NCBI GenBank assembly: GCA_022646745.1
Contig: CP060262.1
Location: forward strand, 1,440,001 to 1,472,000
Length of the DNA: 32,000 nucleotides
Reading direction: 5' to 3'
Origin: Planctomycetales bacterium
GTDB lineage: Bacteria; 4484-113; JAFGCY01
Shown here: positions 1-32,000 of the stretch, piece after piece
Numbering within the stretch: the stretch's first letter is position 1
Layout of the letters: every line of letters starts with the position of its first letter
Program-made: the position numbers and the translations under genes
The notes under the pieces: generated by a model
The model's input: the letters and a program-made list of their open reading frames with translations, nothing else
The model's database searches: none
What the model was told of the DNA's origin: nothing

Positions 1-235
1 ACCGGAGTCATCTCCACTGTCGTCGCCGGAGTCATCGCCGCTGTCATCACCGGAATCATCGCCGACATCATCGCCACTGTCATCGCCGGAGTCGTCTCCG
101 ACATCGTCGCCGCCATTGTCATCCCCGCCGTTGTCGTCACCGACATCGTCGCCGCCATTGTCGTCCCCACCGTTGTCGTCGCCGATGTCATCGCCGCCGT
201 TGTCGTCGCTGGAGTCGTGGTCGTCATCATCATCG
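1..235 (-). repeat. In-frame degenerate tandem repeat (12-nt unit) encoding G-D-D-[S/N/V]
   Basis: Units such as ggagtcatcgcc, gctgtcatcacc and gccattgtcgtc recur roughly 15-20 times. On the coding (minus) strand they read GDDSGDDSGDDVGDDNGGDD and similar. The + strand ORFs 116..370 and 217..621 (SSPPLSS...) are antisense shadows of this repeat. Confidence 0.8.
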
Positions 236-867
236 GAGATGCCGTCGGCATCGCTGTCATCGAAGCTGTCCTCAAACTGGCCATCGCCGTCGTCGTCGAT
301 CAGGGTCTCGCCGCTGCGGTGGCGGTGCTCACTGTGGTGGTCCTCCATATGGCCGTGGTCGTCGCTGTAATGGAACTCAACCTCCACTGCATCGAACTCA
401 CCGTCATCGTCCGAGTCACTCACACCGATGCGCTGCAGCAGCTGGGTGACGGACTGGTCAGCAAGGTTGACCGGGAAGTTCAGCTCGACATGGTCCGGAT
501 TGCCGTCGCCGTCCAGGTCCTGGCTGGACTGGAACTCGACCTTGACCATGTAGCCGTTGCCGCTCGGCACGCCCTTGAACTCATAATGTCCGGTGCTGTC
601 GGTCACATCGGTGCCGAATGACTGGCCGCTGCCGTTGAGCAGGGAGACGAGGATGCCGGGCAGGCCGGAGCCGACCGTGGCGGAAACCTTTACATCGCTG
701 CCCTGCACCAGCTGGCCGCTGACATTGGTGGTACCCGGAGCAACGCCGTTGCCGGGGTCGGGCTGGCCGGCCGCTCCACCGCCGCCGCCGCAGGAAGATA
801 CTGCGAGAGCGCCCAGCAGGATGCCGGAGGCGAGGATACGGTTGCTCCACTTGCTTGAGTTCTTCAT
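1..867 (-). CDS. Exported lipoprotein with a carboxypeptidase-regulatory-like beta-sandwich and an Asp-rich acidic repeat tail (partial, C-terminus beyond the window edge)
   Basis: Absent from the ORF track because it has no in-window stop. I checked + strand triplets 1-3 through 865-867 and found no tta/cta/tca, so the minus frame is open from the ATG (complement of 865-867) to position 1. The translation starts MKNSSKWSNRILASGILLGALAVSSCGGGG (signal peptide plus lipobox Cys). It continues VSGQLVQGSDVKV...GILVSLLNGSGQSFGTDVTDSTGHYEFKGVPSGNGYMVKV (CarboxypepD_reg-like signature), then a His/Asp-rich linker and GDDxGDD repeats. Confidence 0.8.
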   Translation of the reverse strand, partial: MKNSSKWSNRILASGILLGALAVSSCGGGGGAAGQPDPGNGVAPGTTNVSGQLVQGSDVKVSATVGSGLPGILVSLLNGSGQSFGTDVTDSTGHYEFKGVPSGNGYMVKVEFQSSQDLDGDGNPDHVELNFPVNLADQSVTQLLQRIGVSDSDDDGEFDAVEVEFHYSDDHGHMEDHHSEHRHRSGETLIDDDGDGQFEDSFDDSDADGISDDDDDHDSSDDNGGDDIGDDNGGDDNGGDDVGDDNGGDDNGGDDVGDDSGDDSGDDVGDDSGDDSGDDSGDDSGDDSG

Positions 868-911
868 TTGATTGCTCCAGGTGAGGTTCATGATGTGATG
901 AGTGTACCGAG

Positions 912-968
912 ACTGAAAGTGATCGAACAGTGTCACTACTGGCTGATTGCACCGGTGACACTTTCAGT
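912..968. promoter_or_regulatory. Imperfect inverted repeat in the divergent intergenic region between the acidic lipoprotein gene and the MocR regulator gene
   Basis: The reverse complement of GTGACACTTTCAGT (955-968) is ACTGAAAGTGTCAC. That sequence is present on the left as ACTGAAAGTG (912-921) plus GTGTCAC (930-936), split by 8 nt. An AT-rich stretch follows (about 985-1050). It may be an operator or a 5' UTR hairpin. No function is demonstrated. Confidence 0.3.
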
Positions 969-1148
969 TGCCCCGCCAGTTGATACACGGATACCTATTT
1001 AGATATCATTGCCGTTTGGAACATGTGTTCTTTTCTGAATAAATGATAGGCATTCTCAGTTCCCGGGGCCGCTGGCAAGTGTGCCCGCCCCTAATTGAAA
1101 CAAGTGTCTCTTGCCCGGGATAGTCACAGCGGGGATACTTTCAGTGCA

Positions 1149-2678
1149 ATGGATCTAAGAATTGACAAAGACAGCGAGCAGCCGATCTACGAGCAGATCC
1201 GCCGGCAGATCGTGCAGCTCGTCCGTGACGGGCTGCTGCCCCCGGGCAGCAAGATCCCTTCCGTGCGCCAGCTTGCGCTGAAGCTCGGTGTCGGCAAGAA
1301 CACGGTGAGCCAGGCCTATGACGAACTGTCGGCCGAAAGCATCATCGAGACCAGGCATGGCAGTGGTACATATATCACTGACAGCCCGGGGATTGCCATC
1401 GAGCACAACCTGCGCACCACGAAGGAGAACGGCAACGGCGGAGATTCCCGCAAGATGCGCTGGGATCCCTATAACTTCCGCAGCGAATTCTTCGGCCTGC
1501 CGCGCAGCCGTCGTGACGAGGAGCTGGTTGACTTCACCCGTGCTTCGCCTGATCCGGAACTGTTCCCCTTTGAGCGCATCAAGCAGGTCAGCGCCAACAT
1601 GCTGTGGTACCCCAAGGAGTTCTTCTTCGATGTGGGACACCCCCAGGGCTACCAGCCGCTGGTGGAACACCTCGAGAAGCAGATGGCGCTCAGTGGGGTG
1701 GCGATGGCGGAAGGCGAGAATGACATCATCGTCACCGCCGGCTTCCGCCGTGCACTCGACCTGATCCTCGGCTTCATCCTGCAGCCGGGCCAGAAGGTCG
1801 CCGTGGAGGTGCCGAGCTACAGCGGCCTGCTCAACGTGCTGATTGCCAAGCGCGTCGGCATTGAGCCGGTGCCGATGGACAGCGAAGGCATGGACACCGC
1901 CTACCTCGAGGGCCTCGTTCGCCGTGGTGAGATTTCCGCGGTGATCACTATCCCGACCTACCACAATCCGACCGGGATCACGATGTCCCAGGCCCGCCGC
2001 GAGCACCTGCTGGACATCGCCGCCCGCTTCAACCTGCCGATCATCGAGGATGACTGGGGCCGCGAGCTGCGCTATGAAGGCGTGGCCCCGCCGCCGCTGA
2101 AGGCAATGGACACCGGCGGGCATGTGATCCACATCGGAACCTACAGCAAGGTCTTCCTGCCGGGCATGCGCATCGGCTGGATGACAATCCCCTCCGAGAT
2201 CGCCGTGCCGCAGGTGCGTGCCAAGCTCGGGCTGGACAGCGGCGATTCCTTCTTCCTGCAGTCACTGCTGCATGAGTTCATCATCAAGGGCCACTTTGCC
2301 AAGCATGTGCGCAAGACCCTGAAGGAATACAAGAAGCGCCGCAACGTGATGGTGGATGCCCTGAACAAGCACCTGCCAGCGGGCTGCAGCTTCGTGGAAC
2401 CGAAGGGTGGCTTCAGCATCTGGCTGAACCTGCCTGAGGGTATGCTTTCCGTGCCCCTGCTGGGCCTGGCCCGCAAGGCTGATGTTGATTTCACACCGGC
2501 GAACATGATGATGCCCGAGCGCAATGACACCAATGGCCTGCGCCTCTGTTTTTCGAGGGTGCGTCCGGAGGACATCGAGGAAGGCATCAAGGCACTGTGC
2601 AGCGTGATCGGCGACTGCATTGACAATCCGGCCCTGCTTCAGGGTGGGGCACAAGATTTCGAGGACCTTTACCAATGA
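1149..2678 (+). CDS. MocR-subfamily GntR transcriptional regulator (winged HTH fused to a PLP-dependent aminotransferase-like domain)
   Basis: GntR HTH signature: PIYEQIRRQIVQLVRDGLLPPGSKIPSVRQLALKLGVGKNTVSQAYDELSAESIIETRHGSGTYI. It is followed by a fold-type-I aminotransferase-like domain with PTYHNPTG and the PLP-lysine motif YSKVFLPGMRIGW. The ORF-track start at 1095 is TTG. The first ATG at 1149 (MDLRIDK) is more plausible. Confidence 0.9.
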   Translation: MDLRIDKDSEQPIYEQIRRQIVQLVRDGLLPPGSKIPSVRQLALKLGVGKNTVSQAYDELSAESIIETRHGSGTYITDSPGIAIEHNLRTTKENGNGGDSRKMRWDPYNFRSEFFGLPRSRRDEELVDFTRASPDPELFPFERIKQVSANMLWYPKEFFFDVGHPQGYQPLVEHLEKQMALSGVAMAEGENDIIVTAGFRRALDLILGFILQPGQKVAVEVPSYSGLLNVLIAKRVGIEPVPMDSEGMDTAYLEGLVRRGEISAVITIPTYHNPTGITMSQARREHLLDIAARFNLPIIEDDWGRELRYEGVAPPPLKAMDTGGHVIHIGTYSKVFLPGMRIGWMTIPSEIAVPQVRAKLGLDSGDSFFLQSLLHEFIIKGHFAKHVRKTLKEYKKRRNVMVDALNKHLPAGCSFVEPKGGFSIWLNLPEGMLSVPLLGLARKADVDFTPANMMMPERNDTNGLRLCFSRVRPEDIEEGIKALCSVIGDCIDNPALLQGGAQDFEDLYQ

Positions 2679-4513
2679 GACGGATGGGAATCACACTCCT
2701 GGCAATCCTGCTGCTGGCTTCCTGCTCAGGGGGACACAGCACGATGCGGCCGGACGGCCTGGATGGAGTCAGGCTGCTGGAAGGGACTTCCGCTGACAGT
2801 GTGCGGCTGGTGGCCAGTGGCAATGATCTGCTGCTGGAGCTGCAGCCGGGCAGCCGCGGAGCCTTCGTGGAAGTCACGCCGTCCTTCGACGCCCGCTACT
2901 TTGACGAGCAGTGGAGCGCTGATGAGGGCACCGTGCATATGGTGCACCCGATTGGCAACAGCCTGCAGGTCGGCGTCGCCCCGACGCCGGAGTACAGTGG
3001 CCAGCCGGTCAGCCTGCGGCTCAGCCGAGGCAGCGTGGACCGGAGCATCAGCAGCCCGCCCGATGGCAACATCAACAAGGTGCAGGACCTGAAGGTCGCG
3101 GACCTCGGTGGTGGCAACGTCCTGATGGAGTGGACGGAGCTGAACTGGGCGGACTATGACCACAACGGCGAGGTCGGCATTTCCGACATCACCCCGCTTG
3201 GCATCTACTTCGGCCAGGCCGGCCCCTGGCAGCCCAGCGAGCCGCAGTACTGGGTGGATGGTGATGGCAACGGCGTGATCACGCTGGCGGACATCACACC
3301 GATCGGCCAGCGCTACGGCACCAGCGTGAAGGGATACAACACCTACCGCGTGGCAGGCAGCACACCGCCGGCCTTCGGCCTGCTGCAGTTCGCGGATGCC
3401 GCCGAAGCCACTGTCAACCAGAAACTTCCGCGTACCTATTCCGTCACGGTCAGCAGCCCGCCGGATGGTACCTTCACGGTCCGTCCCGTGGATTTCGGCG
3501 ACCTGGAGGGTATTGAAAGTGTGGCAGCGGTGCTCAGTGGTGCGCCGAACCTGGAGCTCAACCTCGACATCACCGGCCAGACCCTGTATGACCAGGTCAC
3601 CGGCCTGCCGTCCACCTTCACCAATGATACGGTGATCCTGCGCATCATTGACGACATCAAGGAAGTGAACGCGATCGAGTACGGCACGGTCACCCCGCTT
3701 GCCGACGGCCAGTTCAGCGTGAGCGGCCTGCCCCAGGGCCAGGCGCTGTTCCTGCAGGTGGCCTATGCGCCGACCGTGGACCTCGCCACCGGCGGGGCCA
3801 AGGCCCCGGCCCGCGCCATCTCCGGCACGAACCGCAGAACCAGCGAGATCCCGGAAGGTGCTGAAGTGACAACGATCCCGATCCGCCTGCCGGTCGGCGA
3901 CGACCCGGTGGTGCTGAACACGGCGATCGACCTCGGCATGTCCAACCCGTCCGGCGGATTCTTCGTCAACCTTGACGACACGCAGGACATCCCCGGTGAC
4001 AACCCGGCCACGCCGGCCATCGAGAACGGCTACACCATCCAGCGCGACCTGCGCCTGGACTATGTTGACAACCTGCTGTCCGGTGACACGGATGCCGACC
4101 TCAGCTTCGTGGACGAACCGGAGCTGCGCGACAGCGACCGCGACTGTCTCAGCGCAAAGCGCGAGGAGCAGGTGCTGGATGATGACGACGCCTACGAAAG
4201 CCGCCCGGAGATCGAGATCGAAGGTACGGTGACCGGCTTCGACAGCCAGAACGGCCTGATCTTCCTCACGAATGCGATTGTCGAGGTGGGAGAGACCGAG
4301 AAGCCGCTACCCAATGACGTGGTGGTCTACTTCACTGAGTTCACGCCCTTCGAGTTCCGCAACAAGATCACGGATGAGGAAGGCAAGCTCAACCCGGATG
4401 ACATCCTCGCCGGCGACCTGCTGAAGATCGACCTCTATGCCCTGGAGGACACCGGCGACATCCTGCCCACCAAGTACTGGGTCGAGCATGTACGCAAGGT
4501 GACCGACAACTAG
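2675..4513 (+). CDS. Exported lipoprotein with a dockerin-like double Ca-binding repeat, otherwise uncharacterised
   Basis: Signal peptide and lipobox: MRRMGITLLAILLLASCSGG. Two dockerin/EF-hand-like segments, DHNGEVGISDITPLGIYFG and DGDGNGVITLADITPIGQRYG, lie at aa 159-216 (nt 3149-3322). GC3 is high. The ATG overlaps the MocR stop (ATGA at 2675-2678). Confidence 0.8.
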   Translation: MRRMGITLLAILLLASCSGGHSTMRPDGLDGVRLLEGTSADSVRLVASGNDLLLELQPGSRGAFVEVTPSFDARYFDEQWSADEGTVHMVHPIGNSLQVGVAPTPEYSGQPVSLRLSRGSVDRSISSPPDGNINKVQDLKVADLGGGNVLMEWTELNWADYDHNGEVGISDITPLGIYFGQAGPWQPSEPQYWVDGDGNGVITLADITPIGQRYGTSVKGYNTYRVAGSTPPAFGLLQFADAAEATVNQKLPRTYSVTVSSPPDGTFTVRPVDFGDLEGIESVAAVLSGAPNLELNLDITGQTLYDQVTGLPSTFTNDTVILRIIDDIKEVNAIEYGTVTPLADGQFSVSGLPQGQALFLQVAYAPTVDLATGGAKAPARAISGTNRRTSEIPEGAEVTTIPIRLPVGDDPVVLNTAIDLGMSNPSGGFFVNLDDTQDIPGDNPATPAIENGYTIQRDLRLDYVDNLLSGDTDADLSFVDEPELRDSDRDCLSAKREEQVLDDDDAYESRPEIEIEGTVTGFDSQNGLIFLTNAIVEVGETEKPLPNDVVVYFTEFTPFEFRNKITDEEGKLNPDDILAGDLLKIDLYALEDTGDILPTKYWVEHVRKVTDN

Positions 4514-4533
4514 GCAAAAACTGACTGAAAACC

Positions 4534-4578
4534 GAAAGCCCGCCGGCGCTGAGTTACAATCGCGCTGTGCGGGCTTTC
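4534..4578 (+). promoter_or_regulatory. Stem-loop whose 3' arm covers the start codon region of the next gene (terminator or translational occluder)
   Basis: GAAAGCCCGC (4534-4543) is perfectly complementary to GCGGGCTTTC (4569-4578). An inner 5-bp helix pairs ggcgc (4545-4549) with gcgct (4562-4566, one G-U pair). The 3' arm begins at the third base (4569) of the GTG at 4567, the only sensible start for the 223-aa lipoprotein, and is followed by the T-rich ctttcatcctttc. Confidence 0.35.
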
Positions 4579-5238
4579 ATCCTTTCAACTGCGATTCTGA
4601 TGCTGCTGTGCGGGCTGTGTTCCTGCGAGTACCCCGAGCAGGGCTACTTCGAGCTGGCCGGCCTCGATGAGGACGGCAAGCTGGTCGGCAGCCAGCTGTT
4701 CATCGTCGAGGAGTATGTCGACGACAGCGAGATGACCACCGGCTTCGGCCTGCTGCTGCCGCATGTGGACGGCAGGCACCTGGTCAGCGTGCCGATGGAC
4801 CCGACCGAAGGCTTCGAGTCCCGCGGCTGGATCGTGCACACCAATGCGAAACAGACCGGGCATGGCAACCTGTTCCTGCAGATGACGCATATCGGCGAGC
4901 GCCTCAAGCTGGAGGGCAGCCTGCACATCGCCGGGCAGGAAGCGCCGGAGGATTTCCACGCCTCGCTGCGCAGCGAGGACCGCGTCACTAGCATCCAGTT
5001 CGTCGGCGGCCCGCCGGCATTGCCGCCGGAGTTCAGGGGGGCCGTGGACTGGCAGCTGCGCTGGCTGGATGAAGCTTCCTTTGAGGCGCGCACGGGACTG
5101 ACGATGGACAGTCCGAAAGTACCGCTTGAGCCGCTGGGCAAGGCGGAAATGGCGGCCACTGCTGCTGCGGACGCACGCGAGCAGAAGGCCGATCCCGGCC
5201 CGGACCGTGGACAGCCGGTTGACAAGCCGCGTCCCTGA
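4567..5238 (+). CDS. Hypothetical lipoprotein
   Basis: GTG start. N-terminus (M)RAFILSTAILMLLCGLCSCEYPE has a signal peptide plus lipobox-like Cys. GC3 is high. I recognise no family motif. Confidence 0.65.
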   Translation: MRAFILSTAILMLLCGLCSCEYPEQGYFELAGLDEDGKLVGSQLFIVEEYVDDSEMTTGFGLLLPHVDGRHLVSVPMDPTEGFESRGWIVHTNAKQTGHGNLFLQMTHIGERLKLEGSLHIAGQEAPEDFHASLRSEDRVTSIQFVGGPPALPPEFRGAVDWQLRWLDEASFEARTGLTMDSPKVPLEPLGKAEMAATAAADAREQKADPGPDRGQPVDKPRP

Positions 5239-5325
5239 GCGCGCCGGGTTGAACAATTGCCAAATTCCGGCCAATCCCCGGTGAACAGTATTAACGGTCA
5301 GCTGCGGCAGTGCTAGTCTGCTGGC

Positions 5326-5622
5326 ATGCTGGGAATTTTCGAGGAACTGGCACAAAAAACAGGTGCCGTAATGACTGAGGAAATCGTCGAGGTCCAGCGT
5401 ATCGAATGCCTCGGGGCGGCCTTCAACGGCCGGCGCGGGGAGTTTCGCATCGGCTGGATGATAGACCTCGGCTGGACCCGCGTGTCCACGCAGCTCACGG
5501 TGTCCCAGGCGGATGTCGAGCTTGGCGAGGACTGGCTCGTTGAGCGATTCTGCCGCAGCATCCTGGAGCGCGTGGCCGGAGTGCGGGCCTTCCTGCCCAA
5601 TGGCAGGGAAGCCGTCGCGTGA
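5326..5622 (+). CDS. Hypothetical small protein (98 aa)
   Basis: The + frame has strongly G/C-ending codons, which the overlapping minus ORF 5313..5630 lacks. No recognisable motif. Confidence 0.55.
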   Translation: MLGIFEELAQKTGAVMTEEIVEVQRIECLGAAFNGRRGEFRIGWMIDLGWTRVSTQLTVSQADVELGEDWLVERFCRSILERVAGVRAFLPNGREAVA

Positions 5623-5689
5623 TCGCCCATTGATTCACGAATAAGCGGTTTATTCAGTCAGGATCGGCCTTCCGTCTTTGCGCGCATTG

Positions 5690-5695
5690 TATAAT
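5690..5695 (+). promoter_or_regulatory. Candidate -10 hexamer TATAAT upstream of the M28 peptidase gene
   Basis: TATAAT at 5690-5695 has no convincing -35. It ends only 7 nt before the ATG at 5703, so either the mRNA is leaderless or the true start is the in-frame ATG at 5724 or 5730 (MAMRVSF...), preceded by GAGG. Confidence 0.25.
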
Positions 5696-5702
5696 CGCAG
5701 CC

Positions 5703-7583
5703 ATGGACCAACTGGTCCGAGGTATGGCTATGCGAGTTTCCTTCAATGCGCTGACCCTATTGTGCACCGTACTGCTGCTGGCGGCGAGCATCCGTGCAAC
5801 AGCCGCCTTCGACGAGCTTCGCTACCGCGACAGCGTCGAGTACCTTTCCAGTGATGAGCTGGAGGGCCGCATGAGCGGCACGCCGGGGGGCGAGAAGGCA
5901 GCGCACTACATCGCCGACATTTTCATCGACTGCGGGCTGGAACCGGCCGGCGTGGACGGCAGCTTCATGCAGCCCTTCGACTTCACCAGCGGCGTGGTGC
6001 TCGGGGATGGCAACTCCGCCCAGTGGGGCGCACATGGCCAGAACACCTCATGGGAGCTCGGCACGGACTGGACTCCGCTGCACTTCTGCCCGGACGGCCA
6101 GGTCGCGAGCGGCATCATCTTCGTGGGCTACGGCATCACCGCCGAGGACTTCGGCTATGACGACTACGAAGGCCTCGATGTGAAGGGCAAGATCGTCGCC
6201 GTGCTGCGCCATGAGCCGCAGACCGATGACGAGGCGATGTTTGCCGGCAGGCGGATGTCGCATTACGGCGACCTGCGCTACAAGGCGCAGAATGCCTACC
6301 GCCACGGGGCAGCGGCCCTGGTGGTCGTCACTGGGCCGAATGACAGGCTGGCGGATCCGGGTGATCCGCTGATGGAACTTGGCAGCGGCGATGTGTACGG
6401 CGAGGCGCCGATCCCGGTGGTCCAGCTCAAGGCCGAGCGCCTGCAGGAGCTGATGACATTCTGGGAAGGCGACCTGGCGAAGATGCAGGACACGATGGAT
6501 ACGGAGCTCATGCCGCAGAGCCTGGACATGAGCTACCTGACGGTGGAGCTCAACACAGACCTCGAGCGCACATTCAGCAAGACTGACAACGTGGTCGGCC
6601 TGCTGCGCGGCAGCGAGCTGCCCGATGAGTACATCGTGGTCGGTGCGCATTATGACCACCTCGGCCACGGCGAGGCGCGTACCTCGCTGACGCCTGAGGA
6701 ACTCAACGCGCTCAGCTGGCATGACCGGATCCACCACGGCGCGGATGACAACGCCAGCGGCACCGCCGGCGTGCTGGAACTGGCGCGGCACTTCTCCGAG
6801 CATGGCAGCCGCCGCAGCATCCTGTTAATCTGCTTCAGCGGCGAGGAACTTGGCATCCTCGGCTCGCTGCACTACGTGCGCAATGCCACGGTGCCCCTTG
6901 GCAACTGCGTGGCAATGCTCAACATGGACATGATCGGCCGCGTCAAGGACCAGGTGATCACCGTGCAGGGCCTGGGGAGCGCCGAGGAATGGGCAGGCAT
7001 CCTCGACAGTGCATCCGCCGCCAGCGGGCTGGAGGTCAAGCGTTTTGACGACGGCGTGGGCGGCAGTGACTACACCGCCTTCTACACCCAGCAGCTGCCG
7101 GTGCTGAACTTCTTCTCCGGCCTGCATGAGCAGTACCACACCCCGGCGGACACCGCTGACCTGCTGAACTACGAGGGTGCGATGCAGGTGGTCGGGATCG
7201 TCAGCGGCGTGATTGACGAGCTCAACTCGCTGGATGGCAAGCTGACCTTCACCGAGGACCTCTCACCGCAGATCAACCGCCAGGGCTCGGGCGAGGTGGA
7301 TACCGGGCGTGGCTACAAGGTCAGCCTCGGCACGATCCCGGACTACAGCTACCTCGGTGGCGACGGCGTGCTGCTGGCCGGCGTGCGCCAGAACAGCCCG
7401 GCGAGCGAAGCCGGCCTGCAGGCGGGCGACCGGCTGGTGAAGATGGGCGAGAGCGTGATCCGCAACATCTACGACTTCACCTACGCGCTGGAGGAGCACA
7501 AGCCCGGCGACGTGGTGGAGATCGTGGTGGTGCGCGAGGGTGTGGAGCTCACGCTCAGCGCTGAACTGAAGGGCCGCGGATAG
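5703..7583 (+). CDS. M28-family zinc aminopeptidase with a PA domain insert and a C-terminal PDZ domain
   Basis: M28 metal-ligand motifs appear in order: GAHYDHLGHG, GADDNASGTAGVLELARHF, ICFSGEELGILGSLHYV, MLNMDMIG, HEQYHTPADT. C-terminal PDZ-like segment: GVLLAGVRQNSPASEAGLQAGDRLVKMGESVIRNIYDF...GDVVEIVVVREG. Signal peptide: MRVSFNALTLLCTVLLLAASIRATAA. The start may be 5724 or 5730 rather than 5703. Confidence 0.9.
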   Translation: MDQLVRGMAMRVSFNALTLLCTVLLLAASIRATAAFDELRYRDSVEYLSSDELEGRMSGTPGGEKAAHYIADIFIDCGLEPAGVDGSFMQPFDFTSGVVLGDGNSAQWGAHGQNTSWELGTDWTPLHFCPDGQVASGIIFVGYGITAEDFGYDDYEGLDVKGKIVAVLRHEPQTDDEAMFAGRRMSHYGDLRYKAQNAYRHGAAALVVVTGPNDRLADPGDPLMELGSGDVYGEAPIPVVQLKAERLQELMTFWEGDLAKMQDTMDTELMPQSLDMSYLTVELNTDLERTFSKTDNVVGLLRGSELPDEYIVVGAHYDHLGHGEARTSLTPEELNALSWHDRIHHGADDNASGTAGVLELARHFSEHGSRRSILLICFSGEELGILGSLHYVRNATVPLGNCVAMLNMDMIGRVKDQVITVQGLGSAEEWAGILDSASAASGLEVKRFDDGVGGSDYTAFYTQQLPVLNFFSGLHEQYHTPADTADLLNYEGAMQVVGIVSGVIDELNSLDGKLTFTEDLSPQINRQGSGEVDTGRGYKVSLGTIPDYSYLGGDGVLLAGVRQNSPASEAGLQAGDRLVKMGESVIRNIYDFTYALEEHKPGDVVEIVVVREGVELTLSAELKGRG

Positions 7584-7613
7584 GCCTTCAAGGGCATCTG
7601 CTAACCTATCCGT

Positions 7614-7642
7614 CCGCCCGTCGTGCGCGCTGCGGCGGGCGG
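7614..7642 (+). terminator. GC-rich hairpin downstream of the peptidase gene (possible terminator, no U-tract)
   Basis: CCGCCCG (7614-7620) pairs with CGGGCGG (7636-7642) around a 15-nt loop. No T-run follows, so it is not a canonical intrinsic terminator. Confidence 0.2.
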
Positions 7643-7656
7643 CCACTGGAGCACAT

Positions 7657-7869
7657 ATGAGCGAACAGGACCACAAGGACCCGGACGGCGTCGAGCTCGG
7701 CGAGGACAGCCTCGAGGGCCAGCGCGCCGACATCGAACGCATCAAGGACTACTGCCAGAAGCTTGGCGAGGGCATCTCGAACGCCGCCGACCTGCTGTTG
7801 CAGATGCGCGAGCAGATCGCGGAAATGGACATCCGCCTGCGCAAGCTGGAGGCAGCGAAGGACGAGTAG
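7657..7869 (+). CDS. Hypothetical small acidic coiled-coil protein (70 aa)
   Basis: Codons are strongly G/C-ending throughout. The C-terminal half (LLLQMREQIAEMDIRLRKLEAAKDE) looks helical or coiled-coil. The overlapping ORF 7623..7910 is Arg/Gly/Pro-rich junk. Confidence 0.55.
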   Translation: MSEQDHKDPDGVELGEDSLEGQRADIERIKDYCQKLGEGISNAADLLLQMREQIAEMDIRLRKLEAAKDE

Positions 7870-7878
7870 GCCGCAGGC

Positions 7879-10218
7879 TCAGTACTGCTGGAAACCGTAG
7901 TTCAGCCTGATCTCACCGAGCAGGTAATCCTTCAGCAGCAGAGGCGCCAGTTCGCTGGCGGGAGGCTTAGAGCCGCCATATTCCACAAGCAGGCCGATCA
8001 GCTCCTGATTGCCACTGCGCAGCGCCAGCTCCATAACACCATTGCTGCTGTCGAACGGAATGTCGTAATCTGCGGCGGAAACATTCGTGTCAGCCCCTGA
8101 TTCCAGCCAGAGCCGGACGTTGTCAAGGTTTGGATGGGCCTGATCTTCTCCGTCCCATGCATATGGATTGTAGTTTGTGGCAATCTTTGACAATTCCTTG
8201 AGTAGACCCTGGCTGAGGAAATCGGTTTTACCCCCTTCTCCCGCAAACTGAATCAGCCGCTCGATTTCCTCATTGTCAGCCTGTTCATTGCTTCTTACAT
8301 ATTGATAGGCCAGGCTGTCCCCAGTCCAGTTCCTCCATTCTGCTGCCCTATTCGCCAACAACACCGCCGCACAGTCAATACTGCCTTTGCTGATTGCGGA
8401 GCTGATGCCATCGTAGTAATTTTCGGGCCAGCTAATCACTTCGTTGTCAAGCAGGTACTGCAATGCTGCTGGCGAATCATACTCAATACATATCTGGATT
8501 GTTTTCGGTTGCAGGTGACGCTCGTCGTCAGCGACTTCCAGATCAGCGCCATGGCGGTCCAGCAGCTCAAGTGCTTCCACATCATCAAGCTCACAGGCCA
8601 CACGCACGGCGGTGAAGTAAAAAGGCATCTGGGAGACAACCCCAAACTTCAGTTGATTCTCATCCAGTGCGTCGTCAATGAACCCGTCTGGATCCCGGCC
8701 GCCAGCCAGCTGGTCCTCCAGTAGTTCATGCTTTCCCATGAGCACGAAGTCCCGCAGCTCTGCATCTGCACCAAGCTTCAGCAGCAGGTCGAACGTTTCA
8801 TTCTGGCCCAGCATGGCTGCCATGCTGCAGGCGCGCGTTCGTTCCAGGTCGGATGCATCGTCGTAAAGGGATTTCACAAGCTCCACATTTCCCAGTCCGG
8901 ACGCTTCCTGGATACCGATGGCAACGCTTCTCTCCAGCAGTGCATCACGCAGCTTGTCAAAACCTTCAAGCATGGAAACACCCAGCAGTGTCTTTCCATA
9001 TGGCATCCGGGCATCAAGCCTGAAACCCAGTTCTTCCCACTCGTCAAGTGGATTATCGCCATTTTGCAATGACTCTTCGATCTCTTCTGCAGAACTGATG
9101 ATGAAATAGCCAGGGTATCCCTGGATGTCTGCATTGTCCCAATCAGCTAGCGGGTCGTAGCCAATTTCGGCAAACGCCTGAAGAACCTCAAGATATGGAG
9201 TGAGCACCAATTGCGCCTGCACGGGATTCAATCCCTGCTTACCAGTAGAAGTAGTAAAGTCCGCACCACTGGACTGGAGGAATTCCAGGATATCAACAAT
9301 GCTGTCATGTTCGTCAGGGATACCGAATGTCAGTGACCATGATTCATCAGGGAAGAGAATTCCCATGAAAGTCTCGCTTAGACTGAAACTGCCAACCAAT
9401 GTGTTGGGCAATTCGTCGCTTTCATACTCCTTAGTGCTTTCCCGCAGCTCAATGGTCAGGCCCTTGTCAATCATCACCTGCATCATTTCTGTGCTGTGCA
9501 ATGCTTCGTCAAACATGAACGGCTCCATCCTGATGTCGCCAAAACGGACCAGCATGTGACGCAGGTAATCAGGGTTGGAGCTGAAGCAGGCCTTCCTGAT
9601 CATCTCTGCGAAGACGAACTCCTCAGGCCTGTCTGCAAGCAGATAATCCAGCATCTGCGGGTTGGGTGAGTAATCCAGGTCCTGGATTCTCCAGTCATCT
9701 GAATTCGTGTAAGTGATCTTCAGGCCATTCTCGACAAGTACCGCCAGCACTTTGTCATCCATGCCACGGCAGGCCAGTTCCAGCGTCAGTTCGTCACTGC
9801 CGGGCAGGCCGTAGTCGCGGTTGTCATCCGCATCCAGCAGCAGCTTGATGATCGGGATATTGCCTTTGCGCACGGCGAAGTGCAACGCTGTCAAATCGCC
9901 AATCTGGGCGGCTGCCTGCCGGCCATCCGCAATCAGCTGCCGGACTGTGTCGCTGTCATCTGCATCGGTGGCGCGGATGAAGGCCAGGGCATCCTGCTGC
10001 TCCTCAGTCATGTCCTGAACAGGCAGCTCATCCAGCAGGCTGGCAATCTCATCCATGCTGCGAGGCTCGTAACGGATCTCACCAGCCACCGGTGGCCTGG
10101 CATTCACAGTATTCTGTGCGCTCTGTTTCCGTGCATTGCCGCTGTCATTGCTGCAGCCGGCCAGCAGAGGGGCTAGCGCGCTGCACAGCGCAAGCCTGCT
10201 CAGCAGATTCTGTCCCAT
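7879..10218 (-). CDS. Ankyrin-repeat-containing lipoprotein (779 aa), compositionally atypical
   Basis: Lipoprotein signal: MGQNLLSRLALCSALAPLLAGCSND. ANK-like units include LTALHFAVRKGNIPIIKLLLDADDN, ETFDLLLKLGADAELRD, DDVEALELLDRHGADLEV and MELALRSGNQELIGLLVEYGG. Two 60-nt samples inside the gene (8401-8460, 9301-9360) count 48% and 47% GC. Samples in other genes count 58% (7441-7500) and 67% (12001-12060). Confidence 0.75.
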   Translation of the reverse strand: MGQNLLSRLALCSALAPLLAGCSNDSGNARKQSAQNTVNARPPVAGEIRYEPRSMDEIASLLDELPVQDMTEEQQDALAFIRATDADDSDTVRQLIADGRQAAAQIGDLTALHFAVRKGNIPIIKLLLDADDNRDYGLPGSDELTLELACRGMDDKVLAVLVENGLKITYTNSDDWRIQDLDYSPNPQMLDYLLADRPEEFVFAEMIRKACFSSNPDYLRHMLVRFGDIRMEPFMFDEALHSTEMMQVMIDKGLTIELRESTKEYESDELPNTLVGSFSLSETFMGILFPDESWSLTFGIPDEHDSIVDILEFLQSSGADFTTSTGKQGLNPVQAQLVLTPYLEVLQAFAEIGYDPLADWDNADIQGYPGYFIISSAEEIEESLQNGDNPLDEWEELGFRLDARMPYGKTLLGVSMLEGFDKLRDALLERSVAIGIQEASGLGNVELVKSLYDDASDLERTRACSMAAMLGQNETFDLLLKLGADAELRDFVLMGKHELLEDQLAGGRDPDGFIDDALDENQLKFGVVSQMPFYFTAVRVACELDDVEALELLDRHGADLEVADDERHLQPKTIQICIEYDSPAALQYLLDNEVISWPENYYDGISSAISKGSIDCAAVLLANRAAEWRNWTGDSLAYQYVRSNEQADNEEIERLIQFAGEGGKTDFLSQGLLKELSKIATNYNPYAWDGEDQAHPNLDNVRLWLESGADTNVSAADYDIPFDSSNGVMELALRSGNQELIGLLVEYGGSKPPASELAPLLLKDYLLGEIRLNYGFQQY

Positions 10219-10295
10219 GCATAGATTCTACTGCAGCCCAGACTGGAATGCCAATCCAGACTTTGAGCACCCAGCAGCGCATACAATCCGCTGTG

Positions 10296-11420
10296 ATGTC
10301 CAAAAAACCCCTTGCCTGGCGCATTGCTGGCCTCGTCATCGTCCCGCTGCTGATCGTATCCATCTATCTGCTGGCCCGGGCTCAGCGCCCGCTGGCCAGG
10401 CCGGCTGTTGCCAGCGAGGGCATTTCCCGGCCGGGCCATGTTGTCAGTGAAGTGGGAACGGACGCCTGGTGCATCCATCAGGACACGGATGGCACCTACT
10501 GGCTGGGTTGCACGGCCAGCGGCCTGTACCGGATTGACGGTCAGGAAATCACTAACTACACGGAAGCCGACGGCCTGGCTGGTAACAATGTGCGCGGCAT
10601 CACTGGCGACGGCTCCGGCGGCCTGCTGATCACCACGAGCAAGGGGCTCTCCCGCTTTGATGGGCAGCGCTTCTCGCTGCTTGAACCGGTCGATTATGGT
10701 GACGACTGGAGCAGTCTCAAGCCAGGGCCGAAGCAGATCTGGTTGATATTGGACCCTGCGAGGAATAATCCCTGCCTGTTTGATGGCGACAAGTTGATTA
10801 GCCTGCATTTGCCGCCGACTCCCGGACTGGAGGAATTCCGCAGGCGCAACCCGAATGTCGGCTATGACCCGGCCGGTGTCTACACCATCCATACGGACCG
10901 CAGTGGCAATGTCTGGTTCGGTACCGCCTCGCTTGGAGCCTGCCGCTGGGATGGCCACGAGTTCAGCTGGCTGTACGAGGACGAACTGGTGAACCCCCCG
11001 GGTGGTGGCAATTTCGGCCTGCGCTCCATCTTCGAGGACCGGGATGGCAGGTTCTGGATCTGCAACACACGGCAGCGCTTTGTGTTCTCCGCTGATTCAA
11101 GAGGAGAAGCTGGATTCCAGCAGCTTGTCTATGACAGAGAGCCAGGCCTGCCGGATGCCGCCACTGACAATGCGGATAACTTCAGCTACTTCGCCTCAGT
11201 CGCACAGGATCCGGACGGCTCGCTGTGGCTGGCCTGCGGCACTGACGGAGTCTGGCAGTATGCCGCCGGCCAGGTGCAAAAGTACCTGATTGGTGATGGC
11301 GTGTTCGCCATGACTGTCTACCGTGACAATGCGGCCCGCACCTGGGTGGGCACAGGCGAGCACGGCCTGTACTGGCTCGATGGTGAAACGCTCAGGCCCT
11401 TCAGCCCGGACAGCCTGTGA
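10296..11420 (+). CDS. Membrane-anchored beta-propeller protein with two-component-regulator-propeller-like repeats and no kinase or output domain
   Basis: Start at ATG 10296 (MSKKPLAWRIAGLVIVPLLIVSIYLLARA, an N-terminal TM anchor). Recurring blade motifs: YWLGCTASGLYRIDG, LLITTSKGLSRFDG, VWFGTASLGACRWDG, LWLACGTDGVWQY, TWVGTGEHGLYWLDG. The ORF-track start at 10092 would overlap the divergent ankyrin gene and adds Cys/Arg-rich nonsense. Confidence 0.75.
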   Translation: MSKKPLAWRIAGLVIVPLLIVSIYLLARAQRPLARPAVASEGISRPGHVVSEVGTDAWCIHQDTDGTYWLGCTASGLYRIDGQEITNYTEADGLAGNNVRGITGDGSGGLLITTSKGLSRFDGQRFSLLEPVDYGDDWSSLKPGPKQIWLILDPARNNPCLFDGDKLISLHLPPTPGLEEFRRRNPNVGYDPAGVYTIHTDRSGNVWFGTASLGACRWDGHEFSWLYEDELVNPPGGGNFGLRSIFEDRDGRFWICNTRQRFVFSADSRGEAGFQQLVYDREPGLPDAATDNADNFSYFASVAQDPDGSLWLACGTDGVWQYAAGQVQKYLIGDGVFAMTVYRDNAARTWVGTGEHGLYWLDGETLRPFSPDSL

Positions 11421-14400
11421 TCAGATGCCGTCAGACAGGCTGAACTGTCCGATGCCGGTCAGCTCAGTCGGGTCCAGCAGCCGGCTGAAGTGGCGTGCAT
11501 TGCTTTCATGGCCCAGCACCGTGACGTACACATCACCGCTGTCGGCATCAGGCGGGACGATCACGCTGATTTCCGTATTGCTCCATGCGCTGACCGTGGC
11601 CAGGGTGCTGCCACCACCTTCGCTGCGGAAGCTGACGAAGCTGTCCTCCTGCAGCACTCCGAACTTGTCGCCGCTGAGCACGACAGTCTGTCCGGGATAG
11701 CCGCGAGGTTGAGTCAGGCCCAGCAGGAAGGGATCGGCATCCAGCACCTCGATGTCATCCAGGCTCCAGCCGTTGCCAGCCTGGCTGTTGCCATCGGAGT
11801 CAAACAGGAACAGCAGGCGGAAGGGCTGCTGGGACATCCCGTCCAGGTTGAACAGCAGCGGCTGGTAACCCGCACTGTCATTGCGCTGCTCGAACAGGTT
11901 GGCTTCCAGCACCTCTGTGCCGTCATAGCGCACCATGTAGACCACTGCACGGTCGCCATTCGAGGCATCGACATCGAGGCTGTGGTGCAGGCGGATCCGC
12001 GGCCGGACTGTCGCACTCAGGTCGATCAGCGGGCTGTACAGCCAGCCCAGCGCATCGTTGCCATAGTCGCCACCGCCATCCGGTCCGAAGTAGGCATGGT
12101 TCAACCCGCGCCAGGGGGCCTGCGTGCCCGTGCGCCAGCGCAGCGGGTCAGCGCCGATGCGGAACCACTCGCCATCCGGCTGGCCGTTGTCAGTCCCACC
12201 GAGGTCGACCACATCCTCGAAATCCTCCAGCCAGCCGGGGCCGGCCACGGGGTTCACCACACTGAGCACGACGCTGTCCTCGGCGGCCAGGTCGTCCAGC
12301 CCGCCGTTGTCACTTTCGTCGTCATAGGCCCGCGCGCGCAGCAGCACCGTGCCAGTGCCCGTCTGGCGGCTGTCCCAGCTTGCCGTGAATGTCTTCGTTG
12401 GGTTCTCCAGGTCATTGTCCGGGATGCTGTCAAACAGCACCGGCGGAGCGCCGACCGGCAGGCCGATCAGCTCGACCGCCACTGTGTCATCGCTCAGCGT
12501 CAGCTGCACATCCACGATCCCGTCCACGCTGGCAGCCGCCAGCGGGCTGTCAATGCTGACGGTCGGCGGCGTGCCCTCCGGCACGGTGATGTGCACGTCG
12601 TCAATCCACATCCCGCCGGCCTGGTTGCCGCCATTGCAGTCGATCACCCAGAAGATGCGCACCTCCGCTCCACAGAACGGTGTCAGGTCAAAGCTGTAGC
12701 TGTCCCAGTCCGGGTTGCCACCGCCGAAGAAGCCGTCCCCGGCGTAGGTCTCGTCATCAGCGGTGATGAACAGGAAGCCGCCGTCGTTGGCCATCCGGTG
12801 CAGGTAGTTGAACTCGAGAGACGCGCTGGCGAAGCCGGTCAGGTCGATCACCGGCGCGTACAGCCAGTCATTGCTGTTCGGGGCGTAGTTGGCCGTACTG
12901 CCACTGGAGTGCATCGAAGGGGTGGCATCGCCGCCGTCTGAGTTGTCAGCACCCCAGATTGTGTTGTTCGTGCCGGCGTTGCCATCCAGCACGGACCAGC
13001 CCGCCGGCAGTGTGTCATCCGCGAGGCCGTCGAAGCCCTCCTGCCACTCCGGCACGATGTGCGCATTGTCACAGCTGACATGCAGCGGCAGGCTGATGAT
13101 GTGCCCGACATCGTCCGTCACCGTGGCCGTGATGGTCTGCCCGCCGTTGAACTCAAACGCGCTGTCCCAGTTCAGTTGCCAGAACCCGCCACTCTCCGCT
13201 ATCACGGTGCCGAGGTGCCGCGTCGGGGTTTCGAAGGACACCTTGAGGATGTTGCCGCTGCCGCCCGTGATCTCGAGCTGCAGGTCCGTCAGGCCGCTGA
13301 CGGTCGCTCCCTCCAGCGGGCTGGCCCAGCTGACAACCGGCGCTTCATAGGGCCCGGCATCGTACAGCTTGATCGCCTCCCAGACGTTCACGAAGCGCAC
13401 CGTGCCGTTGGTGTCGTTGTCAATGAAGCCGCGCGGGTTGGCGCCGTTGTTCACATGGTCCATCACGGTGGCGCTGCCCTGCAGCATGCCGCGCACCTCA
13501 TGGTTGCTGCTGTCCGGCCCCATATGCGCCCACAACAGCGCCGCACAGCCCGCCACGTAGGGGCAGGCGAAGCTGGTGCCGGCGCCGCTTGCGCCGTAGG
13601 ATGTGTCCGAACCGTTCGATGTCGAGCGCACCTGCACGCCGGGGGCCGCGATGTCCACCCAGCTGCCGTAGTTGGAGAAGTTGGCGCGCGCGTCGTAACG
13701 ATCGGCGGTCGGGATCTCGCCGTCAACCTGGCTGAAGTCCTGGTCGTTGGAGTCGTTGACAAGCGTGGTCGCACCGACCCCGAGGCATTCAGGGTAGTAA
13801 GCCGGGTAGAACAGCCCGCCCCAGTTGTTGTTGCCGGCCGCCACCACCACCAGCACCCCGTCGCTGTCGCACTGCTTGGCCGCCAGCTGCATGATGCGGT
13901 CCGGGAAGTCCCCGCCGAGCGACATGCTGATGATGTCCGCGCCGAGGTAGTCCGCCAGCAGCATGCCCTCCGCCACCTGGGTCTCGCTGCCGCTGCCGCC
14001 GCCGCTGAGCACCTTGACCGGCAGGATGCTGACCTGCTGGTTGGCACCGGCCAGCCCAAGCCCGTTGTTGCCGACGGCGCCGACGATGCCGGAGCAGTAG
14101 GTGCCGTGGCCGTGGTCGTCAAACGGGTCGTTGTCCTTGTTGATCACGTCCGTCAGGATGCCCGGCTCGTTGTAGGGAAACTCCGCGGCGGGCTCGATCG
14201 CGTTGTCAGCGAGGTCCTCATGCGTGTAGCGCACGCCGGTGTCCACCACCGCCACCACGACGTCATGGCTGCCGACCCCGCTGTCCCAGGCCTGGCCGTC
14301 GATCGCGCCGATGCGCCAGTTGGCCCAGGTGCCGCCGTCGCTGCCGCTCAGGTTCAGGTGCATCGGGTCATTCGGGGCAGCGCTGGTGCTGCGGTTAAGC

Positions 14401-15092
14401 TCGCCCATGCGCTGTGGTGCAGCCGGTGAGGACTGGATCACCTGCTGGATGCGCTCCTGATCCAGCGGCACCGGCTCAGTTTCCACCGTCTGGCTGATGT
14501 CCAGGTAGAAGTCGTAGGTCACCTCGCGCACCAGGCCCTTGTTCTCGCTGAGCAGCTTCTGCATCAAGGCATCGAGCTGGCTGACATCCGCCAGGCCCGG
14601 CACCTCGTAAGCGGTGAAATTGACATCCCTGTAGAACACGCGGCCGAACTCACTGAGGCCGTAATGCTGGGCGAAGTTGTGACTGACGCGGCGGTAGAAG
14701 GGATGGTCCACCAGCGGGTGGTTGTCCGTCGCCCGCCTGAGGTCCGCCTGCGCCCCGCCGCCCATGTACTGCTGCTGCACCGCCGGGTCGGGCTGGTTCT
14801 CCCAGACGACCACGAGGCGGTTGGCGGCGAAGTCCTGTCCGGCCCGCGCCGTGCGCCGAGGCAGTTCCAGCTCGGCCTCCGGGTCGGCTGCATTGCGCAA
14901 TCCGGCGAGGTTGGCCGGCTCACCGGGCAGGGCCAGCATGCCGGGGTCATCCACGAGGCCGGTGCTGCCTGCATCGTTGCCGAACACCGGGGCACTGCCT
15001 GCATCCGGTTCAGCACTGAGCTGCTGCTGCGAGGCGCATGCGCCGATCAACAGCACAAACAGGATCATAGGAGTGAAGATGCTTCGTTTCAT
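11421..15092 (-). CDS. Large exported S8 subtilisin-family serine peptidase lipoprotein with C-terminal beta-sandwich domains and an IPT/TIG-like domain
   Basis: Catalytic triad motifs appear in D-H-S order: VVVAVVDTGVRYTHEDL, DHGHGTYCSGIVGAVGNNG, GTSFACPYVAGCAALLW, plus the oxyanion-Asn region VVVAAGNNNWG. There are two MAM or choice-of-anchor-J-like segments (SNDWLYAPVIDLTGFASASLEF...MWIDDVHI and LGWLYSPLIDLSATVRPRIRL...GWSLDDIEV). The C-terminal IPT/TIG-like segment is GYPGQTVVLSGDKFG...VYVTVLGHESN. The start is taken at ATG 15092 (MKRSIFTPMILFVLLIGACASQ, lipoprotein signal), not 15194. Confidence 0.9.
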   Translation of the reverse strand: MKRSIFTPMILFVLLIGACASQQQLSAEPDAGSAPVFGNDAGSTGLVDDPGMLALPGEPANLAGLRNAADPEAELELPRRTARAGQDFAANRLVVVWENQPDPAVQQQYMGGGAQADLRRATDNHPLVDHPFYRRVSHNFAQHYGLSEFGRVFYRDVNFTAYEVPGLADVSQLDALMQKLLSENKGLVREVTYDFYLDISQTVETEPVPLDQERIQQVIQSSPAAPQRMGELNRSTSAAPNDPMHLNLSGSDGGTWANWRIGAIDGQAWDSGVGSHDVVVAVVDTGVRYTHEDLADNAIEPAAEFPYNEPGILTDVINKDNDPFDDHGHGTYCSGIVGAVGNNGLGLAGANQQVSILPVKVLSGGGSGSETQVAEGMLLADYLGADIISMSLGGDFPDRIMQLAAKQCDSDGVLVVVAAGNNNWGGLFYPAYYPECLGVGATTLVNDSNDQDFSQVDGEIPTADRYDARANFSNYGSWVDIAAPGVQVRSTSNGSDTSYGASGAGTSFACPYVAGCAALLWAHMGPDSSNHEVRGMLQGSATVMDHVNNGANPRGFIDNDTNGTVRFVNVWEAIKLYDAGPYEAPVVSWASPLEGATVSGLTDLQLEITGGSGNILKVSFETPTRHLGTVIAESGGFWQLNWDSAFEFNGGQTITATVTDDVGHIISLPLHVSCDNAHIVPEWQEGFDGLADDTLPAGWSVLDGNAGTNNTIWGADNSDGGDATPSMHSSGSTANYAPNSNDWLYAPVIDLTGFASASLEFNYLHRMANDGGFLFITADDETYAGDGFFGGGNPDWDSYSFDLTPFCGAEVRIFWVIDCNGGNQAGGMWIDDVHITVPEGTPPTVSIDSPLAAASVDGIVDVQLTLSDDTVAVELIGLPVGAPPVLFDSIPDNDLENPTKTFTASWDSRQTGTGTVLLRARAYDDESDNGGLDDLAAEDSVVLSVVNPVAGPGWLEDFEDVVDLGGTDNGQPDGEWFRIGADPLRWRTGTQAPWRGLNHAYFGPDGGGDYGNDALGWLYSPLIDLSATVRPRIRLHHSLDVDASNGDRAVVYMVRYDGTEVLEANLFEQRNDSAGYQPLLFNLDGMSQQPFRLLFLFDSDGNSQAGNGWSLDDIEVLDADPFLLGLTQPRGYPGQTVVLSGDKFGVLQEDSFVSFRSEGGGSTLATVSAWSNTEISVIVPPDADSGDVYVTVLGHESNARHFSRLLDPTELTGIGQFSLSDGI

Positions 15093-15280
15093 TGCTTTTC
15101 CAGCCAGTCGGACAGGCATGCTTGCCTGCCCTTTACAATTCTTCCACAAATTACATGCTACTTCAAATTGAGATGAAACCGACCGCCGGTACACAATTAA
15201 TGATTGGTATGTGTCACCATAAAATCCGGTAAAATCAGGGTGTTTACCCGTATTCCACGCTGAAACCAGAGGAATTCCTC

Positions 15281-18103
15281 ATGAGAAATGCACTGTATGT
15301 CTGGGCCATCGCCGTCTCAATCCTGCTCACCTCCTGCGGAGGCGGGTCGGGCGGAGACCAGGTACTCTTCAAGCGCGAGAAGTTCGAGTTCAACGAGGAT
15401 CAGCCGGTCCTCGAATACAGCATCGAACATGCCAAGCCCGCGCCGGAGATCACCGTGGCCATGGACGGGGTGCCGGACCTTTCAGACCTGCCGGCCGTCG
15501 AGCGCAGCTCGAGCAATGCGCCGGAGGACTTCATCCGCTTTGGTTCGCAGCTGATCACGCCGGAAATGAAGTCCTTCTCCAGTGTGGACGGGGATTTCCT
15601 CGTGATGACGCCGGACTGGGTGCGCACCGCCAACCCGCCCACCAGCGACCTGGCCTGGGCGGTCTACGGCTTCGGCCTGACCGGCTATGTCAGCCCCGGC
15701 ACCCTGCAGCTGTGGTGGGATGGCACCACGCCGCCCGCCGGCAACTACTTCATCGGCATCAGCAACTTCGATGCCGGCCGCTGGCAATGGTTCCAGGGAC
15801 CGGCCCCCGGCACGGCGATGGACTTCGGCAACCTGGCGGACTTCTTCTCCCCGACGGACACCCTGTACATCGCCGTCGTGCTGACCGGGCAGGGCAGCTA
15901 CAGCCTCGGCCAGCTGCGCCTCGGTGACAACATCGCCCCGGTGGCGGACCTGCAGGCTGACACGACCAGCGGCACCGTGCCGCTGACCGTCAACTTCGAC
16001 GCCAGTGCGAGCTATGACATCGACGGCGACATCACAAGCTTCGAATGGGACTTCACCGGTGACGGCTTCGGTGCCCCCGGTACCGACCAGACCGCCCAGC
16101 ATGTCTACAACCAGACAGGCAACTTCCTCGTGCGCGTGCAGCTGACGGACAATGAGGGCGCCCAGCGCATCGCGGAGACCGTTGTCAGCGTCACCCCTGT
16201 CATTGACAATGACCCGCCTACGGCGGTGCTCGGCGCCAACAAGACCACCGGTTCCGCCCCGCTCACCGTGCTGTTCAACGGCACCGGCAGCTCCGACCCG
16301 GACGGCACGATCGTCAAGTACGAATGGGACCTTGACGGCAACGGCAGCTTCGAGAAGGACACCGGCGCGGTTGACAGCACGTCCACCACCTTCAACGATC
16401 CCGGCAACTATGACATCAAGCTGCGTGTGACCGACGACCTCGGCAGCACGGCGACTGACAACCTGCTGATCGAGGTGATGGAGGTCGGTGCGCAGAGCCC
16501 GCCGGACGCACTGATGCTGGTGGATTACGGCTTCCGTACCGATGACGGCGTGTTCAACTTCGACGCCTCCGTCTCGACCGACCCGGACGACGACATCGTC
16601 AAGTATGAGTTCGACTGGGACGGTGACGGAACCTACGAGCTTGACAACGGCGGCACGGCCACTGCCCAGCATACCTATCCCGGCATCGGCACATACACGC
16701 CGGTCCTGCGCGTGACCGACAGCGGCGGCCTGAATGACACCTTCCAGGCCACGCTCATCGTTGACAGCGCCGGCAACTACCACGAGACCGAGGCGAATGA
16801 CGACAGCGCTTCCGCTGACCAGCTGCCGGGCTATGGCGGCTATGCGAAGGGCATCCAGGGCTGGCGTGGCAACCTCGGAGTGGGCGGCTATGACGGCAGC
16901 GAGGAGGACTGGCTTGTGTTCGCGGCACCCGAGCCACTGGAGGTGCAGCTGAACCTGGCCTTCATCGATGCCGAGGCTGACATTGACATCCGCCTGTTCC
17001 ATGAGTCCGACCTGAGCACCTCGGTGGCATCCTCCACCGGCACCGGCAACACGGAGTCGATCAGCTACTCGATCCCGGCTGACAAGACCGGCACCTACTT
17101 CATCCGGATCTACATCTACGCCAGCGCGACTGACCGCGGTCCGGCGGACTACACCTTCGATGCCAGCGTGAACCGCCTGCCGGTGGTCACCTTCAACGTC
17201 AGCCCGCTCAGTGGCAACGTGCCCTTCCCGGTCACCCTGGATGCGACGGGCAGCTACGACCCGGACGGCACGATCACAAAGTACGAGTGGGACGTCGATG
17301 GCAACGGCAGCTTCGAGCAAGACACCGGCACGACCTCAGTCTTCATGGGCGACATGACGGTTTCCGGCACGGTGGCGGTCAAGGTGCGCGTGACCGACGA
17401 TCAGGGCGGCAAGGTGACGAAGACCGTAAATGTCAACTCGATCAATGGCAACCCGAATGTGGTCCTGACCGCCAGCCCGCTGAGTGGCGAGGCCCCGCTT
17501 GTGGTGGACTTCGATGCCAGTGGCAGCACCGACCCGGACGGGCATGACCTGACGAAGTTCGAGTGGGACTACAACGGAGACGGCACCTGGGACGAGACCA
17601 CCACCGACCCCTTCGTGACCCATACCTACTATTCGGCAGGCACAGTCAGCGCGATGGTGCGGGTGACGGACCAGTACGGTGCCAGTGGCACCGACTCGGT
17701 GGATATCTCTGTCAGCCTGACCTACGACGAGGTTGAGGACAATGACGACTACCTGACCGGCAACATGTTCCCCGGCACGGACTTCACCGGCTGGTTCGGC
17801 AACCTCGGGCCGGACGGGCCGCTGGATGGAGACGAGTCGGACTGGATGAAGATCCAGATCGTGACACCGGGCAGCTATGTGATCAACATGTACTTCACCG
17901 ATGCGCTGTCCGACCTCGACCTGAAGCTGTATGACACCGACGGCACGTCCCAGATCGGCTCATCGACAAGCACCACTGACAACGAGTCGATCACGTACAA
18001 CTTCACCGCGCCCGGTACCTACTACATCAATGCCTACGTGTGGGCCAGCTCGAACCCGAAGCTCGAGCAGGACTACATGATGGAGGTCCTGCCGGAAGCC
18101 TAG
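15281..18103 (+). CDS. Paralog 1 of the lipoprotein family: N-domain, PKD x3, PPC, PKD x2, PPC (940 aa)
   Basis: Lipobox: MRNALYVWAIAVSILLTSCGGGSGG. The family N-domain spans aa 70-217 (nt 15488-15931). PKD signatures include PLTVNFDASASYDIDGDITSFEWDFTGDG...VRVQLTDNEG. PPC signatures are ETEANDDSASADQL...EEDWLVFAA...GTYFIRIY (nt 16778-17170) and EVEDNDDYLTGN...ESDWMKIQI...GTYYINAY (nt 17717-18091). Confidence 0.9.
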   Translation: MRNALYVWAIAVSILLTSCGGGSGGDQVLFKREKFEFNEDQPVLEYSIEHAKPAPEITVAMDGVPDLSDLPAVERSSSNAPEDFIRFGSQLITPEMKSFSSVDGDFLVMTPDWVRTANPPTSDLAWAVYGFGLTGYVSPGTLQLWWDGTTPPAGNYFIGISNFDAGRWQWFQGPAPGTAMDFGNLADFFSPTDTLYIAVVLTGQGSYSLGQLRLGDNIAPVADLQADTTSGTVPLTVNFDASASYDIDGDITSFEWDFTGDGFGAPGTDQTAQHVYNQTGNFLVRVQLTDNEGAQRIAETVVSVTPVIDNDPPTAVLGANKTTGSAPLTVLFNGTGSSDPDGTIVKYEWDLDGNGSFEKDTGAVDSTSTTFNDPGNYDIKLRVTDDLGSTATDNLLIEVMEVGAQSPPDALMLVDYGFRTDDGVFNFDASVSTDPDDDIVKYEFDWDGDGTYELDNGGTATAQHTYPGIGTYTPVLRVTDSGGLNDTFQATLIVDSAGNYHETEANDDSASADQLPGYGGYAKGIQGWRGNLGVGGYDGSEEDWLVFAAPEPLEVQLNLAFIDAEADIDIRLFHESDLSTSVASSTGTGNTESISYSIPADKTGTYFIRIYIYASATDRGPADYTFDASVNRLPVVTFNVSPLSGNVPFPVTLDATGSYDPDGTITKYEWDVDGNGSFEQDTGTTSVFMGDMTVSGTVAVKVRVTDDQGGKVTKTVNVNSINGNPNVVLTASPLSGEAPLVVDFDASGSTDPDGHDLTKFEWDYNGDGTWDETTTDPFVTHTYYSAGTVSAMVRVTDQYGASGTDSVDISVSLTYDEVEDNDDYLTGNMFPGTDFTGWFGNLGPDGPLDGDESDWMKIQIVTPGSYVINMYFTDALSDLDLKLYDTDGTSQIGSSTSTTDNESITYNFTAPGTYYINAYVWASSNPKLEQDYMMEVLPEA

Positions 18104-18197
18104 GCTGCAGACCGGACTGCGATGCAACTGCTTGTCCTGGTTTGTCCTGGGTTAGAATCTGTGCGGACGGAACCCGGTAAAGTGCGAGGACAAGCGC

Positions 18198-20291
18198 ATG
18201 TTCAGACAGCTCAGTGGCCTGCTGGCCGGAGCGATGCTGCTGCTGGCAGCCTGCTCCAGCGGAAGTGGCGGCCAGGTAAACCAGCCGACAGGCGACGCTG
18301 TCCTGCCGCAGCTTGAATCGCAGCTGCCGGCCATTTCTGCCCTGCCTGCCATGCAGCGCAGTACCAGCAATACGCCGGAAGCCTGCATCCGCACGGGAGC
18401 CGACATCTACAAGGTCTCGGCGAAGATGAATGCCGAGGTGACCGGTGACAAGCTCTCGATGAGCCCGACCTATGATCCGCAGGGCGACCCGCCGATGCAT
18501 GGACTGAGCTGGGGGATCTACGGTTTCAACATCGCAGACTACCAGCGCGGCACGGAGATCCAGGCAAAGTGGAATGGCACTGCGCCCGCCAGCTCCGGCA
18601 TCTACATCGGGGTCAGTGATTACTCCAGCGGACACTGGCAGTGGCGCCAGGGTACGGCGGACGGGACCGTGGACTTCCCGGGGCTGGCTGACTATTTCTC
18701 TGCCAACGGCGACCTGTATGTGGTGGTGCTGCTGGCAACGGAGGGCCAGTTCACCTTCGGCAGGCTGCGCCTCGGCGGCAACTTCCCGCCGGTGATTGAT
18801 TACACGATTGACAACGACAGCGCCCAGGGCAAGCTGACGGTCAACATCGATGCCTCCGCCAGCTACGATCCGGATGGCACTCTGACTTTCTTTGAATGGT
18901 CCGCCGAGGGTGGGCCGATCTTCGAGCCATCCGGTCCGTTCCTGTACTGGGAGTATGACCATGTCGGCGAGTACGACTGCATAGGCAGGGCGCATGACCT
19001 CGAAGGAGGGATGACTGAATTTGTCATCCCGATCAGCGTGACCCCCGTGCCTGGCAATGACCCGCCGGTGGCCGATATCTACTCTGAATCTGAAGTGGAA
19101 TCCGGCCTGGTGCCGCTTTCCGTCACGCTCAATGCACAGGACAGCACGGACCCGGAGAACGGTTTCATGACATTCCGCTGGGACATTGACGAGGACGGGT
19201 ACTTCGAGCAGTTCACCTTTGGCAGTCCGGTGTTCAAGGCTCTGTACATCGCAGCCGGCACCTACAACCCCAGCGTGATGGTGATTGATGAGTTCGGTGC
19301 CGTCGACACGGCCACGATGCAGATCGAGGTGCTGCCCGTGGAGGGCACGGAAGCTCCCGTTGCCAGACTGGAAGCCGTCTACTGGTATGACAACACTGCG
19401 GGAGAACGGTACTTCACCGCACAGGGATCCTACGACCCTGACAATGACATCGTGAAGTACGAATGGGACTTCGAGGGTGACGGCACGTTCGACGTTGATT
19501 CAGGGATCGATCCCGTGAATAACGTGACCTATTCCCAGGATGGCGGCGTGTTCAACGTCACTATGAGGGTCACTGACAGCGGCGGACGCAGTGACACGGC
19601 AACCTGCCCCGTAATGGTCACGCCATTCTCCGGCCAGCCGGAGCTCGAACCGAATGACAGCCCGGAGACGGCGATCAGCCTGGGCAGTTTTGGCAACGAG
19701 TGCGTGCGGGTGCGCGACTTTCCCGGCCAGCTCAAGTTCGCTGAGGATACAGAGGACTGGTATGTGGTCCATGCCGCACACAACGGCCAGCTGTGGTTCA
19801 ACCTGATCTTCACGCACAGTTTCATGGACATGGACATTGAGATGTACAGCCCTCTTGACCTGGTGAACCCGCTGTACTTCAGCTACTCGGATACCGACAA
19901 CGAGTTCATGTCCGTATTAATTACGGCACCGGGGGACTACTTCCTGCGGGTGTTCACCGACCAGGCAGGGGAGGCCGGGCAGGACAGCGGCTACAAGCTG
20001 GACTTCTGGGACCCCTCCAAGCCGGTGGCTTTCGTCACGGCCTCCGCAACGGTAGTGGAGACGGGGACCGAGGTTGTGCTCAACGCGGGCCGCAGCTATG
20101 ACCGTTACCTGGAGGGCCTGATCTACTTCTTTGACATGGATGGCGACGGGATCTTCGAGAGCGAGCCCGGCGGATGGCTCGGTACTGGCACCGTCAGCTG
20201 GGAAGGACCGCAGGAGCTCGGCGTCAAGGTACAGGACATGCTGGGAATGGAGTCAATCGCCACGGTGACAGTGACGGGCATCGCCCCCTGA
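18198..20291 (+). CDS. Paralog 2 of the lipoprotein family: N-domain, PKD x3, PPC, PKD (697 aa)
   Basis: Lipobox: MFRQLSGLLAGAMLLLAACSSGSGG. N-domain nt 18342-18779 (LSWGIYGFNI...YIGVSDYSSGHWQWRQG...RLRLGGN). PKD motif: DPDNDIVKYEWDFEGDGTFD. PPC: ELEPNDSPETAISL...TEDWYVVHA...GDYFLRVF. Confidence 0.9.
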   Translation: MFRQLSGLLAGAMLLLAACSSGSGGQVNQPTGDAVLPQLESQLPAISALPAMQRSTSNTPEACIRTGADIYKVSAKMNAEVTGDKLSMSPTYDPQGDPPMHGLSWGIYGFNIADYQRGTEIQAKWNGTAPASSGIYIGVSDYSSGHWQWRQGTADGTVDFPGLADYFSANGDLYVVVLLATEGQFTFGRLRLGGNFPPVIDYTIDNDSAQGKLTVNIDASASYDPDGTLTFFEWSAEGGPIFEPSGPFLYWEYDHVGEYDCIGRAHDLEGGMTEFVIPISVTPVPGNDPPVADIYSESEVESGLVPLSVTLNAQDSTDPENGFMTFRWDIDEDGYFEQFTFGSPVFKALYIAAGTYNPSVMVIDEFGAVDTATMQIEVLPVEGTEAPVARLEAVYWYDNTAGERYFTAQGSYDPDNDIVKYEWDFEGDGTFDVDSGIDPVNNVTYSQDGGVFNVTMRVTDSGGRSDTATCPVMVTPFSGQPELEPNDSPETAISLGSFGNECVRVRDFPGQLKFAEDTEDWYVVHAAHNGQLWFNLIFTHSFMDMDIEMYSPLDLVNPLYFSYSDTDNEFMSVLITAPGDYFLRVFTDQAGEAGQDSGYKLDFWDPSKPVAFVTASATVVETGTEVVLNAGRSYDRYLEGLIYFFDMDGDGIFESEPGGWLGTGTVSWEGPQELGVKVQDMLGMESIATVTVTGIAP

Positions 20292-20403
20292 ATGATCGCT
20301 GGCGGATTGCTTCCTGGGAAAGTCAATGATCGAGACTGATCGAGTAGAATTTTCCCAGCCTCCTGCACTGCCATAAGGAACCAGGCAGGTTCAAGGAATA
20401 AAG

Positions 20404-22518
20404 ATGAAAGCTCTTCTCGCCATCGCGTGCGCAGGCTGCCTGCTGCTCGCGGCTTCATGCAGCAGCCAGCCGGCTCAACCGGAGCAAGCGGCTGACCTGC
20501 CCGTTTCCGCGCAGGCTGAGGTTGTACAGCTCAGTCCCTCGCTGTCTGACGGGCTGCCGGGTCTGGACAGCCTGCCTCAGCAGCAGCGCAGCGCCAGCAA
20601 TGTCCCGGAGGACTTCCTGCGGGATGGATATCAGACTTATCAGCCTGATGCATTCGCCAATGCGAGCATTGTCGGGAACATGCTTGTGATGGTTGCGGAT
20701 TACGAGCCAGCGGCCGAGCCGCCGACACGTGAGCTGAGCTGGGCGATCTACGGTTTCAACATCACTGATTTCCAGCGCCAGCCGGAACTGCAGGTACTGT
20801 GGGAAGGCCCCAGGCCGGACGGAGCGCGCCACTACATCGGTGTCAGCGACTTCAGCAGCAATCGCTGGCAATGGTTCCAGGGCACGGATCAGGACATCAT
20901 TGATTTCGGTAGCCTTGACGGCTACTTCTCCGGGAATGGCGACATCTATTTCACCATCCTGGTCGCGGACAAGGGCAACTTCAATCTCAGCCGGCTGCGT
21001 CTGGGGGAGAACCTGCCGCCCGTGGCCAGCCTGATCCCGAACCAGACCAGTGGAACGGGCTCTCTGGAGGTCCAGTTCGACGCCTCGGGATGCCACGATC
21101 CGGACGGCAGCATTGCAGGCTACGAATGGTCAATGGAGGATCCGGACTACACGGATTTCCGGTACCCGGCCCCGGTGGTTTTCTGGACTTACGACCACGC
21201 GGGCGAGTACACCTGCACACTGCGCCTGACGGACAATGACGGAGCCACCGCCGAGCTCAGCATCCCGATTTCGGTCGCCCTGGTGGATGGCAACGCTGCG
21301 CCGCTTGCCTCGATCGTGCCTGACACCAGCGGAGGACCGGTCCCGCAGTGGATCAACTTCGACTGCAGCGGCAGCAGTGACACGGACGGCTCGATAGCCG
21401 GCTACCGTTTCGACTTCGACGGAGACGGGCATTTCGAGATTTTTGGCAGTGCCGTGCAGAAGTGGTTCTTCGCCGAACCGGGCAGCTATGAGATCTCCGT
21501 GATGGCGATTGACAACCAGGGCAGCTTCGGCACAGCCTCAACCACGGTGGTGATTGACCCGGTTGATGGTACTGAGCCGCCGACCATCGTCGTCAAGTCC
21601 GACTACAGCTTCAACTCACCGGGTGCCTTCAGGATAGACTGGAGCGAGAGCAGCGACCCCGACAATGACATCGTCTCGTTCGAGACGGACCTGGAGGGTG
21701 ATGGCATATTCGATTATTCTTTCGCCCCCGGTGAGGAATTCGTGGCGACCTATGCCCAGACAGGGCAGACTTTCAACGCGACATTCCGCGTGACGGACAG
21801 CGGCGGCCGGACAGACGTTGCCAGCATACCGCTGCGGATCGGGCCGAATTCCGGCCTGGCGGAAACTGAACCCAACGGTACCCCGGGCGAGGCCGAGGAG
21901 TTCACCGGCTTCATGAACTACTCCAAGGGGATCTGCAACTGGAAGGGCTCACTGGATGAGGGCGGCGGCGACAGCGCGGACTGGTACTCCTTCGAATCCG
22001 ACCGCAGCGGTCCAGTGGCGTTCGTCGCGGATTTCCTCCGCAGCGAGATAGACATGCGCCTGGACCTGTATTCCGCCGGCGACACCGACAACCCACTGGC
22101 CAGCTCCCACGGCATCGTGGACAAGGAAATCCTCAAGTTCGAGCTACCCGCCGCCGGCCATTACCTGATCCGTGTGAGCATAGATCCCTCAGCACTGGCG
22201 AAGGGCCCCGGTGACTACACATTCCGCTGCCGCAACTATGACGGCCCGCACGCCGCCCTGTCCGCTGATCCACTCTTTGGGTCGGTTCCATTTGACATTT
22301 CGCTGGATGCATCTGCCAGCACAGTTGAGATGGGCTACATCACTGAATACCAGTTTGATGTCGACGGTGACGGGATCTTTGAAGTGACCGGCCAGTTCCA
22401 GCCCACCTATGACACGCAGATCACAGTACCCGGTGCAATCGTCGTCAGCGTGCGCGTAATCGATGAGTGGGGCCTCGCGGATACAGACTTCGTCATAGTC
22501 ACTGCCTTGCCCATTTGA
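20404..22518 (+). CDS. Paralog 3 of the lipoprotein family: N-domain, PKD x3, PPC, PKD (704 aa)
   Basis: Lipobox: MKALLAIACAGCLLLAASCSSQP. N-domain nt 20572-21006 (LSWAIYGFNI...YIGVSDFSSNRWQWFQG...RLRLGEN). PPC: ETEPNGTPGEAEEF...SADWYSFES...GHYLIRVS. Confidence 0.9.
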   Translation: MKALLAIACAGCLLLAASCSSQPAQPEQAADLPVSAQAEVVQLSPSLSDGLPGLDSLPQQQRSASNVPEDFLRDGYQTYQPDAFANASIVGNMLVMVADYEPAAEPPTRELSWAIYGFNITDFQRQPELQVLWEGPRPDGARHYIGVSDFSSNRWQWFQGTDQDIIDFGSLDGYFSGNGDIYFTILVADKGNFNLSRLRLGENLPPVASLIPNQTSGTGSLEVQFDASGCHDPDGSIAGYEWSMEDPDYTDFRYPAPVVFWTYDHAGEYTCTLRLTDNDGATAELSIPISVALVDGNAAPLASIVPDTSGGPVPQWINFDCSGSSDTDGSIAGYRFDFDGDGHFEIFGSAVQKWFFAEPGSYEISVMAIDNQGSFGTASTTVVIDPVDGTEPPTIVVKSDYSFNSPGAFRIDWSESSDPDNDIVSFETDLEGDGIFDYSFAPGEEFVATYAQTGQTFNATFRVTDSGGRTDVASIPLRIGPNSGLAETEPNGTPGEAEEFTGFMNYSKGICNWKGSLDEGGGDSADWYSFESDRSGPVAFVADFLRSEIDMRLDLYSAGDTDNPLASSHGIVDKEILKFELPAAGHYLIRVSIDPSALAKGPGDYTFRCRNYDGPHAALSADPLFGSVPFDISLDASASTVEMGYITEYQFDVDGDGIFEVTGQFQPTYDTQITVPGAIVVSVRVIDEWGLADTDFVIVTALPI

Positions 22519-22640
22519 ACCATGCCAGGGGTAGCTGGGACCTGCTTGCCGCGAAGCTCAGTTTGGTGATTCTTTCAGCTAGAATTCTGTGCTGCCCCTC
22601 CAGCATGCTGGAGAGTATCCGGGCGCAGTGAGGAATAAAG

Positions 22641-24740
22641 ATGCGTGCTTCATTTGCCCTTCTGCTGGCAGGCTGCCTTTTCTGCCTGGCAGCCTGTTCA
22701 TCCGGCGCTGCCAACCTGCAGGAAAAGGCTGCCACGCCTGAGCGCCAGTCCGGTCCGGTTGAACTGCCGCAGGACCTGCTTGCCCAGCTTCCAGCCCCGG
22801 CCGAGCTGCCCGCCGTTGGGCGCAGCTTCAGTGATACACCGGCGGACTACATCCGCAAGGGTGCGGAGATCATCACGCCCGGCAGCCGCGAGAATGCGAT
22901 CGTGTTCGGGGACAGCCTGCTGATGGCCCCGGACTGGGACCCCGCCGCCAACCCGCCGAAGCTGGATGTGAGCTGGGGCATCTACGGTTACCACCTGCCG
23001 GGATTCGCAAGGGAGGCTCAGGTCGACCTGCAGTGGGGCGTGCGCCCGGACTCCGGCGAGTACTACGTCGGCATCACGGATTACGGCAGCGGCCGCTGGA
23101 AATGGCAGCTTGGCAATGACGATGACCACTTCGACTTCGGCTCGCTGGACGGCTATTTCTCGAACTTCGACGCGATCTACTGCTGCGTGTTGCTGACCGG
23201 CAGCGGCAGCTTCGAGCTGACCCGTGTGCGGCTCGGTGGCAACTTCGCCCCGACCGCCAGCTTCACCGTGGCCCAGGACAGCGGCCAGTACTTCTTCACC
23301 ACAGGGTTTGACGGCTCCGCCAGCTCCGACCTGGATGGCACGATCGCCGAGTACCACTGGTCATTCGAGGACCCAATCTACTTCACACCCGGTGACCTCG
23401 GGCCGACCCCCAGCCACGACTACGACCATGTCGGCACCTTCACCTGCACCCTGCGCGTGGTTGATAACGAAGGTGGCACCGGCGAAGCCACCGCCACGAT
23501 CAATGTGACCGGTGAACCGGGCAACCTGCCACCGATCGCGGACATCGTGGCCTTGCCGAACGGCGGTCCGCTGCCCCAGGCCATCAACTTTGACGCCTTC
23601 AACAGCATGGACCCGGATGGCGGCATCGTCAATTACCGCTGGGACCTTGACGACGACGGGTTCCATGAGCTGCAGACCCCGGTCCCCTTCGCCTACCGCG
23701 AATTCATCGAGGCTGGCACCTTCACCGTCGGGGTGATGGTGATCGATTTCTTCGGGGAAAGTGCCACGGCCACGACGGATGTCACGATCACTCCGATCAG
23801 CGGTGAGAACCCACCCACTGCTGAACTGAGCATCGACTACTACTGCCTGCAGAGCGGAATCATCCGTTACATCGACACGAGCGGCCTCGTGGACCCCGAC
23901 AATGACATCGTCAAGTACGAATGGGACTTCGAGGGTGACGGCACGTTTGACTATGACCTCGGCCTGAACCCCGGTGGTGACATCACCTACACGCTGCCCG
24001 GCGAATTCACGCCAACGGTGCGCATCACCGACAGTGGTGAGCGGGAGGCCACCGCCAGCCTGAAGGTGATCGTGTCAAACGGGGTGGACCCGCAGGAGAC
24101 TGAGCCCAACAATGCCGAGACGGAGGCGGACAGCCTCGGCGGTTTCCTCAACTACGCGAAGCATATCCGCGACTGGAGTGCTAGCGTCGGCGGCAGCGAC
24201 ACCGAGGACTGGTACGCGATCGATGCCGACCGGGCCACGACCGCCAGCTTCTGGGTGGACTTCAGTTCGGCGACGGTCGACCTTTCACTGGCTCTGTACC
24301 ATGAGTCAGACCTGGTCGTTCCGTTGATTGAATCGATTGACAACGTGGACCGTGAATACATCAACTTTGGCCTGCCGGCCGCCGGGCGCTACTACCTGAA
24401 GGTGTTCGTGCCCGGTTCCGCCATCGAGACCGGCCCGGGCAACTACAAGCTGACCTGCCTGGAGAACCATCCGCCCATCGCCGTGCTGACTGGATCACCG
24501 GACATTGGGTTTGCACCCTTGCTGGTAATGCTGGATGCCAGCCTGAGCTCGGACGATGAGGACGGGCTGTCGGTCATCTTTGACTATGACCTGGACGGTG
24601 ACGGCTTCTTCGAAACCACCTTTGAGAACAGCACGATCAATACGACCCTCGTCTCACCCGGGTCATACCCGCTTGCTGTGCGGGTAACGGATTCGCTCGG
24701 GGAAACTGACATCGCCTACAAGATAATCACCGTGAACTAG
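22641..24740 (+). CDS. Paralog 4 of the lipoprotein family: N-domain, PKD x3, PPC, PKD (699 aa)
   Basis: Lipobox: MRASFALLLAGCLFCLAACSSGAAN. N-domain nt 22806-23240 (VSWGIYGYHL...YVGITDYGSGRWKWQLG...RVRLGGN). PPC: ETEPNNAETEADSL...TEDWYAIDA...GRYYLKVF. Confidence 0.9.
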   Translation: MRASFALLLAGCLFCLAACSSGAANLQEKAATPERQSGPVELPQDLLAQLPAPAELPAVGRSFSDTPADYIRKGAEIITPGSRENAIVFGDSLLMAPDWDPAANPPKLDVSWGIYGYHLPGFAREAQVDLQWGVRPDSGEYYVGITDYGSGRWKWQLGNDDDHFDFGSLDGYFSNFDAIYCCVLLTGSGSFELTRVRLGGNFAPTASFTVAQDSGQYFFTTGFDGSASSDLDGTIAEYHWSFEDPIYFTPGDLGPTPSHDYDHVGTFTCTLRVVDNEGGTGEATATINVTGEPGNLPPIADIVALPNGGPLPQAINFDAFNSMDPDGGIVNYRWDLDDDGFHELQTPVPFAYREFIEAGTFTVGVMVIDFFGESATATTDVTITPISGENPPTAELSIDYYCLQSGIIRYIDTSGLVDPDNDIVKYEWDFEGDGTFDYDLGLNPGGDITYTLPGEFTPTVRITDSGEREATASLKVIVSNGVDPQETEPNNAETEADSLGGFLNYAKHIRDWSASVGGSDTEDWYAIDADRATTASFWVDFSSATVDLSLALYHESDLVVPLIESIDNVDREYINFGLPAAGRYYLKVFVPGSAIETGPGNYKLTCLENHPPIAVLTGSPDIGFAPLLVMLDASLSSDDEDGLSVIFDYDLDGDGFFETTFENSTINTTLVSPGSYPLAVRVTDSLGETDIAYKIITVN

Positions 24741-24757
24741 GCCGGCCCGCTCTGGCC

Positions 24758-24763
24758 TATAAT
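24758..24763 (+). promoter_or_regulatory. Candidate -10 hexamer TATAAT upstream of nuoA
   Basis: TATAAT lies 30 nt upstream of the nuoA ATG. I find no good -35. A small hairpin (gcggc gctgt gccgc) lies in the putative leader. Confidence 0.2.
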
Positions 24764-24793
24764 CAGGATGCGGCGCTGTGCCGCTCGTGAGAC

Positions 24794-25192
24794 ATGAACA
24801 CCGTTGGACAGTACAACTGGGTGGCACTCTTCCTGCTGGGCGGGGCGGTGCTGATCGGGCTGGCATTCGCTTTCCTGAACCTGTGGCGTCCGCGGCGGCC
24901 GAACTTCCTCAAGCGCCTGAGCTATGAATCCGGCGCGCAGGCCACCGGTGACGCGCTGGTGCGCTTCAACATCCGCTTCTACATCCTCGCGATCGTGTTC
25001 CTCATGTTCGACGTGGACATCATGTTCATCTTTCCCTGGGCCACCGCCTTCCGGCTGCTGGTGTTCGGTAATGACGACATCACCTTCACGCCGATCGGGG
25101 CCGCCTCACTGGGTGAGATGTTCGTGTTCCTCGGCATCCTGCTCGTCGGCTGGGCCTATGCCTACCGCAAGGGAGCGCTGGAATGGGTCTGA
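24794..25192 (+). CDS. nuoA: NADH-quinone oxidoreductase subunit A homolog (ND3/NuoA family)
   Basis: Family hallmarks: SYESG, FNIRFYILAIVFLMFDVDIMFIFPWA, YRKGALEW. Three predicted TM segments. Overlaps the next gene by 10 nt. Confidence 0.9.
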   Translation: MNTVGQYNWVALFLLGGAVLIGLAFAFLNLWRPRRPNFLKRLSYESGAQATGDALVRFNIRFYILAIVFLMFDVDIMFIFPWATAFRLLVFGNDDITFTPIGAASLGEMFVFLGILLVGWAYAYRKGALEWV

Positions 25193-25635
25193 AGGACCTC
25201 ATCCGCGAGGCCAGTGCCCATTCCCTGTGGCCGCTGATGCTCGGACTGGACTATGCCACGCTGGAACTGTTCAGCGCGATCTCGCCGCGCTATGACATCG
25301 CGCGCTTCGGCTCTGAGGTGATGCGCCCCAGCCCGCGCCAGGTGGACCTTTTGATCGTGGCCGGCGTCGTCAACAACAAGATGGCCCCGGTGATCCGCCG
25401 GCTGCATGCCTCGATGGCCGACCCGGCCTTCGTGATGGCATTCGGCGCGGGGGCGATCAGCGGCGCGCCCTTCGACGGCAGCTATGCGGTGGACGGGGGA
25501 GTGGACCGCATCGTACCAGTGGACATCTATGTGCCGGGCGACCCGCCGCGGCCCGAGCAGCTGATCGATGGCATCATCGCCCTGCGCGAGCGCATCCTCT
25601 CGGGTGCGCTGGATGAGCGGTTTGCGTGGCGGTAG
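25183..25635 (+). CDS. nuoB: NuoB/PSST-family subunit lacking all four cysteine ligands of Fe-S cluster N2
   Basis: Family motifs are conserved: SLWP, RYDIARFGSEVMRPSPRQVDLLIVAG, NKMAPVIRRL, VPVDIYVPG-PPRPEQL. At the E. coli ligand columns, GLSCCYVE reads GLDYATLE (D23 Y24, nt 25249-25254), MGACA reads FGAGA (G90, nt 25450-25452) and PGCPP reads PGDPP (D120, nt 25540-25542). Confidence 0.9.
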   Translation: MGLKDLIREASAHSLWPLMLGLDYATLELFSAISPRYDIARFGSEVMRPSPRQVDLLIVAGVVNNKMAPVIRRLHASMADPAFVMAFGAGAISGAPFDGSYAVDGGVDRIVPVDIYVPGDPPRPEQLIDGIIALRERILSGALDERFAWR

Positions 25636-25654
25636 GATCGCATTACCATGAACC

Positions 25655-26452
25655 ATGAGTATCAAGGCCAGCTGCCCTTGTCAGGTCAGGGAATCACTCC
25701 CCTGGGATCCTGATCCTCCTGCAAGTGTCCGGGAGGAAACCCCATACTTCAAACTGCACAAGCTCATCATCCGCAGGGAAAGCTGGCAACGCGGAATCCT
25801 GCACATCTGCACCAGATGCAATGCCGACTGGTATCTCGATCATGCATCGGGATTTCTGCTCAGAATTCCGGCAGGCTGCCTGGATAAGGCCAGGTCCTGG
25901 GATGCCGGTATGGAGAAACCGGCGAAAGTGCTTGCGGAACTGCTGCTGAACATTGGCAGCGTTGGATTCGCGGCGTTTCAAAGGCGGATGAAGTGGCTGA
26001 TGTTCCCATGCTGTGTCAGGGATCATGCGGGCGTCTGGCATGAGAAGGCCTTTGTCATCCTGAGTGCCTCGATGCCCCTTCCCGAATGGCAAAAGGGAGA
26101 GTCTGCATTGTCGGATGCAGCGCATGTTGAGCAGTCAAGGTTTGCCCTGCCGCTGGATATCCGCAGGGAAAGCTACAATGCCATGGAGATTGCCATGGGC
26201 TTCAATCCGACTTCGATCCGGACGTCATCCGGCCGCTGTTTCAATCTCTGGCCAAACACGGACTTCATGGACAAGGACGGGATCATCGGATCTGAATGCA
26301 GCCTGGCAACAGATGTCGATCCGTTTCGCCTCAAGCTGCTTACAAGCAGCGAGCTGGGGCCGCGACCATGGCGGCGCAATGTCCGGAGGGTTGACTACCC
26401 GACTTTCCATGGAGAGCTGACGGAGGATTTTGAGGATCTTCTGTATTCATAG
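25655..26452 (+). CDS. Hypothetical protein with an N-terminal CxC...CxxC motif (265 aa), inserted inside the nuo operon
   Basis: Starts 19 nt after the nuoB stop. Cys7, Cys9, Cys52 and Cys55 (SCPC...ICTRCNADWY) could form a zinc-ribbon-like site. GC is lower (53% in the 25741-25800 sample). It uses AGG/AGA Arg codons and many A/T-ending codons, unlike flanking genes. I recognise no family. Confidence 0.5.
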   Translation: MSIKASCPCQVRESLPWDPDPPASVREETPYFKLHKLIIRRESWQRGILHICTRCNADWYLDHASGFLLRIPAGCLDKARSWDAGMEKPAKVLAELLLNIGSVGFAAFQRRMKWLMFPCCVRDHAGVWHEKAFVILSASMPLPEWQKGESALSDAAHVEQSRFALPLDIRRESYNAMEIAMGFNPTSIRTSSGRCFNLWPNTDFMDKDGIIGSECSLATDVDPFRLKLLTSSELGPRPWRRNVRRVDYPTFHGELTEDFEDLLYS

Positions 26453-26807
26453 ACTGGCTCGTCTCGGATTTCCCAGTGAATCAGTCAACCTGAAGAACAA
26501 GGGTCAGGGATACCGGAAGAACCGGCGCGGCCCAGCCGCGATTGGGAGGGGATGCAGCGAAGTCAGGGAAATGCGGGGACTGGAGCTGATCAGAAAACTC
26601 TGTGCGCTCGGTGGCTCTGTGTTGACAATTCTCCAGTTTGACTGGGCTGAGGCTAGCCTGCACTTGGTTGGCAATGCGGCTGGGGCGGAGCGATATTGGT
26701 GAACGCAGAGCCGCAGAGTCTGGCAATGAGTGTCGTCGGGCTCATTGCTTGCTCCGCATTGCTCATTGCAGAGGGGCTTTCCGCGTGGCTGCGCGCACGC
26801 GGCGGAG

Positions 26808-26853
26808 TGTGGCTCTTGAGAGCCACAGGGCCCTGTTGGTCTGCAGACCAACA
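26808..26853. repeat. Two adjacent perfect hairpins or palindromes in a non-coding stretch
   Basis: tgtggctc-ttga-gagccaca (26808-26827) has an 8-bp stem and 4-nt loop. tgttggtctgcagaccaaca (26834-26853) is a 20-nt perfect palindrome. Both lie 90-135 nt downstream of the stop of the minus-strand gene ending at 26944. No T-tract on either strand. Confidence 0.6.
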
Positions 26854-26943
26854 CACCATCACTCATTGCCTCGCGGCATGCTATCCCAGGCTCAGAGGGA
26901 CTGCGCCACAACTTCCAACAACCGGTCTCTGGAATCCTTGCAG

Positions 26944-27309
26944 CTACTTCTTCTTCGTCGGCTTGGCCGGCAGTGATGAGACGTAGTCGTAGGACTTCCG
27001 GAACCAGCTGCGCAGTGTGCGTGTGTTACCAAACAGTGCAGGCGGCACGGTGACATACTCCCGCTGGACATATCCGGGGATAGAGTGGTAGAGCCGGGTA
27101 CCGTACTTCTCGAGGAAGGCCTCACGCTCATCCTTCGCCAGCCGCAGGCCGATCTCGTTGAACTTCGAGATGCTGGAGTACATATTGCCGTTCAGTGAAG
27201 TGTAGGGAGCCGCCGCCCCCCTGGCCTCGACCCCCTCCACGCCCTCGATCATCTTCATGTAGGCCGCGAGCACTGCCGGGTCCACATCCGCAAATTTGTT
27301 CTTCGCCAT
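26944..27309 (-). CDS. Small hypothetical protein (121 aa from MAKNKF), possibly TfoX-N/YjbR-like
   Basis: Likely start is the ATG at the complement of 27307-27309 (MAKNKFADVDPAVLAAYMKMIEG...). The lysine-rich tail is LPAKPTKKK. Its resemblance to small TfoX-N-like proteins is from memory only. It lies opposite to the nuo genes it interrupts. Confidence 0.55.
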   Translation of the reverse strand: MAKNKFADVDPAVLAAYMKMIEGVEGVEARGAAAPYTSLNGNMYSSISKFNEIGLRLAKDEREAFLEKYGTRLYHSIPGYVQREYVTVPPALFGNTRTLRSWFRKSYDYVSSLPAKPTKKK

Positions 27310-27492
27310 GCCTGCCTCCGGGCTGATTCTAGCTTTTGCTGCAGGGCCTTGGAACAGCATTGGAAGCTGCCCCATCGGCTAGAATTACAGGAACCTTCTG
27401 CATTTGATATGTATAAGGTAACGCTGTGGGGCTTTTGATCGTTTATATCTGTATGCCGATTGCCGTAATCCAGCCAGGATGGGGAGGACTTG

Positions 27493-28074
27493 GTGCTCCC
27501 TGATGAGCTTGCCGGTCAGATCCGCGAGGACTGCGGTGATGTGCTGCTGCTGGACCCCGCCCGCGGCTGGGCGATCCTGACGGACAGCGGCCAGCTGCAG
27601 CTGGTCTGCCGCCAGCTGAAGAACATCGGCTTCATCCGTGCGCTTAACATGACCGCCAACCACCTCGGCGGGCCGGACTTCCACCTCTACCTGACGCTCA
27701 GGCACGGCAGGCGGCATGATGTCAGTCTCACACTGAAATGGAAATTCACCCTGCTGGAGGGCAATGCCCCGGCAGCGGACAGGGGTGGGGAGGATACTGA
27801 AGCAGCGCCGGCCTATGCCGGGCAGAGCGTGCACCCCAGCCTGAGCCTGATCTGGCGGGCGACGGAGCTGATGGAGCGCGAGATCTTCGAGTTCTTCGGC
27901 ATCCCCTTCGCTGGCAACCCGAACCTCATCGGGCTGATCCTCGACCCGCAGCTGCAGGGCTTCCCGCTCAGGCGGGAATTCCGGGCTGCCTCACATGAGA
28001 ACTACGCAGAGAACGTGCTGAAGCAGCGCGCCGACGCGGCAATGCGGGAGGTGCTTGATGACGCGCAGCTCTGA
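27493..28074 (+). CDS. nuoC: NuoC/30-kDa-family subunit homolog
   Basis: Conserved C-terminal core: WRATELMEREIFEFFGIPFAGNPNLIGLIL...GFPLRREF (canonical W..A.W.ERE..D.FGI.F.GHP.L.R.L...HPLRKD). GGGGAGGA (27481-27488) precedes TTG 27490 and GTG 27493. The exact start is uncertain. Confidence 0.8.
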   Translation: MLPDELAGQIREDCGDVLLLDPARGWAILTDSGQLQLVCRQLKNIGFIRALNMTANHLGGPDFHLYLTLRHGRRHDVSLTLKWKFTLLEGNAPAADRGGEDTEAAPAYAGQSVHPSLSLIWRATELMEREIFEFFGIPFAGNPNLIGLILDPQLQGFPLRREFRAASHENYAENVLKQRADAAMREVLDDAQL

Positions 28075-29209
28075 TCGCCGTGTTGAGATCCGCCGCGACC
28101 CGCTGCTGACGGAGAAGCTGGTCTACTCCGTCGGTCCGCAGCACCCAAGCCTGCCGAGCCCGCTGGAGCTGCGGGTACAGGCGGACGGCGAGCTGATCGA
28201 GCGCATCACGCCGGAGGTCGGCTTCATGCATCGCGGCGTGGAGCAGCTGGTGACCCAGCGCAACTACGCCCAGGCGGCTGGGCTGTTGTCCCGCTGCGAA
28301 TGGCTGGCTGGCAGCAACGCCGACTGGCTGGTGGCGGATGCCATCGAGCGCATCGAGGGGATCACTATCCCGGCCCGCGCGCAGTGGCTGCGCACCCTTG
28401 TGCTGGAGCTGAGCCGGATCGGCAACCACCTGTTCTGGTTTGGCAACCTCGGTCTCGAGGCCGGCGCTTATACCCCGATCTTCATCTCGCTGCGCGAGCG
28501 CGAGATGCTGCTCGACCTGCTGGAGATGCTCAGCGGGCACCGCCACCACCATGGCTGGATCGTGCCTGGCGGCGTGCGCACTGCCCCGCCGGAGGACTTC
28601 AGCGGCCATGTGCGGGCATTTTGCCTGTGGTTCCAGGGCCGGCTGGATGAATACGAGGACTTCTTCTCTGACAACGCAATCTGGATCAACCGCAGCGAGC
28701 TGATCGGCACGCTCGAGCCCGAGTTTGCCTTCGAGCATGGCGCCACCGGGCCGGTGCTGCGTGGCAGCGGGATCGCGCATGACCTGCGCCGCGACCAGCC
28801 CTATGCGATGTACGGCGAGCTGGACCTGCATGTGCCGACCGGAGAGTATGGCGATGTGCTGGACCGCTACCGCGTGCGCTTCGTCGAGATGCGCGAGAGC
28901 CTGCGCATCATCGAGCACTGCCTGGCTTACATTGACAACGGCGAGCTGCGCAATGCGGAAGTCAACCCGGACTTCGCGCAGATGGCGGTCTCGCGCGGCG
29001 AGGTCTACACGGCGGTCGAGAGCCCGCGCGGCGAGCTCGGCCTGACGCTCGTCAGCGACGGCACGAACCGCCCAAACCGCATGCACCTGCGTGCGCCGAG
29101 CCTGTACCACCTGTTCCTGCTGGACGAGCTGTGCCGCGGTTACCTGCTGGCGGACCTGTTCGTGATCTACGGCAGCCTCGACATCATGATCGGGGAGGTC
29201 GACAAGTGA
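28058..29209 (+). CDS. nuoD: NuoD/49-kDa-family subunit lacking the quinone-binding His and Tyr, with no NiFe Cys motifs
   Basis: Family motifs: VGPQHPS, GFMHRGVEQL, LELSRIGNHL, YGDVLDRYRVRFVEMRESLRII, ESPRGELG, LRAPSLYHL, GSLDIMIGEVDK. Against Thermus Nqo4, GPQHPSTHGV reads GPQHPSLPSP (P33 at the His38 column, nt 28154-28156) and RMDY reads RCEW (W82 at the Tyr87 column, nt 28301-28303). It overlaps nuoC by 17 nt. Confidence 0.88.
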   Translation: MTRSSDRRVEIRRDPLLTEKLVYSVGPQHPSLPSPLELRVQADGELIERITPEVGFMHRGVEQLVTQRNYAQAAGLLSRCEWLAGSNADWLVADAIERIEGITIPARAQWLRTLVLELSRIGNHLFWFGNLGLEAGAYTPIFISLREREMLLDLLEMLSGHRHHHGWIVPGGVRTAPPEDFSGHVRAFCLWFQGRLDEYEDFFSDNAIWINRSELIGTLEPEFAFEHGATGPVLRGSGIAHDLRRDQPYAMYGELDLHVPTGEYGDVLDRYRVRFVEMRESLRIIEHCLAYIDNGELRNAEVNPDFAQMAVSRGEVYTAVESPRGELGLTLVSDGTNRPNRMHLRAPSLYHLFLLDELCRGYLLADLFVIYGSLDIMIGEVDK

Positions 29210-30984
29210 TGCTCCCGATGCTGGCAATCCTGCAGCAGCGCTACGACATGGACGAGGCCCGCACCGTCTGGGAGGCGATGCGCGCCTGGCTCAATACCGA
29301 GCCGCTGCCCGGCCTGCGCTTCAGCCCGGAGGTTGCCAACGGCATCATGCTGGTGACGGCGCTCCTGCTGATCTTCCTCCTGGAGCTGATGATCACCATC
29401 GGCCTGCAGGTCTGGGAGCGCCGCCTGATGGCACGCATGCAGGGCCGCCGCGGCCCGCAGGAGTACGGCGAGGTCACCCCGCAGCGCTTCCGGCGGATCT
29501 TCATGCAGATCGGCGTGCTGATCGGCCTGCCCGCGCTGCTGTACGGCATCAACTACTGGACCGGCGGCACCGCCGGCTGGCAACAGTTCGGTGGCTGGAT
29601 CATCCTGTTCTTCGCCGTGGGCATGATGGGGCTGATCAACCGGCTGATGATCCTGCCGGCGCTCGGCCGGATGCAGGCCGCGCAGACCTCCGTCTGGCGC
29701 TTTCTGGCAACGCTGCTCTCGCTTTTGGCCTGGCCATCCCTCGCAGCCTGCGGCGGCATGCTCGTCGCTCTCCTGCTGGGCTTCATCCCGAAGGCGCACA
29801 TCCCCTTCCTGCCGCAGCTCACCGTACTGTGCACCGTGGTCGCCTTCGTGCTCTACATGAGCTACATGTTGCGCTACTACTGGCGCCAGGGCTTCTACGA
29901 CACGATCAAGATCTTCTTCAAGGAAGACACCGTCCCGCTCAGCGCTGACAAGCTCTTGTACCTGATCGCGCCGATCCTCGTCTACCTGCCGGCGCTGCTG
30001 AGCTGGGTGGTGATCCCGTTTGGCGTGGCGGCGGTCGACGGGCAGATCATCTACTACATGATCCAGGACCTGAACGTCGGCCTGCTTCTGATCATCGCCG
30101 ACTTCGCGATGTTCCTCGTGGCCGTGATCATGTCCGGCTACGCCTCCAACAACAAATATGCACTGGTCGGCGCAATGCGCGAGGCCGCCATGCTGCTGAC
30201 CTACGAGATCCCGATGCTGATGAGCCTCCTGTGCGTTGCCATCTTCGCCGGTTCGCTGAACCTGACGGAGATCGTGCAGCGCCAGACGATGACCTGGGGC
30301 ATCCTGCCGCTGTTCCCGGCCTTCATCATCTACTTCGTCGTCAGCCTGGCTGAGACCAACCGCCCGCCGTTTGACCTGCCGGAAGCGCAGAACGAGCTTT
30401 TGGGAGGTTACCTCGTGGAGTACAGCGGGATGCGCTTCGCGCTGTTCTACGTCGCCGAGTATTCGAACGTGTTCATCGTCAGCGCGATCATGACCGTCTG
30501 CTTCTTCGGCGGCTGGAAGGGCCCGATGTTCCTCGGCCCCGACGGGCTGTGGCTGACGAGCCTGTTCTGGTTCCTGCTGAAGACCTATGCCGTGTGCTTC
30601 TTCTTCATCTGGGCGCGTTCCACGATGCCGCGCATCCGCGTGGACCAGATCATGTTCTTCTCCTGGAAGTTCCTGCTGCCGGCCAGCGTGGTCGTGATGG
30701 CGGCCACGGCGCTCGGCGTCGTCAACCGCCATCCCTGGTTCAGCGCGAACCAGATCGCAGTGTCAGACGTTGACGTGACCGCTCTGCAGCGCGTCACCCA
30801 GTTCCAGACATTGACAACGGCCGAGGCACTGGCGGTGATGACAGTCCCCGAGAAGGCCTTCTTCTGGGGCTACAACGTGCTGTGCCTGTTCTTCGGACTG
30901 TTCATCCTGATGATGGCCTGGCGCATCCTGTTCGTGGCGCGCCGCCATCCGCAGCCCCGCCGGGAGGTGAGCTGGACCGGATGA
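29209..30984 (+). CDS. nuoH: Expanded NuoH/ND1-family membrane subunit (591 aa against about 325-350 typical)
   Basis: The core is conserved: ERRLMARMQGRRGPQ, IKIFFKEDTVPLSADKLLYLIAP, SGYASNNKYALVGAMREAAMLLTYEI, AETNRPPFDLPEAQNELLGGYLVEYSGMRFALFYVAEYSNV, MPRIRVDQIMFFSWKFLLP. The start ATG at 29209 shares its A with the nuoD stop (TGATG). There is an extra ~43-aa N-terminus, a ~140-aa hydrophobic insertion (aa 85-227, nt 29461-29889) and a ~80-aa C-terminal extension with one more TM helix. Confidence 0.88.
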   Translation: MLPMLAILQQRYDMDEARTVWEAMRAWLNTEPLPGLRFSPEVANGIMLVTALLLIFLLELMITIGLQVWERRLMARMQGRRGPQEYGEVTPQRFRRIFMQIGVLIGLPALLYGINYWTGGTAGWQQFGGWIILFFAVGMMGLINRLMILPALGRMQAAQTSVWRFLATLLSLLAWPSLAACGGMLVALLLGFIPKAHIPFLPQLTVLCTVVAFVLYMSYMLRYYWRQGFYDTIKIFFKEDTVPLSADKLLYLIAPILVYLPALLSWVVIPFGVAAVDGQIIYYMIQDLNVGLLLIIADFAMFLVAVIMSGYASNNKYALVGAMREAAMLLTYEIPMLMSLLCVAIFAGSLNLTEIVQRQTMTWGILPLFPAFIIYFVVSLAETNRPPFDLPEAQNELLGGYLVEYSGMRFALFYVAEYSNVFIVSAIMTVCFFGGWKGPMFLGPDGLWLTSLFWFLLKTYAVCFFFIWARSTMPRIRVDQIMFFSWKFLLPASVVVMAATALGVVNRHPWFSANQIAVSDVDVTALQRVTQFQTLTTAEALAVMTVPEKAFFWGYNVLCLFFGLFILMMAWRILFVARRHPQPRREVSWTG

Positions 30985-31451
30985 GGATGCTGTCAACGAG
31001 CCAGAACCTGCTGCACATCCTCGGTGAGCTGCTGCTCGTGGCCGCCGGGGCCTGGGGCCTGTACCTGCGCATCGTGCTCGGCATCGCGCCGGTGCTGACG
31101 ACGCAGTGGTTCGGTCCGCTGGCCCTGCTGGCGATCGGCCTGCTGCTGGCCGTGCTGCCGCTCACCCCGGCCCGCAATGCGGCCTGGATCAACCCCTGGT
31201 TCAGGCAGCGTCCGGGAGTCGCTTCACTGCTGTGGAGCTTCGCGGCCTGCGGCTGCCTGTATTCGCTGTGGCTGCAGTACGAGCTGCAGTTCACACTCAG
31301 GCCAGTGCTGCTCTTGGCGCCAGGCTTCCTTTACTGGTTCGTGGTGACGGCGCCGGGGCACCATGCCCAGCTGCGCAACATTGCCGCAGCCGGGGCGCAG
31401 GAGGCAGTTGCCAGCGAAGGACAGTCGGTGGAGGAGGTGCAGCGTGCCTGA
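30981..31451 (+). CDS. Hypothetical polytopic membrane protein (156 aa) at the position normally held by nuoI
   Basis: ATGA overlap with the nuoH stop (30981-30984). About four hydrophobic helices (LLHILGELLLVAAGAWGLYLRIVLGIAPVL, GPLALLAIGLLLAVLPL, SLLWSFAACGCLYSLWL, VLLLAPGFLYWFVVTAP). No CxxCxxCxxxCP ferredoxin motifs. GC3 is high. Confidence 0.65.
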   Translation: MRMLSTSQNLLHILGELLLVAAGAWGLYLRIVLGIAPVLTTQWFGPLALLAIGLLLAVLPLTPARNAAWINPWFRQRPGVASLLWSFAACGCLYSLWLQYELQFTLRPVLLLAPGFLYWFVVTAPGHHAQLRNIAAAGAQEAVASEGQSVEEVQRA

Positions 31452-32000
31452 CGGGCATGACCTGACAATCCACCATCCGCTGCCGAAGCGCTGGTTCGGC
31501 TACACCGCGATGGACTGGTTCAAGTTCTACGGCTTCATCGCCGTGTCCTGGTTCACGCTGGTGTTCGTCTACACGAAGTACGGCGCACTGTTTGATGACT
31601 ATGCCTCCAAGCAGCCCACCGAGCAGTACTCGCTGATGTGGTTCACCGCCAGCGGCCTGCTGCTGGCCCTGCCTGCGATCCTCGGCTTCTTCTGGTGGGC
31701 CTCCGGCGCGCTTGTGAAGTACAGCCGCTGGATGCTGCGCGACTTCACACTCTGGCGCCTGCTGCTGTTCGTGATCATCCTGTTCTTCTTCATCGTCGAG
31801 TTTGACCCGCTGGACCGGATCCACCCGAAGATGAGCGTGAAGGGCATCGCCGACACGCCGAACCTGACGCTGCTGCTGAGCGGCGAGGGCTTCGCGATCT
31901 GGCGCGAGACCGGCAGCCTCCCGGTGTTCAAGTTCCAGCTCGGCTATTTCCTGCTCTGGGCGCTGTTCTGGTTCCTGGTGTTCGTGCTCAACCTGAGTTA
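31444..32000 (+). CDS. Hypothetical polytopic membrane protein (partial, continues beyond the window)
   Basis: Absent from the ORF track because it has no in-window stop. I translated the frame from GTG 31444 to the edge and found no stop: VPDGHDLTIHHPLPKRWFGYTAMDWFKFYGFIAVSWFTLVFVYTKY...LWRLLLFVIILFFFIVEF...FLLWALFWFLVFVLNLS. It overlaps the previous gene by 8 nt. An alternative start is ATG 31510. It has no obvious resemblance to NuoI, NuoJ, NuoK or the NuoL N-terminus. Confidence 0.6.
   Translation, partial: MPDGHDLTIHHPLPKRWFGYTAMDWFKFYGFIAVSWFTLVFVYTKYGALFDDYASKQPTEQYSLMWFTASGLLLALPAILGFFWWASGALVKYSRWMLRDFTLWRLLLFVIILFFFIVEFDPLDRIHPKMSVKGIADTPNLTLLLSGEGFAIWRETGSLPVFKFQLGYFLLWALFWFLVFVLNLS

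Follow-up and report, generated by a model that had tools for sequence, protein, structure and literature searches.

In the clostridial collagenases ColG and ColH, a PKD domain (the PKD-like s2) is followed by a PPC-superfamily domain (the collagen-binding domain, CBD, s3), and this non-catalytic segment binds insoluble substrate and is required for the degradation of insoluble collagen (PMC4356367). PPC domains have also been found to attach to protein substrates and to make catalysis on proteins more efficient (PMC3327674), one segment that includes a PPC domain binds triple-helical collagen (PMC6168687), and PPC/PKD accessories are carried in cis by secreted marine proteases such as the Pseudoalteromonas E495 M4 protease and deseasin MCP-01 (S8). 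The SusE/F and SGBP-B proteins of Bacteroidota are lipid-anchored at the N-terminus and built as strings of Ig-like beta-sandwiches, lack catalysis, and are encoded next to degradative enzymes, while in Treponema denticola the S8 lipoprotein of dentilisin, PrtP, is encoded beside the accessory lipoproteins PrcA and PrcB.

Here, we analyse an array of four paralogous lipoprotein genes (P1-P4) and a neighbouring S8 subtilase in a 32-kb window, the whole stretch of 32,000 nucleotides under study, from an uncultured sludge bacterium. The array shares features with each of the above systems and departs from each. In the collagenases the PKD-PPC segment is C-terminal in an M9 peptidase, whereas here it stands free as a lipoprotein, with an added jelly-roll domain at the N-terminus and a further PKD domain behind it, and the collagen-contact aromatics are not generally kept. 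The window's S8 is related to MCP-01, but protease and accessories here reside on separate lipid-anchored polypeptides. With SusE/F and SGBP-B there is no sequence homology; neither a SusC/D transporter nor a polysaccharide utilisation locus accompanies the array, its neighbouring enzyme is a protease, and its domain types are PKD and PPC. The accessory proteins of dentilisin are unrelated to those found here, and the window genes are divergent rather than arranged in one operon. Because PKD+PPC segments are already known substrate-binding accessories (PMC4356367, PMC3327674), the stand-alone form varies a known theme; a literature search found no paper on the combination of PPC domain, PKD domain and lipoprotein. 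The most novel element is the N-terminal domain (N-domain), which defines a large lineage-restricted lipoprotein family and which a preliminary description of this DNA did not single out.

The four genes lie on the + strand at 15281-18103 (P1, 940 aa), 18198-20291 (P2, 697 aa), 20404-22518 (P3, 704 aa) and 22641-24740 (P4, 699 aa), in agreement with the preliminary description, and all of the lipobox strings that it quoted are present, with the lipobox cysteine at position 19 (Cys19) in each product. Against the pattern [LVI][ASTVI][GAS]C, the lipoboxes LTSC, LAAC and LAAC are canonical, and that of P3, AASC, is relaxed at -3. Each protein combines the signal peptide and lipobox of a bacterial lipoprotein (an Lgt/LspA substrate), from which lipidation is predicted. 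P1 is identical to NCBI UNM09583.1 / MCB1219202.1, a "PKD domain-containing protein", and P3 to UNM09585.1. The family is not curated as an adhesin or S-layer family, and its database names are only "PKD domain-containing protein", "PKD repeat protein" and "hypothetical protein". As had been claimed, no catalytic domain was found in P1-P4 by Pfam or NCBIfam; the same searches found no SLH, T9SS CTD, PEP-CTERM or similar anchoring or sorting domain, and the last domain of each protein is PKD or PPC.

The proposed collinear order also stands: a linker, an N-domain of ~160 aa, three PKD domains, one PPC domain and one PKD domain. The further PKD described after the PPC domain is all that follows it in P2-P4, which share one architecture (the PPC domain of P2 being diverged), but not in P1, which after its signal peptide, conserved linker, N-domain, three PKD domains and first PPC ends PKD-PKD-PPC with a second PPC domain. 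PKD membership (PF18911 / PF00801) is well above the Pfam gathering cut-off in all four, with PKD_4 scores of 187, 86, 109 and 130 bits for P1-P4 (cut-off 27 bits) and three to five matched stretches per protein. A full-length AlphaFold model of P4 (pLDDT 83) begins with a signal helix at residues 4-16 and a disordered linker, followed by the N-domain (41-200), PKD domains that form beta-sandwich beads (203-290, 296-385 and 392-480), PPC (485-610) and a last PKD domain (612-699). Transferring these boundaries through the paralogue alignment places the first three PKD domains, as PKD_4/PKD matches, at 15935-16768 (P1), 18786-19625 (P2), 21016-21846 (P3) and 23247-24080 (P4), and the C-terminal PKD domains at 17180-17725 (P1, two domains), 20022-20282 (P2), 22246-22509 (P3) and 24474-24737 (P4), all on the + strand.

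The PPC domains lie, also on the + strand, at 16781-17176 and 17729-18100 (P1), 19638-20018 (P2), 21859-22242 (P3) and 24093-24470 (P4). In whole-protein scans, P1 alone exceeds the PF04151 gathering cut-off of 25.9 bits, with 43.2 bits; P4 (24.6) and P3 (19.0) score below it, and P2 has no match. PPC membership of P2-P4 is thus argued from their homology to P1, whose first segment scores 33.3 bits when scanned alone. Taken in isolation, each of the five segments matches PF04151 at E<=1, and all can be aligned with one another. A profile built from the five finds the solved CBDs of ColG/ColH (5iku at 8e-10, 4hpk at 2e-5 and 1nqd at 2.1e-5), and at the level of sequence the segments are homologous to the collagenase-type collagen-binding domain (ColG s3b / ColH s3). 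The ExExND motif of the N-terminal linker and the DxxD[WY]Y motif align between the two groups, and the PPC segments carry the motif signature of a dual-Ca2+ site (ExExND, and DxxD ahead of an aromatic pair): E10, E12, N14 and D51-W52 never vary among the five segments, and an Asp precedes D51 by three residues in four of them. Residues of the E10/E12/N14/D51 type we take to be Ca2+ ligands, from ColG s3b (Wilson et al. 2003). At the positions matching the "VYKY" strand by which ColG contacts collagen, the two P1 domains read Y-x-Y and Y-x-W, whereas P2-P4 read F-T-D, S-I-D and F-V-P, and the aromatic pair is kept in P1 only.

The divergently transcribed subtilase reported beside the array is indeed present, at 11421-15092 on the - strand, and is itself a lipoprotein (MKRSIFTPMILFVLLIGAC) whose lipobox is kept in all S8 orthologues. 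It comprises a ~290-aa pro-region, a thermitase-like catalytic domain with the D/H/S motifs VVDTG, HGT and GTSFA visible in the translation, two Big_7 domains, weak InhA-like MAM matches and a TIG domain, and a Pfam search found neither PKD nor PPC in it. It is a degradative enzyme of the thermitase/savinase/deseasin type, matching deseasin MCP-01 (PDB 3vv3) at 1.2e-25.

These features suggest, tentatively and with a little less than an even chance of being right, that P1-P4 are lipid-anchored, non-catalytic surface binding proteins that capture substrate for the adjacent S8. The proteins would be exported via their type-II signal peptides and tethered by the N-terminal Cys through the disordered linker, each forming a string of beta-sandwich beads with a membrane-proximal jelly-roll N-domain, PKD spacers and one or two PPC domains, the last being the likely ligand-binding heads, Ca2+-dependent and of the collagenase CBD type. 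The S8 lacks the PKD/PPC accessories found in cis in many secreted degradative proteases, and substrate capture would probably be provided in trans by the four paralogues on the same membrane, holding particulate protein or another insoluble polymer of sludge flocs beside the enzyme, with ligand preferences that would differ between paralogues. We infer surface exposure, ligand identity and cooperation with S8 alike, and exposure at the surface rather than retention in the periplasm is an assumption. If such capture in trans is true, this deep sludge lineage splits binding modules from a surface protease onto separate lipid-anchored polypeptides with separate promoters, which would allow modular tuning of which particulate proteins are attacked and would bear on organic-nitrogen turnover in activated sludge.

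The side-by-side encoding of the S8 and P1-P4, all lipoproteins, would also fit a relationship modelled on the Treponema dentilisin PrtP/PrcA/PrcB lipoprotein complex, in which P1-P4 are substrates or regulators of the S8, processed or shed by it, or their PPC domains act as protease inhibitors or chaperones. Pfam describes PPC as removed from mature peptidases, which would accord with such processing. The S8 does score against the PrtP model NF033595, though at 97.2 bits for a cut-off of 300. We consider this reading very improbable: Pfam and NCBIfam searches found no PrcA/PrcB homology, the S8 and the array are divergent rather than co-operonic, it is difficult to see why the accessory subunits of one protease would be four paralogues each with its own promoter, and roles in substrate binding have been measured for PPC (PMC3327674, PMC6168687).

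The N-domains lie on the + strand at 15434-15928 (P1), 18306-18779 (P2), 20527-21009 (P3) and 22761-23240 (P4), as placed by the paralogue alignment. They are diverged, as had been judged by eye, but their measured identity of 38-48% extends below the 45-50% then estimated; their similarity is far above chance (HMM E = 1e-79 to 1e-83). We found no Pfam or NCBIfam model for the domain, none of 46 members matched a Pfam family, and a PDB sequence search returned nothing below E = 0.2. Its fold, modelled for P1 by AlphaFold (pLDDT 94.2), is a generic jelly-roll. The best Foldseek match reaches TM 0.51 at E = 2.3e-3, among Cry toxin domain III and carbohydrate-binding modules (CBMs), with CBM matches (CBM6, CBM32, CBM35 and CBM86) at TM 0.28-0.44 and fucose-binding modules also among the top matches, and viral structures returned generic jelly-roll tail-protein matches only. 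A C-type lectin relationship, prompted by a WIGL...W.W motif (E>=0.2), was rejected because the N-domain model is all-beta.

The prominence of CBMs, fucose-binding modules and Cry toxin domain III among these matches raises the alternative that the N-domain is a lectin or CBM and that the proteins capture polysaccharide rather than protein, like SusE/F or an SGBP. In Foldseek, the full-length P4 model is similar to adhesins built as bead strings and to SGBP-B (PDB 6e57), a glycan-binding surface lipoprotein of Bacteroides, a similarity that also favours the preferred reading of P1-P4 as surface binding proteins, and other members of the N-domain family bear beta-propellers of kinds known from glycan-active proteins. 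Set against this, the fold matches are weak (E>=2e-3, TM<=0.51) and the N-domain has neither a sequence match nor a strong structural match to a CAZy CBM family; a Pfam scan of window ORFs found no glycoside hydrolase, SusC/D or TonB-dependent transporter; and a membrane-proximal position is unusual for a substrate-binding head. Glycan capture is in our view distinctly unlikely.

An exhaustive profile search of representative sequences placed the N-domain at the head of at least 829 representative clusters (50% identity) of lipoproteins with variable C-terminal parts, and the family is apparently restricted to one deep lineage. The N-domain is an uncatalogued domain family that lacks a Pfam model and has a confidently predicted fold; it merits a family definition and marks much of the lineage's predicted surface lipoproteome. 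A more speculative reading, which we hold to be just as doubtful as glycan capture, is that the N-domain is a lineage-specific, membrane-proximal docking module for surface display that links lipoproteins with a dedicated component of the envelope or a dedicated export route and bears interchangeable payloads (PPC binders, beta-propellers and papain-like proteases). P1-P4 and the lipid-anchored S8 would then form a multi-protein surface machine for the breakdown of particulate protein, comparable to Sus-like or cellulosome systems but directed at protein.

Genomic context bears on whether array and peptidase form a system, as had been proposed, and supports that idea only in part. The adjacency was observed in the immediate clade (L001-L004 and L013) and once in a distant lineage (L014; these are our handles for the compared sequences), but S8 is absent near at least eight other family members, which lie among housekeeping genes. 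Most of the family, the PPC-bearing P0067, P0098 and P0064 included, lacks a nearby S8. The divergent S8-P1 arrangement is retained in L002, L003, L004 and the more distant L013, where the S8 is 69% identical and neither the ankyrin nor the Reg_prop neighbour occurs. Conserved gene order by itself is weak evidence, because adjacency of nuoA/B and of an M28 peptidase is also conserved in the clade. In the unrelated context of L014 (ileS, glyA), a distant N-PKD-PPC lipoprotein adjoins an S8 of the same extended architecture (28% identity over 711 aa), and on the other side lies a second, divergently transcribed lipoprotein with a weak N-domain match. The association with the S8 may reflect local synteny and a single coincidence.

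Among P1-P4, whole-protein identity is 35-41%, and dN/dS of 0.04-0.30 indicates purifying selection on all four. The view of an old, maintained family holds for P1, P2 and P4, whose orthogroups in related genomes have bootstrap support of 95-100%. The exception is P3, which outside the window lineage was seen in a single co-resident species; two relatives lack it, and in a third it is interrupted by a nonsense codon. P3 is a mobile or dispensable paralogue. A recombination tract at 20036-22585 spans the 3' end of P2, P3 and most of the P3-P4 spacer. Identity to a different co-resident species is 94-99% within it and 62-88% in the flanking sequence, and the tract constitutes a clean example of recent surface-gene exchange between co-resident species. 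When orthologues were compared domain by domain, identity did not grade clearly from a conserved anchor to a variable head. An ankyrin lipoprotein in the neighbourhood has a hypervariable core.

Exchange, absence and a nonsense codon are typical of dispensable surface genes, and they would suit an explanation in which P1-P4 are structural surface-coat or cell-cell/floc adhesion proteins unrelated to the S8, N-domain lipoproteins being the lineage's standard surface proteome and phage or predator pressure or niche adhesion driving both the paralogue arrays and their exchange. In its favour, too, the family is large, with several copies per genome that often lie in tandem (four copies in L005, five in L006 and at least two in L015, L016 and L018), the majority of copies adjoin housekeeping genes, and the variability of the ankyrin neighbour points the same way. 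Nevertheless, the dN/dS values give no gene-level sign of diversifying selection, no SLH or other S-layer anchoring domain was found, and the recurrent S8 adjacency in L014 is left unexplained; we regard this explanation as possible but unlikely, and continue to prefer substrate capture for the S8.

Finally, each gene has its own spacer of about 100 nt, as first described (94, 112 and 122 nt), and each spacer contains a conserved -10-like TAGAAT on the + strand, at 18153-18158 (40 nt upstream of P2), 20345-20350 (P3) and 22580-22585 (P4). The 32-kb window holds four + strand TAGAAT sites, three of which are these. A generic scan of the array for sigma-70 promoters and terminators gave nothing above shuffles and did not call the TAGAAT sites; these and the TAAAAT elements were identified through cross-species comparison. 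Between the S8 and P1, the putative divergent control region (15093-15280) contains blocks conserved across five genomes, among them ATTCTTCC at 15138-15145 and CCGGTAAAAT ending at 15235, and the TAGAAT elements of P2-P4 are kept in L002 and L004.

The four tandem lipoprotein genes were present at exactly the coordinates and sizes claimed in the preliminary description, i.e., P1 (15281-18103, +, 940 aa), P2 (18198-20291, +, 697 aa), P3 (20404-22518, +, 704 aa), and P4 (22641-24740, +, 699 aa), and the ~100-nt intergenic region ascribed to each was borne out by spacers of 94, 112, and 122 nt. For P1 and P3, GenBank has identical entries (UNM09583.1 and UNM09585.1, respectively), each annotated as "PKD domain-containing protein". 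Each protein starts with a hydrophobic signal sequence with a lipobox at its end (Cys19 invariant), and the four were mutually alignable over their full length, with pairwise identities of 35-41% overall and 38-48% in the ~160-aa N-terminal domain (N-domain), the latter somewhat lower than the ~45-50% estimated by eye. Pfam scans detected 3-5 PKD stretches per protein (86-187 bits; cut-off 27) and PPC (PF04151; cut-off 25.9 bits) at 43.2 bits in P1, 24.6 in P4, and 19.0 in P3 but not in P2, while an NCBIfam scan of the four proteins added nothing specific. AlphaFold predicted full-length P4 (pLDDT 83) as a signal helix, a disordered linker (residues 17-40), and six beta-sandwich beads: the N-domain (41-200), three PKD domains (203-290, 296-385, and 392-480), PPC (485-610), and a last PKD (612-699); P1 has one extra PKD and a second PPC relative to P4. 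Separately, P1 is 845 rather than 940 aa, with one PKD domain fewer, in the related loci of HKST-UBA03 (L002) and AC1.30 (L004). Conservation of the P1 linker (window 15338-15433, residues 20-51, DQVLFKREKFEFNE.QPVLEY...) reaches 81-84% in L002, L004, and a JGI relative (L013), as against 14-47% for the P2 and P4 linkers, which points to a putative functional peptide specific to P1.

The closest genome in a species-representative collection was HKST-UBA01 (L001), a MAG recovered from saline activated sludge in Hong Kong (PMC8495973), from which the window is distinct at 95.5% DNA identity. Relatives of the NuoD encoded here (55-96% identity) carry no taxon name and named taxa reach at most 46%, so the host is, as judged from this protein, a member of a deep lineage; the name "UBP7", given by the depositor at phylum level, is at odds with the taxon that GTDB currently calls UBP7.

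P1-P4 are real, maintained genes. Their dN/dS against orthologues was 0.04-0.30, and a neighbour-joining tree resolved P1, P2, P3, and P4 as four orthogroups with 95-100% bootstrap, so that the duplications are older than the species sampled and the earlier view of an old, maintained family is upheld. The complete set is present in L002. L004 has P1, P2, and P4 only, as does L013, a more distant relative; the short contig L003 covers the upstream protease gene, P1, and the beginning of P2. Every intergenic spacer of the array contains TAGAAT 40-56 nt upstream of the start codon (three of the four such sites on the window's + strand), and these elements are kept in L002 and L004 despite divergence of the surrounding spacer. 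With a conserved CCGGTAAAAT upstream of P1, they make separate promoters for the four genes plausible, although a generic sigma-70 scan did not call the TAGAAT spacer elements; TATAAT lies upstream of nuoA.

P3 has a history of its own. A tract of ~2.55 kb (window 20036-22585; L002 ~14280-16830), covering the P2 3' end, P3, and most of the P3-P4 spacer, is 94-99% identical to HKST-UBA03, a different, co-resident species, whereas the flanking P1, P2, and P4 sequences are 62-88% identical, and P3 dS was 0.07 versus 0.59-0.89 for neighbouring genes. These differences show that this one paralogue recently recombined between species. In L001, a TAT-to-stop change (L001 15287-15289, equivalent to window P3 codon 116) falls in the conserved AIYGF motif and the gene is annotated as two fragments; since P3 is also absent from L004 and L013, it seems dispensable or mobile.

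The N-domain is uncatalogued: no Pfam family matched consistently in any of 46 diverse members, no NCBIfam model exists for it, and the best hit to a PDB sequence had E = 0.2. When 1.84 billion representatives were searched exhaustively with HMMER, 829 clusters matched at E<=1e-3 (263 at E<=1e-10). Almost all of the 150 best matches had the domain at about residues 50-210, after the lipobox (lipobox in 117 of 150, as counted by a simple pattern). Among 65 sampled members, 48 carried C-terminal PKD, ~12 SBBP or PQQ-like beta-propellers, four a papain-like Peptidase_C1, and five PPC by Pfam; a custom PPC profile detected PPC in ~20 of the 150 best matches. Members with a name come from MAGs labelled either "bacterium" or, doubtfully, "Planctomycetales", and genomes carry multiple, often clustered copies (four in L005, five in L006, two or more in L015, L016, and L018). 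Given this constant position and varied C-terminal parts, N-domain plus PKD forms the invariable N-terminal part of a family of lipoproteins whose heads differ and which is apparently restricted to one lineage. Clusters of 2-5 tandem genes were common among members bearing PQQ/BamB-like or SBBP beta-propeller or Peptidase_C1 payloads C-terminally (L006 397-15500, L015, and representatives P0007-P0150).

The N-domain model (pLDDT 94.2; 46-sequence alignment) is an all-beta sandwich, for which Foldseek returned weak generic jelly-roll matches only (E>=2e-3 against PDB, best 8.8e-4 in a viral library, TM<=0.51), including Cry toxin domain III, CBM6/32/35/86, fucose-binding modules, and phage tail proteins. 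Sugar-binding folds are thus among these matches, weak as they are, and a rival reading is that P1-P4 bind glycan via this domain. The conserved motif [WY][IV]G[LIV][SA][DN]....RW.W (e.g., window 22761-23240) resembles the C-type-lectin WIGL...W.W signature, with weak Mincle and CLEC matches (E 0.2-0.9), but this is apparently coincidence because the predicted fold is all-beta.

For the PPC domains, a profile built from the array's five PPC segments matched the collagen-binding domains (CBDs) of clostridial collagenases (5iku, 8e-10; 4hpk, 2e-5; 1nqd, 2.1e-5), with two motifs superposed, ExExND N-terminally and, at the first strand, DxxD[WY]Y, positions that we take to be dual-Ca2+ site residues, as in ColG s3b. 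Published work assigns such modules a clear role: the PKD-like plus CBD segment is needed for insoluble collagen fibres and not for gelatin (PMC4356367), the PPC-containing tail of the Grimontia collagenase binds triple-helical collagen (PMC6168687), and protease E495 has PPC domains that attach to protein substrates and give higher catalytic efficiency on proteins (PMC3327674). Most economically, P1-P4 can be read as lipid-anchored proteins for binding or adhesion that have no catalytic part and whose PPC heads would bind an insoluble polymer.

The S8 subtilase divergently transcribed upstream of P1 (11421-15092, -) is of thermitase/savinase/deseasin type and has its catalytic triad intact. 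It has a pro-region of ~290 aa and, C-terminally, Big_7 plus weak InhA-like MAM and TIG matches; read from its true N-terminus, the protein begins with a lipoprotein signal that every orthologue shares, and a domain scan found no PKD or PPC in it. The proposed linkage of the paralogues to this protease across genomes held only in part. The divergent S8/P1 pair is retained in L001-L004 and in L013 (S8 69% identical; ankyrin and Reg_prop genes absent there). It recurs once in another form, in L014, where, in a different context (ileS and glyA), a distant N-PKD-PPC lipoprotein (~31% identical) and an S8 are arranged tail to tail. This S8 aligns to ours along 711 residues, with the pro-region and first C-terminal domain covered, and is transcribed divergently from a second lipoprotein gene, whose product matches the N-domain weakly. 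No S8 was within reach of L005-L012, P0010, P0050, P0028, P0067, P0098, or P0064. Hence, the link is real in this clade, with one recurrence, and is not a family-wide property. On the most economical reading, P1-P4 would at this locus provide in trans, beside the co-anchored protease, the substrate binding that many secreted proteases carry in cis. Two further possible rivals are that P1-P4 are generic surface-coat or adhesion proteins unrelated to S8, or that they are its substrates or regulators. Accessory domains of the PKD and PPC types are familiar, as are binding lipoproteins of the cell surface; the novelty lies in their format as stand-alone lipoproteins, in the N-domain family, which is uncatalogued, and in an array of paralogues adjoining an S8 that lacks such accessories.

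The surrounding region (window 2675-24740) holds many lipoprotein genes, with lipobox-like N-termini in a 612-aa protein (LLLASCSGG) and a 223-aa protein, both of unknown kind, an ankyrin-repeat protein, S8, and P1-P4. The region also encodes an M28-PA-PDZ peptidase (5703-7583). The 779-aa ankyrin-repeat lipoprotein (7879-10218, -) is 24-48% identical to its HKST-UBA01 orthologue over residues ~250-720 (especially window 8053-9439) and 84-92% in its flanks, neighbouring genes being 95-98% identical in DNA; GC of this core drops to 52% versus ~62%, and it looks like a hypervariable cassette within a surface protein. Downstream, in the nuo region (24794-30984), where NuoC was not detected, nuoA and nuoB immediately follow the array, and nuoD (28055-29209) and nuoH lie apart from them, separated by three - strand ORFs, one with weak TfoX_N likeness, and an ORF of 265 aa that Pfam did not match; in L013, genes for a methyltransferase and a CN-hydrolase come after nuoB.

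Follow-up and report, generated by a model that had tools for sequence, protein, structure and literature searches.

A complete complex I-like operon, apparently without redox cofactor sites, in an uncultivated bacterial lineage

Introduction

Can the coupling machinery of complex I be kept in use once electrons no longer pass through it? The question is raised by an uncultivated bacterial lineage that keeps a complete and well-conserved complex I-like operon apparently put to a use other than electron transfer. The operon begins in the window, by which we mean the whole 32,000-nucleotide stretch of DNA that was analyzed. Positions 24794-32000 hold, in order, nuoA, nuoB, a variable insert, nuoC, nuoD, a long nuoH, and two genes referred to here as X and Y, the latter running off the end:

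24794-25192, plus strand: nuoA, 132 aa (Pfam Oxidored_q4, 9.8e-28)
25183-25635, plus strand: nuoB, 150 aa (Pfam Oxidored_q6)
25636-27489: insert between nuoB and nuoC
25655-26452, plus strand: gap ORF, 265 aa counted from the first ATG, no family match
26944-27375, minus strand: gap ORF, 121-143 aa (Pfam TfoX_N, 2.4e-6, below cut-off)
27490-28074, plus strand: nuoC, about 193 aa (Pfam Complex1_30kDa, 9.1e-16)
28058-29209, plus strand: nuoD, 383 aa (Pfam Complex1_49kDa, 2.5e-80)
29209-30984, plus strand: nuoH, 591 aa (Pfam NADHdh, 8.3e-97)
30981-31451, plus strand: X, 156 aa, about four TM helices, no family match
31444 to past the window end (32000), plus strand: Y, a NuoI homologue with a GTG start, first 185 of 331 codons

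Gene content and extent of the operon

Downstream genes and gene calls were taken from two contigs that are 100% identical to the window (L013 and L014). The calls on L013 confirm the gene order and overlaps of the first-pass annotation. Its description of the genes as all tightly overlapping holds for the overlaps it named but fails between nuoB and nuoC, where the insert carries a minus-strand gene. Downstream extension, which the same annotation had proposed, adds nuoJ and nuoK followed by single NuoL-like and NuoM-like genes; nuoN is not among them. The full operon has 11 genes (nuoA, B, C, D, H, X, Y (NuoI), J, K, L-like and M-like), and the window holds its 5' portion. According to Pfam, NCBIfam and hhalign, the core subunits NuoA, B, C, D, H, I, J, K, L and M are all encoded in this one operon. 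The NADH module genes nuoEFG are missing at the operon level, as first proposed, with the stop codon of nuoD overlapping the start codon of nuoH. Each complete operon examined carries one NuoL-like and one NuoM-like gene, and none includes nuoN within the operon. The conserved operon is complete in L001, L002, L004-L007, L011, L012 and L013/L014, and the family with cysteine-less traits comprises about 40-50 protein clusters.

The insert between nuoB and nuoC is a gap of variable content and does not belong to the machine. The plus-strand ORF, called as 180 aa on L013 (25910-26452), encodes a soluble product with no match in Pfam or NCBIfam. Among the loci compared it occurs in the window, L002 and L013 alone, although L005 has a distant homologue, and it is no conserved member of the system. 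The weakly TfoX_N-like minus-strand ORF, also called as a gene on L013, is unrelated to the complex and divides the operon into two transcription units. In L002, the gap carries a lineage-specific histidine kinase. The operon tolerates insertions both in this gap and in L011, where a toxin-antitoxin pair has entered, and on one contig it is split after nuoD.

Loss of the redox cofactor sites

Alignment of NuoB with Thermus thermophilus Nqo6 (2fug_6) places Y, A, G and D at the four N2 ligand columns (C45, C46, C111 and C140), in agreement with the initial reading that the N2 cysteines are gone; the window protein is free of cysteine throughout. CCCC is kept by 146 of the 150 top-ranking NuoB representatives drawn from 1.84 billion proteins. 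The same columns read Y-x-G/N-D across 49 NuoB clusters of the cysteine-less clade and CCCC in 72 neighboring matches. Tyr and Asp are fixed at the former N2 site of the clade, and at most two possible ligand side chains are left there.

Y was first taken for an unknown membrane protein, and NuoI was thought not to follow nuoH. Neither view survives comparison with NuoI (hhalign 99.7%, E 7.8e-26, 288 columns): Y is a NuoI fused to an N-terminal membrane domain, and the window ends before its cysteine-less ferredoxin-like domain (L013 7939-8934). It also matches the long NuoI of L010, the representative of a sister operon (BLASTP 2e-15), and its best fold match, a weak one, is the NuoI homologue MbsN. 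Compared with the NuoI proteins of L009 and L010, both CxxCxxCxxxCP motifs (N6a and N6b; eight Cys) are missing, and Y has no cysteine anywhere. Beyond these NuoI matches of Y, neither X nor Y has detectable relatives outside the family of cysteine-less operons. Profile scans of X, Y and the neighboring genes detected no cofactor-binding domain.

In the window NuoD, the 'STHGV' loop reads 'SLPSP' and 'RxDY' reads 'RCEW'. The quinone Tyr is Trp in 38/38 clade sequences and the His column varies freely among them (P/A/T/V/I/C/S), whereas all 76 canonical NuoD sequences keep both residues. The partner Asp has become Glu; Trp and Glu are fixed, and 'SRCEW', which contains a single out-of-register Cys, is nearly invariant in the clade. 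NiFe CxxC motifs are absent from NuoD, whose C-terminal 'SLDIMIGEVDK' lacks the Cys pair. The alignment, across all 38 clade members, upholds the earlier observation that NuoD has neither the quinone His/Tyr nor NiFe cysteines. Even so, 63 of the 93 canonical conserved NuoD columns are retained. In NuoC, the N-terminal half is divergent.

With all three iron-sulfur sites of the Q-module gone, and the quinone His/Tyr with them, the proposal of a repurposed, non-electron-transferring relative of complex I is supported, and the encoded complex is very unlikely to transfer electrons. The sister operon provides the reference point for this loss. L010 (NuoD cluster P0045; GCA_030606285.1) shares the short gene order A B C D H I J K L M, with neither EFG nor N, as well as the membrane-anchored long NuoI, the NuoA loop insert, an extension of NuoK and a C-terminal extension of NuoH. 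It differs in keeping its own four NuoB Cys, both NuoI CxxCxxCxxxCP motifs, and the NuoD His and Tyr, and in lacking X and the NuoH insert. Judged by these ligands, the L010 operon is redox-competent; we found no published description of its type. An intermediate, L015, retains four Cys, the ligands for one cluster. The loss looks stepwise, from all ligands in L010 to one cluster in L015 and none in the cysteine-less clade, a series suggesting that redox chemistry became dispensable in the family.

In a rival reading, the complex is still a redox enzyme that uses a non-canonical cofactor or a partner protein encoded elsewhere and docking on the peripheral arm. Because L010 is redox-competent without NuoEFG, the family would already have relied on an external donor, and L015 still keeps ligands for a cluster. 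We nevertheless regard this as highly improbable for the window operon: its NuoB and Y have no cysteine, the N2 site offers at most two possible ligand side chains, the quinone His and Tyr are lost, no cofactor-binding domain occurs in X, Y or their neighbors, and no path leads from any donor to the cavity.

Membrane arm, added helices and selection

The conserved proton-pathway residues checked in the membrane arm are preserved, with one exception in NuoH. The NuoM-like subunit retains the TM5 Glu, TM7 Lys, TM8 Lys and TM12 Glu; the NuoL-like subunit retains the TM5 Glu, TM7 Lys, TM8 His and TM12 Lys-Asp; and both NuoK glutamates are present. NuoA keeps its TM2 acidic pair (FDVD), with 'YECG' changed to 'YESG' in the TM1-2 loop, and carries the loop insert found also in L010.

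NuoH had been annotated with its quinone-cavity loop interrupted by ~140 aa. The interruption proves to be a 139-aa insert (residues 88-226) of about four TM helices between TM1 and the first amphipathic helix, located at the quinone entry; it leaves the TM5-6 loop uninterrupted. The conserved charged residues of NuoH are kept except at a single position in that loop, where Gln has replaced Glu (EAE to EAQ), and the protein is also extended at both termini. In every subclade, the extra helices cluster around NuoH, which gains two to four, and NuoI; in that of the window, NuoJ is extended at its N terminus as well. X matches nothing in Pfam or NCBIfam, and its homologues in L001, L007 and L012 always lie directly upstream of Y. 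X is a predicted membrane subunit specific to the clade.

Purifying selection acts on each of the 11 genes: dN/dS, from four genome pairs, is 0.05-0.39, with X at 0.35-0.58. NuoB, C, D and I (0.12-0.26) are among the best-conserved genes, and NuoB and NuoD have the lowest values after NuoA. No ORF is disrupted in any of the loci examined (>10), which include members down to about 55% NuoD identity. The original view of intact genes rather than decay is borne out by these loci and by ratios well below 1. That the operon is a non-functional relic, decaying after respiration was lost, would explain why every cofactor ligand has disappeared and would fit the tolerated insertions and the split after nuoD. 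The selection data already contradict decay, as do the intact genes, the retained NuoD columns, and the gain of X and new helices; we consider a relic barely credible.

Relationship to known systems

Judged by homology, the comparisons show the operon to encode a derivative of true respiratory complex I. NuoD scores 385 bits against the NCBIfam NuoD equivalog (cut-off 360) and 19 bits against the NiFeSe hydrogenase model, and NuoB and NuoM pass their own NCBIfam subfamily models. Among solved structures, NuoD scores 265-282 bits against complex I, 210 against MBS, 154 against MBH and 112 against FHL. The closest likeness is to complex I without the NADH module (11-subunit Nuo/NDH-1), which has homologous A, B, C, D, H, I, J, K, L and M subunits in canonical order, provides the top solved-structure matches, and shares the checked proton-pathway residues. 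The window operon differs in lacking the N2, N6a and N6b ligands and the quinone His/Tyr; in having two antiporter-like subunits and no NuoN, where complex I has three (NuoL, M and N); and in adding X, the NuoI membrane domain and two to four NuoH helices at the quinone entry.

The first-pass annotation named Ehr as the nearest published concept. As described in the papers compared here, Ehr adjoins the group 4 [NiFe] hydrogenases and is presumed to carry out redox chemistry together with a partner dehydrogenase. It resembles the window family as a relative of complex I and group 4 hydrogenases, with a large subunit that cannot bind NiFe and a function given as unknown. Compared with Ehr as so described, the window family falls inside bona fide Nuo, includes NuoA, J and K, and no longer has its Fe-S ligands. 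The Ehr label is a poor fit on that description, given NuoD bit scores that pass the equivalog cut-off and rank complex I over MBS and MBH, and the proposed affiliation is not sustained. A group 4 [NiFe] hydrogenase is likewise rejected, as NuoD lacks the N- and C-terminal CxxC motifs. MBH and MBS belong to the same superfamily and have a short membrane arm and Na+-linked ion translocation, but they keep their own three [4Fe-4S] clusters and catalytic site, and the NuoD scores against them are the lower ones given above.

Mrp antiporters are redox-independent and combine MrpA and MrpD (related to NuoL and NuoM) with NuoK- and NuoJ-like elements. They have no NuoH, NuoA or peripheral arm, whereas the window operon encodes NuoB, C, D and I. 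Its L- and M-like subunits match MrpA and MrpD models, though more weakly than NuoL and NuoM models, and no MrpB, E, F or G appears in the Pfam annotation of the L001 operon genes or in Pfam scans of X and Y. We found no published description of this operon type, in keeping with the initial impression that this combination had not been described.

Possible functions

The operon probably encodes a functional natural derivative of complex I that has wholly discarded electron transfer while keeping the Q-module, coupling loops and proton pumps. If so, the peripheral arm has a redox-independent role, as a gate or a ligand-driven piston, and the family would let the conformational coupling of complex I be studied apart from its redox chemistry in a system that already exists in nature.

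Without a route for electrons, energy could come only from an ion gradient or from ligand binding, and from this we infer an ion translocator that works independently of redox chemistry. Its likeliest form is an Mrp-like secondary cation/proton antiporter, an assignment we put forward tentatively, at somewhat less than even chances. Protons would flow in via the two antiporter-like subunits, and another cation would move through the NuoH/A/J/K region, which is enlarged by X, the Y membrane domain and the two to four extra NuoH helices. The cofactor-less peripheral arm may have been retained to cap this channel structurally or to gate it. The operon core equals the Mrp core (two antiporter-like subunits plus NuoK and NuoJ), which favors an antiporter. 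Against one, MrpB, E, F and G did not turn up in the operon products scanned; NuoB, C, D and I are not obviously needed by an antiporter, yet are among the best conserved.

That conservation, together with the new residues fixed at the N2 and quinone sites, points to a pocket that still functions. Perhaps the remodeled quinone cavity binds a hydrophobic or small ligand and couples its binding or release, with no redox step, to proton flow through the membrane arm. Such a machine might use the pmf to extract or transport a lipid-like molecule, sense quinone/quinol or, by analogy with the CO2-hydrating NDH-1MS, carry out a proton-coupled hydration or hydrolysis. The quinone site has been re-fixed rather than randomized (Tyr to Trp, Asp to Glu, 'SRCEW'), as has the Tyr/Asp pair in NuoB; the NuoB and NuoD ratios, lowest after NuoA, agree with this, as do the conserved coupling loops (NuoH TM5-6, NuoA TM1-2) and an insert exactly at the cavity entrance. 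However, the quinone His column is free to vary, the fixed residues could merely fill the space of lost cofactors, no candidate ligand emerges, and no enzyme domain (CupA- or DabA-like carbonic anhydrase) lies in or next to the operon. We consider ligand coupling rather unlikely.

The antiporter remains our preferred assignment also over a regulated proton conduit or pmf sensor, in which the peripheral arm would be a regulatory plug and no second ion would move. The retained proton-pathway residues suit such a device, as does the lack of an identifiable second-substrate site. It is nonetheless improbable: leaking or sensing protons would hardly justify the cost of 11 subunits, and most loci have no linked signaling domain, the L002 histidine kinase being confined to its lineage.

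Organization of the operon

The operon starts at position 24794 of the window and continues past its end on two contigs. The window matches L013 over 8495 bases and L014 over 3231 bases, at 100% identity in both. Features were taken from an ORF listing and Pfam matches and verified against the gene calls on L013.

Features of the operon within the window
24794-25192, nuoA
25183-25635, nuoB
25636-27489, nuoB-nuoC gap (1.85 kb), with a plus-strand ORF without a family and a minus-strand ORF that is weakly TfoX_N-like
27490-28074, nuoC
28058-29209, nuoD (ATG at 28058)
29209-30984, nuoH (591 aa)
30981-31451, X, a clade-specific membrane protein (156 aa, ~4 TM helices)
31444 onward, Y, running past the window end (full length 331 aa)

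Extension downstream, as proposed in the first-pass annotation, yields the remainder of Y, nuoJ (348 aa), and nuoK (161 aa), followed by a NuoL-like gene (719 aa) and a NuoM-like gene (566 aa); the operon ends at a convergent plsY. None of nuoE, nuoF, nuoG, and nuoN occurs in the operon across the window and both contigs, so the absence of nuoEFG, first noticed within the window, holds for the whole operon.

Loss of the redox cofactor sites

In an alignment to T. thermophilus Nqo6, the N2 ligands C45, C46, C111, and C140 of NuoB are replaced by Tyr, Ala, Gly, and Asp, and the window protein contains no cysteine at all, in agreement with the initial reading. When 1.84 billion proteins were searched for NuoB, 146 of the 150 top-ranking representatives had all four N2 cysteines. 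Within a collection of 5.8 billion proteins, Cys-poor NuoB forms a group of 49 clusters with the pattern Y-x-G/N-D, where Tyr is found in 47 clusters, Asp in all 49, and the second column is variable; the next 72 matches beyond this group are CCCC without exception (72/72). One NuoB of the clade of window-type operons, P0380 (154 aa, on a 503-nt contig), has C, C, G, and D in the N2 columns. This tandem Cys pair may be an ancestral remnant or a reversion.

The quinone-binding His and Tyr of NuoD are likewise missing, as had been noted: the canonical 'STHGV' of the β1-β2 loop reads 'SLPSP' in the window protein, and 'RxDY' reads 'RCEW'. His is absent and Tyr is replaced by Trp in all 38 full-length NuoD proteins of the clade, and both residues are kept in 76/76 canonical matches. 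Canonical NuoD has 93 columns with conservation of 90% or more, and the clade keeps 63 of these unaltered. Five have switched and become fixed (V36P, D79S, D82E, Y83W, and D135E); these are located in the two quinone-headgroup motifs and at one Asp, which, judging by complex I structures, probably pairs with the quinone His. The His column itself is relaxed. We considered the conserved Cys of 'SRCEW' as part of a NiFe or alternative Fe-S site and rejected it, since it is a single residue and does not line up with the RxCGxC motif of hydrogenases.

Y alone has no match among Pfam, NCBIfam, or PDB sequences, and searches with a single sequence or small profiles gave only insignificant traces (a NuoI chain at E = 0.83, and MbsN as the top Foldseek match at E = 1.3). 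Its homology to NuoI is reached only via the long NuoI proteins of two related loci, L010 and L015. Y aligns to the 345-aa NuoI of L010 (BLASTP 2e-15), and a profile built from 41 Y sequences matches an alignment of NuoI proteins (99.7% probability, E 7.8e-26); the match spans 288 columns, with the ferredoxin domain among them. Both CxxCxxCxxxCP motifs are present in the L010 protein, and Y has none of those eight cysteines. The first-pass annotation saw two unknown membrane proteins and no NuoI after nuoH; Y proves to be a Cys-less NuoI. X has no family match; members of the clade share it, always as the gene just before Y. All 43 Y clusters fall within the window group and are annotated 'hypothetical'. 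Because NuoB lacks the N2 cysteines and Y lacks the eight of NuoI, all three Fe-S sites of the Q-module are gone. The absence of an electron path would leave only ion gradients or ligand binding to be used, and residual redox activity is very unlikely.

Preserved proton pathway and purifying selection

The membrane subunits retain their key charged residues: TM5 Glu, TM7 Lys, TM8 Lys, and TM12 Glu in the NuoM-like protein; TM5 Glu, TM7 Lys, TM8 His, and TM12 Lys-Asp in the NuoL-like protein; both glutamates of NuoK; and the acidic pair of NuoA. Apart from one change, EAE to EAQ, the conserved charges of NuoH and its TM5-6 loop are also in place. That the complex acts as a proton conduit or sensor seems unlikely to us.

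The operon is not decaying, as the initial reading also held. In pairwise comparisons of four genome pairs, the ten genes derived from Nuo, Y among them, have dN/dS values of 0.05-0.39 (0.15-0.19 for NuoB, 0.12-0.20 for NuoD) and X has values of 0.35-0.58; all genes are intact in L001, L002, L004-L007, L011, L012, L013/L014, and L015. Decay of the operon is, on this evidence, extremely improbable.

Classification

Judged by its sequences, the operon encodes a complex I derivative that lacks Fe-S ligands and the quinone His and Tyr, is under purifying selection, and preserves the predicted proton pathway. It differs from functional complex I in lacking the cofactor sites, is not a group-4 hydrogenase, and is not Ehr as the term is used in the available papers. 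Ehr had been suggested as the nearest concept; the window NuoD instead scores best against complex I chains (265-282 bits, versus 210 for MBS and 154 for MBH). It also exceeds the NCBIfam cut-off of the NuoD equivalog, and NuoB that of a subfamily model. These cofactor-less proteins are therefore publicly named 'NADH-quinone oxidoreductase', as the source names in the protein collection confirm, and for these bacteria of activated sludge and sediment, metabolic reconstructions probably list a respiratory complex I that is not there. We found no published complex I relative without Fe-S ligands in what was mostly non-subscription literature, and a prior description is possible.

Relatives and a possible stepwise loss

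The NuoD clade is sharply bounded: its members share 55% or more identity with the window protein, and identity then falls to 46%. It is monophyletic in 100/100 NJ bootstraps. Where a source is named, it is a MAG under the label UBP7, 'Planctomycetales bacterium', or 'bacterium'. Near-complete genomes with the operon are represented by a 4.11-Mb contig (encoding UNM09594.1), the 2.70-Mb contig ERZ21869602:ctg94833l, and JAWLAZ010000001.1. The nearest outgroup, NuoD clusters P0043-P0047, is represented by L010, which has the same short A B C D H I J K L M layout and shares with the clade a membrane-anchored NuoI, the NuoA loop insert, and the NuoK and NuoH extensions. L010 retains all cysteines and the NuoD His and Tyr.

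A third lineage, L015, was reached through the NuoB cluster P0190. Its NuoB has E, D, G, and S in the N2 columns, and its NuoD carries Trp for His and Ile for Tyr. The long NuoI (13562-14626) has four cysteines only, the CP of motif 1 and the CxxCxxC of motif 2, which would ligate a single [4Fe-4S] cluster; X is absent. A concatenated NJ tree of eight subunits joins L015 and the window clade as sisters in 170/200 bootstraps and leaves L010 outside. The order L010, L015, window clade would fit a stepwise loss, although all trees are distance-based and it is possible that long-branch effects produce the grouping or that the losses were independent.

Interruptions and added membrane parts

The content of the nuoB-nuoC gap varies among close relatives in the window's subclade (L002 5312-9435, L004 2733-9447, and L005 4245-9447). 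The L002 gap adds a minus-strand PAS-HisKA-HATPase-REC hybrid histidine kinase, and that of L004 encodes secreted proteins with C-terminal NPC repeats, in two duplicated pairs. Given this variation, and since the gap is absent from more distant relatives, with none in L001, L006, L007, and L015, we rejected the insert as an extra subunit and regard it as interrupting the operon rather than belonging to the machine. A promoter and terminator scan of the gap gave nothing above shuffle expectation. Elsewhere, L011 carries an MNT/HepT (NTP_transf_2 / HepT-like) toxin-antitoxin pair between nuoH and Y (13956-14569) in an otherwise intact operon, and on one contig the operon is split after nuoD.

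An interruption of the NuoH cavity loop by ~140 aa had been described. The insert is real (139 aa, ~4 helices) but lies between TM1 and the first amphipathic helix, which presumably frame the quinone entrance as in complex I structures, and the TM5-6 loop is uninterrupted. It is shorter in L001, has only ~2 helices in L007, so that topology parity is kept, and is absent from L010 and canonical NuoH. In the window's own subclade, NuoJ has an N-terminal extension of ~120 aa. The 348-aa protein (L014 3670-4716, beyond the window end) has ~4 extra N-terminal TM helices; NuoJ is 227 aa long in L001 (14293-14976), L006, and L007. NuoC has 317 residues in L007 versus ~195 elsewhere.

Functional implications

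The central unsolved problem of complex I is how quinone reactions in the peripheral arm power proton pumps at distances of up to 200 Å. Here, the redox ligands have all been removed, yet the Q-module, coupling loops, and pump residues are kept under selection. We tentatively favor ion translocation independent of redox chemistry, with an Mrp-like cation/proton antiporter as the simplest form, because the composition of the membrane core appears to match that of Mrp and the extra helices are concentrated in the NuoH/A/J/K region. Mrp-like activity is regarded as the probable origin of the superfamily; if the antiporter reading is true, a respiratory enzyme would have reverted to it. The main rival, a ligand-coupled machine that uses the remodelled cavity, is less likely but draws support from the strong conservation of NuoB and NuoD and from the Tyr/Asp and Trp/Glu, respectively, newly fixed at the old sites. 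Should the old quinone pocket bind a ligand, this would be a new kind of proton-coupled machine. Whether antiporter or ligand-coupled, the operon would provide a testable system.

Genomic neighborhood

Four tandem paralogous PKD-domain proteins (940, 697, 704, and 699 aa; window 15281-24740) adjoin nuoA upstream, at least two of them with lipoprotein-like N-termini, and a large PKD protein also lies 3' of the sister operon in L010 (10480 onward). Farther upstream, the minus strand encodes a 779-aa ankyrin-repeat protein (window 7879-10218), which may have been horizontally acquired; GC is 0.53 at 8001-10000 versus ~0.62 elsewhere.

Follow-up and report, generated by a model that had tools for sequence, protein, structure and literature searches.

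A cysteine-free NuoB homolog in an 11-gene complex I derivative that may translocate ions without redox cofactors

When a stretch of DNA of 32,000 nucleotides (the window) was analysed, a NuoB homolog was found in which all four Cys ligands of the [4Fe-4S] cluster N2 are replaced. The gene belongs to an operon that, with about an even chance in our judgement, encodes a complete and self-contained 11-gene derivative of complex I from which the redox elements have been removed and which would work as a redox-independent ion translocator. As far as can be told from the sequences, the sites for clusters N2, N6a and N6b and the quinone ligands of NuoD are lost, and nuoEFG and NuoN are absent from the operon. 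The energy-transmitting and ion-translocating parts are under strong purifying selection. A sequence-only reading of the window had pointed out the substitutions in NuoB and understated the case, as the losses reach beyond NuoB to the NuoI homolog, NuoD, nuoEFG and nuoN. The features are listed in Table 1, in which "variant" marks the subunits of the Cys-less system, as it does below.

Table 1 Positions of the operon genes, of the replaced ligand codons and of the insert in the window
Feature	Position	Strand	Description
nuoA homolog	24794..25192	+	132 aa, first gene of the operon, overlaps the start of variant nuoB; PF00507 9.8e-28
variant nuoB	25183..25635	+	150 aa, Cys-free NuoB/PSST homolog; 10-nt overlap of its start with the nuoA stop
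codons D23-Y24-A25	25249..25257	+	Y24/A25 for the tandem Cys45/Cys46; D23 for the preceding Ala
codon G90	25450..25452	+	stands in for N2 ligand Cys111
codon D120	25540..25542	+	stands in for Cys140; PGCPP becomes PGDPP
lower-GC insert	25655..27489	.	lineage-specific, splits the operon; outside the conserved system
ORF without known family	25910-26452	+	inside the insert
TfoX_N-like gene	26944-27375	-	inside the insert
nuoC homolog	27490..28074	+	about 193 aa; PF00329 9.1e-16 over residues 112-168
variant nuoD	28058..29209	+	383 aa, NuoD homolog without quinone head-group ligands; PF00346 2.5e-80
variant nuoH	29209..30984	+	591 aa, canonical core intact; PF00146 8.3e-97
X	30981..31451	+	156 aa, small membrane protein specific to the Cys-less system
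Y	31444..32000	+	331 aa, NuoI-derived; window stops at residue 185

The variant NuoB matched Pfam PF01058 (Oxidored_q6; 1.8e-19), the NCBIfam NuoB subfamily models NF005012 (5e-48) and TIGR01957 (2.4e-45), with both passing their cut-offs, and Nqo6 of T. thermophilus (5.9e-38, compared with 2.8e-23 for hydrogenase MbhJ). Homology to NuoB/PSST/Nqo6 therefore covers the whole domain, and the four-Cys ligand set of N2 is missing from it, which agrees with the earlier claim of a NuoB homolog with all four N2 cysteines substituted. When the protein was aligned using phmmer and MAFFT, both gave the same register, gap-free over the ligand motifs. Canonical GLACCAIE is paired with GLDYATLE, GACASSG with GAGAISG and PGCPPRPE with PGDPPRPE, and the ligands are thus replaced as C45 to Y24, C46 to A25, C111 to G90 and C140 to D120. 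The sequence-only reading had placed the second and third of these motifs correctly (G90 and D120), and the flanking motifs that it quoted are present and conserved. Its CC pair, D23-Y24, was off by one residue, as the alignments give Y24-A25; the conclusion is unaffected. An alternative register restoring the ligands was ruled out, because there is no Cys among all 150 residues.

The four ligand columns hold Cys in all 71 canonical NuoB proteins of the fetched loci and in 147 of the 150 best representatives of 50%-identity clusters (1.84 billion proteins), so their Cys-less state in the variant NuoB is not due to chance. Judged by these residues, the protein is unable to bind cluster N2. The AF2 monomer has a confident core, and residues 14-47, including D23 and Y24, have a pLDDT of <50; it is uninformative on what fills the former cluster site.

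When homologs were surveyed, the D-Y-x / G / D pattern proved common to about 47 sequence clusters. D23, D120 and many further columns are invariant in the 47 family sequences, Y24 is conserved in at least 90% of the Cys-less family, and column 90 is G in at least 90% and N or S in the remainder. Members are spread over many metagenomes, and the same sequence recurred in independent samples, on over 20 contigs in total. A profile scan of genome contigs left 80 loci, two of which (L010 and L011) carry a Cys-less NuoB. Between two strains, seven synonymous and no nonsynonymous differences were observed in variant nuoB, six and none in nuoA, and dN/dS was 0.038 for nuoH and 0.071 for nuoC. Seven species have an intact set of 11 ORFs (41-80% mean identity), and over six species the mean identity was 80% for A, 74% for K, 69% for H and 67% for both B and D. 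The view that this NuoB, without N2, is nevertheless kept under constraint is thus upheld by the invariant columns and by the absence of nonsynonymous differences.

The gene order nuoA-B-C-D-H-X-Y-J-K-L-M (with B, D and H in their variant forms) was observed in seven species. Variant nuoB sits between nuoA and nuoC/nuoD, a placement within a nuo operon. The genes nuoC-D follow it directly in L009/L172 and L170/L173 (two species) and in lineage L175, and follow lineage-specific inserts in the window's species, L171 and L174. Only the C-terminal half of the nuoC homolog is recognisable, and its orthologs share 52% mean identity. No nuoE, F or G was found within or adjoining the operon at eight loci, and NuoN is absent from the operon at five loci, where the last gene encodes one M-type subunit. 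The operon stops after this single M-like gene and its flanks are not conserved; no conserved partner gene was found there.

The variant NuoD is closest to complex I (best match 5.6e-83, compared with 4.8e-44 for hydrogenase MbhL), and no CxxC pairs, the NiFe ligands, were found in it. His38, Tyr87 and Asp139 (Tth numbering) are each found in 63-64 of 64 canonical NuoD proteins. In the variant, position H38 is occupied by Pro, Ala or Thr in the main family and by I in L174, while Trp stands at Y87 and Glu at D139 in all six main-family members. The beta1-beta2 loop is rewritten when compared to the 64 canonical proteins. The replacement residues are themselves invariant (W82, E81, E134 and an SRCEW motif that holds a conserved Cys), and the basic residues R84 and H169 are retained.

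Protein Y consists of a new N-terminal domain with about four TM segments followed by a Cys-free ferredoxin-like domain. Its NuoI origin was revealed only by profile-profile and fold comparison: hhalign against canonical NuoI gave a probability of 94.4% (E 8.5e-8), and when the AF2 model (pLDDT 83) was searched against PDB using Foldseek, the top 21 matches were all NuoI/TYKY/NdhI/HycF chains. Searches against NCBIfam gave weak NuoI matches at the corresponding position, while no match was obtained for Y against PDB sequences (phmmer) and no clear one for P0121 against NCBIfam. Both CxxCxxCxxxCP motifs are lost in the main-family alignment (none of the eight cluster Cys remains), and main-family Y has no conserved Cys. 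Protein X lies between variant nuoH and Y in six species and shows conserved W/G/P-L-P motifs; it matched no family in Pfam or NCBIfam.

In the membrane arm, the canonical invariant columns are largely kept (59 of 66 in NuoH, 13 of 15 in NuoA, 14 of 15 in NuoK and 9 of 12 in NuoJ). The E-channel and coupling residues of NuoH, A, J and K are present, including the carboxylates of NuoA and NuoJ, both Glu of NuoK, and the charged residues and an intact TM5-6 loop of NuoH, and the Cys of the TM1-2 loop of NuoA is Ser in all variant members. Variant NuoH carries an insertion of 60-140 aa with extra TM segments after TM1, at the quinone-entry region, as well as further N- and C-terminal extensions, and K and J are also extended. 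The antiporter-like subunits consist of one L (719 aa) and one M-type, in place of a set of three (L, M and N) with the NuoL lateral helix; the C-terminal end of variant L aligns weakly with the C-terminal anchor of NdhF. Both variant L and variant M have retained the motif residues Glu in TM5, Lys in TM7, His/Lys in TM8 and Lys/Glu in TM12. They matched PDB Mrp chains at 1e-21 to 1e-28, with complex I subunits being closer than MrpA/MrpD. The catalytic residues of the coupling core and of both antiporter-like subunits are retained, which points to a working ion-translocating machine. The earlier suggestion of a retained structural function for NuoB thus holds as to retention, and "structural" is probably too modest a word.

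At locus L175 the NuoB is likewise Cys-free, and the full four-Cys ligand set for one NuoI cluster is kept. Its old N2 site has exactly two carboxylates (C45E and C46D), at positions that differ from those of the main family. From its residues, L175 looks like a second, independent lineage and an intermediate in cofactor loss. A further sequence, P0044, has kept the CC pair and lacks the remaining two ligands; it may be a genuine intermediate or a chimera of the assembly.

The cofactor-less complex probably moves ions without electron transfer, and cation/proton antiport is possible. We suggest that the assembly would still be L-shaped and that the cofactor-free arm (B, C, D and Y) may close off the former quinone cavity as a structural cap, or act as its gate. 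The carboxylates of D23 and D120 would take the position of the [4Fe-4S](Cys)4 cluster and supply its -2 charge, and would lie opposite the retained basic residues, namely R84 and H169 of NuoD and the arginine of the NuoB SPRQ motif. This charge mimicry is supported by L175, where two carboxylates have independently come to occupy the former cluster site; the proposed D23/D120 salt-bridge network is a prediction only, because the AF2 model has low confidence at residues 14-47. The whole complex could then be a gradient-driven, redox-independent translocator, in its simplest form a cation(Na+)/H+ antiporter like Mrp, and a new ion path may run through the membrane helices that have been added, namely those of X, of the N-terminal domain of Y and of the NuoH insertion where quinone once entered. 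No sequence feature names the transported ion. The host, a bacterium of candidate phylum UBP7, comes from a saline activated sludge with a feed of about 30% seawater; this is weak support for an antiporter, as family members occur in many metagenomes of various origin. Against an antiporter stands the highly conserved four-subunit peripheral arm, which is not obviously needed, as Mrp antiporters have no such arm. In a broader form, to which we give somewhat less than an even chance, carboxylates at the old N2/quinone site, in a network either fixed or titratable by ions, would take over from the redox trigger, the E-channel with NuoL and NuoM would form a redox-free pump, antiporter or pmf-driven transducer, and a new membrane module of the same added parts would lie over the former quinone entrance. 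L175 would then represent a surviving stage in the stepwise loss of cofactors, and the whole a complex I-derived class not recognised before.

Other readings of the same operon were also considered. The complex could be a transducer and not a transporter, with proton flow driving a conformational change in the remodelled cavity or arm for non-redox work or sensing (for example a ligand in the old quinone tunnel, the driving of a module made of X, the N-terminal domain of Y and the NuoH insertion, or the reporting of membrane energisation). This is unlikely, with an appreciable chance all the same. Conservation is highest in the subunits at the junction (A, H, K, B and D) and lower in L and M, the replacements at the old quinone site are invariant and non-random (W82, E81, E134 and SRCEW), the additional TM segments are grouped around the quinone entry, and the peripheral arm is kept at high cost. 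However, the new parts of the system hold no recognisable catalytic or ligand-binding motif, the operon has no conserved neighbour as a partner gene, and known precedent in the superfamily is limited to the NDH-1 variants that hydrate CO2; the Cys-less system lacks their Cup subunits. A decaying remnant, that is, a pseudo-operon heading for loss, would agree with the disappearance of all catalytic ligands and with the lower-GC insert that interrupts the operon in the window's species. Its probability is close to negligible given the 11 intact ORFs at 41-80% mean identity in seven species, the 13 synonymous and zero nonsynonymous differences in nuoA and variant nuoB together, the dN/dS of 0.04-0.07 in nuoH and nuoC, the invariant replacement residues and the recurrence of the sequence on more than 20 contigs of independent samples. 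The pseudogene reading of nuoB was rejected for the same reasons of selection and conservation.

In other proteins, [4Fe-4S] clusters with one non-Cys ligand (Asp or His) have been described, L175 retains the four-Cys set of one NuoI cluster, and a conserved Cys is present in the SRCEW motif of NuoD. One could therefore think of an enzyme that is still redox-active, using non-Cys-ligated or non-Fe-S cofactors or partner proteins encoded elsewhere, and a substrate in the altered NuoD pocket. We consider this very unlikely, because the variant NuoB is free of Cys, with Gly at one ligand position, and would need four simultaneous non-Cys ligands to one cluster, which to our knowledge is unprecedented. 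In addition, main-family Y offers no conserved Cys, no electron-input module lies in or near the operons, and H38, Y87 and D139 of NuoD are all replaced. An iron-sparing or regulatory role, in which the cofactor-free subunits swap into a canonical complex I encoded elsewhere (e.g. under iron limitation) so that the membrane arm stays assembled or the enzyme is inactivated, is highly improbable as well. The replacement of Fe-S proteins by iron-free ones is a known strategy, and a DtxR-type iron-dependent repressor is encoded 1-3 kb upstream in L175. However, the operon is not confined to the Fe-S subunits; it brings a full membrane set of its own with co-adapted extensions (the H insertion, the K/J extensions, X and Y). 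With no more than two antiporter-like subunits, its product is not interchangeable with the canonical enzyme.

When compared with known systems, each subunit matches complex I better than hydrogenases. The order nuoA-B-C-D-H-(I)-J-K-L-M without NuoEFG is shared with the Nuo11/NDH-1 enzymes of cyanobacteria and chloroplasts, the Fpo-type and the Campylobacterota type, and the E-channel and antiporter-like residues are shared with such 11-subunit complex I-like enzymes. The known 11-subunit enzymes, however, have N2 in NuoB, N6a/N6b in NuoI and three antiporter-like subunits, and most keep Tyr87 of NuoD, whereas the Cys-less system has no clusters, no quinone ligands and only L and M, and adds the fusion of NuoI to a membrane domain, subunit X and the NuoH insertion. 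It differs from respiratory complex I/NDH-1 in that NuoEFG are missing in and next to the operon and in that the NuoI motifs and the NuoD ligands are gone. The likeness to Mrp lies in the proposed gradient-driven, redox-independent mode and in the NuoL/MrpA-, NuoM/MrpD- and NuoK/MrpC-like subunits, the MrpA/MrpD-like ones having the conserved Lys/Glu. In contrast, Mrp has no homologs of NuoH, A, B, C, D and I and no peripheral arm, all of which are present here, and MrpB/E/F/G small subunits were not detected when X and the other small ORFs were searched against Pfam.

Deactive mammalian complex I acts as a Na+/H+ antiporter independent of redox turnover (Roberts and Hirst 2012, PMC3464577). 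There the ion-transfer domain works apart from the redox domain, and no other experimental precedent is known for the translocator proposed here; the deactive state is reversible and fully loaded with cofactors, while the disconnection in the Cys-less system would be genetic and permanent and its activity is hypothetical. In Ehr, as summarised in PMC6349859 and PMC4758237, the NiFe ligands of the hydrogenase-like large subunit are lost and the complex is still viewed as redox-coupled. Ehr is also a superfamily member without the ancestral catalytic metal site in its NuoD-like subunit; the Cys-less system, on the other hand, falls within true complex I and the Fe-S clusters themselves are gone. 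Identity with Ehr was rejected, since Ehr is hydrogenase-like and defined by loss of the NiFe ligands; neither NiFe Cys ligands nor a closest similarity to hydrogenase, by which group 4 [NiFe] hydrogenases and Ehr are recognised, was found here. NuoD proteins without H38/Y87/D139 occur in Sulfolobus, Nautiliales and Desulfurobacteriales (Degli Esposti 2015, PMC4758237). They likewise represent a natural loss of quinone ligands; that paper treats them as differences in the NuoD quinone ligands and does not report loss of Fe-S clusters. A literature search found no published description of a Cys-less NuoB or of an Fe-S-free complex I.

The central open question of complex I is the coupling of quinone chemistry to proton pumping over a distance of about 200 Å. 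The Cys-less family represents a natural experiment in which the redox cofactors and the quinone ligands have been deleted, while strong selection has preserved the E-channel, the coupling loop and a pair of pump modules. It could show what the membrane machinery does alone and which junction residues serve ion transfer and not redox, and also how side chains can stand in for a [4Fe-4S] cluster with the fold kept. Mrp antiporters and complex I are linked in evolution, and the family is of interest for this transition as well, having run it in reverse. The variant nuoB gene (protein UNM09588.1) is annotated at NCBI as an ordinary NuoB, and public databases label such proteins "NADH-quinone oxidoreductase subunit B/D"; with annotation as ordinary NuoB/D, metabolic reconstructions for bacteria of the UBP7 type would wrongly assign them a respiratory complex I.

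The insert between variant nuoB and nuoC has a GC content of 0.54-0.60, compared with 0.64-0.68 for the nuo genes. A promoter/terminator scan of the insert gave a number of sites not above chance expectation. The insert is missing from L009/L172 and L170/L173, while L171 and L174 have their own, different small insertions in the nuoA-nuoC region. In a sister strain, an additional histidine kinase is encoded in the insert region.

The product of the nuoB homolog matched Pfam PF01058 (1.8e-19), two NCBIfam NuoB subfamily models (5e-48 and 2.4e-45, both over the curated cut-offs) and 43 solved NuoB/PSST/NdhK chains, with Thermus thermophilus Nqo6 as the top match (5.9e-38). In phmmer alignments, all three ligand motifs of N2, the [4Fe-4S] cluster of NuoB, were aligned without gaps (GLACCAIE with GLDYATLE, GACASSG with GAGAISG and PGCPPRPE with PGDPPRPE). 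Thus, Cys45, Cys46, Cys111 and Cys140 (Thermus numbering for canonical residues) correspond to Y24, A25, G90 and D120. The sequence-only reading had all four ligand cysteines replaced, which is correct, with G90 and D120 exact; its Cys pair at D23-Y24 was one residue off, as D23 is aligned with the alanine preceding the pair. Because the protein contains no cysteine, no ligand can be regained by a shift in register. Cys was present at all four columns (CCCC) in 71 of 71 canonical NuoB sequences from the fetched loci. When the best 150 representatives (50 % identity clusters, 1.84-billion-protein library) were compared, 147 were CCCC, one was truncated and two were Cys-less. In representative P0179 (533 aa), the C-terminal half of NuoB, cysteines included, is repeated and flanked by identical repeats, which suggests an artefact of assembly or gene calling on a repetitive contig.

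A search of 5.8 billion proteins placed the Cys-free NuoB in a sharply delimited family of ~47 clusters at 90 % identity, to which a later search added two members. Identity to the query ranges from 61 to 97 %, and D-Y-x / G(N) / D is found in every cluster, so that the D-Y, G and D noticed from the sequence alone do occur together; from the next match onward, at no more than 59 % identity, all sequences are CCCC. The invariant columns of the family are D23, D120 and 32 more, and conservation of Y24 and G90 is 90 % or higher. Gene-by-gene comparison with a second strain (L001/L010) revealed no relaxed selection: synonymous and nonsynonymous differences numbered 7 and 0 in nuoB, 6 and 0 in nuoA, 65.5 and 8.5 in nuoH (dN/dS 0.038) and 22.5 and 5.5 in nuoC (dN/dS 0.071). 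The shared replacements in ~47 clusters and the absence of nonsynonymous differences in nuoB rule out decay; the protein represents a conserved family. In P0044, a NuoB of 154 aa from an ENA contig of 503 bp (61 % identity to the query), both tandem cysteines are kept (GLACCAIE), with G and D at the remaining ligand columns; it may be a genuine intermediate or a chimera of the assembly.

The gene order nuoA-B-C-D-H-X-Y-J-K-L-M, with B, D and H in the variant form, is common to seven species (the query species, loci L009/L172, L011, L170/L173, L171 and L174, and the contig with homolog P0028). A single gene of the M type closes the operon; the genes on either side differ and are unrelated from species to species. 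In these nuoA-M operons, nuoE, nuoF and nuoG are absent and nuoI is not recognisable.

Features of the window, with positions and strands
Feature	Position	Strand	Remarks
Ankyrin-repeat protein gene	7879-10218	-	farther upstream than the lipoprotein genes
Subtilase gene	11421-15194	-	1257 aa; farther upstream than the lipoprotein genes
Four tandem paralogous lipoprotein genes	15281-24740		directly 5' of the nuo operon; ~700-940 aa; PKD and pre-peptidase C-terminal (PPC) domains
nuoA	24794-25192		
nuoB, Cys-free	25183-25635	+	150 aa; start overlaps the stop of the upstream nuoA homolog
Insert between nuoAB and nuoCDH	25655-27489		lower GC, 0.54-0.60 vs 0.64-0.68 in the nuo genes
ORF of no assigned family	25910-26452		in insert
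TfoX_N-like gene	26944-27375	-	in insert
nuoD, variant	28058-29209		
nuoH, variant	29209-30984		
X	30981-31451	+	added small membrane protein, ~150 aa
Y	from 31444	+	331 aa; runs past the window end

The expected place of nuoI is occupied by Y, whose family (40 clusters) is annotated 'hypothetical' throughout and yielded no Pfam domain. Y is nevertheless a NuoI homolog according to three lines of evidence: profile-profile comparison with canonical NuoI (probability 94.4 %, E 8.5e-8; Y 195-318 aligned with NuoI 10-140), weak NCBIfam NuoI matches at the corresponding position in one ortholog, and an AF2 model (pLDDT 83) whose top 21 PDB fold matches are chains of subunit I of complex I (NuoI, TYKY, NdhI, HycF). 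The N-terminal NuoI signature is kept (…LTGFRET…PVT..YP….LP..FRG.P.L…), an N-terminal domain of ~4 TM helices was gained, and the two CxxCxxCxxxCP motifs are replaced by IAADGSGAI and GRYDHDPALGEL, respectively; the query Y has no cysteine. When the variant NuoD family was compared with 64 canonical sequences, the beta1-beta2 loop T37-H38-G39-V40 was replaced by L-(P/A/T)-(S/A)-P, D86-Y87 by E-W and D139 by E, and the basic residues R42, K68 and R174 were lost. Since these positions are replaced in NuoB, Y and NuoD, the operon has lost N2, both NuoI clusters (N6a and N6b) and the quinone head-group ligands. At residues 78-85 of the variant NuoD, SRCEWLAG is invariant in five of six main-family species (SRCEWLGG in L174), its conserved Cys adjoining the Trp that stands in for the quinone-binding Tyr. 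In addition, ~19 residues corresponding to Thermus Nqo4 318-336 are missing.

The membrane arm was scored at columns with 90 % or more conservation among canonical sequences. The variant family keeps 59 of 66 in NuoH (the whole TM5-6 loop and charged residues among them), 13 of 15 in NuoA, 14 of 15 in NuoK (both Glu present) and 9 of 12 in NuoJ. The L- and M-like subunits matched NdhF/NuoL (3e-40) and NuoM/ND4 (2.6e-72) best; in the alignments, both have the motifs with Glu in TM5, Lys in TM7, His/Lys in TM8 and Lys-Asp or Glu in TM12. Conservation within the family is highest for the junction subunits (A 80 %, K 74 %, H 69 %, B and D 67 % each) and lower for L (53 %) and M (58 %). Newly added are X, for which no known family was found, the N-terminal membrane domain of Y, N-terminal extensions of NuoK and NuoJ, and an insertion of 60-140 aa in NuoH (residues ~88-226). 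This insertion, which has extra TM segments and varies in length among species, is placed exactly where TM1 is joined to the 'GLLQP' helix, the site of quinone entry in canonical complex I. A conserved N-terminal extension of ~45 aa and an additional C-terminal TM are further features of NuoH. In all five members of the variant family that were compared, Ser (residue 46) replaces the conserved TM1-2 loop Cys of NuoA/ND3 (YECG), an active/deactive marker of mitochondrial complex I.

The other Cys-less representative, P0181 (a singleton cluster; GLSEDALE / GSGAISG / PGSPPRP), is the NuoB of locus L175 (10001-10477; ERZ27262642 k141_265788). The ten-gene L175 operon, nuoA-B-C-D-H-Y'-J-K-L-M, has two antiporter-like subunits and lacks X and EFG; in its NuoD, H38 is W and Y87 is I. 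Y' is homologous to Y (E 5.6e-13) and has exactly four cysteines, the last of ferredoxin motif 1 (Cys-Pro) and the first three of motif 2, the ligand set of one [4Fe-4S] cluster, presumably N6b in the Thermus nomenclature. Judging from NuoA, J, K and M, which are nearer the main family than any of 46-84 comparators, L175 is a sister or early branch, and it looks intermediate. The region 1-3 kb 5' of its operon encodes MgtC and an Fe-dependent repressor of the DtxR type. In each lineage the old N2 site holds exactly two carboxylates, and their positions differ (A44D and C140D in the main family, C45E and C46D in L175). A [4Fe-4S]2+ core with four thiolates has a net charge of -2, and the main family has kept the basic residues around canonical N2 (R84 and H169/H170 of NuoD and the arginine of NuoB SPRQ). 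The two carboxylates may thus be a structural and electrostatic substitute for the cluster. The AF2 monomer model of the Cys-free NuoB is unreliable across residues 14-47.

The operon product is a selected, cofactor-free complex I derivative in which the coupling core and two pump modules are intact. With no electron input, wire or acceptor site, it would be limited to using or dissipating ion gradients, and in the simplest reading it would be a secondary cation/proton antiporter or a related ion translocator. The peripheral arm might be retained as a cap or gate over the old quinone cavity, and a new ion path may be formed by the helices added at the quinone entrance. A precedent is deactive mammalian complex I, which acts as a Na+/H+ antiporter when redox turnover and the ion-transfer domain are no longer coupled (PMC3464577). 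An antiporter should, however, not need so conserved a peripheral arm, and the absence of Mrp-type small subunits also counts against this reading. The main rival, a pmf-driven conformational transducer or sensor exploiting the remodelled cavity, appears unlikely to us. At least two loci with the Cys-less form were found among the best 80 matches listed from 185,579 GTDB species representatives; carriers among them were a Zodletone MAG and MAG 'UBP7 HKST-UBA01', from the Shatin saline activated-sludge series, which a 100 % match identifies as the organism of the window. The host habitat, sewage with ~30 % seawater, lends slight support to ion antiport.

Among known systems, the complex I-like enzymes of 11 subunits come nearest. 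The system in the window shares their membrane-core features but not the N2, N6a/b, quinone ligands and three antiporter-like subunits that define them. It is no Mrp, to which its mode of action is alike by hypothesis only; an Ehr or group 4 hydrogenase identity was rejected. NuoD variants without H38/Y87/D139 are known, Fe-S cluster loss not being reported in them (PMC4758237). The literature searched yielded no account of an Fe-S-free complex I homolog.

The identical NuoB protein, annotated by NCBI as 'NADH-quinone oxidoreductase subunit NuoB', is present in independent samples, on over 20 contigs in all, one of 4.11 Mb. At the insert site, the sister strain (L001 12176-14262) has an extra PAS-HisKA-HATPase-REC hybrid kinase and a 91-aa gene. 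The nuoB-nuoC gap is empty in L009 and L170, and L171 and L174 have their own, different small insertions.

Follow-up and report, generated by a model that had tools for sequence, protein, structure and literature searches.

The window analysed here, a stretch of 32,000 nucleotides from a Planctomycetales bacterium, carries an operon whose product is probably a relative of complex I that no longer carries electrons. As read from alignments, the redox sites are lost: the His/Tyr pair of the quinone pocket is missing from NuoD, the ligands of cluster N2 from NuoB, and those of clusters N6a and N6b from the NuoI homologue (NuoI'); nuoE, nuoF, and nuoG are absent, and there are no NiFe motifs. With NuoD, NuoB, and NuoI' all hit and no input module encoded, the aligned subunits indicate that the loss is a phenomenon of the whole complex and goes beyond a single-subunit oddity.

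The nuoD homologue (28058..29209, +; 383 aa) is identified by its translation, Pfam, PDB matches, and alignments. It matches the Pfam family Complex1_49kDa (PF00346) with E=2.5e-80 (269.9 bits, cutoff 24) and passes the NCBIfam equivalog NF004739 (385.5 bits, cutoff 360); its TIGR01962 score of 354.8 bits is under the cutoff of 459.35. In the PDB it is closest to the 49-kDa subunits of complex I (E=5.5e-83). Thermus Nqo4 (2fug_4) is matched with E=9.9e-78, residues 15-304 of the query aligning to 20-307 of the chain with an offset of +5. Hydrogenase large subunits in the PDB are far weaker matches (MbhL, 4.7e-44; HycE, 2.3e-31), and MbsL of the sulfane reductase MBS (6u8y_L) gives E=3.9e-61. 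The AF2 model (pLDDT 78.8, pTM 0.81) superposes on 49-kDa subunits in Foldseek with TM-scores of 0.84-0.86. Identity to canonical NuoDs is 40-47%, and the C-terminus, GSLDIMIGEVDK, aligns with the canonical GSxDIVxGEVDR. Regular-expression searches of the protein for R.CG.C and DPC..C found neither motif. Its Cys80 is in the column of Thermus M85 and not in column 86, which is the NiFe ligand column (PMC4758237). The first-pass annotation had described a subunit without RxCGxC or DPCxxC, with a NuoD-like C-terminus, and distinct from hydrogenase large subunits, and the motif search, the C-terminal alignment, and the far stronger matches to 49-kDa subunits than to MbhL or HycE agree with it. 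A hydrogenase large subunit can thus be ruled out by the absence of NiFe motifs, the NuoD-type C-terminus, the phylogeny, and the weakness of the hydrogenase matches. A sequencing or assembly artefact is also ruled out, since the exact NuoD protein is found on four contigs and close relatives are found in independent ENA, NCBI, JGI, and Logan assemblies.

In canonical and solved 49-kDa subunits, the quinone head-group pocket includes a His in the beta1-beta2 loop. The window's loop, GPQHPSLPSPLEL (residues 26-38; 28133..28171, +), aligns with GPQHPSTHGVLRL, which places Pro33 in the column of Thermus His38. Two neighbouring residues are changed as well, Thermus T37 to Leu32 and V40 to Pro35. 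AF2 confidence is low in this loop (pLDDT <50 at residues 29-35). Further along, SRCEW (residues 78-82; 28289..28303, +) aligns with the DRxDY motif, so that Thermus D83, R84, M85, D86, and Y87 are S, R, C, E, and W, and Trp82 occupies the Tyr87 column. There are no indels between these two columns in alignments to solved 49-kDa subunits and canonical NuoDs. The partner of His38 is Asp139 in Thermus, and the role of this Asp has been discussed before (PMC4758237, PMC11627005). The corresponding residue in the window is Glu134 (28457..28459, +), as placed by alignment. This is a conservative change: the column has Glu in 97% of the clade described below and Asp in 96% of canonical sequences.

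The window NuoD belongs to a clade of similar proteins, consisting of the window and 38 database clusters with 55-96% NuoD identity. All 39 have Trp in the Tyr87 column and none has His in the His38 column, where Pro (17), Val (10), Ala (4), Thr (4), Ile (2), Cys (1), and Ser (1) are found. Outside the clade, the alignment includes 79 sequences (77 hits, L085, and E. coli), and every one of them has the His and Tyr pair. The variability of the His38 column means that no catalytic residue has been recruited there. Trp82 does not vary within the clade, and Cys80, Glu81, and Glu134 are each fixed in at least 90% of its members. Signature substitutions separating clade NuoD from canonical NuoD number only 13; six of them lie at the quinone head-group pocket, to which the variable His38 column is to be added. 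Another 65 positions are conserved in both clade and canonical NuoDs, including Arg79 (Thermus R84). The clustering of signatures at the pocket in the alignment indicates that the change in NuoD is targeted and not diffuse.

The nuoB homologue (25183..25635, +) matches Pfam Oxidored_q6 and aligns to Thermus Nqo6. It does not encode a single cysteine and has no N2 ligands. GLDYATLE (25243-25266) is found in place of GLACCAIE, GAGAISGA (25444-25467) in place of GxCAxSGG, and PGDPP (25534-25548) in place of PGCPP. As a result, C63, C64, C129, and C158 of E. coli NuoB correspond to Y, A, G, and D, and the N2 ligands are gone in all seven clade loci examined. The NuoB signatures cluster at the N2 ligands, and the Asp/Tyr/Asp replacements are invariant in the clade.

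The other iron-sulfur subunit is encoded by Y (NuoI'; 31441..32000, +), an unannotated, membrane-anchored NuoI homologue of which only the N-terminal part is included because the gene runs past the window end. Full-length Y is available at L001:7939-8934 or L003:13384-14382, and the part in the window is identical to that of L003. All eight Cys of the two CxxCxxCxxxCP motifs, for N6a and N6b, are replaced in the alignment. BLASTP connects Y to NuoI of the sister lineage (E=2e-16) and to NuoI of L088, and hhalign to canonical NuoI (89.8% probability, E=1.8e-6, over the N-terminal 46 columns). A search of PDB sequences with the Cys-less NuoI' profile gave no significant match. Taken with its gene position and the full-length alignment, these sequence comparisons identify Y as a NuoI homologue. 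Across the clade, NuoB and the soluble domain of NuoI' each have 0-1 Cys, none of them at ligand columns. Nor did any clade operon inspected contain nuoE, nuoF, nuoG, a Cys-bearing nuoI, or another electron-input module such as FpoF or a ferredoxin-docking site; this applies to the operons only.

These results extend what had been noticed from the window sequence alone. Pro33 and Trp82 had been assigned to the His38 and Tyr87 columns, as in our alignments to 49-kDa subunits and canonical NuoDs. The pocket had been taken to match neither of the two known catalytic solutions, His/Tyr for quinone and Cys for NiFe; both ligand sets are indeed absent, and the His/Tyr loss is fixed clade-wide. It had also been thought to fit the Cys-less NuoB, which is borne out by the seven loci without N2 ligands. 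An equivalent His/Tyr pair from neighbouring positions would have refuted the proposal. At the sequence level no substitute pair is visible near the pocket, and the only His in the beta1-beta2 loop is His29, which is conserved universally.

The genes exist in a conserved 11-gene order, nuoA-B-C-D-H-X-I'-J-K-L-M, which is kept across members with 57-97% NuoD identity. In the window, the operon begins with the nuoA homologue (24794..25192, +; 132 aa; Pfam Oxidored_q4, E=1e-27). The nuoC homologue (27490..28074, +; 194 aa; Pfam Complex1_30kDa, E=9e-16) overlaps the start of nuoD. Between nuoB and nuoC, the operon is split by a variable spacer (25636..27489, no strand assigned), recognised by Pfam and by comparison of loci. 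It includes orf180 (25910-26452, +), without a family assignment, and a gene (26944-27375, -) with weak Pfam similarity to TfoX_N. L005 and L083 do not have this spacer, and in L003 and L004 it is longer and its content differs; it is outside the complex. A hybrid histidine kinase is found inside the operon spacer of one strain; it is strain-specific and not conserved. L084 has a toxin-antitoxin pair inserted in its operon. Extra small ORFs exist in the nuoH-X gap of L005 and L086 and in the nuoD-nuoH gap of L084. They have no detectable homology to each other or to X and are treated as lineage-specific. A 228-aa ORF upstream of nuoB in L086 is not a recognisable NuoA. The antiporter-like subunits are one NuoL-like and one NuoM-like only; the third (N) is absent, as it is in the sister lineage. 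No accessory enzyme or partner gene is conserved beside the operon in the loci inspected.

Two features of the membrane arm are specific to the clade. One is in the nuoH homologue (29209..30984, +; 591 aa; Pfam NADHdh, E=8e-97), whose start overlaps the nuoD stop (TGATG). Its TM1-TM2 loop contains an insertion with extra hydrophobic helices (residues 84-222; 29458..29874, +), which takes the place of the GPNRVGPxGLLQ segment beside the quinone entrance. The insertion varies from about 30 to 170 aa among members and is missing in the sister lineage and E. coli. The other is X (30981..31451, +; 156 aa), a membrane subunit of about four helices with an invariant intramembrane Glu16, found at the same position in L003, L004, L005, L083, and L086. 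X has no Pfam or NCBIfam match, and its AF2 model (pLDDT 52) is too poor for a fold search. Neither X nor Y has a conserved His pair or CxxCH.

Residue-wise comparison with E. coli shows that the charged residues known from mutagenesis are conserved in NuoA, NuoH, NuoJ, NuoK, NuoL, and NuoM, except that the TM5-6 loop of NuoH carries substitutions. NuoH retains E36 and E157, and its TM5-6 loop is retained save for EAQNEL in place of EAESEL and YLVEY in place of FHTEY. NuoA keeps E. coli D79 and has Asp for E81, as in the sister lineage. E36 and E72 of NuoK and Y59 of NuoJ are retained, as are E144, D178, K229, H254, H338, K342, K399, and D400 of NuoL and E144, K234, H241, K265, H322, H348, and E407 of NuoM.

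The origin of the clade is indicated by its sister lineage (L085 type). This lineage has the same architecture in a 10-gene operon, nuoABCDHIJKL-M, with a membrane-anchored NuoI and two antiporter-like subunits. Sister and clade have in common the TM-extended NuoI, the NuoK loop insertion and N-terminal extension, the extra NuoH C-terminal helix, L and M as the only antiporter-like subunits, and an LLTE-like motif at the N-terminus of NuoD. Their A, B, D, H, J, and K proteins are 44-58% identical. Unlike the clade, the sister lineage retains GPQHPSTHGV, DY, GLACCAIE/GSCATSGG/PGCPP, and both CxxCxxCxxxCP motifs, keeping His, Tyr, N2, and both NuoI cluster ligand sets, whereas the NuoH loop insertion and X are found only in the clade. 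L088 is an intermediate: N2 and His/Tyr are lost, and the ligand set of one NuoI cluster is kept. In the NJ tree, clade NuoD nests within NuoD beside the canonical-type sister. The clade is supported by 100/100 and the clade with L088 by 89/100, the latter possibly inflated by long branches.

The genes of the clade are under purifying selection. Every gene has a dN/dS of 0.06-0.47, with the lowest value in the operon for NuoA (0.06) and 0.15 for both NuoB and NuoD. The strongest constraint is thus found on NuoA, NuoB, and NuoD, which argues against decay. Identity is highest, at 60-80%, in the junction subunits A, B, D, H, and K, compared with 43-48% for L. In independent assemblies with a NuoD 57-97% identical to that of the window, none of the eleven ORFs is disrupted.

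We lean, with slightly more belief than doubt, toward a complex that descended from a compact complex I with membrane-anchored NuoI, became redox-inactive, and now works as a gradient-driven ion translocator; the transport itself is inferred. Such a complex would no longer reduce quinone or another acceptor. An ion gradient would instead drive redox-independent translocation, in the manner of a Mrp-type cation/proton antiporter. Protons would be conducted by NuoL and NuoM, with a counter-flux through the E-channel of NuoH/A/J/K, in which X and the Glu buried in it may take part. NuoB, C, D, and I' may serve as a cytoplasmic cap or gate above the remodelled ex-quinone chamber. In the chamber, the catalytic residues would be replaced by bulky or acidic ones (Leu32, Pro35, Glu81, Trp82, and Glu134 of NuoD and the Asp, Tyr, and Asp of NuoB at or beside the N2 site), and the former quinone entrance would be reshaped by the inserted NuoH helical hairpin. 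The state of this cavity is inferred from aligned positions only. Several points stand against the translocator: activity, ion specificity, and direction are not readable from sequence, the Mrp-specific subunits MrpE/F/G are missing, and X cannot be assigned to any known family. Moreover, the top constraint is on NuoB, NuoD, and NuoA rather than on the antiporter-like subunits, which could equally point to a new chamber ligand or chemistry. A wider formulation, to which we give a little under an even chance, is that this is a natural cofactor-free complex I reverted to a gradient-driven machine with the whole Q-module kept, the chamber acting either as a gate for ions or a ligand or as a new non-redox active site, and in both cases controlling the antiporter-like subunits.

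The same constraint on NuoB, NuoD, and NuoA is among the support for a reading we consider unlikely but not negligible, namely that the rebuilt pocket has become a non-redox site for catalysis or binding, through which the ion-translocating arm is coupled to a different reaction or to the handling of a membrane-derived ligand. By analogy, one might imagine that the gradient drives the extraction or transport of a lipid or an isoprenoid, or that a reaction is catalysed by a metal or by acid-base chemistry. Cyanobacterial NDH-1, for example, carries a CO2-hydrating Cup module. The fixed replacements (Trp82; Cys80, Glu81, and Glu134; the NuoB Asp/Tyr/Asp) exceed what a passive plug needs, and the NuoH entrance has been rebuilt rather than deleted. 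However, no catalytic motif or metal-binding constellation is recognisable, the His38 column varies freely, no accessory enzyme gene is conserved beside the operon, and analogy is the sole basis for this reading. An improbable alternative keeps the complex an oxidoreductase by means of hidden cofactors or partners, such as a redox protein in trans, a cofactor on X or on the NuoI' membrane domain, or Trp/Tyr hopping. The new membrane parts (X, the NuoI' TM domain, and the extra NuoH helices) leave room for it, and complexes of Sulfolobus, Nautiliales, and the Fpo type lack His38 and/or Tyr87 yet have Fe-S clusters (PMC4758237). Yet electrons would have to cross the path of about 12 Å from N2 to the pocket without a cofactor, in a complex in which the few Cys of NuoB and the NuoI' soluble domain are never at ligand columns, X and Y have no conserved His pair or CxxCH, and the operons encode no electron-input subunits.

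It seems to us scarcely probable that the complex exists to sense or transduce membrane potential or an ion gradient rather than for net transport, its peripheral arm moving so as to signal to a cytoplasmic partner or to act on it mechanically. It would explain why a peripheral arm useless for redox is kept and strongly constrained, and one strain does have a hybrid histidine kinase in its operon spacer; but that kinase is strain-specific, no partner gene is conserved, and a sensor would not need two full antiporter-like subunits in which every key residue is kept. Least tenable is a decaying relic, with functionless pseudogenes in the making. The loss of catalytic residues and the unrelated insertions in some operons (the nuoB-nuoC spacer and the L084 toxin-antitoxin pair) could be taken for decay, but this is largely refuted by eleven intact ORFs in independent assemblies, by the dN/dS of every gene, by start/stop overlaps that are maintained, by transport residues that are all retained, and by NuoD substitutions that are fixed and not drifting.

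Compared with NuoD/Nqo4/49-kDa (NDUFS2) subunits, the window protein has the same fold, PF00346 and NF004739 membership, NuoD-type C-terminus, and nuo operon setting. It differs in the variable His38 column and in Tyr87 to Trp, Asp139 to Glu, Thr37 to Leu, and Val40 to Pro; the complex differs from complex I in having NuoB without N2, NuoI' without clusters, and no N-module. For the translocator, Mrp (Mnh/Sha/Pha) is the functional model we favour, by analogy. Each belongs to the complex I superfamily, lacks redox cofactors, and combines NuoK/J-like parts with a NuoL-like and a NuoM/N-like subunit of the MrpA/MrpD type that have the Glu/Lys set. Mrp antiporters are encoded by seven genes, mrpABCDEFG, and have no homologues of NuoH, NuoA, NuoB, NuoC, NuoD, or NuoI. 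The window complex, unlike Mrp, keeps NuoH, A, B, C, D, and I' as its most conserved parts, and none of the operon proteins has an MrpE/F/G-like Pfam match.

Another case of a large subunit that lost its catalytic-site ligands is found in the Ehr (Ech-hydrogenase-related) complexes, which are reportedly treated in Coppi 2005 and Marreiros 2013. Their kinship is with the Ech-type hydrogenases, whose subunit composition they share, and their large subunit branches among those of hydrogenases. In Ehr complexes (e.g., Geobacter GSU0739-45), the large subunit has no catalytic-site ligands and the function is unknown (PMC7894505). The window complex differs in that phylogeny and C-terminus mark its large subunit as a genuine NuoD and in that its subunit set is Nuo-like. 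His38 and/or Tyr87 are also missing from NuoD/FpoD of Sulfolobus, Nautiliales, Desulfurobacteriales, and Fpo (PMC4758237). These variants and MbsL are likewise natural losses of quinone or NiFe ligands in the large subunit. However, they and MBS still have the NuoB/NuoI Fe-S clusters and work as redox enzymes on other acceptors, whereas the window complex lost the whole chain. In the open-access literature, including work on Ehr and UBP7, we found no prior description of a complex with every Fe-S ligand gone or with cofactor-free NuoB and NuoI.

How chemistry in the quinone chamber reaches the proton channels is the main unsolved problem of complex I. The clade complex isolates the conformational and electrostatic part of this question, as the chamber subunits, E-channel, and antiporter machinery are under strong selection without redox chemistry, and it is amenable to cryo-EM and transport assays. 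In the standard story, a Mrp-like antiporter and a hydrogenase module gave rise to complex I. The lineage described here points in the reverse direction: cofactors appear to have been lost stepwise, with all kept in the sister, one NuoI cluster in L088, and none in the clade, while the peripheral arm was kept. If our interpretation is true, the complex is a present-day equivalent of the intermediates postulated between Mrp and complex I, and a naturally occurring test of how events in the quinone chamber drive proton pumping. Note that NCBIfam and Pfam name the clade proteins NADH-quinone oxidoreductase subunits B, D, and H. With this annotation, metabolic reconstructions of these uncultured bacteria (e.g., of the UBP7 MAG HKST-UBA01) will wrongly infer a respiratory complex I.

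The product of nuoD (28058-29209, + strand, 383 aa) is clearly a homologue of NuoD, the 49-kDa subunit of complex I. It matches Pfam Complex1_49kDa (E=2.5e-80), and its top solved-structure matches are complex I 49-kDa subunits (E=5.5e-83), hydrogenase large subunits being far weaker (MbhL 4.7e-44, HycE 2.3e-31). Residues 15-304 align with residues 20-307 of the Thermus Nqo4 chain (9.9e-78; offset +5). In residue-level alignments, GPQHPSLPSPLEL lies under the canonical GPQHP(S/A)(T/A)HGV(L/F)R(L/I) and SRCEW under DRxDY, with no indels between the two motifs. Therefore, Pro33 occupies the column of Thermus His38 and Trp82 that of Tyr87, the quinone head-group ligands of Nqo4. This is exactly the assignment of the first-pass annotation, which had also described a NuoD-like C-terminus (borne out by GSLDIMIGEVDK) and a lack of NiFe motifs; neither R.CG.C nor DPC..C was found when window NuoD was searched for them. 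With these motifs absent and the MbhL and HycE matches weaker, the family tests rejected NuoD as a hydrogenase. In the same tests the protein fails the three functional residue criteria of the NuoD family, and it scores above the cutoff of the NCBIfam equivalog NF004739. Its AF2 model (pLDDT 78.8, pTM 0.81) gives TM scores of 0.84-0.86 on 49-kDa subunits, with low confidence in the beta1-beta2 loop (residues 29-35).

When 5.8 billion proteins were searched for homologues of window NuoD, about 40 clusters had 55-96% identity, beyond which identity fell to 47% or less. His and Tyr are both absent from the window and from 38 full-length sequences of this clade. The His column of these 39 sequences holds Pro (17), Val (10), Ala (4), Thr (4), Ile (2), Cys (1), and Ser (1), and the Tyr column is Trp in every one. 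Both ligands are present in the nearest NuoDs outside the clade (database proteins P0042-P0050, 45-46% identity) and in 79 of 79 other sequences of the same NuoD alignment. Only 13 positions are fixed differently between clade and canonical NuoD, and six of them are at the quinone head-group pocket, as is the variable His column. In Thermus numbering the pocket changes are T37 to L, H38 to variable, V40 to P, D83 to S, D86 to E, Y87 to W, and D139 to E, and 65 positions, including Arg79 (Thermus R84), are common to both groups. Judged from these sequences, the NuoD active site has undergone targeted remodelling rather than diffuse decay. The observation of the first-pass annotation, a NuoD without His and Tyr that is yet no hydrogenase large subunit, is confirmed, and its interpretation, that the pocket matches neither known catalytic solution, is supported and here extended further.

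In the window, nuoA (24794-25192), nuoB (25183-25635), and nuoC (27490-28074) precede nuoD; downstream of it lie nuoH (29209-30984), X (30981-31451), which is a small membrane gene, and the first part of Y. The full operon, nuoA-B-C-D-H-X-Y-J-K-L-M, is known from identical or related contigs. Seven loci have this order; their NuoDs are 57-100% identical to that of the window, and three GTDB species representatives are among them (MAG UBP7 HKST-UBA01, MAG AC1.30, and MAG Zod_Metabat.1143). Start/stop overlaps are kept at nuoA/B, C/D, D/H, H/X, and X/Y. The examined clade operons contain no nuoE, F, or G and encode just two antiporter-like subunits. In NuoB of all clade loci, the ligand positions of cluster N2 (E. 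coli C63/C64/C129/C158) have become Tyr/Ala/Gly/Asp, and the column of A62 is Asp. Window NuoB has no cysteine in the whole protein and scores above the NCBIfam NF005012 and TIGR01957 cutoffs.

The nuoB-nuoC junction is a variable island. In the window it is a 1.85-kb spacer (25636-27489) that carries a 180-aa ORF of unknown identity and, on the other strand, a weak TfoX_N-like gene. Among related loci, L003 (5309-9432) adds a 617-aa hybrid histidine kinase/receiver, L004 (2733-9447) has 6.7 kb of different genes, and L005 and L083 have no spacer. In the window's sub-lineage the island therefore divides the operon into two or more transcription units. Another locus, L084, has a nucleotidyltransferase/HepT-like toxin-antitoxin pair (13956-14569) between nuoH and the NuoI-like gene, and an additional 178-aa membrane ORF between nuoD and nuoH.

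Y (about 330 aa) occupies the place expected for nuoI and has no match in Pfam or NCBIfam. It matches NuoI of a sister lineage (locus L085) with E=2e-16 over 266 residues, spanning the membrane domain and a YPxxxxxxPxxxRG linker and ending at the first Cys motif. Six Cys-less Y proteins, combined into a profile, match the canonical NuoI profile over the N-terminal 46 columns (89.8% probability, E=1.8e-6). Aligned over its full length, Y has other residues at all eight cluster-ligand positions of NuoI (e.g., CISCKACERICP versus EALRIIAADGSGAI), and its soluble domain has at most one Cys. The plain Y profile found nothing in the PDB, as expected with the cysteines gone. Y is a NuoI stripped of its cysteine ligands.

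The membrane arm was compared by alignment to E. coli subunits. Retained residues are E36 and E72 in NuoK, D79 in NuoA (E81 is Asp, as in the sister lineage), and Y59 in NuoJ. NuoL keeps E144, D178, K229, H254, H338, K342, K399, and D/E400; NuoM keeps E144, K234, H241, K265, H322, H348, and E407; NuoH keeps E36, E157, and most of the acidic TM5-6 loop. Clade NuoH has a specific insertion of extra hydrophobic helices in the TM1-TM2 loop (residues 84-222 in the window, 30-170 aa elsewhere), a loop that adjoins the quinone entrance in canonical complex I. The clade-specific subunit X has about four helices; a Glu in helix 1 and several Trp and Pro residues never vary, but distant members share just 32-34% identity. 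Other copies are in L005 (13471-13959), L083 (12865-13302), and another related locus, L086 (5764-6186). X has no match in any known family, and AF2 gives no usable model of it (pLDDT 52). For two members with 90% identical NuoD, dN/dS is 0.06 (A), 0.15 (B, D), 0.20 (K), 0.22 (M), 0.25 (H), 0.26 (C), 0.32 (J), 0.34 (Y), 0.39 (L), and 0.47 (X). Distant members resemble each other most in A, B, D, H, and K (60-80% identity); for L the figure is 43-48%. The junction around the former quinone chamber is the most constrained part of the operon. Together with the kept overlaps, dN/dS and conservation indicate that the operon is functional.

The sister operon (L085, 8326-18404) has ten genes, A-B-C-D-H-I-J-K-L-M, and is of the kind that encodes P0042-P0050. 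The sister keeps all ligands in NuoB (GLACCAIE, GSCATSGG, PGCPP) and NuoD. Its 359-aa NuoI starts with a membrane domain of several helices and continues into a normal ferredoxin domain with two CxxCxxCxxxCP motifs. Sister and clade also have unusual derived features in common: NuoI is TM-anchored, NuoK has a loop insertion and an N-terminal extension, NuoH has an extra helix at its C-terminus, and L and M are the sole antiporter-like subunits. The sister is itself unusual (nuoABCDHIJKL-M without nuoEFG and with two antiporter-like subunits only), and no published description of such a 10-gene complex was found. The Cys-less NuoB was run exhaustively (HMMER) against 1.84 billion representatives. 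All four cysteines are kept in 147 of the best 150 matches; the others are an N-terminally truncated one and two lacking all four, clade member P0121 and P0124. The latter belongs to locus L088 (A-B-C-D-H-Y-J-K-L-M, 9606-19314), an intermediate, where the NuoB ligand positions are Glu/Asp/Gly/Ser, NuoD has Trp for His and Ile for Tyr, and NuoI retains exactly those four cysteines that would ligate one [4Fe-4S] cluster (CxxCxxC of motif 2 and the CP of motif 1). In a neighbour-joining tree the clade (100/100) groups with L088 (89/100) and the sister joins next (63/100). This suggests stepwise ligand loss, with long-branch effects not excluded. Upstream of the L088 operon are a DtxR/IdeR-type iron-dependent repressor with FeoA, MgtC, and PaaA/B/C/D-like genes; some connection with iron availability is conceivable, with no test behind it.

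The complex is a redox-cofactor-free derivative of complex I, its origin documented by the sister and the intermediate. It has no quinone head-group site, NiFe site, Fe-S ligands, or input module; it is very probably redox-inactive, and cryptic redox activity is the less likely reading. The ion-translocation apparatus is intact and under selection, and decay is also less likely. Without an exergonic reaction, it is inferred that the complex only exchanges or conducts ions down gradients, or that a gradient drives conformational work. Gradient-driven ion exchange, taken alone, is an inference with close to an even chance; the overall reading of a redox-inactive derivative acting as such an exchanger is slightly favoured.

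The simplest model of this exchanger would be Mrp-like, for cations and protons. Protons would pass via NuoL and NuoM and the counter-ion via the E-channel (NuoH/A/J/K, possibly with X), with NuoB/C/D and Y as a cytoplasmic cap or gate over the former chamber. The chamber may be lined by NuoD Leu32, Pro35, Glu81, Trp82, and Glu134 and by Asp/Tyr/Asp of NuoB. In NuoD, the conserved Arg79 and His164, which normally flank N2, could, on general structural knowledge, pair with the new NuoB aspartates and fill the space vacated by the cluster. The strongest competing reading is that a new ligand binds in the rebuilt chamber or a non-redox reaction takes place there, and it is favoured by how unusually tightly NuoB and NuoD are constrained. 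A sensing role is less likely.

Among known systems, the clade complex fails the Fe-S and input-module criteria of a quinone reductase complex I, and by family tests it is neither an Mrp operon nor an Ehr complex. NuoDs without His38 and/or Tyr87 are known from Sulfolobus, Nautiliales, Desulfurobacteriales, and Fpo (PMC4758237), but those complexes keep their clusters. The nearest published concept is the Ech-related Ehr complexes, which lack catalytic ligands and whose function is unknown (PMC7894505). Full-text searches of open-access papers turned up no complex I-type assembly that has lost all its cofactor ligands; an earlier description is not excluded. Database names of clade NuoDs read "NADH-quinone oxidoreductase subunit D". 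Since NF004739, NF005012, and TIGR01957 accept cofactor-less proteins above curated cutoffs, PGAP will name them functional NADH-quinone oxidoreductase subunits. The phenomenon is masked by automatic annotation, and the metabolic annotation of an uncultured lineage is here corrected. The complex is also a natural dissection of complex I coupling and an example of a respiratory enzyme evolving back towards an antiporter-like machine.

The genes farther upstream in the window, at 1095-15194, encode a MocR/GntR-aminotransferase regulator, an M28 peptidase with PA and PDZ domains, an ankyrin-repeat lipoprotein, a Reg_prop beta-propeller protein, and a 1257-aa S8 subtilase, and suggest a proteolytic heterotroph rich in surface proteins. 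Immediately upstream of nuoA are four tandem paralogous lipoproteins (940, 697, 704, and 699 aa; 15281-24740, +), all with an 'LLAACSS'-type lipobox. The three scanned have multiple PKD/PKD_4 domains and two of them also PPC, the 704-aa copy (20404-22518) being outside the scan. A large PKD protein is also present at the sister locus L085, there downstream of the operon.

Follow-up and report, generated by a model that had tools for sequence, protein, structure and literature searches.

Genes at the locus

The analyzed window comprises 32,000 nt of contig CP060262.1 (GCA_022646745.1) of a Planctomycetales bacterium and carries part of a complex I-type operon on the forward strand. The gene nuoA (24794..25192, 132 aa, PF00507 with E=1e-27) retains the FDVD..PW motif and overlaps the start of nuoB (25183..25635, 150 aa, PF01058). 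They are followed by nuoC (27490..28074, 194 aa), whose PF00329 match (E=9e-16) covers the C-terminal part only, by nuoD (28055..29209, 384 aa, PF00346 with E=2.5e-80) and by nuoH (29209..30984, 591 aa). The ATG of nuoH overlaps the nuoD stop codon by one base, and the homologues have an identical start (MLP..LLQQRY).

Downstream of nuoH lie the genes of two further membrane proteins. X1 (30981..31451) is a new small membrane protein of 156 aa, the start of which overlaps the nuoH stop (ATGA). X2 (31444..32000) is a NuoI-derived membrane protein, of which 185 of about 330 aa are seen before the window ends. The genes nuoJ, nuoK, nuoL and nuoM lie beyond the window and were read in relatives only.

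For the comparison of loci, seven insert-bearing loci were read (the window, L081, L082, L083, L086, L087 and L089) as well as two sister loci without insert, L084 and L088, the latter being a 4.6-kb contig that ends before nuoK and the antiporter-like genes. X1 matched neither Pfam nor the PDB; homologues in the same position were found in L081, L083, L086, L087 and L089, and the two redox-competent loci, L084 and L088, have no X1. X2, which is placed between nuoH/X1 and nuoJ in the relatives, matched the N-terminal membrane domain and the YP..(8)..RG strand of the Fer4-bearing NuoI of L084 (BLASTP 5e-20).

The NuoH core and its terminal extensions

The assignment of the 591-aa protein to NuoH was based on PF00146, an alignment to E. 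coli NuoH, an AlphaFold2 model and Foldseek. The match to PF00146 (E=3.2e-97, 326 bits at a Pfam cut-off of 27) bears out the original prediction of an expanded NuoH, and it is split in two stretches, the main one of which aligns aa 226-500 with profile positions 43-297. Residues 39-87 correspond to residues 5-53 of E. coli NuoH and residues 230-502 to residues 62-318, therefore about 142 residues are present where E. coli has 8.

In the AlphaFold2 model (single chain, 71 sequences, mean pLDDT 85, pTM 0.86), about 279 columns of the core could be superposed on E. coli NuoH, with an rmsd of 2.6-3.2 Å and a TM-score of about 0.75 (Foldseek). E333, E392, E396, E404, R470, R475 and D479 are invariant among the homologues, and E239, D247 and E382 are conserved in at least 90% of them. 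Thus, the protein has the PF00146 match, the 8-TM core and the E-channel carboxylates that define NuoH/ND1. It departs from the family in the connection between RxGP and the amphipathic helix, which is 143 aa long instead of about 10 aa.

The N-terminal extension was found to be 43 aa long, as had been predicted. For the C-terminus, a length of about 80 aa with an additional TM helix had been proposed; the extension comprises 86 aa (aa 506-591, 30724..30981), modelled as two strands (515-522 and 527-534) forming a beta hairpin (515-534) and one TM helix (546-576). Both extensions predate the insert; they also occur in a redox-competent NuoH class of about 445 aa.

Anatomy of the insert

The insert (aa 85-227, 29461..29889) is located between RRGP and WRQG, and 143 residues separate RRGP from WRQGFYDTIKIFFKED. 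This agrees with the predicted additional hydrophobic block between TM1 with its RxGP motif and the amphipathic helix that follows from AD..K.FFKED. Counted from RxGP to the conserved Gln (alignment A2), the gap is 9-10 aa in all 30 NuoH sequences without insert, slightly below the 10 to 15 residues assumed at first.

The expected four helices were recovered by hydropathy as four hydrophobic segments and in the AlphaFold2 model as helices 91-117, 124-154, 161-190 and 201-224 (block pLDDT about 81-95). The charges of the loops are compatible with an in-out-in-out-in topology. Helix 1 (aa 91-117, 29479..29559) and helix 2 (aa 201-224, 29809..29880) of an outer hairpin enclose an inner variable hairpin (aa 121-195, 29569..29793) made of the modelled helices 124-154 and 161-190. 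According to the loop charges, the inner hairpin most likely sits at the periplasmic turn of the outer one. Outer helix 2 runs into WRQG and helix AH1. The family consensus is frrv..Pi..LLa.PA.LYGleYW for outer helix 1 and Tv.CT..AF.iY.vY..gwyWR for outer helix 2, with no conserved intramembrane charge in this hairpin.

A search for an independent membrane protein homologous to the insert, proposed along with the original prediction, yielded 0 phmmer hits among 1.84 billion representatives, and no similarity to the other subunits of the same operon was found.

The dN/dS ratio of the insert was 0.39-0.40 compared to 0.08-0.09 for the NuoH core. Within the insert, it was 0.23-0.30 for aa 85-120, 0.41-0.43 for the inner hairpin and 0.31-0.42 for aa 196-227. 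The insert is a genuine inherited membrane insertion under purifying selection.

Distribution and origin of the insert

Among the 46 NuoH clusters of this family that ranked highest (P0001-P0046), the insert was confirmed at the same point in 41 cluster representatives, one identical protein and 40 further ones, with sequences from four independent sources (NCBI, ENA, JGI and Logan). Two sizes were observed: about 69 aa, consisting of the conserved outer hairpin, or 128-173 aa, in which the fast-evolving inner hairpin is added. This second hairpin is present in about half of the insert-bearing lineages. It always contains two hydrophobic stretches, with no recognisable similarity between subclades. 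K+R at least equals D+E in the inner hairpin of all 19 long forms, and a net negative charge is rare.

In a neighbour-joining tree of the NuoH core, the insert-bearing proteins form one group that is sister to the class of about 445 aa without insert. This distance-based tree, computed without bootstrap support, supports a single origin of the insert-bearing clade, which apparently lies within the GTDB phylum 4484-113.

Loss of the redox centres

In known complex I, the electrons reach the quinone via N6a, N6b and N2. The NuoB protein of the window contains no cysteine at all. Compared to T. thermophilus Nqo6, GLACCAIE is changed to GLDYATLE, GACASSG to GAGAISG and PGCPP to PGDPP, so that all four N2 cysteines (CC..C..C) are replaced by Asp, Tyr, Gly and Asp (DY..G..D). 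PGDPP was found in 46 of the 48 closest NuoB clusters and the motif was not located in the other two, with PGCPP in none of the 48; GLDYxTLE was matched in 33 of them. All NuoB matches more distant than these 48 clusters are canonical. The number of NuoB clusters without N2 cysteines (48) roughly agrees with that of the NuoH clusters (46).

NuoD is remodelled at the quinone site and at the side facing N2. Its best PDB matches are 49-kDa subunits (6e-83). Of the positions that 85% or more of 59 canonical NuoD sequences have in common, 20 are altered in six of six clade members, including His34 to Pro/Ala/Val, Tyr83 to Trp, Asp135 to Glu and Arg170 to Val. All 59 canonical sequences keep the quinone His and Tyr, and all six clade members have both altered; in the window, the His in the beta1-beta2 loop is a Pro and the Tyr of the DRxDY motif a Trp. 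A new motif SGHR(H/W)HH is present with the variants HRHHH, HRWHH and HRWHG. The replacing residues, DY..G..D in NuoB and P36, W83, E82 and V170 in NuoD, are fixed and not drifting across the sequences compared.

At the NuoI position, the full-length relatives of X2 have 0-2 cysteines, no CxxCxxCxxxCP motif for N6a/N6b and no Fer4 hit in Pfam. Neither X1 nor X2 showed a heme- or flavin-type motif or Pfam domain.

These losses coincide with the insert. NuoD is devoid of the quinone His and Tyr in seven of seven insert-bearing loci, NuoB of the cluster cysteines in all four that carry nuoB (window, L081, L082 and L083), and the protein at the NuoI position has 0-2 Cys without cluster motif in all five complete copies (L081, L082, L083, L086 and L087). 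Within the operons of the window and L081-L087, neither NuoEFG nor an equivalent electron-input module was detected. In L084 and L088, NuoD keeps THG and DY and NuoI keeps two CxxCxxCxxxCP motifs; NuoB of L084 keeps CC..C..C, and nuoB was not identified in L088.

The insert is one hallmark of an operon that is remodelled as a whole, and this remodelling is the main finding. Judged by its sequences, the operon encodes a ten-subunit complex I (NuoA, B, C, D, H, I, J, K, L and M) stripped of N2, the 4Fe-4S clusters of NuoI, the quinone residues of NuoD and any operon-encoded electron-input module. The original prediction saw the loop as lining the quinone tunnel and coupling redox chemistry to the membrane arm. 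This functional framing does not fit the complex, since the N2 cysteines, the quinone His/Tyr, the NuoI clusters and an operon-encoded NuoEFG are all missing and no redox elements are left to couple. No published description of a redox-less, insert-bearing complex of this kind was found.

Conservation of the membrane arm

NuoA, H, J, K, L and M are present with the checked key residues kept, J to M being seen in relatives only. In L081-L083, these are E36 and E72 of NuoK, E144, D178, K229, H254, K342 and K399 of NuoL, and E144, K234, K265, H322, H348 and E407 of NuoM. The relatives have two antiporter-like subunits, one of the L-type and one of the M-type, no NuoN, and N-terminal extensions on NuoJ and NuoK.

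Purifying selection was found for every gene tested, the dN/dS ratios being 0.18-0.26 for nuoC (compared to L086 and L087), 0.17-0.19 for nuoD, 0.40-0.43 for X1 and 0.30-0.34 for X2. Since the redox centres and quinone residues are lost and the pumping parts are kept, the complex probably no longer works as a respiratory enzyme.

Comparison with known systems

The complex resembles a complex I/NDH-1 without NuoEFG in having homologues of NuoA, B, C, D, H, J, K, L and M in the usual gene order, in the similarity of NuoD to 49-kDa subunits and of NuoB to Nqo6 (6e-38), in the superposition of the NuoH core and in the intact central axis of charged residues. It differs in the missing N2, N6a/N6b ligands, quinone His/Tyr and NuoN, and in the presence of the 2- or 4-helix NuoH insert, X1, a cluster-less membrane NuoI and the extended NuoJ and NuoK.

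The sister group on the NuoH tree is the complex of L084 and L088 from the same phylum, with a NuoH of about 445 aa (e.g. OPX21309.1, 'Planctomycetales bacterium 4484_113'). It shares both NuoH extensions, a NuoI that carries an additional membrane domain of about 200 aa at its N-terminus and, in L084, the extended NuoK, two antiporter-like subunits and an operon without NuoEFG. In contrast, L084 and L088 keep the redox ligands of NuoD and NuoI (L084 also those of NuoB) and the NuoH gap of 9-10 aa, and they have neither X1 nor the NuoJ extension.

Mrp (Mnh/Sha) is the only well-known complex I relative operating without redox chemistry. It contains two antiporter-like subunits related to NuoL/M/N (MrpA and MrpD) and the NuoK-like MrpC, whereas NuoH, NuoA and the NuoB/C/D/I arm are missing from it. 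The Mrp-specific subunits MrpB, E, F and G were not recognised by Pfam among X1, X2 and the other operon proteins. The likeness to Mrp would be functional and is conjectural; the complex does not belong to the Mrp family. Mrp-like subunits have been mentioned before (PMC6349859).

The Ehr complexes of the complex I/group 4 hydrogenase superfamily have a catalytic subunit that lost its active-site ligands (PMC10284858; PMC6349859). Their large subunits are akin to group 4 (4f) hydrogenases, with the NiFe CxxC motifs lost, and they are still generally assumed to be redox-coupled, whereas the present complex has a NuoD of the complex I type as well as NuoA, J and K, and has lost the very Fe-S ligands. 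Membership in Ehr was rejected, as NuoD is nearest to 49-kDa subunits (6e-83 compared to 5e-44 for Mbh and 2e-31 for Hyc).

The membrane-bound hydrogenase MBH and the sulfane reductase MBS of Pyrococcus, two relatives of complex I, work without membrane quinone but keep all three Fe-S clusters and the catalytic site. Their NuoH homologues (6cfw_M and 6u8y_M, 309-321 aa) are too short for such an insert. Between NuoH homologue and peripheral module, the hydrogenases have a chamber that is closed off from the lipid (PMC8357420).

Proposed role of the insert

The entrance of the Q-cavity adjoins TMH1 and AH1 of NuoH, and the cavity is fully sealed in membrane-bound hydrogenases, which do not use quinone (PMC8357420). 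As the insert is placed between TM1 and AH1, both at the lipid-facing quinone entrance, we infer from the connectivity of the chain that the hairpin adjoins this entrance. Without a conserved intramembrane charge, its role is most likely structural. The hairpin would seal or remodel the mouth of a chamber that quinone no longer enters, and it may buttress the further membrane parts gained at this end of the arm, namely X1, the X2 membrane domain and the N-terminally added segments of NuoJ and NuoK; it could also widen the entrance instead of closing it.

Because redox input is missing, the assembly is most likely powered by ion gradients. It might exchange cations for protons in the manner of Mrp or work as a related device driven by gradients, with the cofactor-less peripheral arm retained as the lid of the chamber. 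With modest confidence, we favour a structural role of the insert at a quinone entrance that has fallen out of use in such an Mrp-like ion translocator, the insert being a hallmark of the redox-less lineage.

The low dN/dS of nuoD as part of the peripheral arm and the fixed new residues at the N2 and quinone sites suggest that this arm does more than serve as a lid. Tentatively, the complex may be a still active complex I free of electron transfer, in which the membrane arm is driven by, or drives, an event in the rebuilt quinone chamber. Such an event could be the binding of a cation, metal or other ligand at the putative site formed by the fixed Asp-Tyr-Asp/His residues. The old quinone gate would hold a new membrane module, composed of X1, the hairpins of NuoH and the X2 membrane domain.

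Alternative explanations

A rather unlikely alternative is that the former quinone chamber has been repurposed as a new ligand, cation or metal site or as a passage for a hydrophobic substrate. It would be built from the Asp-Tyr..Asp of NuoB, the Pro, Trp, Glu and extra His of NuoD, the NuoH hairpins, X1 and X2, and the proton-motive force would, via NuoL/M, power chemistry or transport there, much as NDH-1MS/CupA or DAB link proton flow to CO2 hydration. The fixation of the substituted residues across the NuoB clusters and the six NuoD sequences fits such a site, as do the purifying selection on the peripheral arm and the retention of the elements checked on the proton path and at the interface of the arms, which are the TM3 sequence of NuoJ, part of the TM5-6 loop, D247 and E239 of NuoH and the FDVD motif of NuoA. 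A bioRxiv preprint reports redox-coupled CO2 hydration for the complex I relative NDH-1MS'. However, no catalytic domain, metal-binding motif or carbonic-anhydrase-like protein was found in the operon, none of the genes neighbouring the operon is conserved in L081-L087, and the His-rich motif of NuoD is variable.

It is very improbable that the complex is still a redox enzyme that receives electrons from a partner encoded elsewhere via non-Fe-S cofactors, with an insert that enlarges a working quinone tunnel, a reading close to what the original prediction implied. The canonical NuoH core, E-channel and amphipathic helix are in line with it, but NuoB is cysteine-free in the window, the few Cys of X2 form no cluster motif, the His/Tyr pair of NuoD that binds and protonates quinone is gone, and X1 and X2 offer no cofactor-type motif or domain.

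A decaying relic operon, in which the insert is tolerated junk in a pseudo-enzyme, appears very improbable. The inner hairpin evolves fast under relaxed constraint (dN/dS about 0.4), is dissimilar between subclades and is interleaved in its presence and absence, which speaks for this reading. However, the tested genes are intact, under purifying selection and translationally coupled through overlapping starts and stops, the clade is diverse (41-48 clusters, identity down to 53%), the residues of the proton path are fully kept and the outer hairpin is well conserved.

Nothing was found in favour of a mis-called ORF or of an assembly artefact or frameshift, the latter two named at the outset as a possible refutation. 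This explanation can practically be dismissed and is already refuted by the independent NCBI, ENA, JGI and Logan assemblies, which comprise contigs of 2.7 Mb and 1.9 Mb and contain the identical protein as well as many relatives, and by the open, coding-like frame with its dN/dS below 1 in the insert. Nor did the other suspected objection, similar insertions in ordinary complex I, hold in the canonical sequences checked, which all have the short gap.

Relevance for complex I and for genome annotation

The transmission of the signal from the quinone chamber to the antiporter-like subunits is a central open question for complex I. Here, the redox centres are removed, the axis between chamber and arm is kept under selection and the entrance is rebuilt, so that coupling could be studied without electron transfer. 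If the proposed reading is true, the operon represents an unrecognised class of complex I-derived, gradient-driven devices in which the coupling machinery is separated from redox chemistry. It would also document how a redox pump evolved into a non-redox device, and a redox-competent sister form still exists for comparison. The usual evolutionary account leads from Mrp and a hydrogenase to complex I, and the direction is reversed here.

Databases label these proteins "NADH-quinone oxidoreductase subunit H/B", therefore 4484-113 genomes would be credited by mistake with a respiratory complex I, and metabolic reconstructions for this phylum should be read with caution.

Anatomy of the NuoH protein

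The nuoH gene of the window (29209-30984, + strand) is an ORF of 591 aa, whose ATG overlaps the nuoD stop codon by one base; the relatives of the protein begin with an identical MLP..LLQQRY start. The Pfam family PF00146 matched the protein with E=3.2e-97, the match being split in two pieces, and in the alignment with E. coli NuoH aa 39-87 correspond to residues 5-53 and aa 230-502 to residues 62-318. The distance between RxGP and the conserved Gln of the (L)LQ..AD..K motif was 143 residues, compared to 9 or 10 in all 30 sequences without an insert in the 71-sequence alignment, so an insert of this kind is uncommon in ordinary complex I. The inserted block (aa 85-227, nt 29461-29889) contains four hydrophobic segments according to hydropathy. 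AlphaFold2 (71 sequences, mean pLDDT 85, pTM 0.86) predicted helices at aa 91-117, 124-154, 161-190 and 201-224, with a pLDDT of about 81-95 for the block, and a C-terminus made of a beta hairpin and an extra transmembrane (TM) helix (546-576). Arg/Lys-rich stretches follow TM1, separate helices 2 and 3 of the insert and follow its helix 4, a placement that fits an in-out-in-out-in topology leaving the rest of NuoH undisturbed. Over about 279 columns, the core of the predicted structure and E. coli NuoH superpose at 2.6-3.2 Å, whereas for the extra parts no PDB match was obtained in the structure comparison.

The original prediction of an oversized NuoH with a multi-helix block after TM1 was confirmed, as the alignments, hydropathy and AlphaFold2 agree. 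Its functional framing, in which the loop lines the quinone tunnel and couples redox chemistry to the membrane arm, was only partly right, since the redox ligands of the complex are lost. The finding reaches further than the insert: throughout the clade, complex I has given up redox chemistry, and the NuoH insert is the most visible marker of this change.

Distribution, selection and origin of the insert

The protein search retrieved an identical protein and, from the same family, about 45 other cluster representatives originating from NCBI, ENA, JGI and Logan, which refutes an artefact as the source of the insert. The insert was confirmed at the same point in 41 sequences, window included, and some of the insert-bearing genes are located on large contigs, namely ctg94833l of ERZ21869602 with 2.7 Mb and the 1.9-Mb contig that encodes MEZ5336976.1. 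A scan of genome contigs with patterns from alignment A1 detected only canonical NuoH of unrelated phyla, because these patterns were built from the most conserved NuoH motifs. The insert length is trimodal: ordinary NuoH and a class of about 445 aa have 9-10 aa at this point, the short form has 67-76 aa and the long form 128-173 aa; one N-terminally truncated short-form sequence has 84 aa. In a neighbour-joining tree of the core, calculated without bootstrap, the insert-bearing NuoH form one clade, which is sister to the 445-aa class, and the long and short forms are interleaved at least six times.

The short form consists of a conserved hairpin (frrv..Pi..LLa.PA.LYGleYW, a turn and Tv.CT..AF.iY.vY..gwyWR) without a conserved intramembrane charge. 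In the long forms, a second, inner hairpin is placed at the turn of this outer one. It shows no recognisable similarity between subclades, close relatives included, but always comprises two hydrophobic stretches, and K+R is equal to or larger than D+E in 19 of 19 long forms.

The dN/dS values of NuoH were determined against L086 and L087, the two closest relatives with DNA, since the values against the distant loci L081 and L083 were saturated or distorted by insert misalignment and were discarded. They amounted to 0.08-0.09 for the core, 0.05-0.10 for TM1, 0.23-0.30 for the first outer segment (aa 85-120), 0.31-0.42 for the second outer segment (aa 196-227), 0.41-0.43 for the inner hairpin and 0.27 for the C-terminal extension. 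The insert block is coding and under selection, with a stronger constraint on the outer hairpin than on the inner one.

Using phmmer, aa 85-227 had no match at E<=0.001 among 1.84 billion representative proteins, relatives included, which points to fast evolution of the insert and also to the limited reach of a single hydrophobic query. When three inserts were compared with all other operon proteins and with insert-masked NuoH (BLASTP), only chance-level matches were found. Based on both searches, an origin from a duplicated neighbouring helix or a captured subunit is unsupported, and no source of the block was identified.

Operon structure and loss of the redox and quinone sites

In the window, nuoA starts at 24794 and nuoB at 25183, followed by two unrelated genes, nuoC (from 27490), nuoD (from 28055), nuoH, a new small membrane protein (X1, from 30981) and a protein at the NuoI position (X2, 31444 to the window end). 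The full order, taken from related loci, is nuoA-B-C-D-H-X1-X2-J-K-L-M, with genes overlapping start to stop. Neither nuoEFG nor a recognisable nuoI was found in the related operons, which contain only two PF00361 subunits. Since nuoC does not adjoin nuoA and nuoB in the closest relatives, the subclade of the window has a split operon.

The NuoB of the window contains no cysteine, and the four N2 ligand positions are occupied by Asp, Tyr, Gly and Asp (alignment to T. thermophilus Nqo6). The NuoB search splits cleanly into the 48 closest clusters (61-97% identity) and the next 72. PGDPP was matched in 46 of the 48, PGCPP in none and GLDYxTLE in 33, whereas in all of the next 72 the cluster cysteine is kept in at least one of the motifs GxCA..GG and PGCPP, with both present in 68. 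The 48 NuoB clusters that lack the N2 cysteines compare with 46 top-ranked clusters in the NuoH family, a similar number.

In NuoD, six of six clade members deviate at 20 positions that show at least 85% conservation among 59 canonical sequences. The His-Gly-Val of the beta1-beta2 loop is replaced by Pro/Ala-Ser/Ala-Pro, the Tyr of DRxDY by Trp, the His-partner Asp by Glu and an Arg by Val; the same His and Tyr replacements were found at L089, a seventh locus. The His/Asp pair of NuoD is the proton donor to the quinone, and these loops line the cavity (Sazanov review, PMC10212512). At 28520-28540 (NuoD aa 156-162), SGHRHHH replaces the canonical sGaRmha, with H157 and H160 present in six of six clade members. 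This motif surrounds the conserved His that is located near cluster N2 in the T. thermophilus structure. With the fixed Asp-Tyr..Asp of NuoB, it might occupy the void or serve as a cation-binding site.

X2 has 0-2 cysteines and no Fer4 domain. Its first approximately 240 residues match the 358-aa NuoI of L084, an insert-free sister locus, at 5e-20 (BLASTP), and the match covers the N-terminal membrane domain and the YP..(8)..RG strand of this NuoI, which carries two CxxCxxCxxxCP motifs. From this match to the fusion protein and from the gene position, X2 is best read as a NuoI derivative whose clusters would have been lost. A profile of five X2 sequences matched nothing in the PDB, and hhalign against E. 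coli NuoI aligned only the 26-aa YP..LPP.YRG motif (E=0.014, 3% probability). An earlier profile match to NuoI was rejected as circular, because alignment A4 contained true NuoI. The AlphaFold2 model of the X2 homologue P0241 (three sequences, pLDDT 45.6) was unusable, and a ferredoxin fold of the C-terminal part received no support from profile, hhalign or AlphaFold2. The partial X2 of the window retrieved only two proteins in the homology search. For X1, no Pfam or PDB relative was found.

Co-occurrence of the derived features

Seven insert-bearing loci (window, L081, L082, L083, L086, L087 and L089), covering short (L083) and long inserts, and two sister loci without insert (L084 and L088) were read. 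The quinone His and Tyr of NuoD are lost in 7/7 insert-bearing and kept in 2/2 sister loci. The N2 cysteines of NuoB are lost in all four insert-bearing loci with nuoB (window and L081-L083) and kept in L084; at L088 nuoB was not identified. The protein at the NuoI position has 0-2 cysteines and no motif in 5/5 complete copies (L081-L083, L086, L087), compared to two CxxCxxCxxxCP motifs in both L084 and L088. X1 is present in six of the seven insert-bearing loci and absent from L084 and L088; the exception is L082, with a toxin-antitoxin pair in its position.

The N- and C-terminal extensions of NuoH, the membrane-anchored NuoI, the extended NuoK and the two-antiporter layout are common to the redox-competent sister form and are thus older than the derived clade. 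Only the derived clade has the NuoH hairpin, X1 and the NuoJ extension, and only there have all redox ligands been lost. According to the placement of L087, the clade apparently belongs to the GTDB phylum 4484-113, and the sister class includes a protein from "Planctomycetales bacterium 4484_113". Protein-cluster membership did not link the two forms to one genome.

Several further genes were observed in these operons. In L082, the toxin-antitoxin pair between nuoH and X2 is of the nucleotidyltransferase/HepT type (11830-12443), and an unrelated 178-aa membrane ORF is located between nuoD and nuoH (9304-9840). In the window, a small TfoX_N-like protein (26944-27375, - strand; Pfam E=2.4e-6, below the gathering score) is encoded divergently just upstream of nuoC, with near-identical genes in the same place in the close relatives L089 (717-1085, - strand) and L086 (6612-6980, - strand). 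Its start is probably the Met of MAKNKF (about 122 aa). The protein may have a regulatory role, or its gene may just be a conserved neighbour of the split operon. Between nuoB and this gene lies a 265-aa ORF (25655-26452, + strand) with a Cys/His-rich N-terminus and no Pfam match. The GC content at 26001-27000 is 0.576, compared to about 0.62 in the neighbouring stretches.

Conservation of the proton-conducting arm

In the related operons L081-L083, E36 and E72 of NuoK, E144, D178, K229, H254, K342 and K399 of NuoL and E144, K234, K265, H322, H348 and E407 of the M-type subunit are all present, and NuoJ has a TM3 close in sequence to its E. coli counterpart. Among the E-channel carboxylates of NuoH, E333 (aligned with E. 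coli Glu157), E392, E396, E404 and D479 are invariant, whereas E382 as well as E239 and D247 (E. coli E71 and D79) are conserved in at least 90% of the sequences. Only a few cavity-lining residues differ consistently (Q328, E394, H402 and W311). For NuoC, NuoD, X1 and X2, dN/dS was 0.17-0.43. The operon is a maintained machine and not a decaying one.

Only two antiporter-like subunits are encoded (L081 14391-18292, L082 14984-19168, L083 13309-17145, L084 13404-17256), an L-type of about 720-750 aa and an M-type of 543-636 aa with a Glu at TM12; NuoN is absent from these four operons, cofactor-less and redox-competent alike. In the cofactor-less clade, NuoJ is lengthened at its N-terminus by about 50-130 aa, which look like extra TM helices, and the N-terminal extension of NuoK reaches about 55 aa at most in L081 and L083 and is shorter in L082 (both genes: L081 13144-14313, L082 13456-14984, L083 11894-13294). 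In the redox-competent L084, NuoK is extended by about 45 aa and NuoJ is not extended.

Comparison with known systems and possible function

The complex derives from complex I and not from group 4 hydrogenases: NuoD matches the 49-kDa subunits of complex I at 6e-83, compared to 5e-44 for Mbh and 2e-31 for Hyc, and NuoA, NuoJ and NuoK are present. It differs from complex I in lacking four defining redox features. The nearest concept is that of the Ehr complexes, members of the superfamily with a disabled catalytic subunit and unknown function; these are hydrogenase-related, and Fe-S ligand loss is not among the traits reported in the texts covered (PMC6349859, PMC10284858). The literature covered, largely outside subscription journals, barely mentions the phylum 4484-113 and describes neither a cofactor-less complex I nor the NuoH insert. 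Public databases label the proteins of the clade as ordinary NuoH and NuoB. Some Ehr small subunits may also lack cluster ligands, as reportedly indicated in work by Coppi in 2005 and Marreiros in 2013.

Electron transport by the known route is impossible for this complex, and the proton-conducting axis is conserved. The membrane-arm end at NuoH has gained many membrane helices, namely two or four in NuoH and those of X1, the X2 membrane domain and the extensions of NuoJ and NuoK. In E. coli, the entrance of the Q-cavity adjoins H-TMH1 and H-AH1 (PMC8357420), and since the insert lies between TM1 and AH1, its hairpin would have to stand beside this entrance. The most economical reading of the outer hairpin is a structural one, in which it would close or reshape the mouth of the quinone-free chamber and could also dock the new membrane parts. 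In membrane-bound hydrogenases, which are quinone-independent relatives, the cavity is completely sealed (PMC8357420). An ion path through the outer hairpin is unlikely because it has no conserved intramembrane charge. The inner hairpin has the character of a dispensable addition that faces the lipid.

Ion gradients would be the only energy sources left for the complex. With Mrp as the known precedent, the favoured reading is an exchanger of cations and protons or a related device driven by gradients. Alternatively, the former chamber may hold a new ligand on which proton-motive force does work, as suggested by the new residues fixed at the former N2 and quinone sites and by the selection on the peripheral arm. 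If activity is shown, the complex could amount to a new functional class.

Other features of the window and of L084

In L084 (3634-6506, - strand), a cytochrome b gene (Ni_hydr_CYTB) is located divergently upstream of nuoA together with two proteins that have faint multihaem-cytochrome Pfam matches only; these genes may hint at the electron partners that the ancestral form had.

At 15281-24740 (+ strand), the window encodes four tandem PKD-domain paralogues of 940, 697, 704 and 699 aa, three of which also match the PPC domain. Adjoining this cluster, a 1257-aa S8 subtilase with an Ig domain was found (11421-15194, - strand). The cluster looks like one of secreted or cell-surface proteins unrelated to the nuo genes. 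A 779-aa ankyrin-repeat protein (7879-10218, - strand) lies in a low-GC island (0.53 at 8001-10000, compared to about 0.62 elsewhere), and its gene may have been acquired horizontally.
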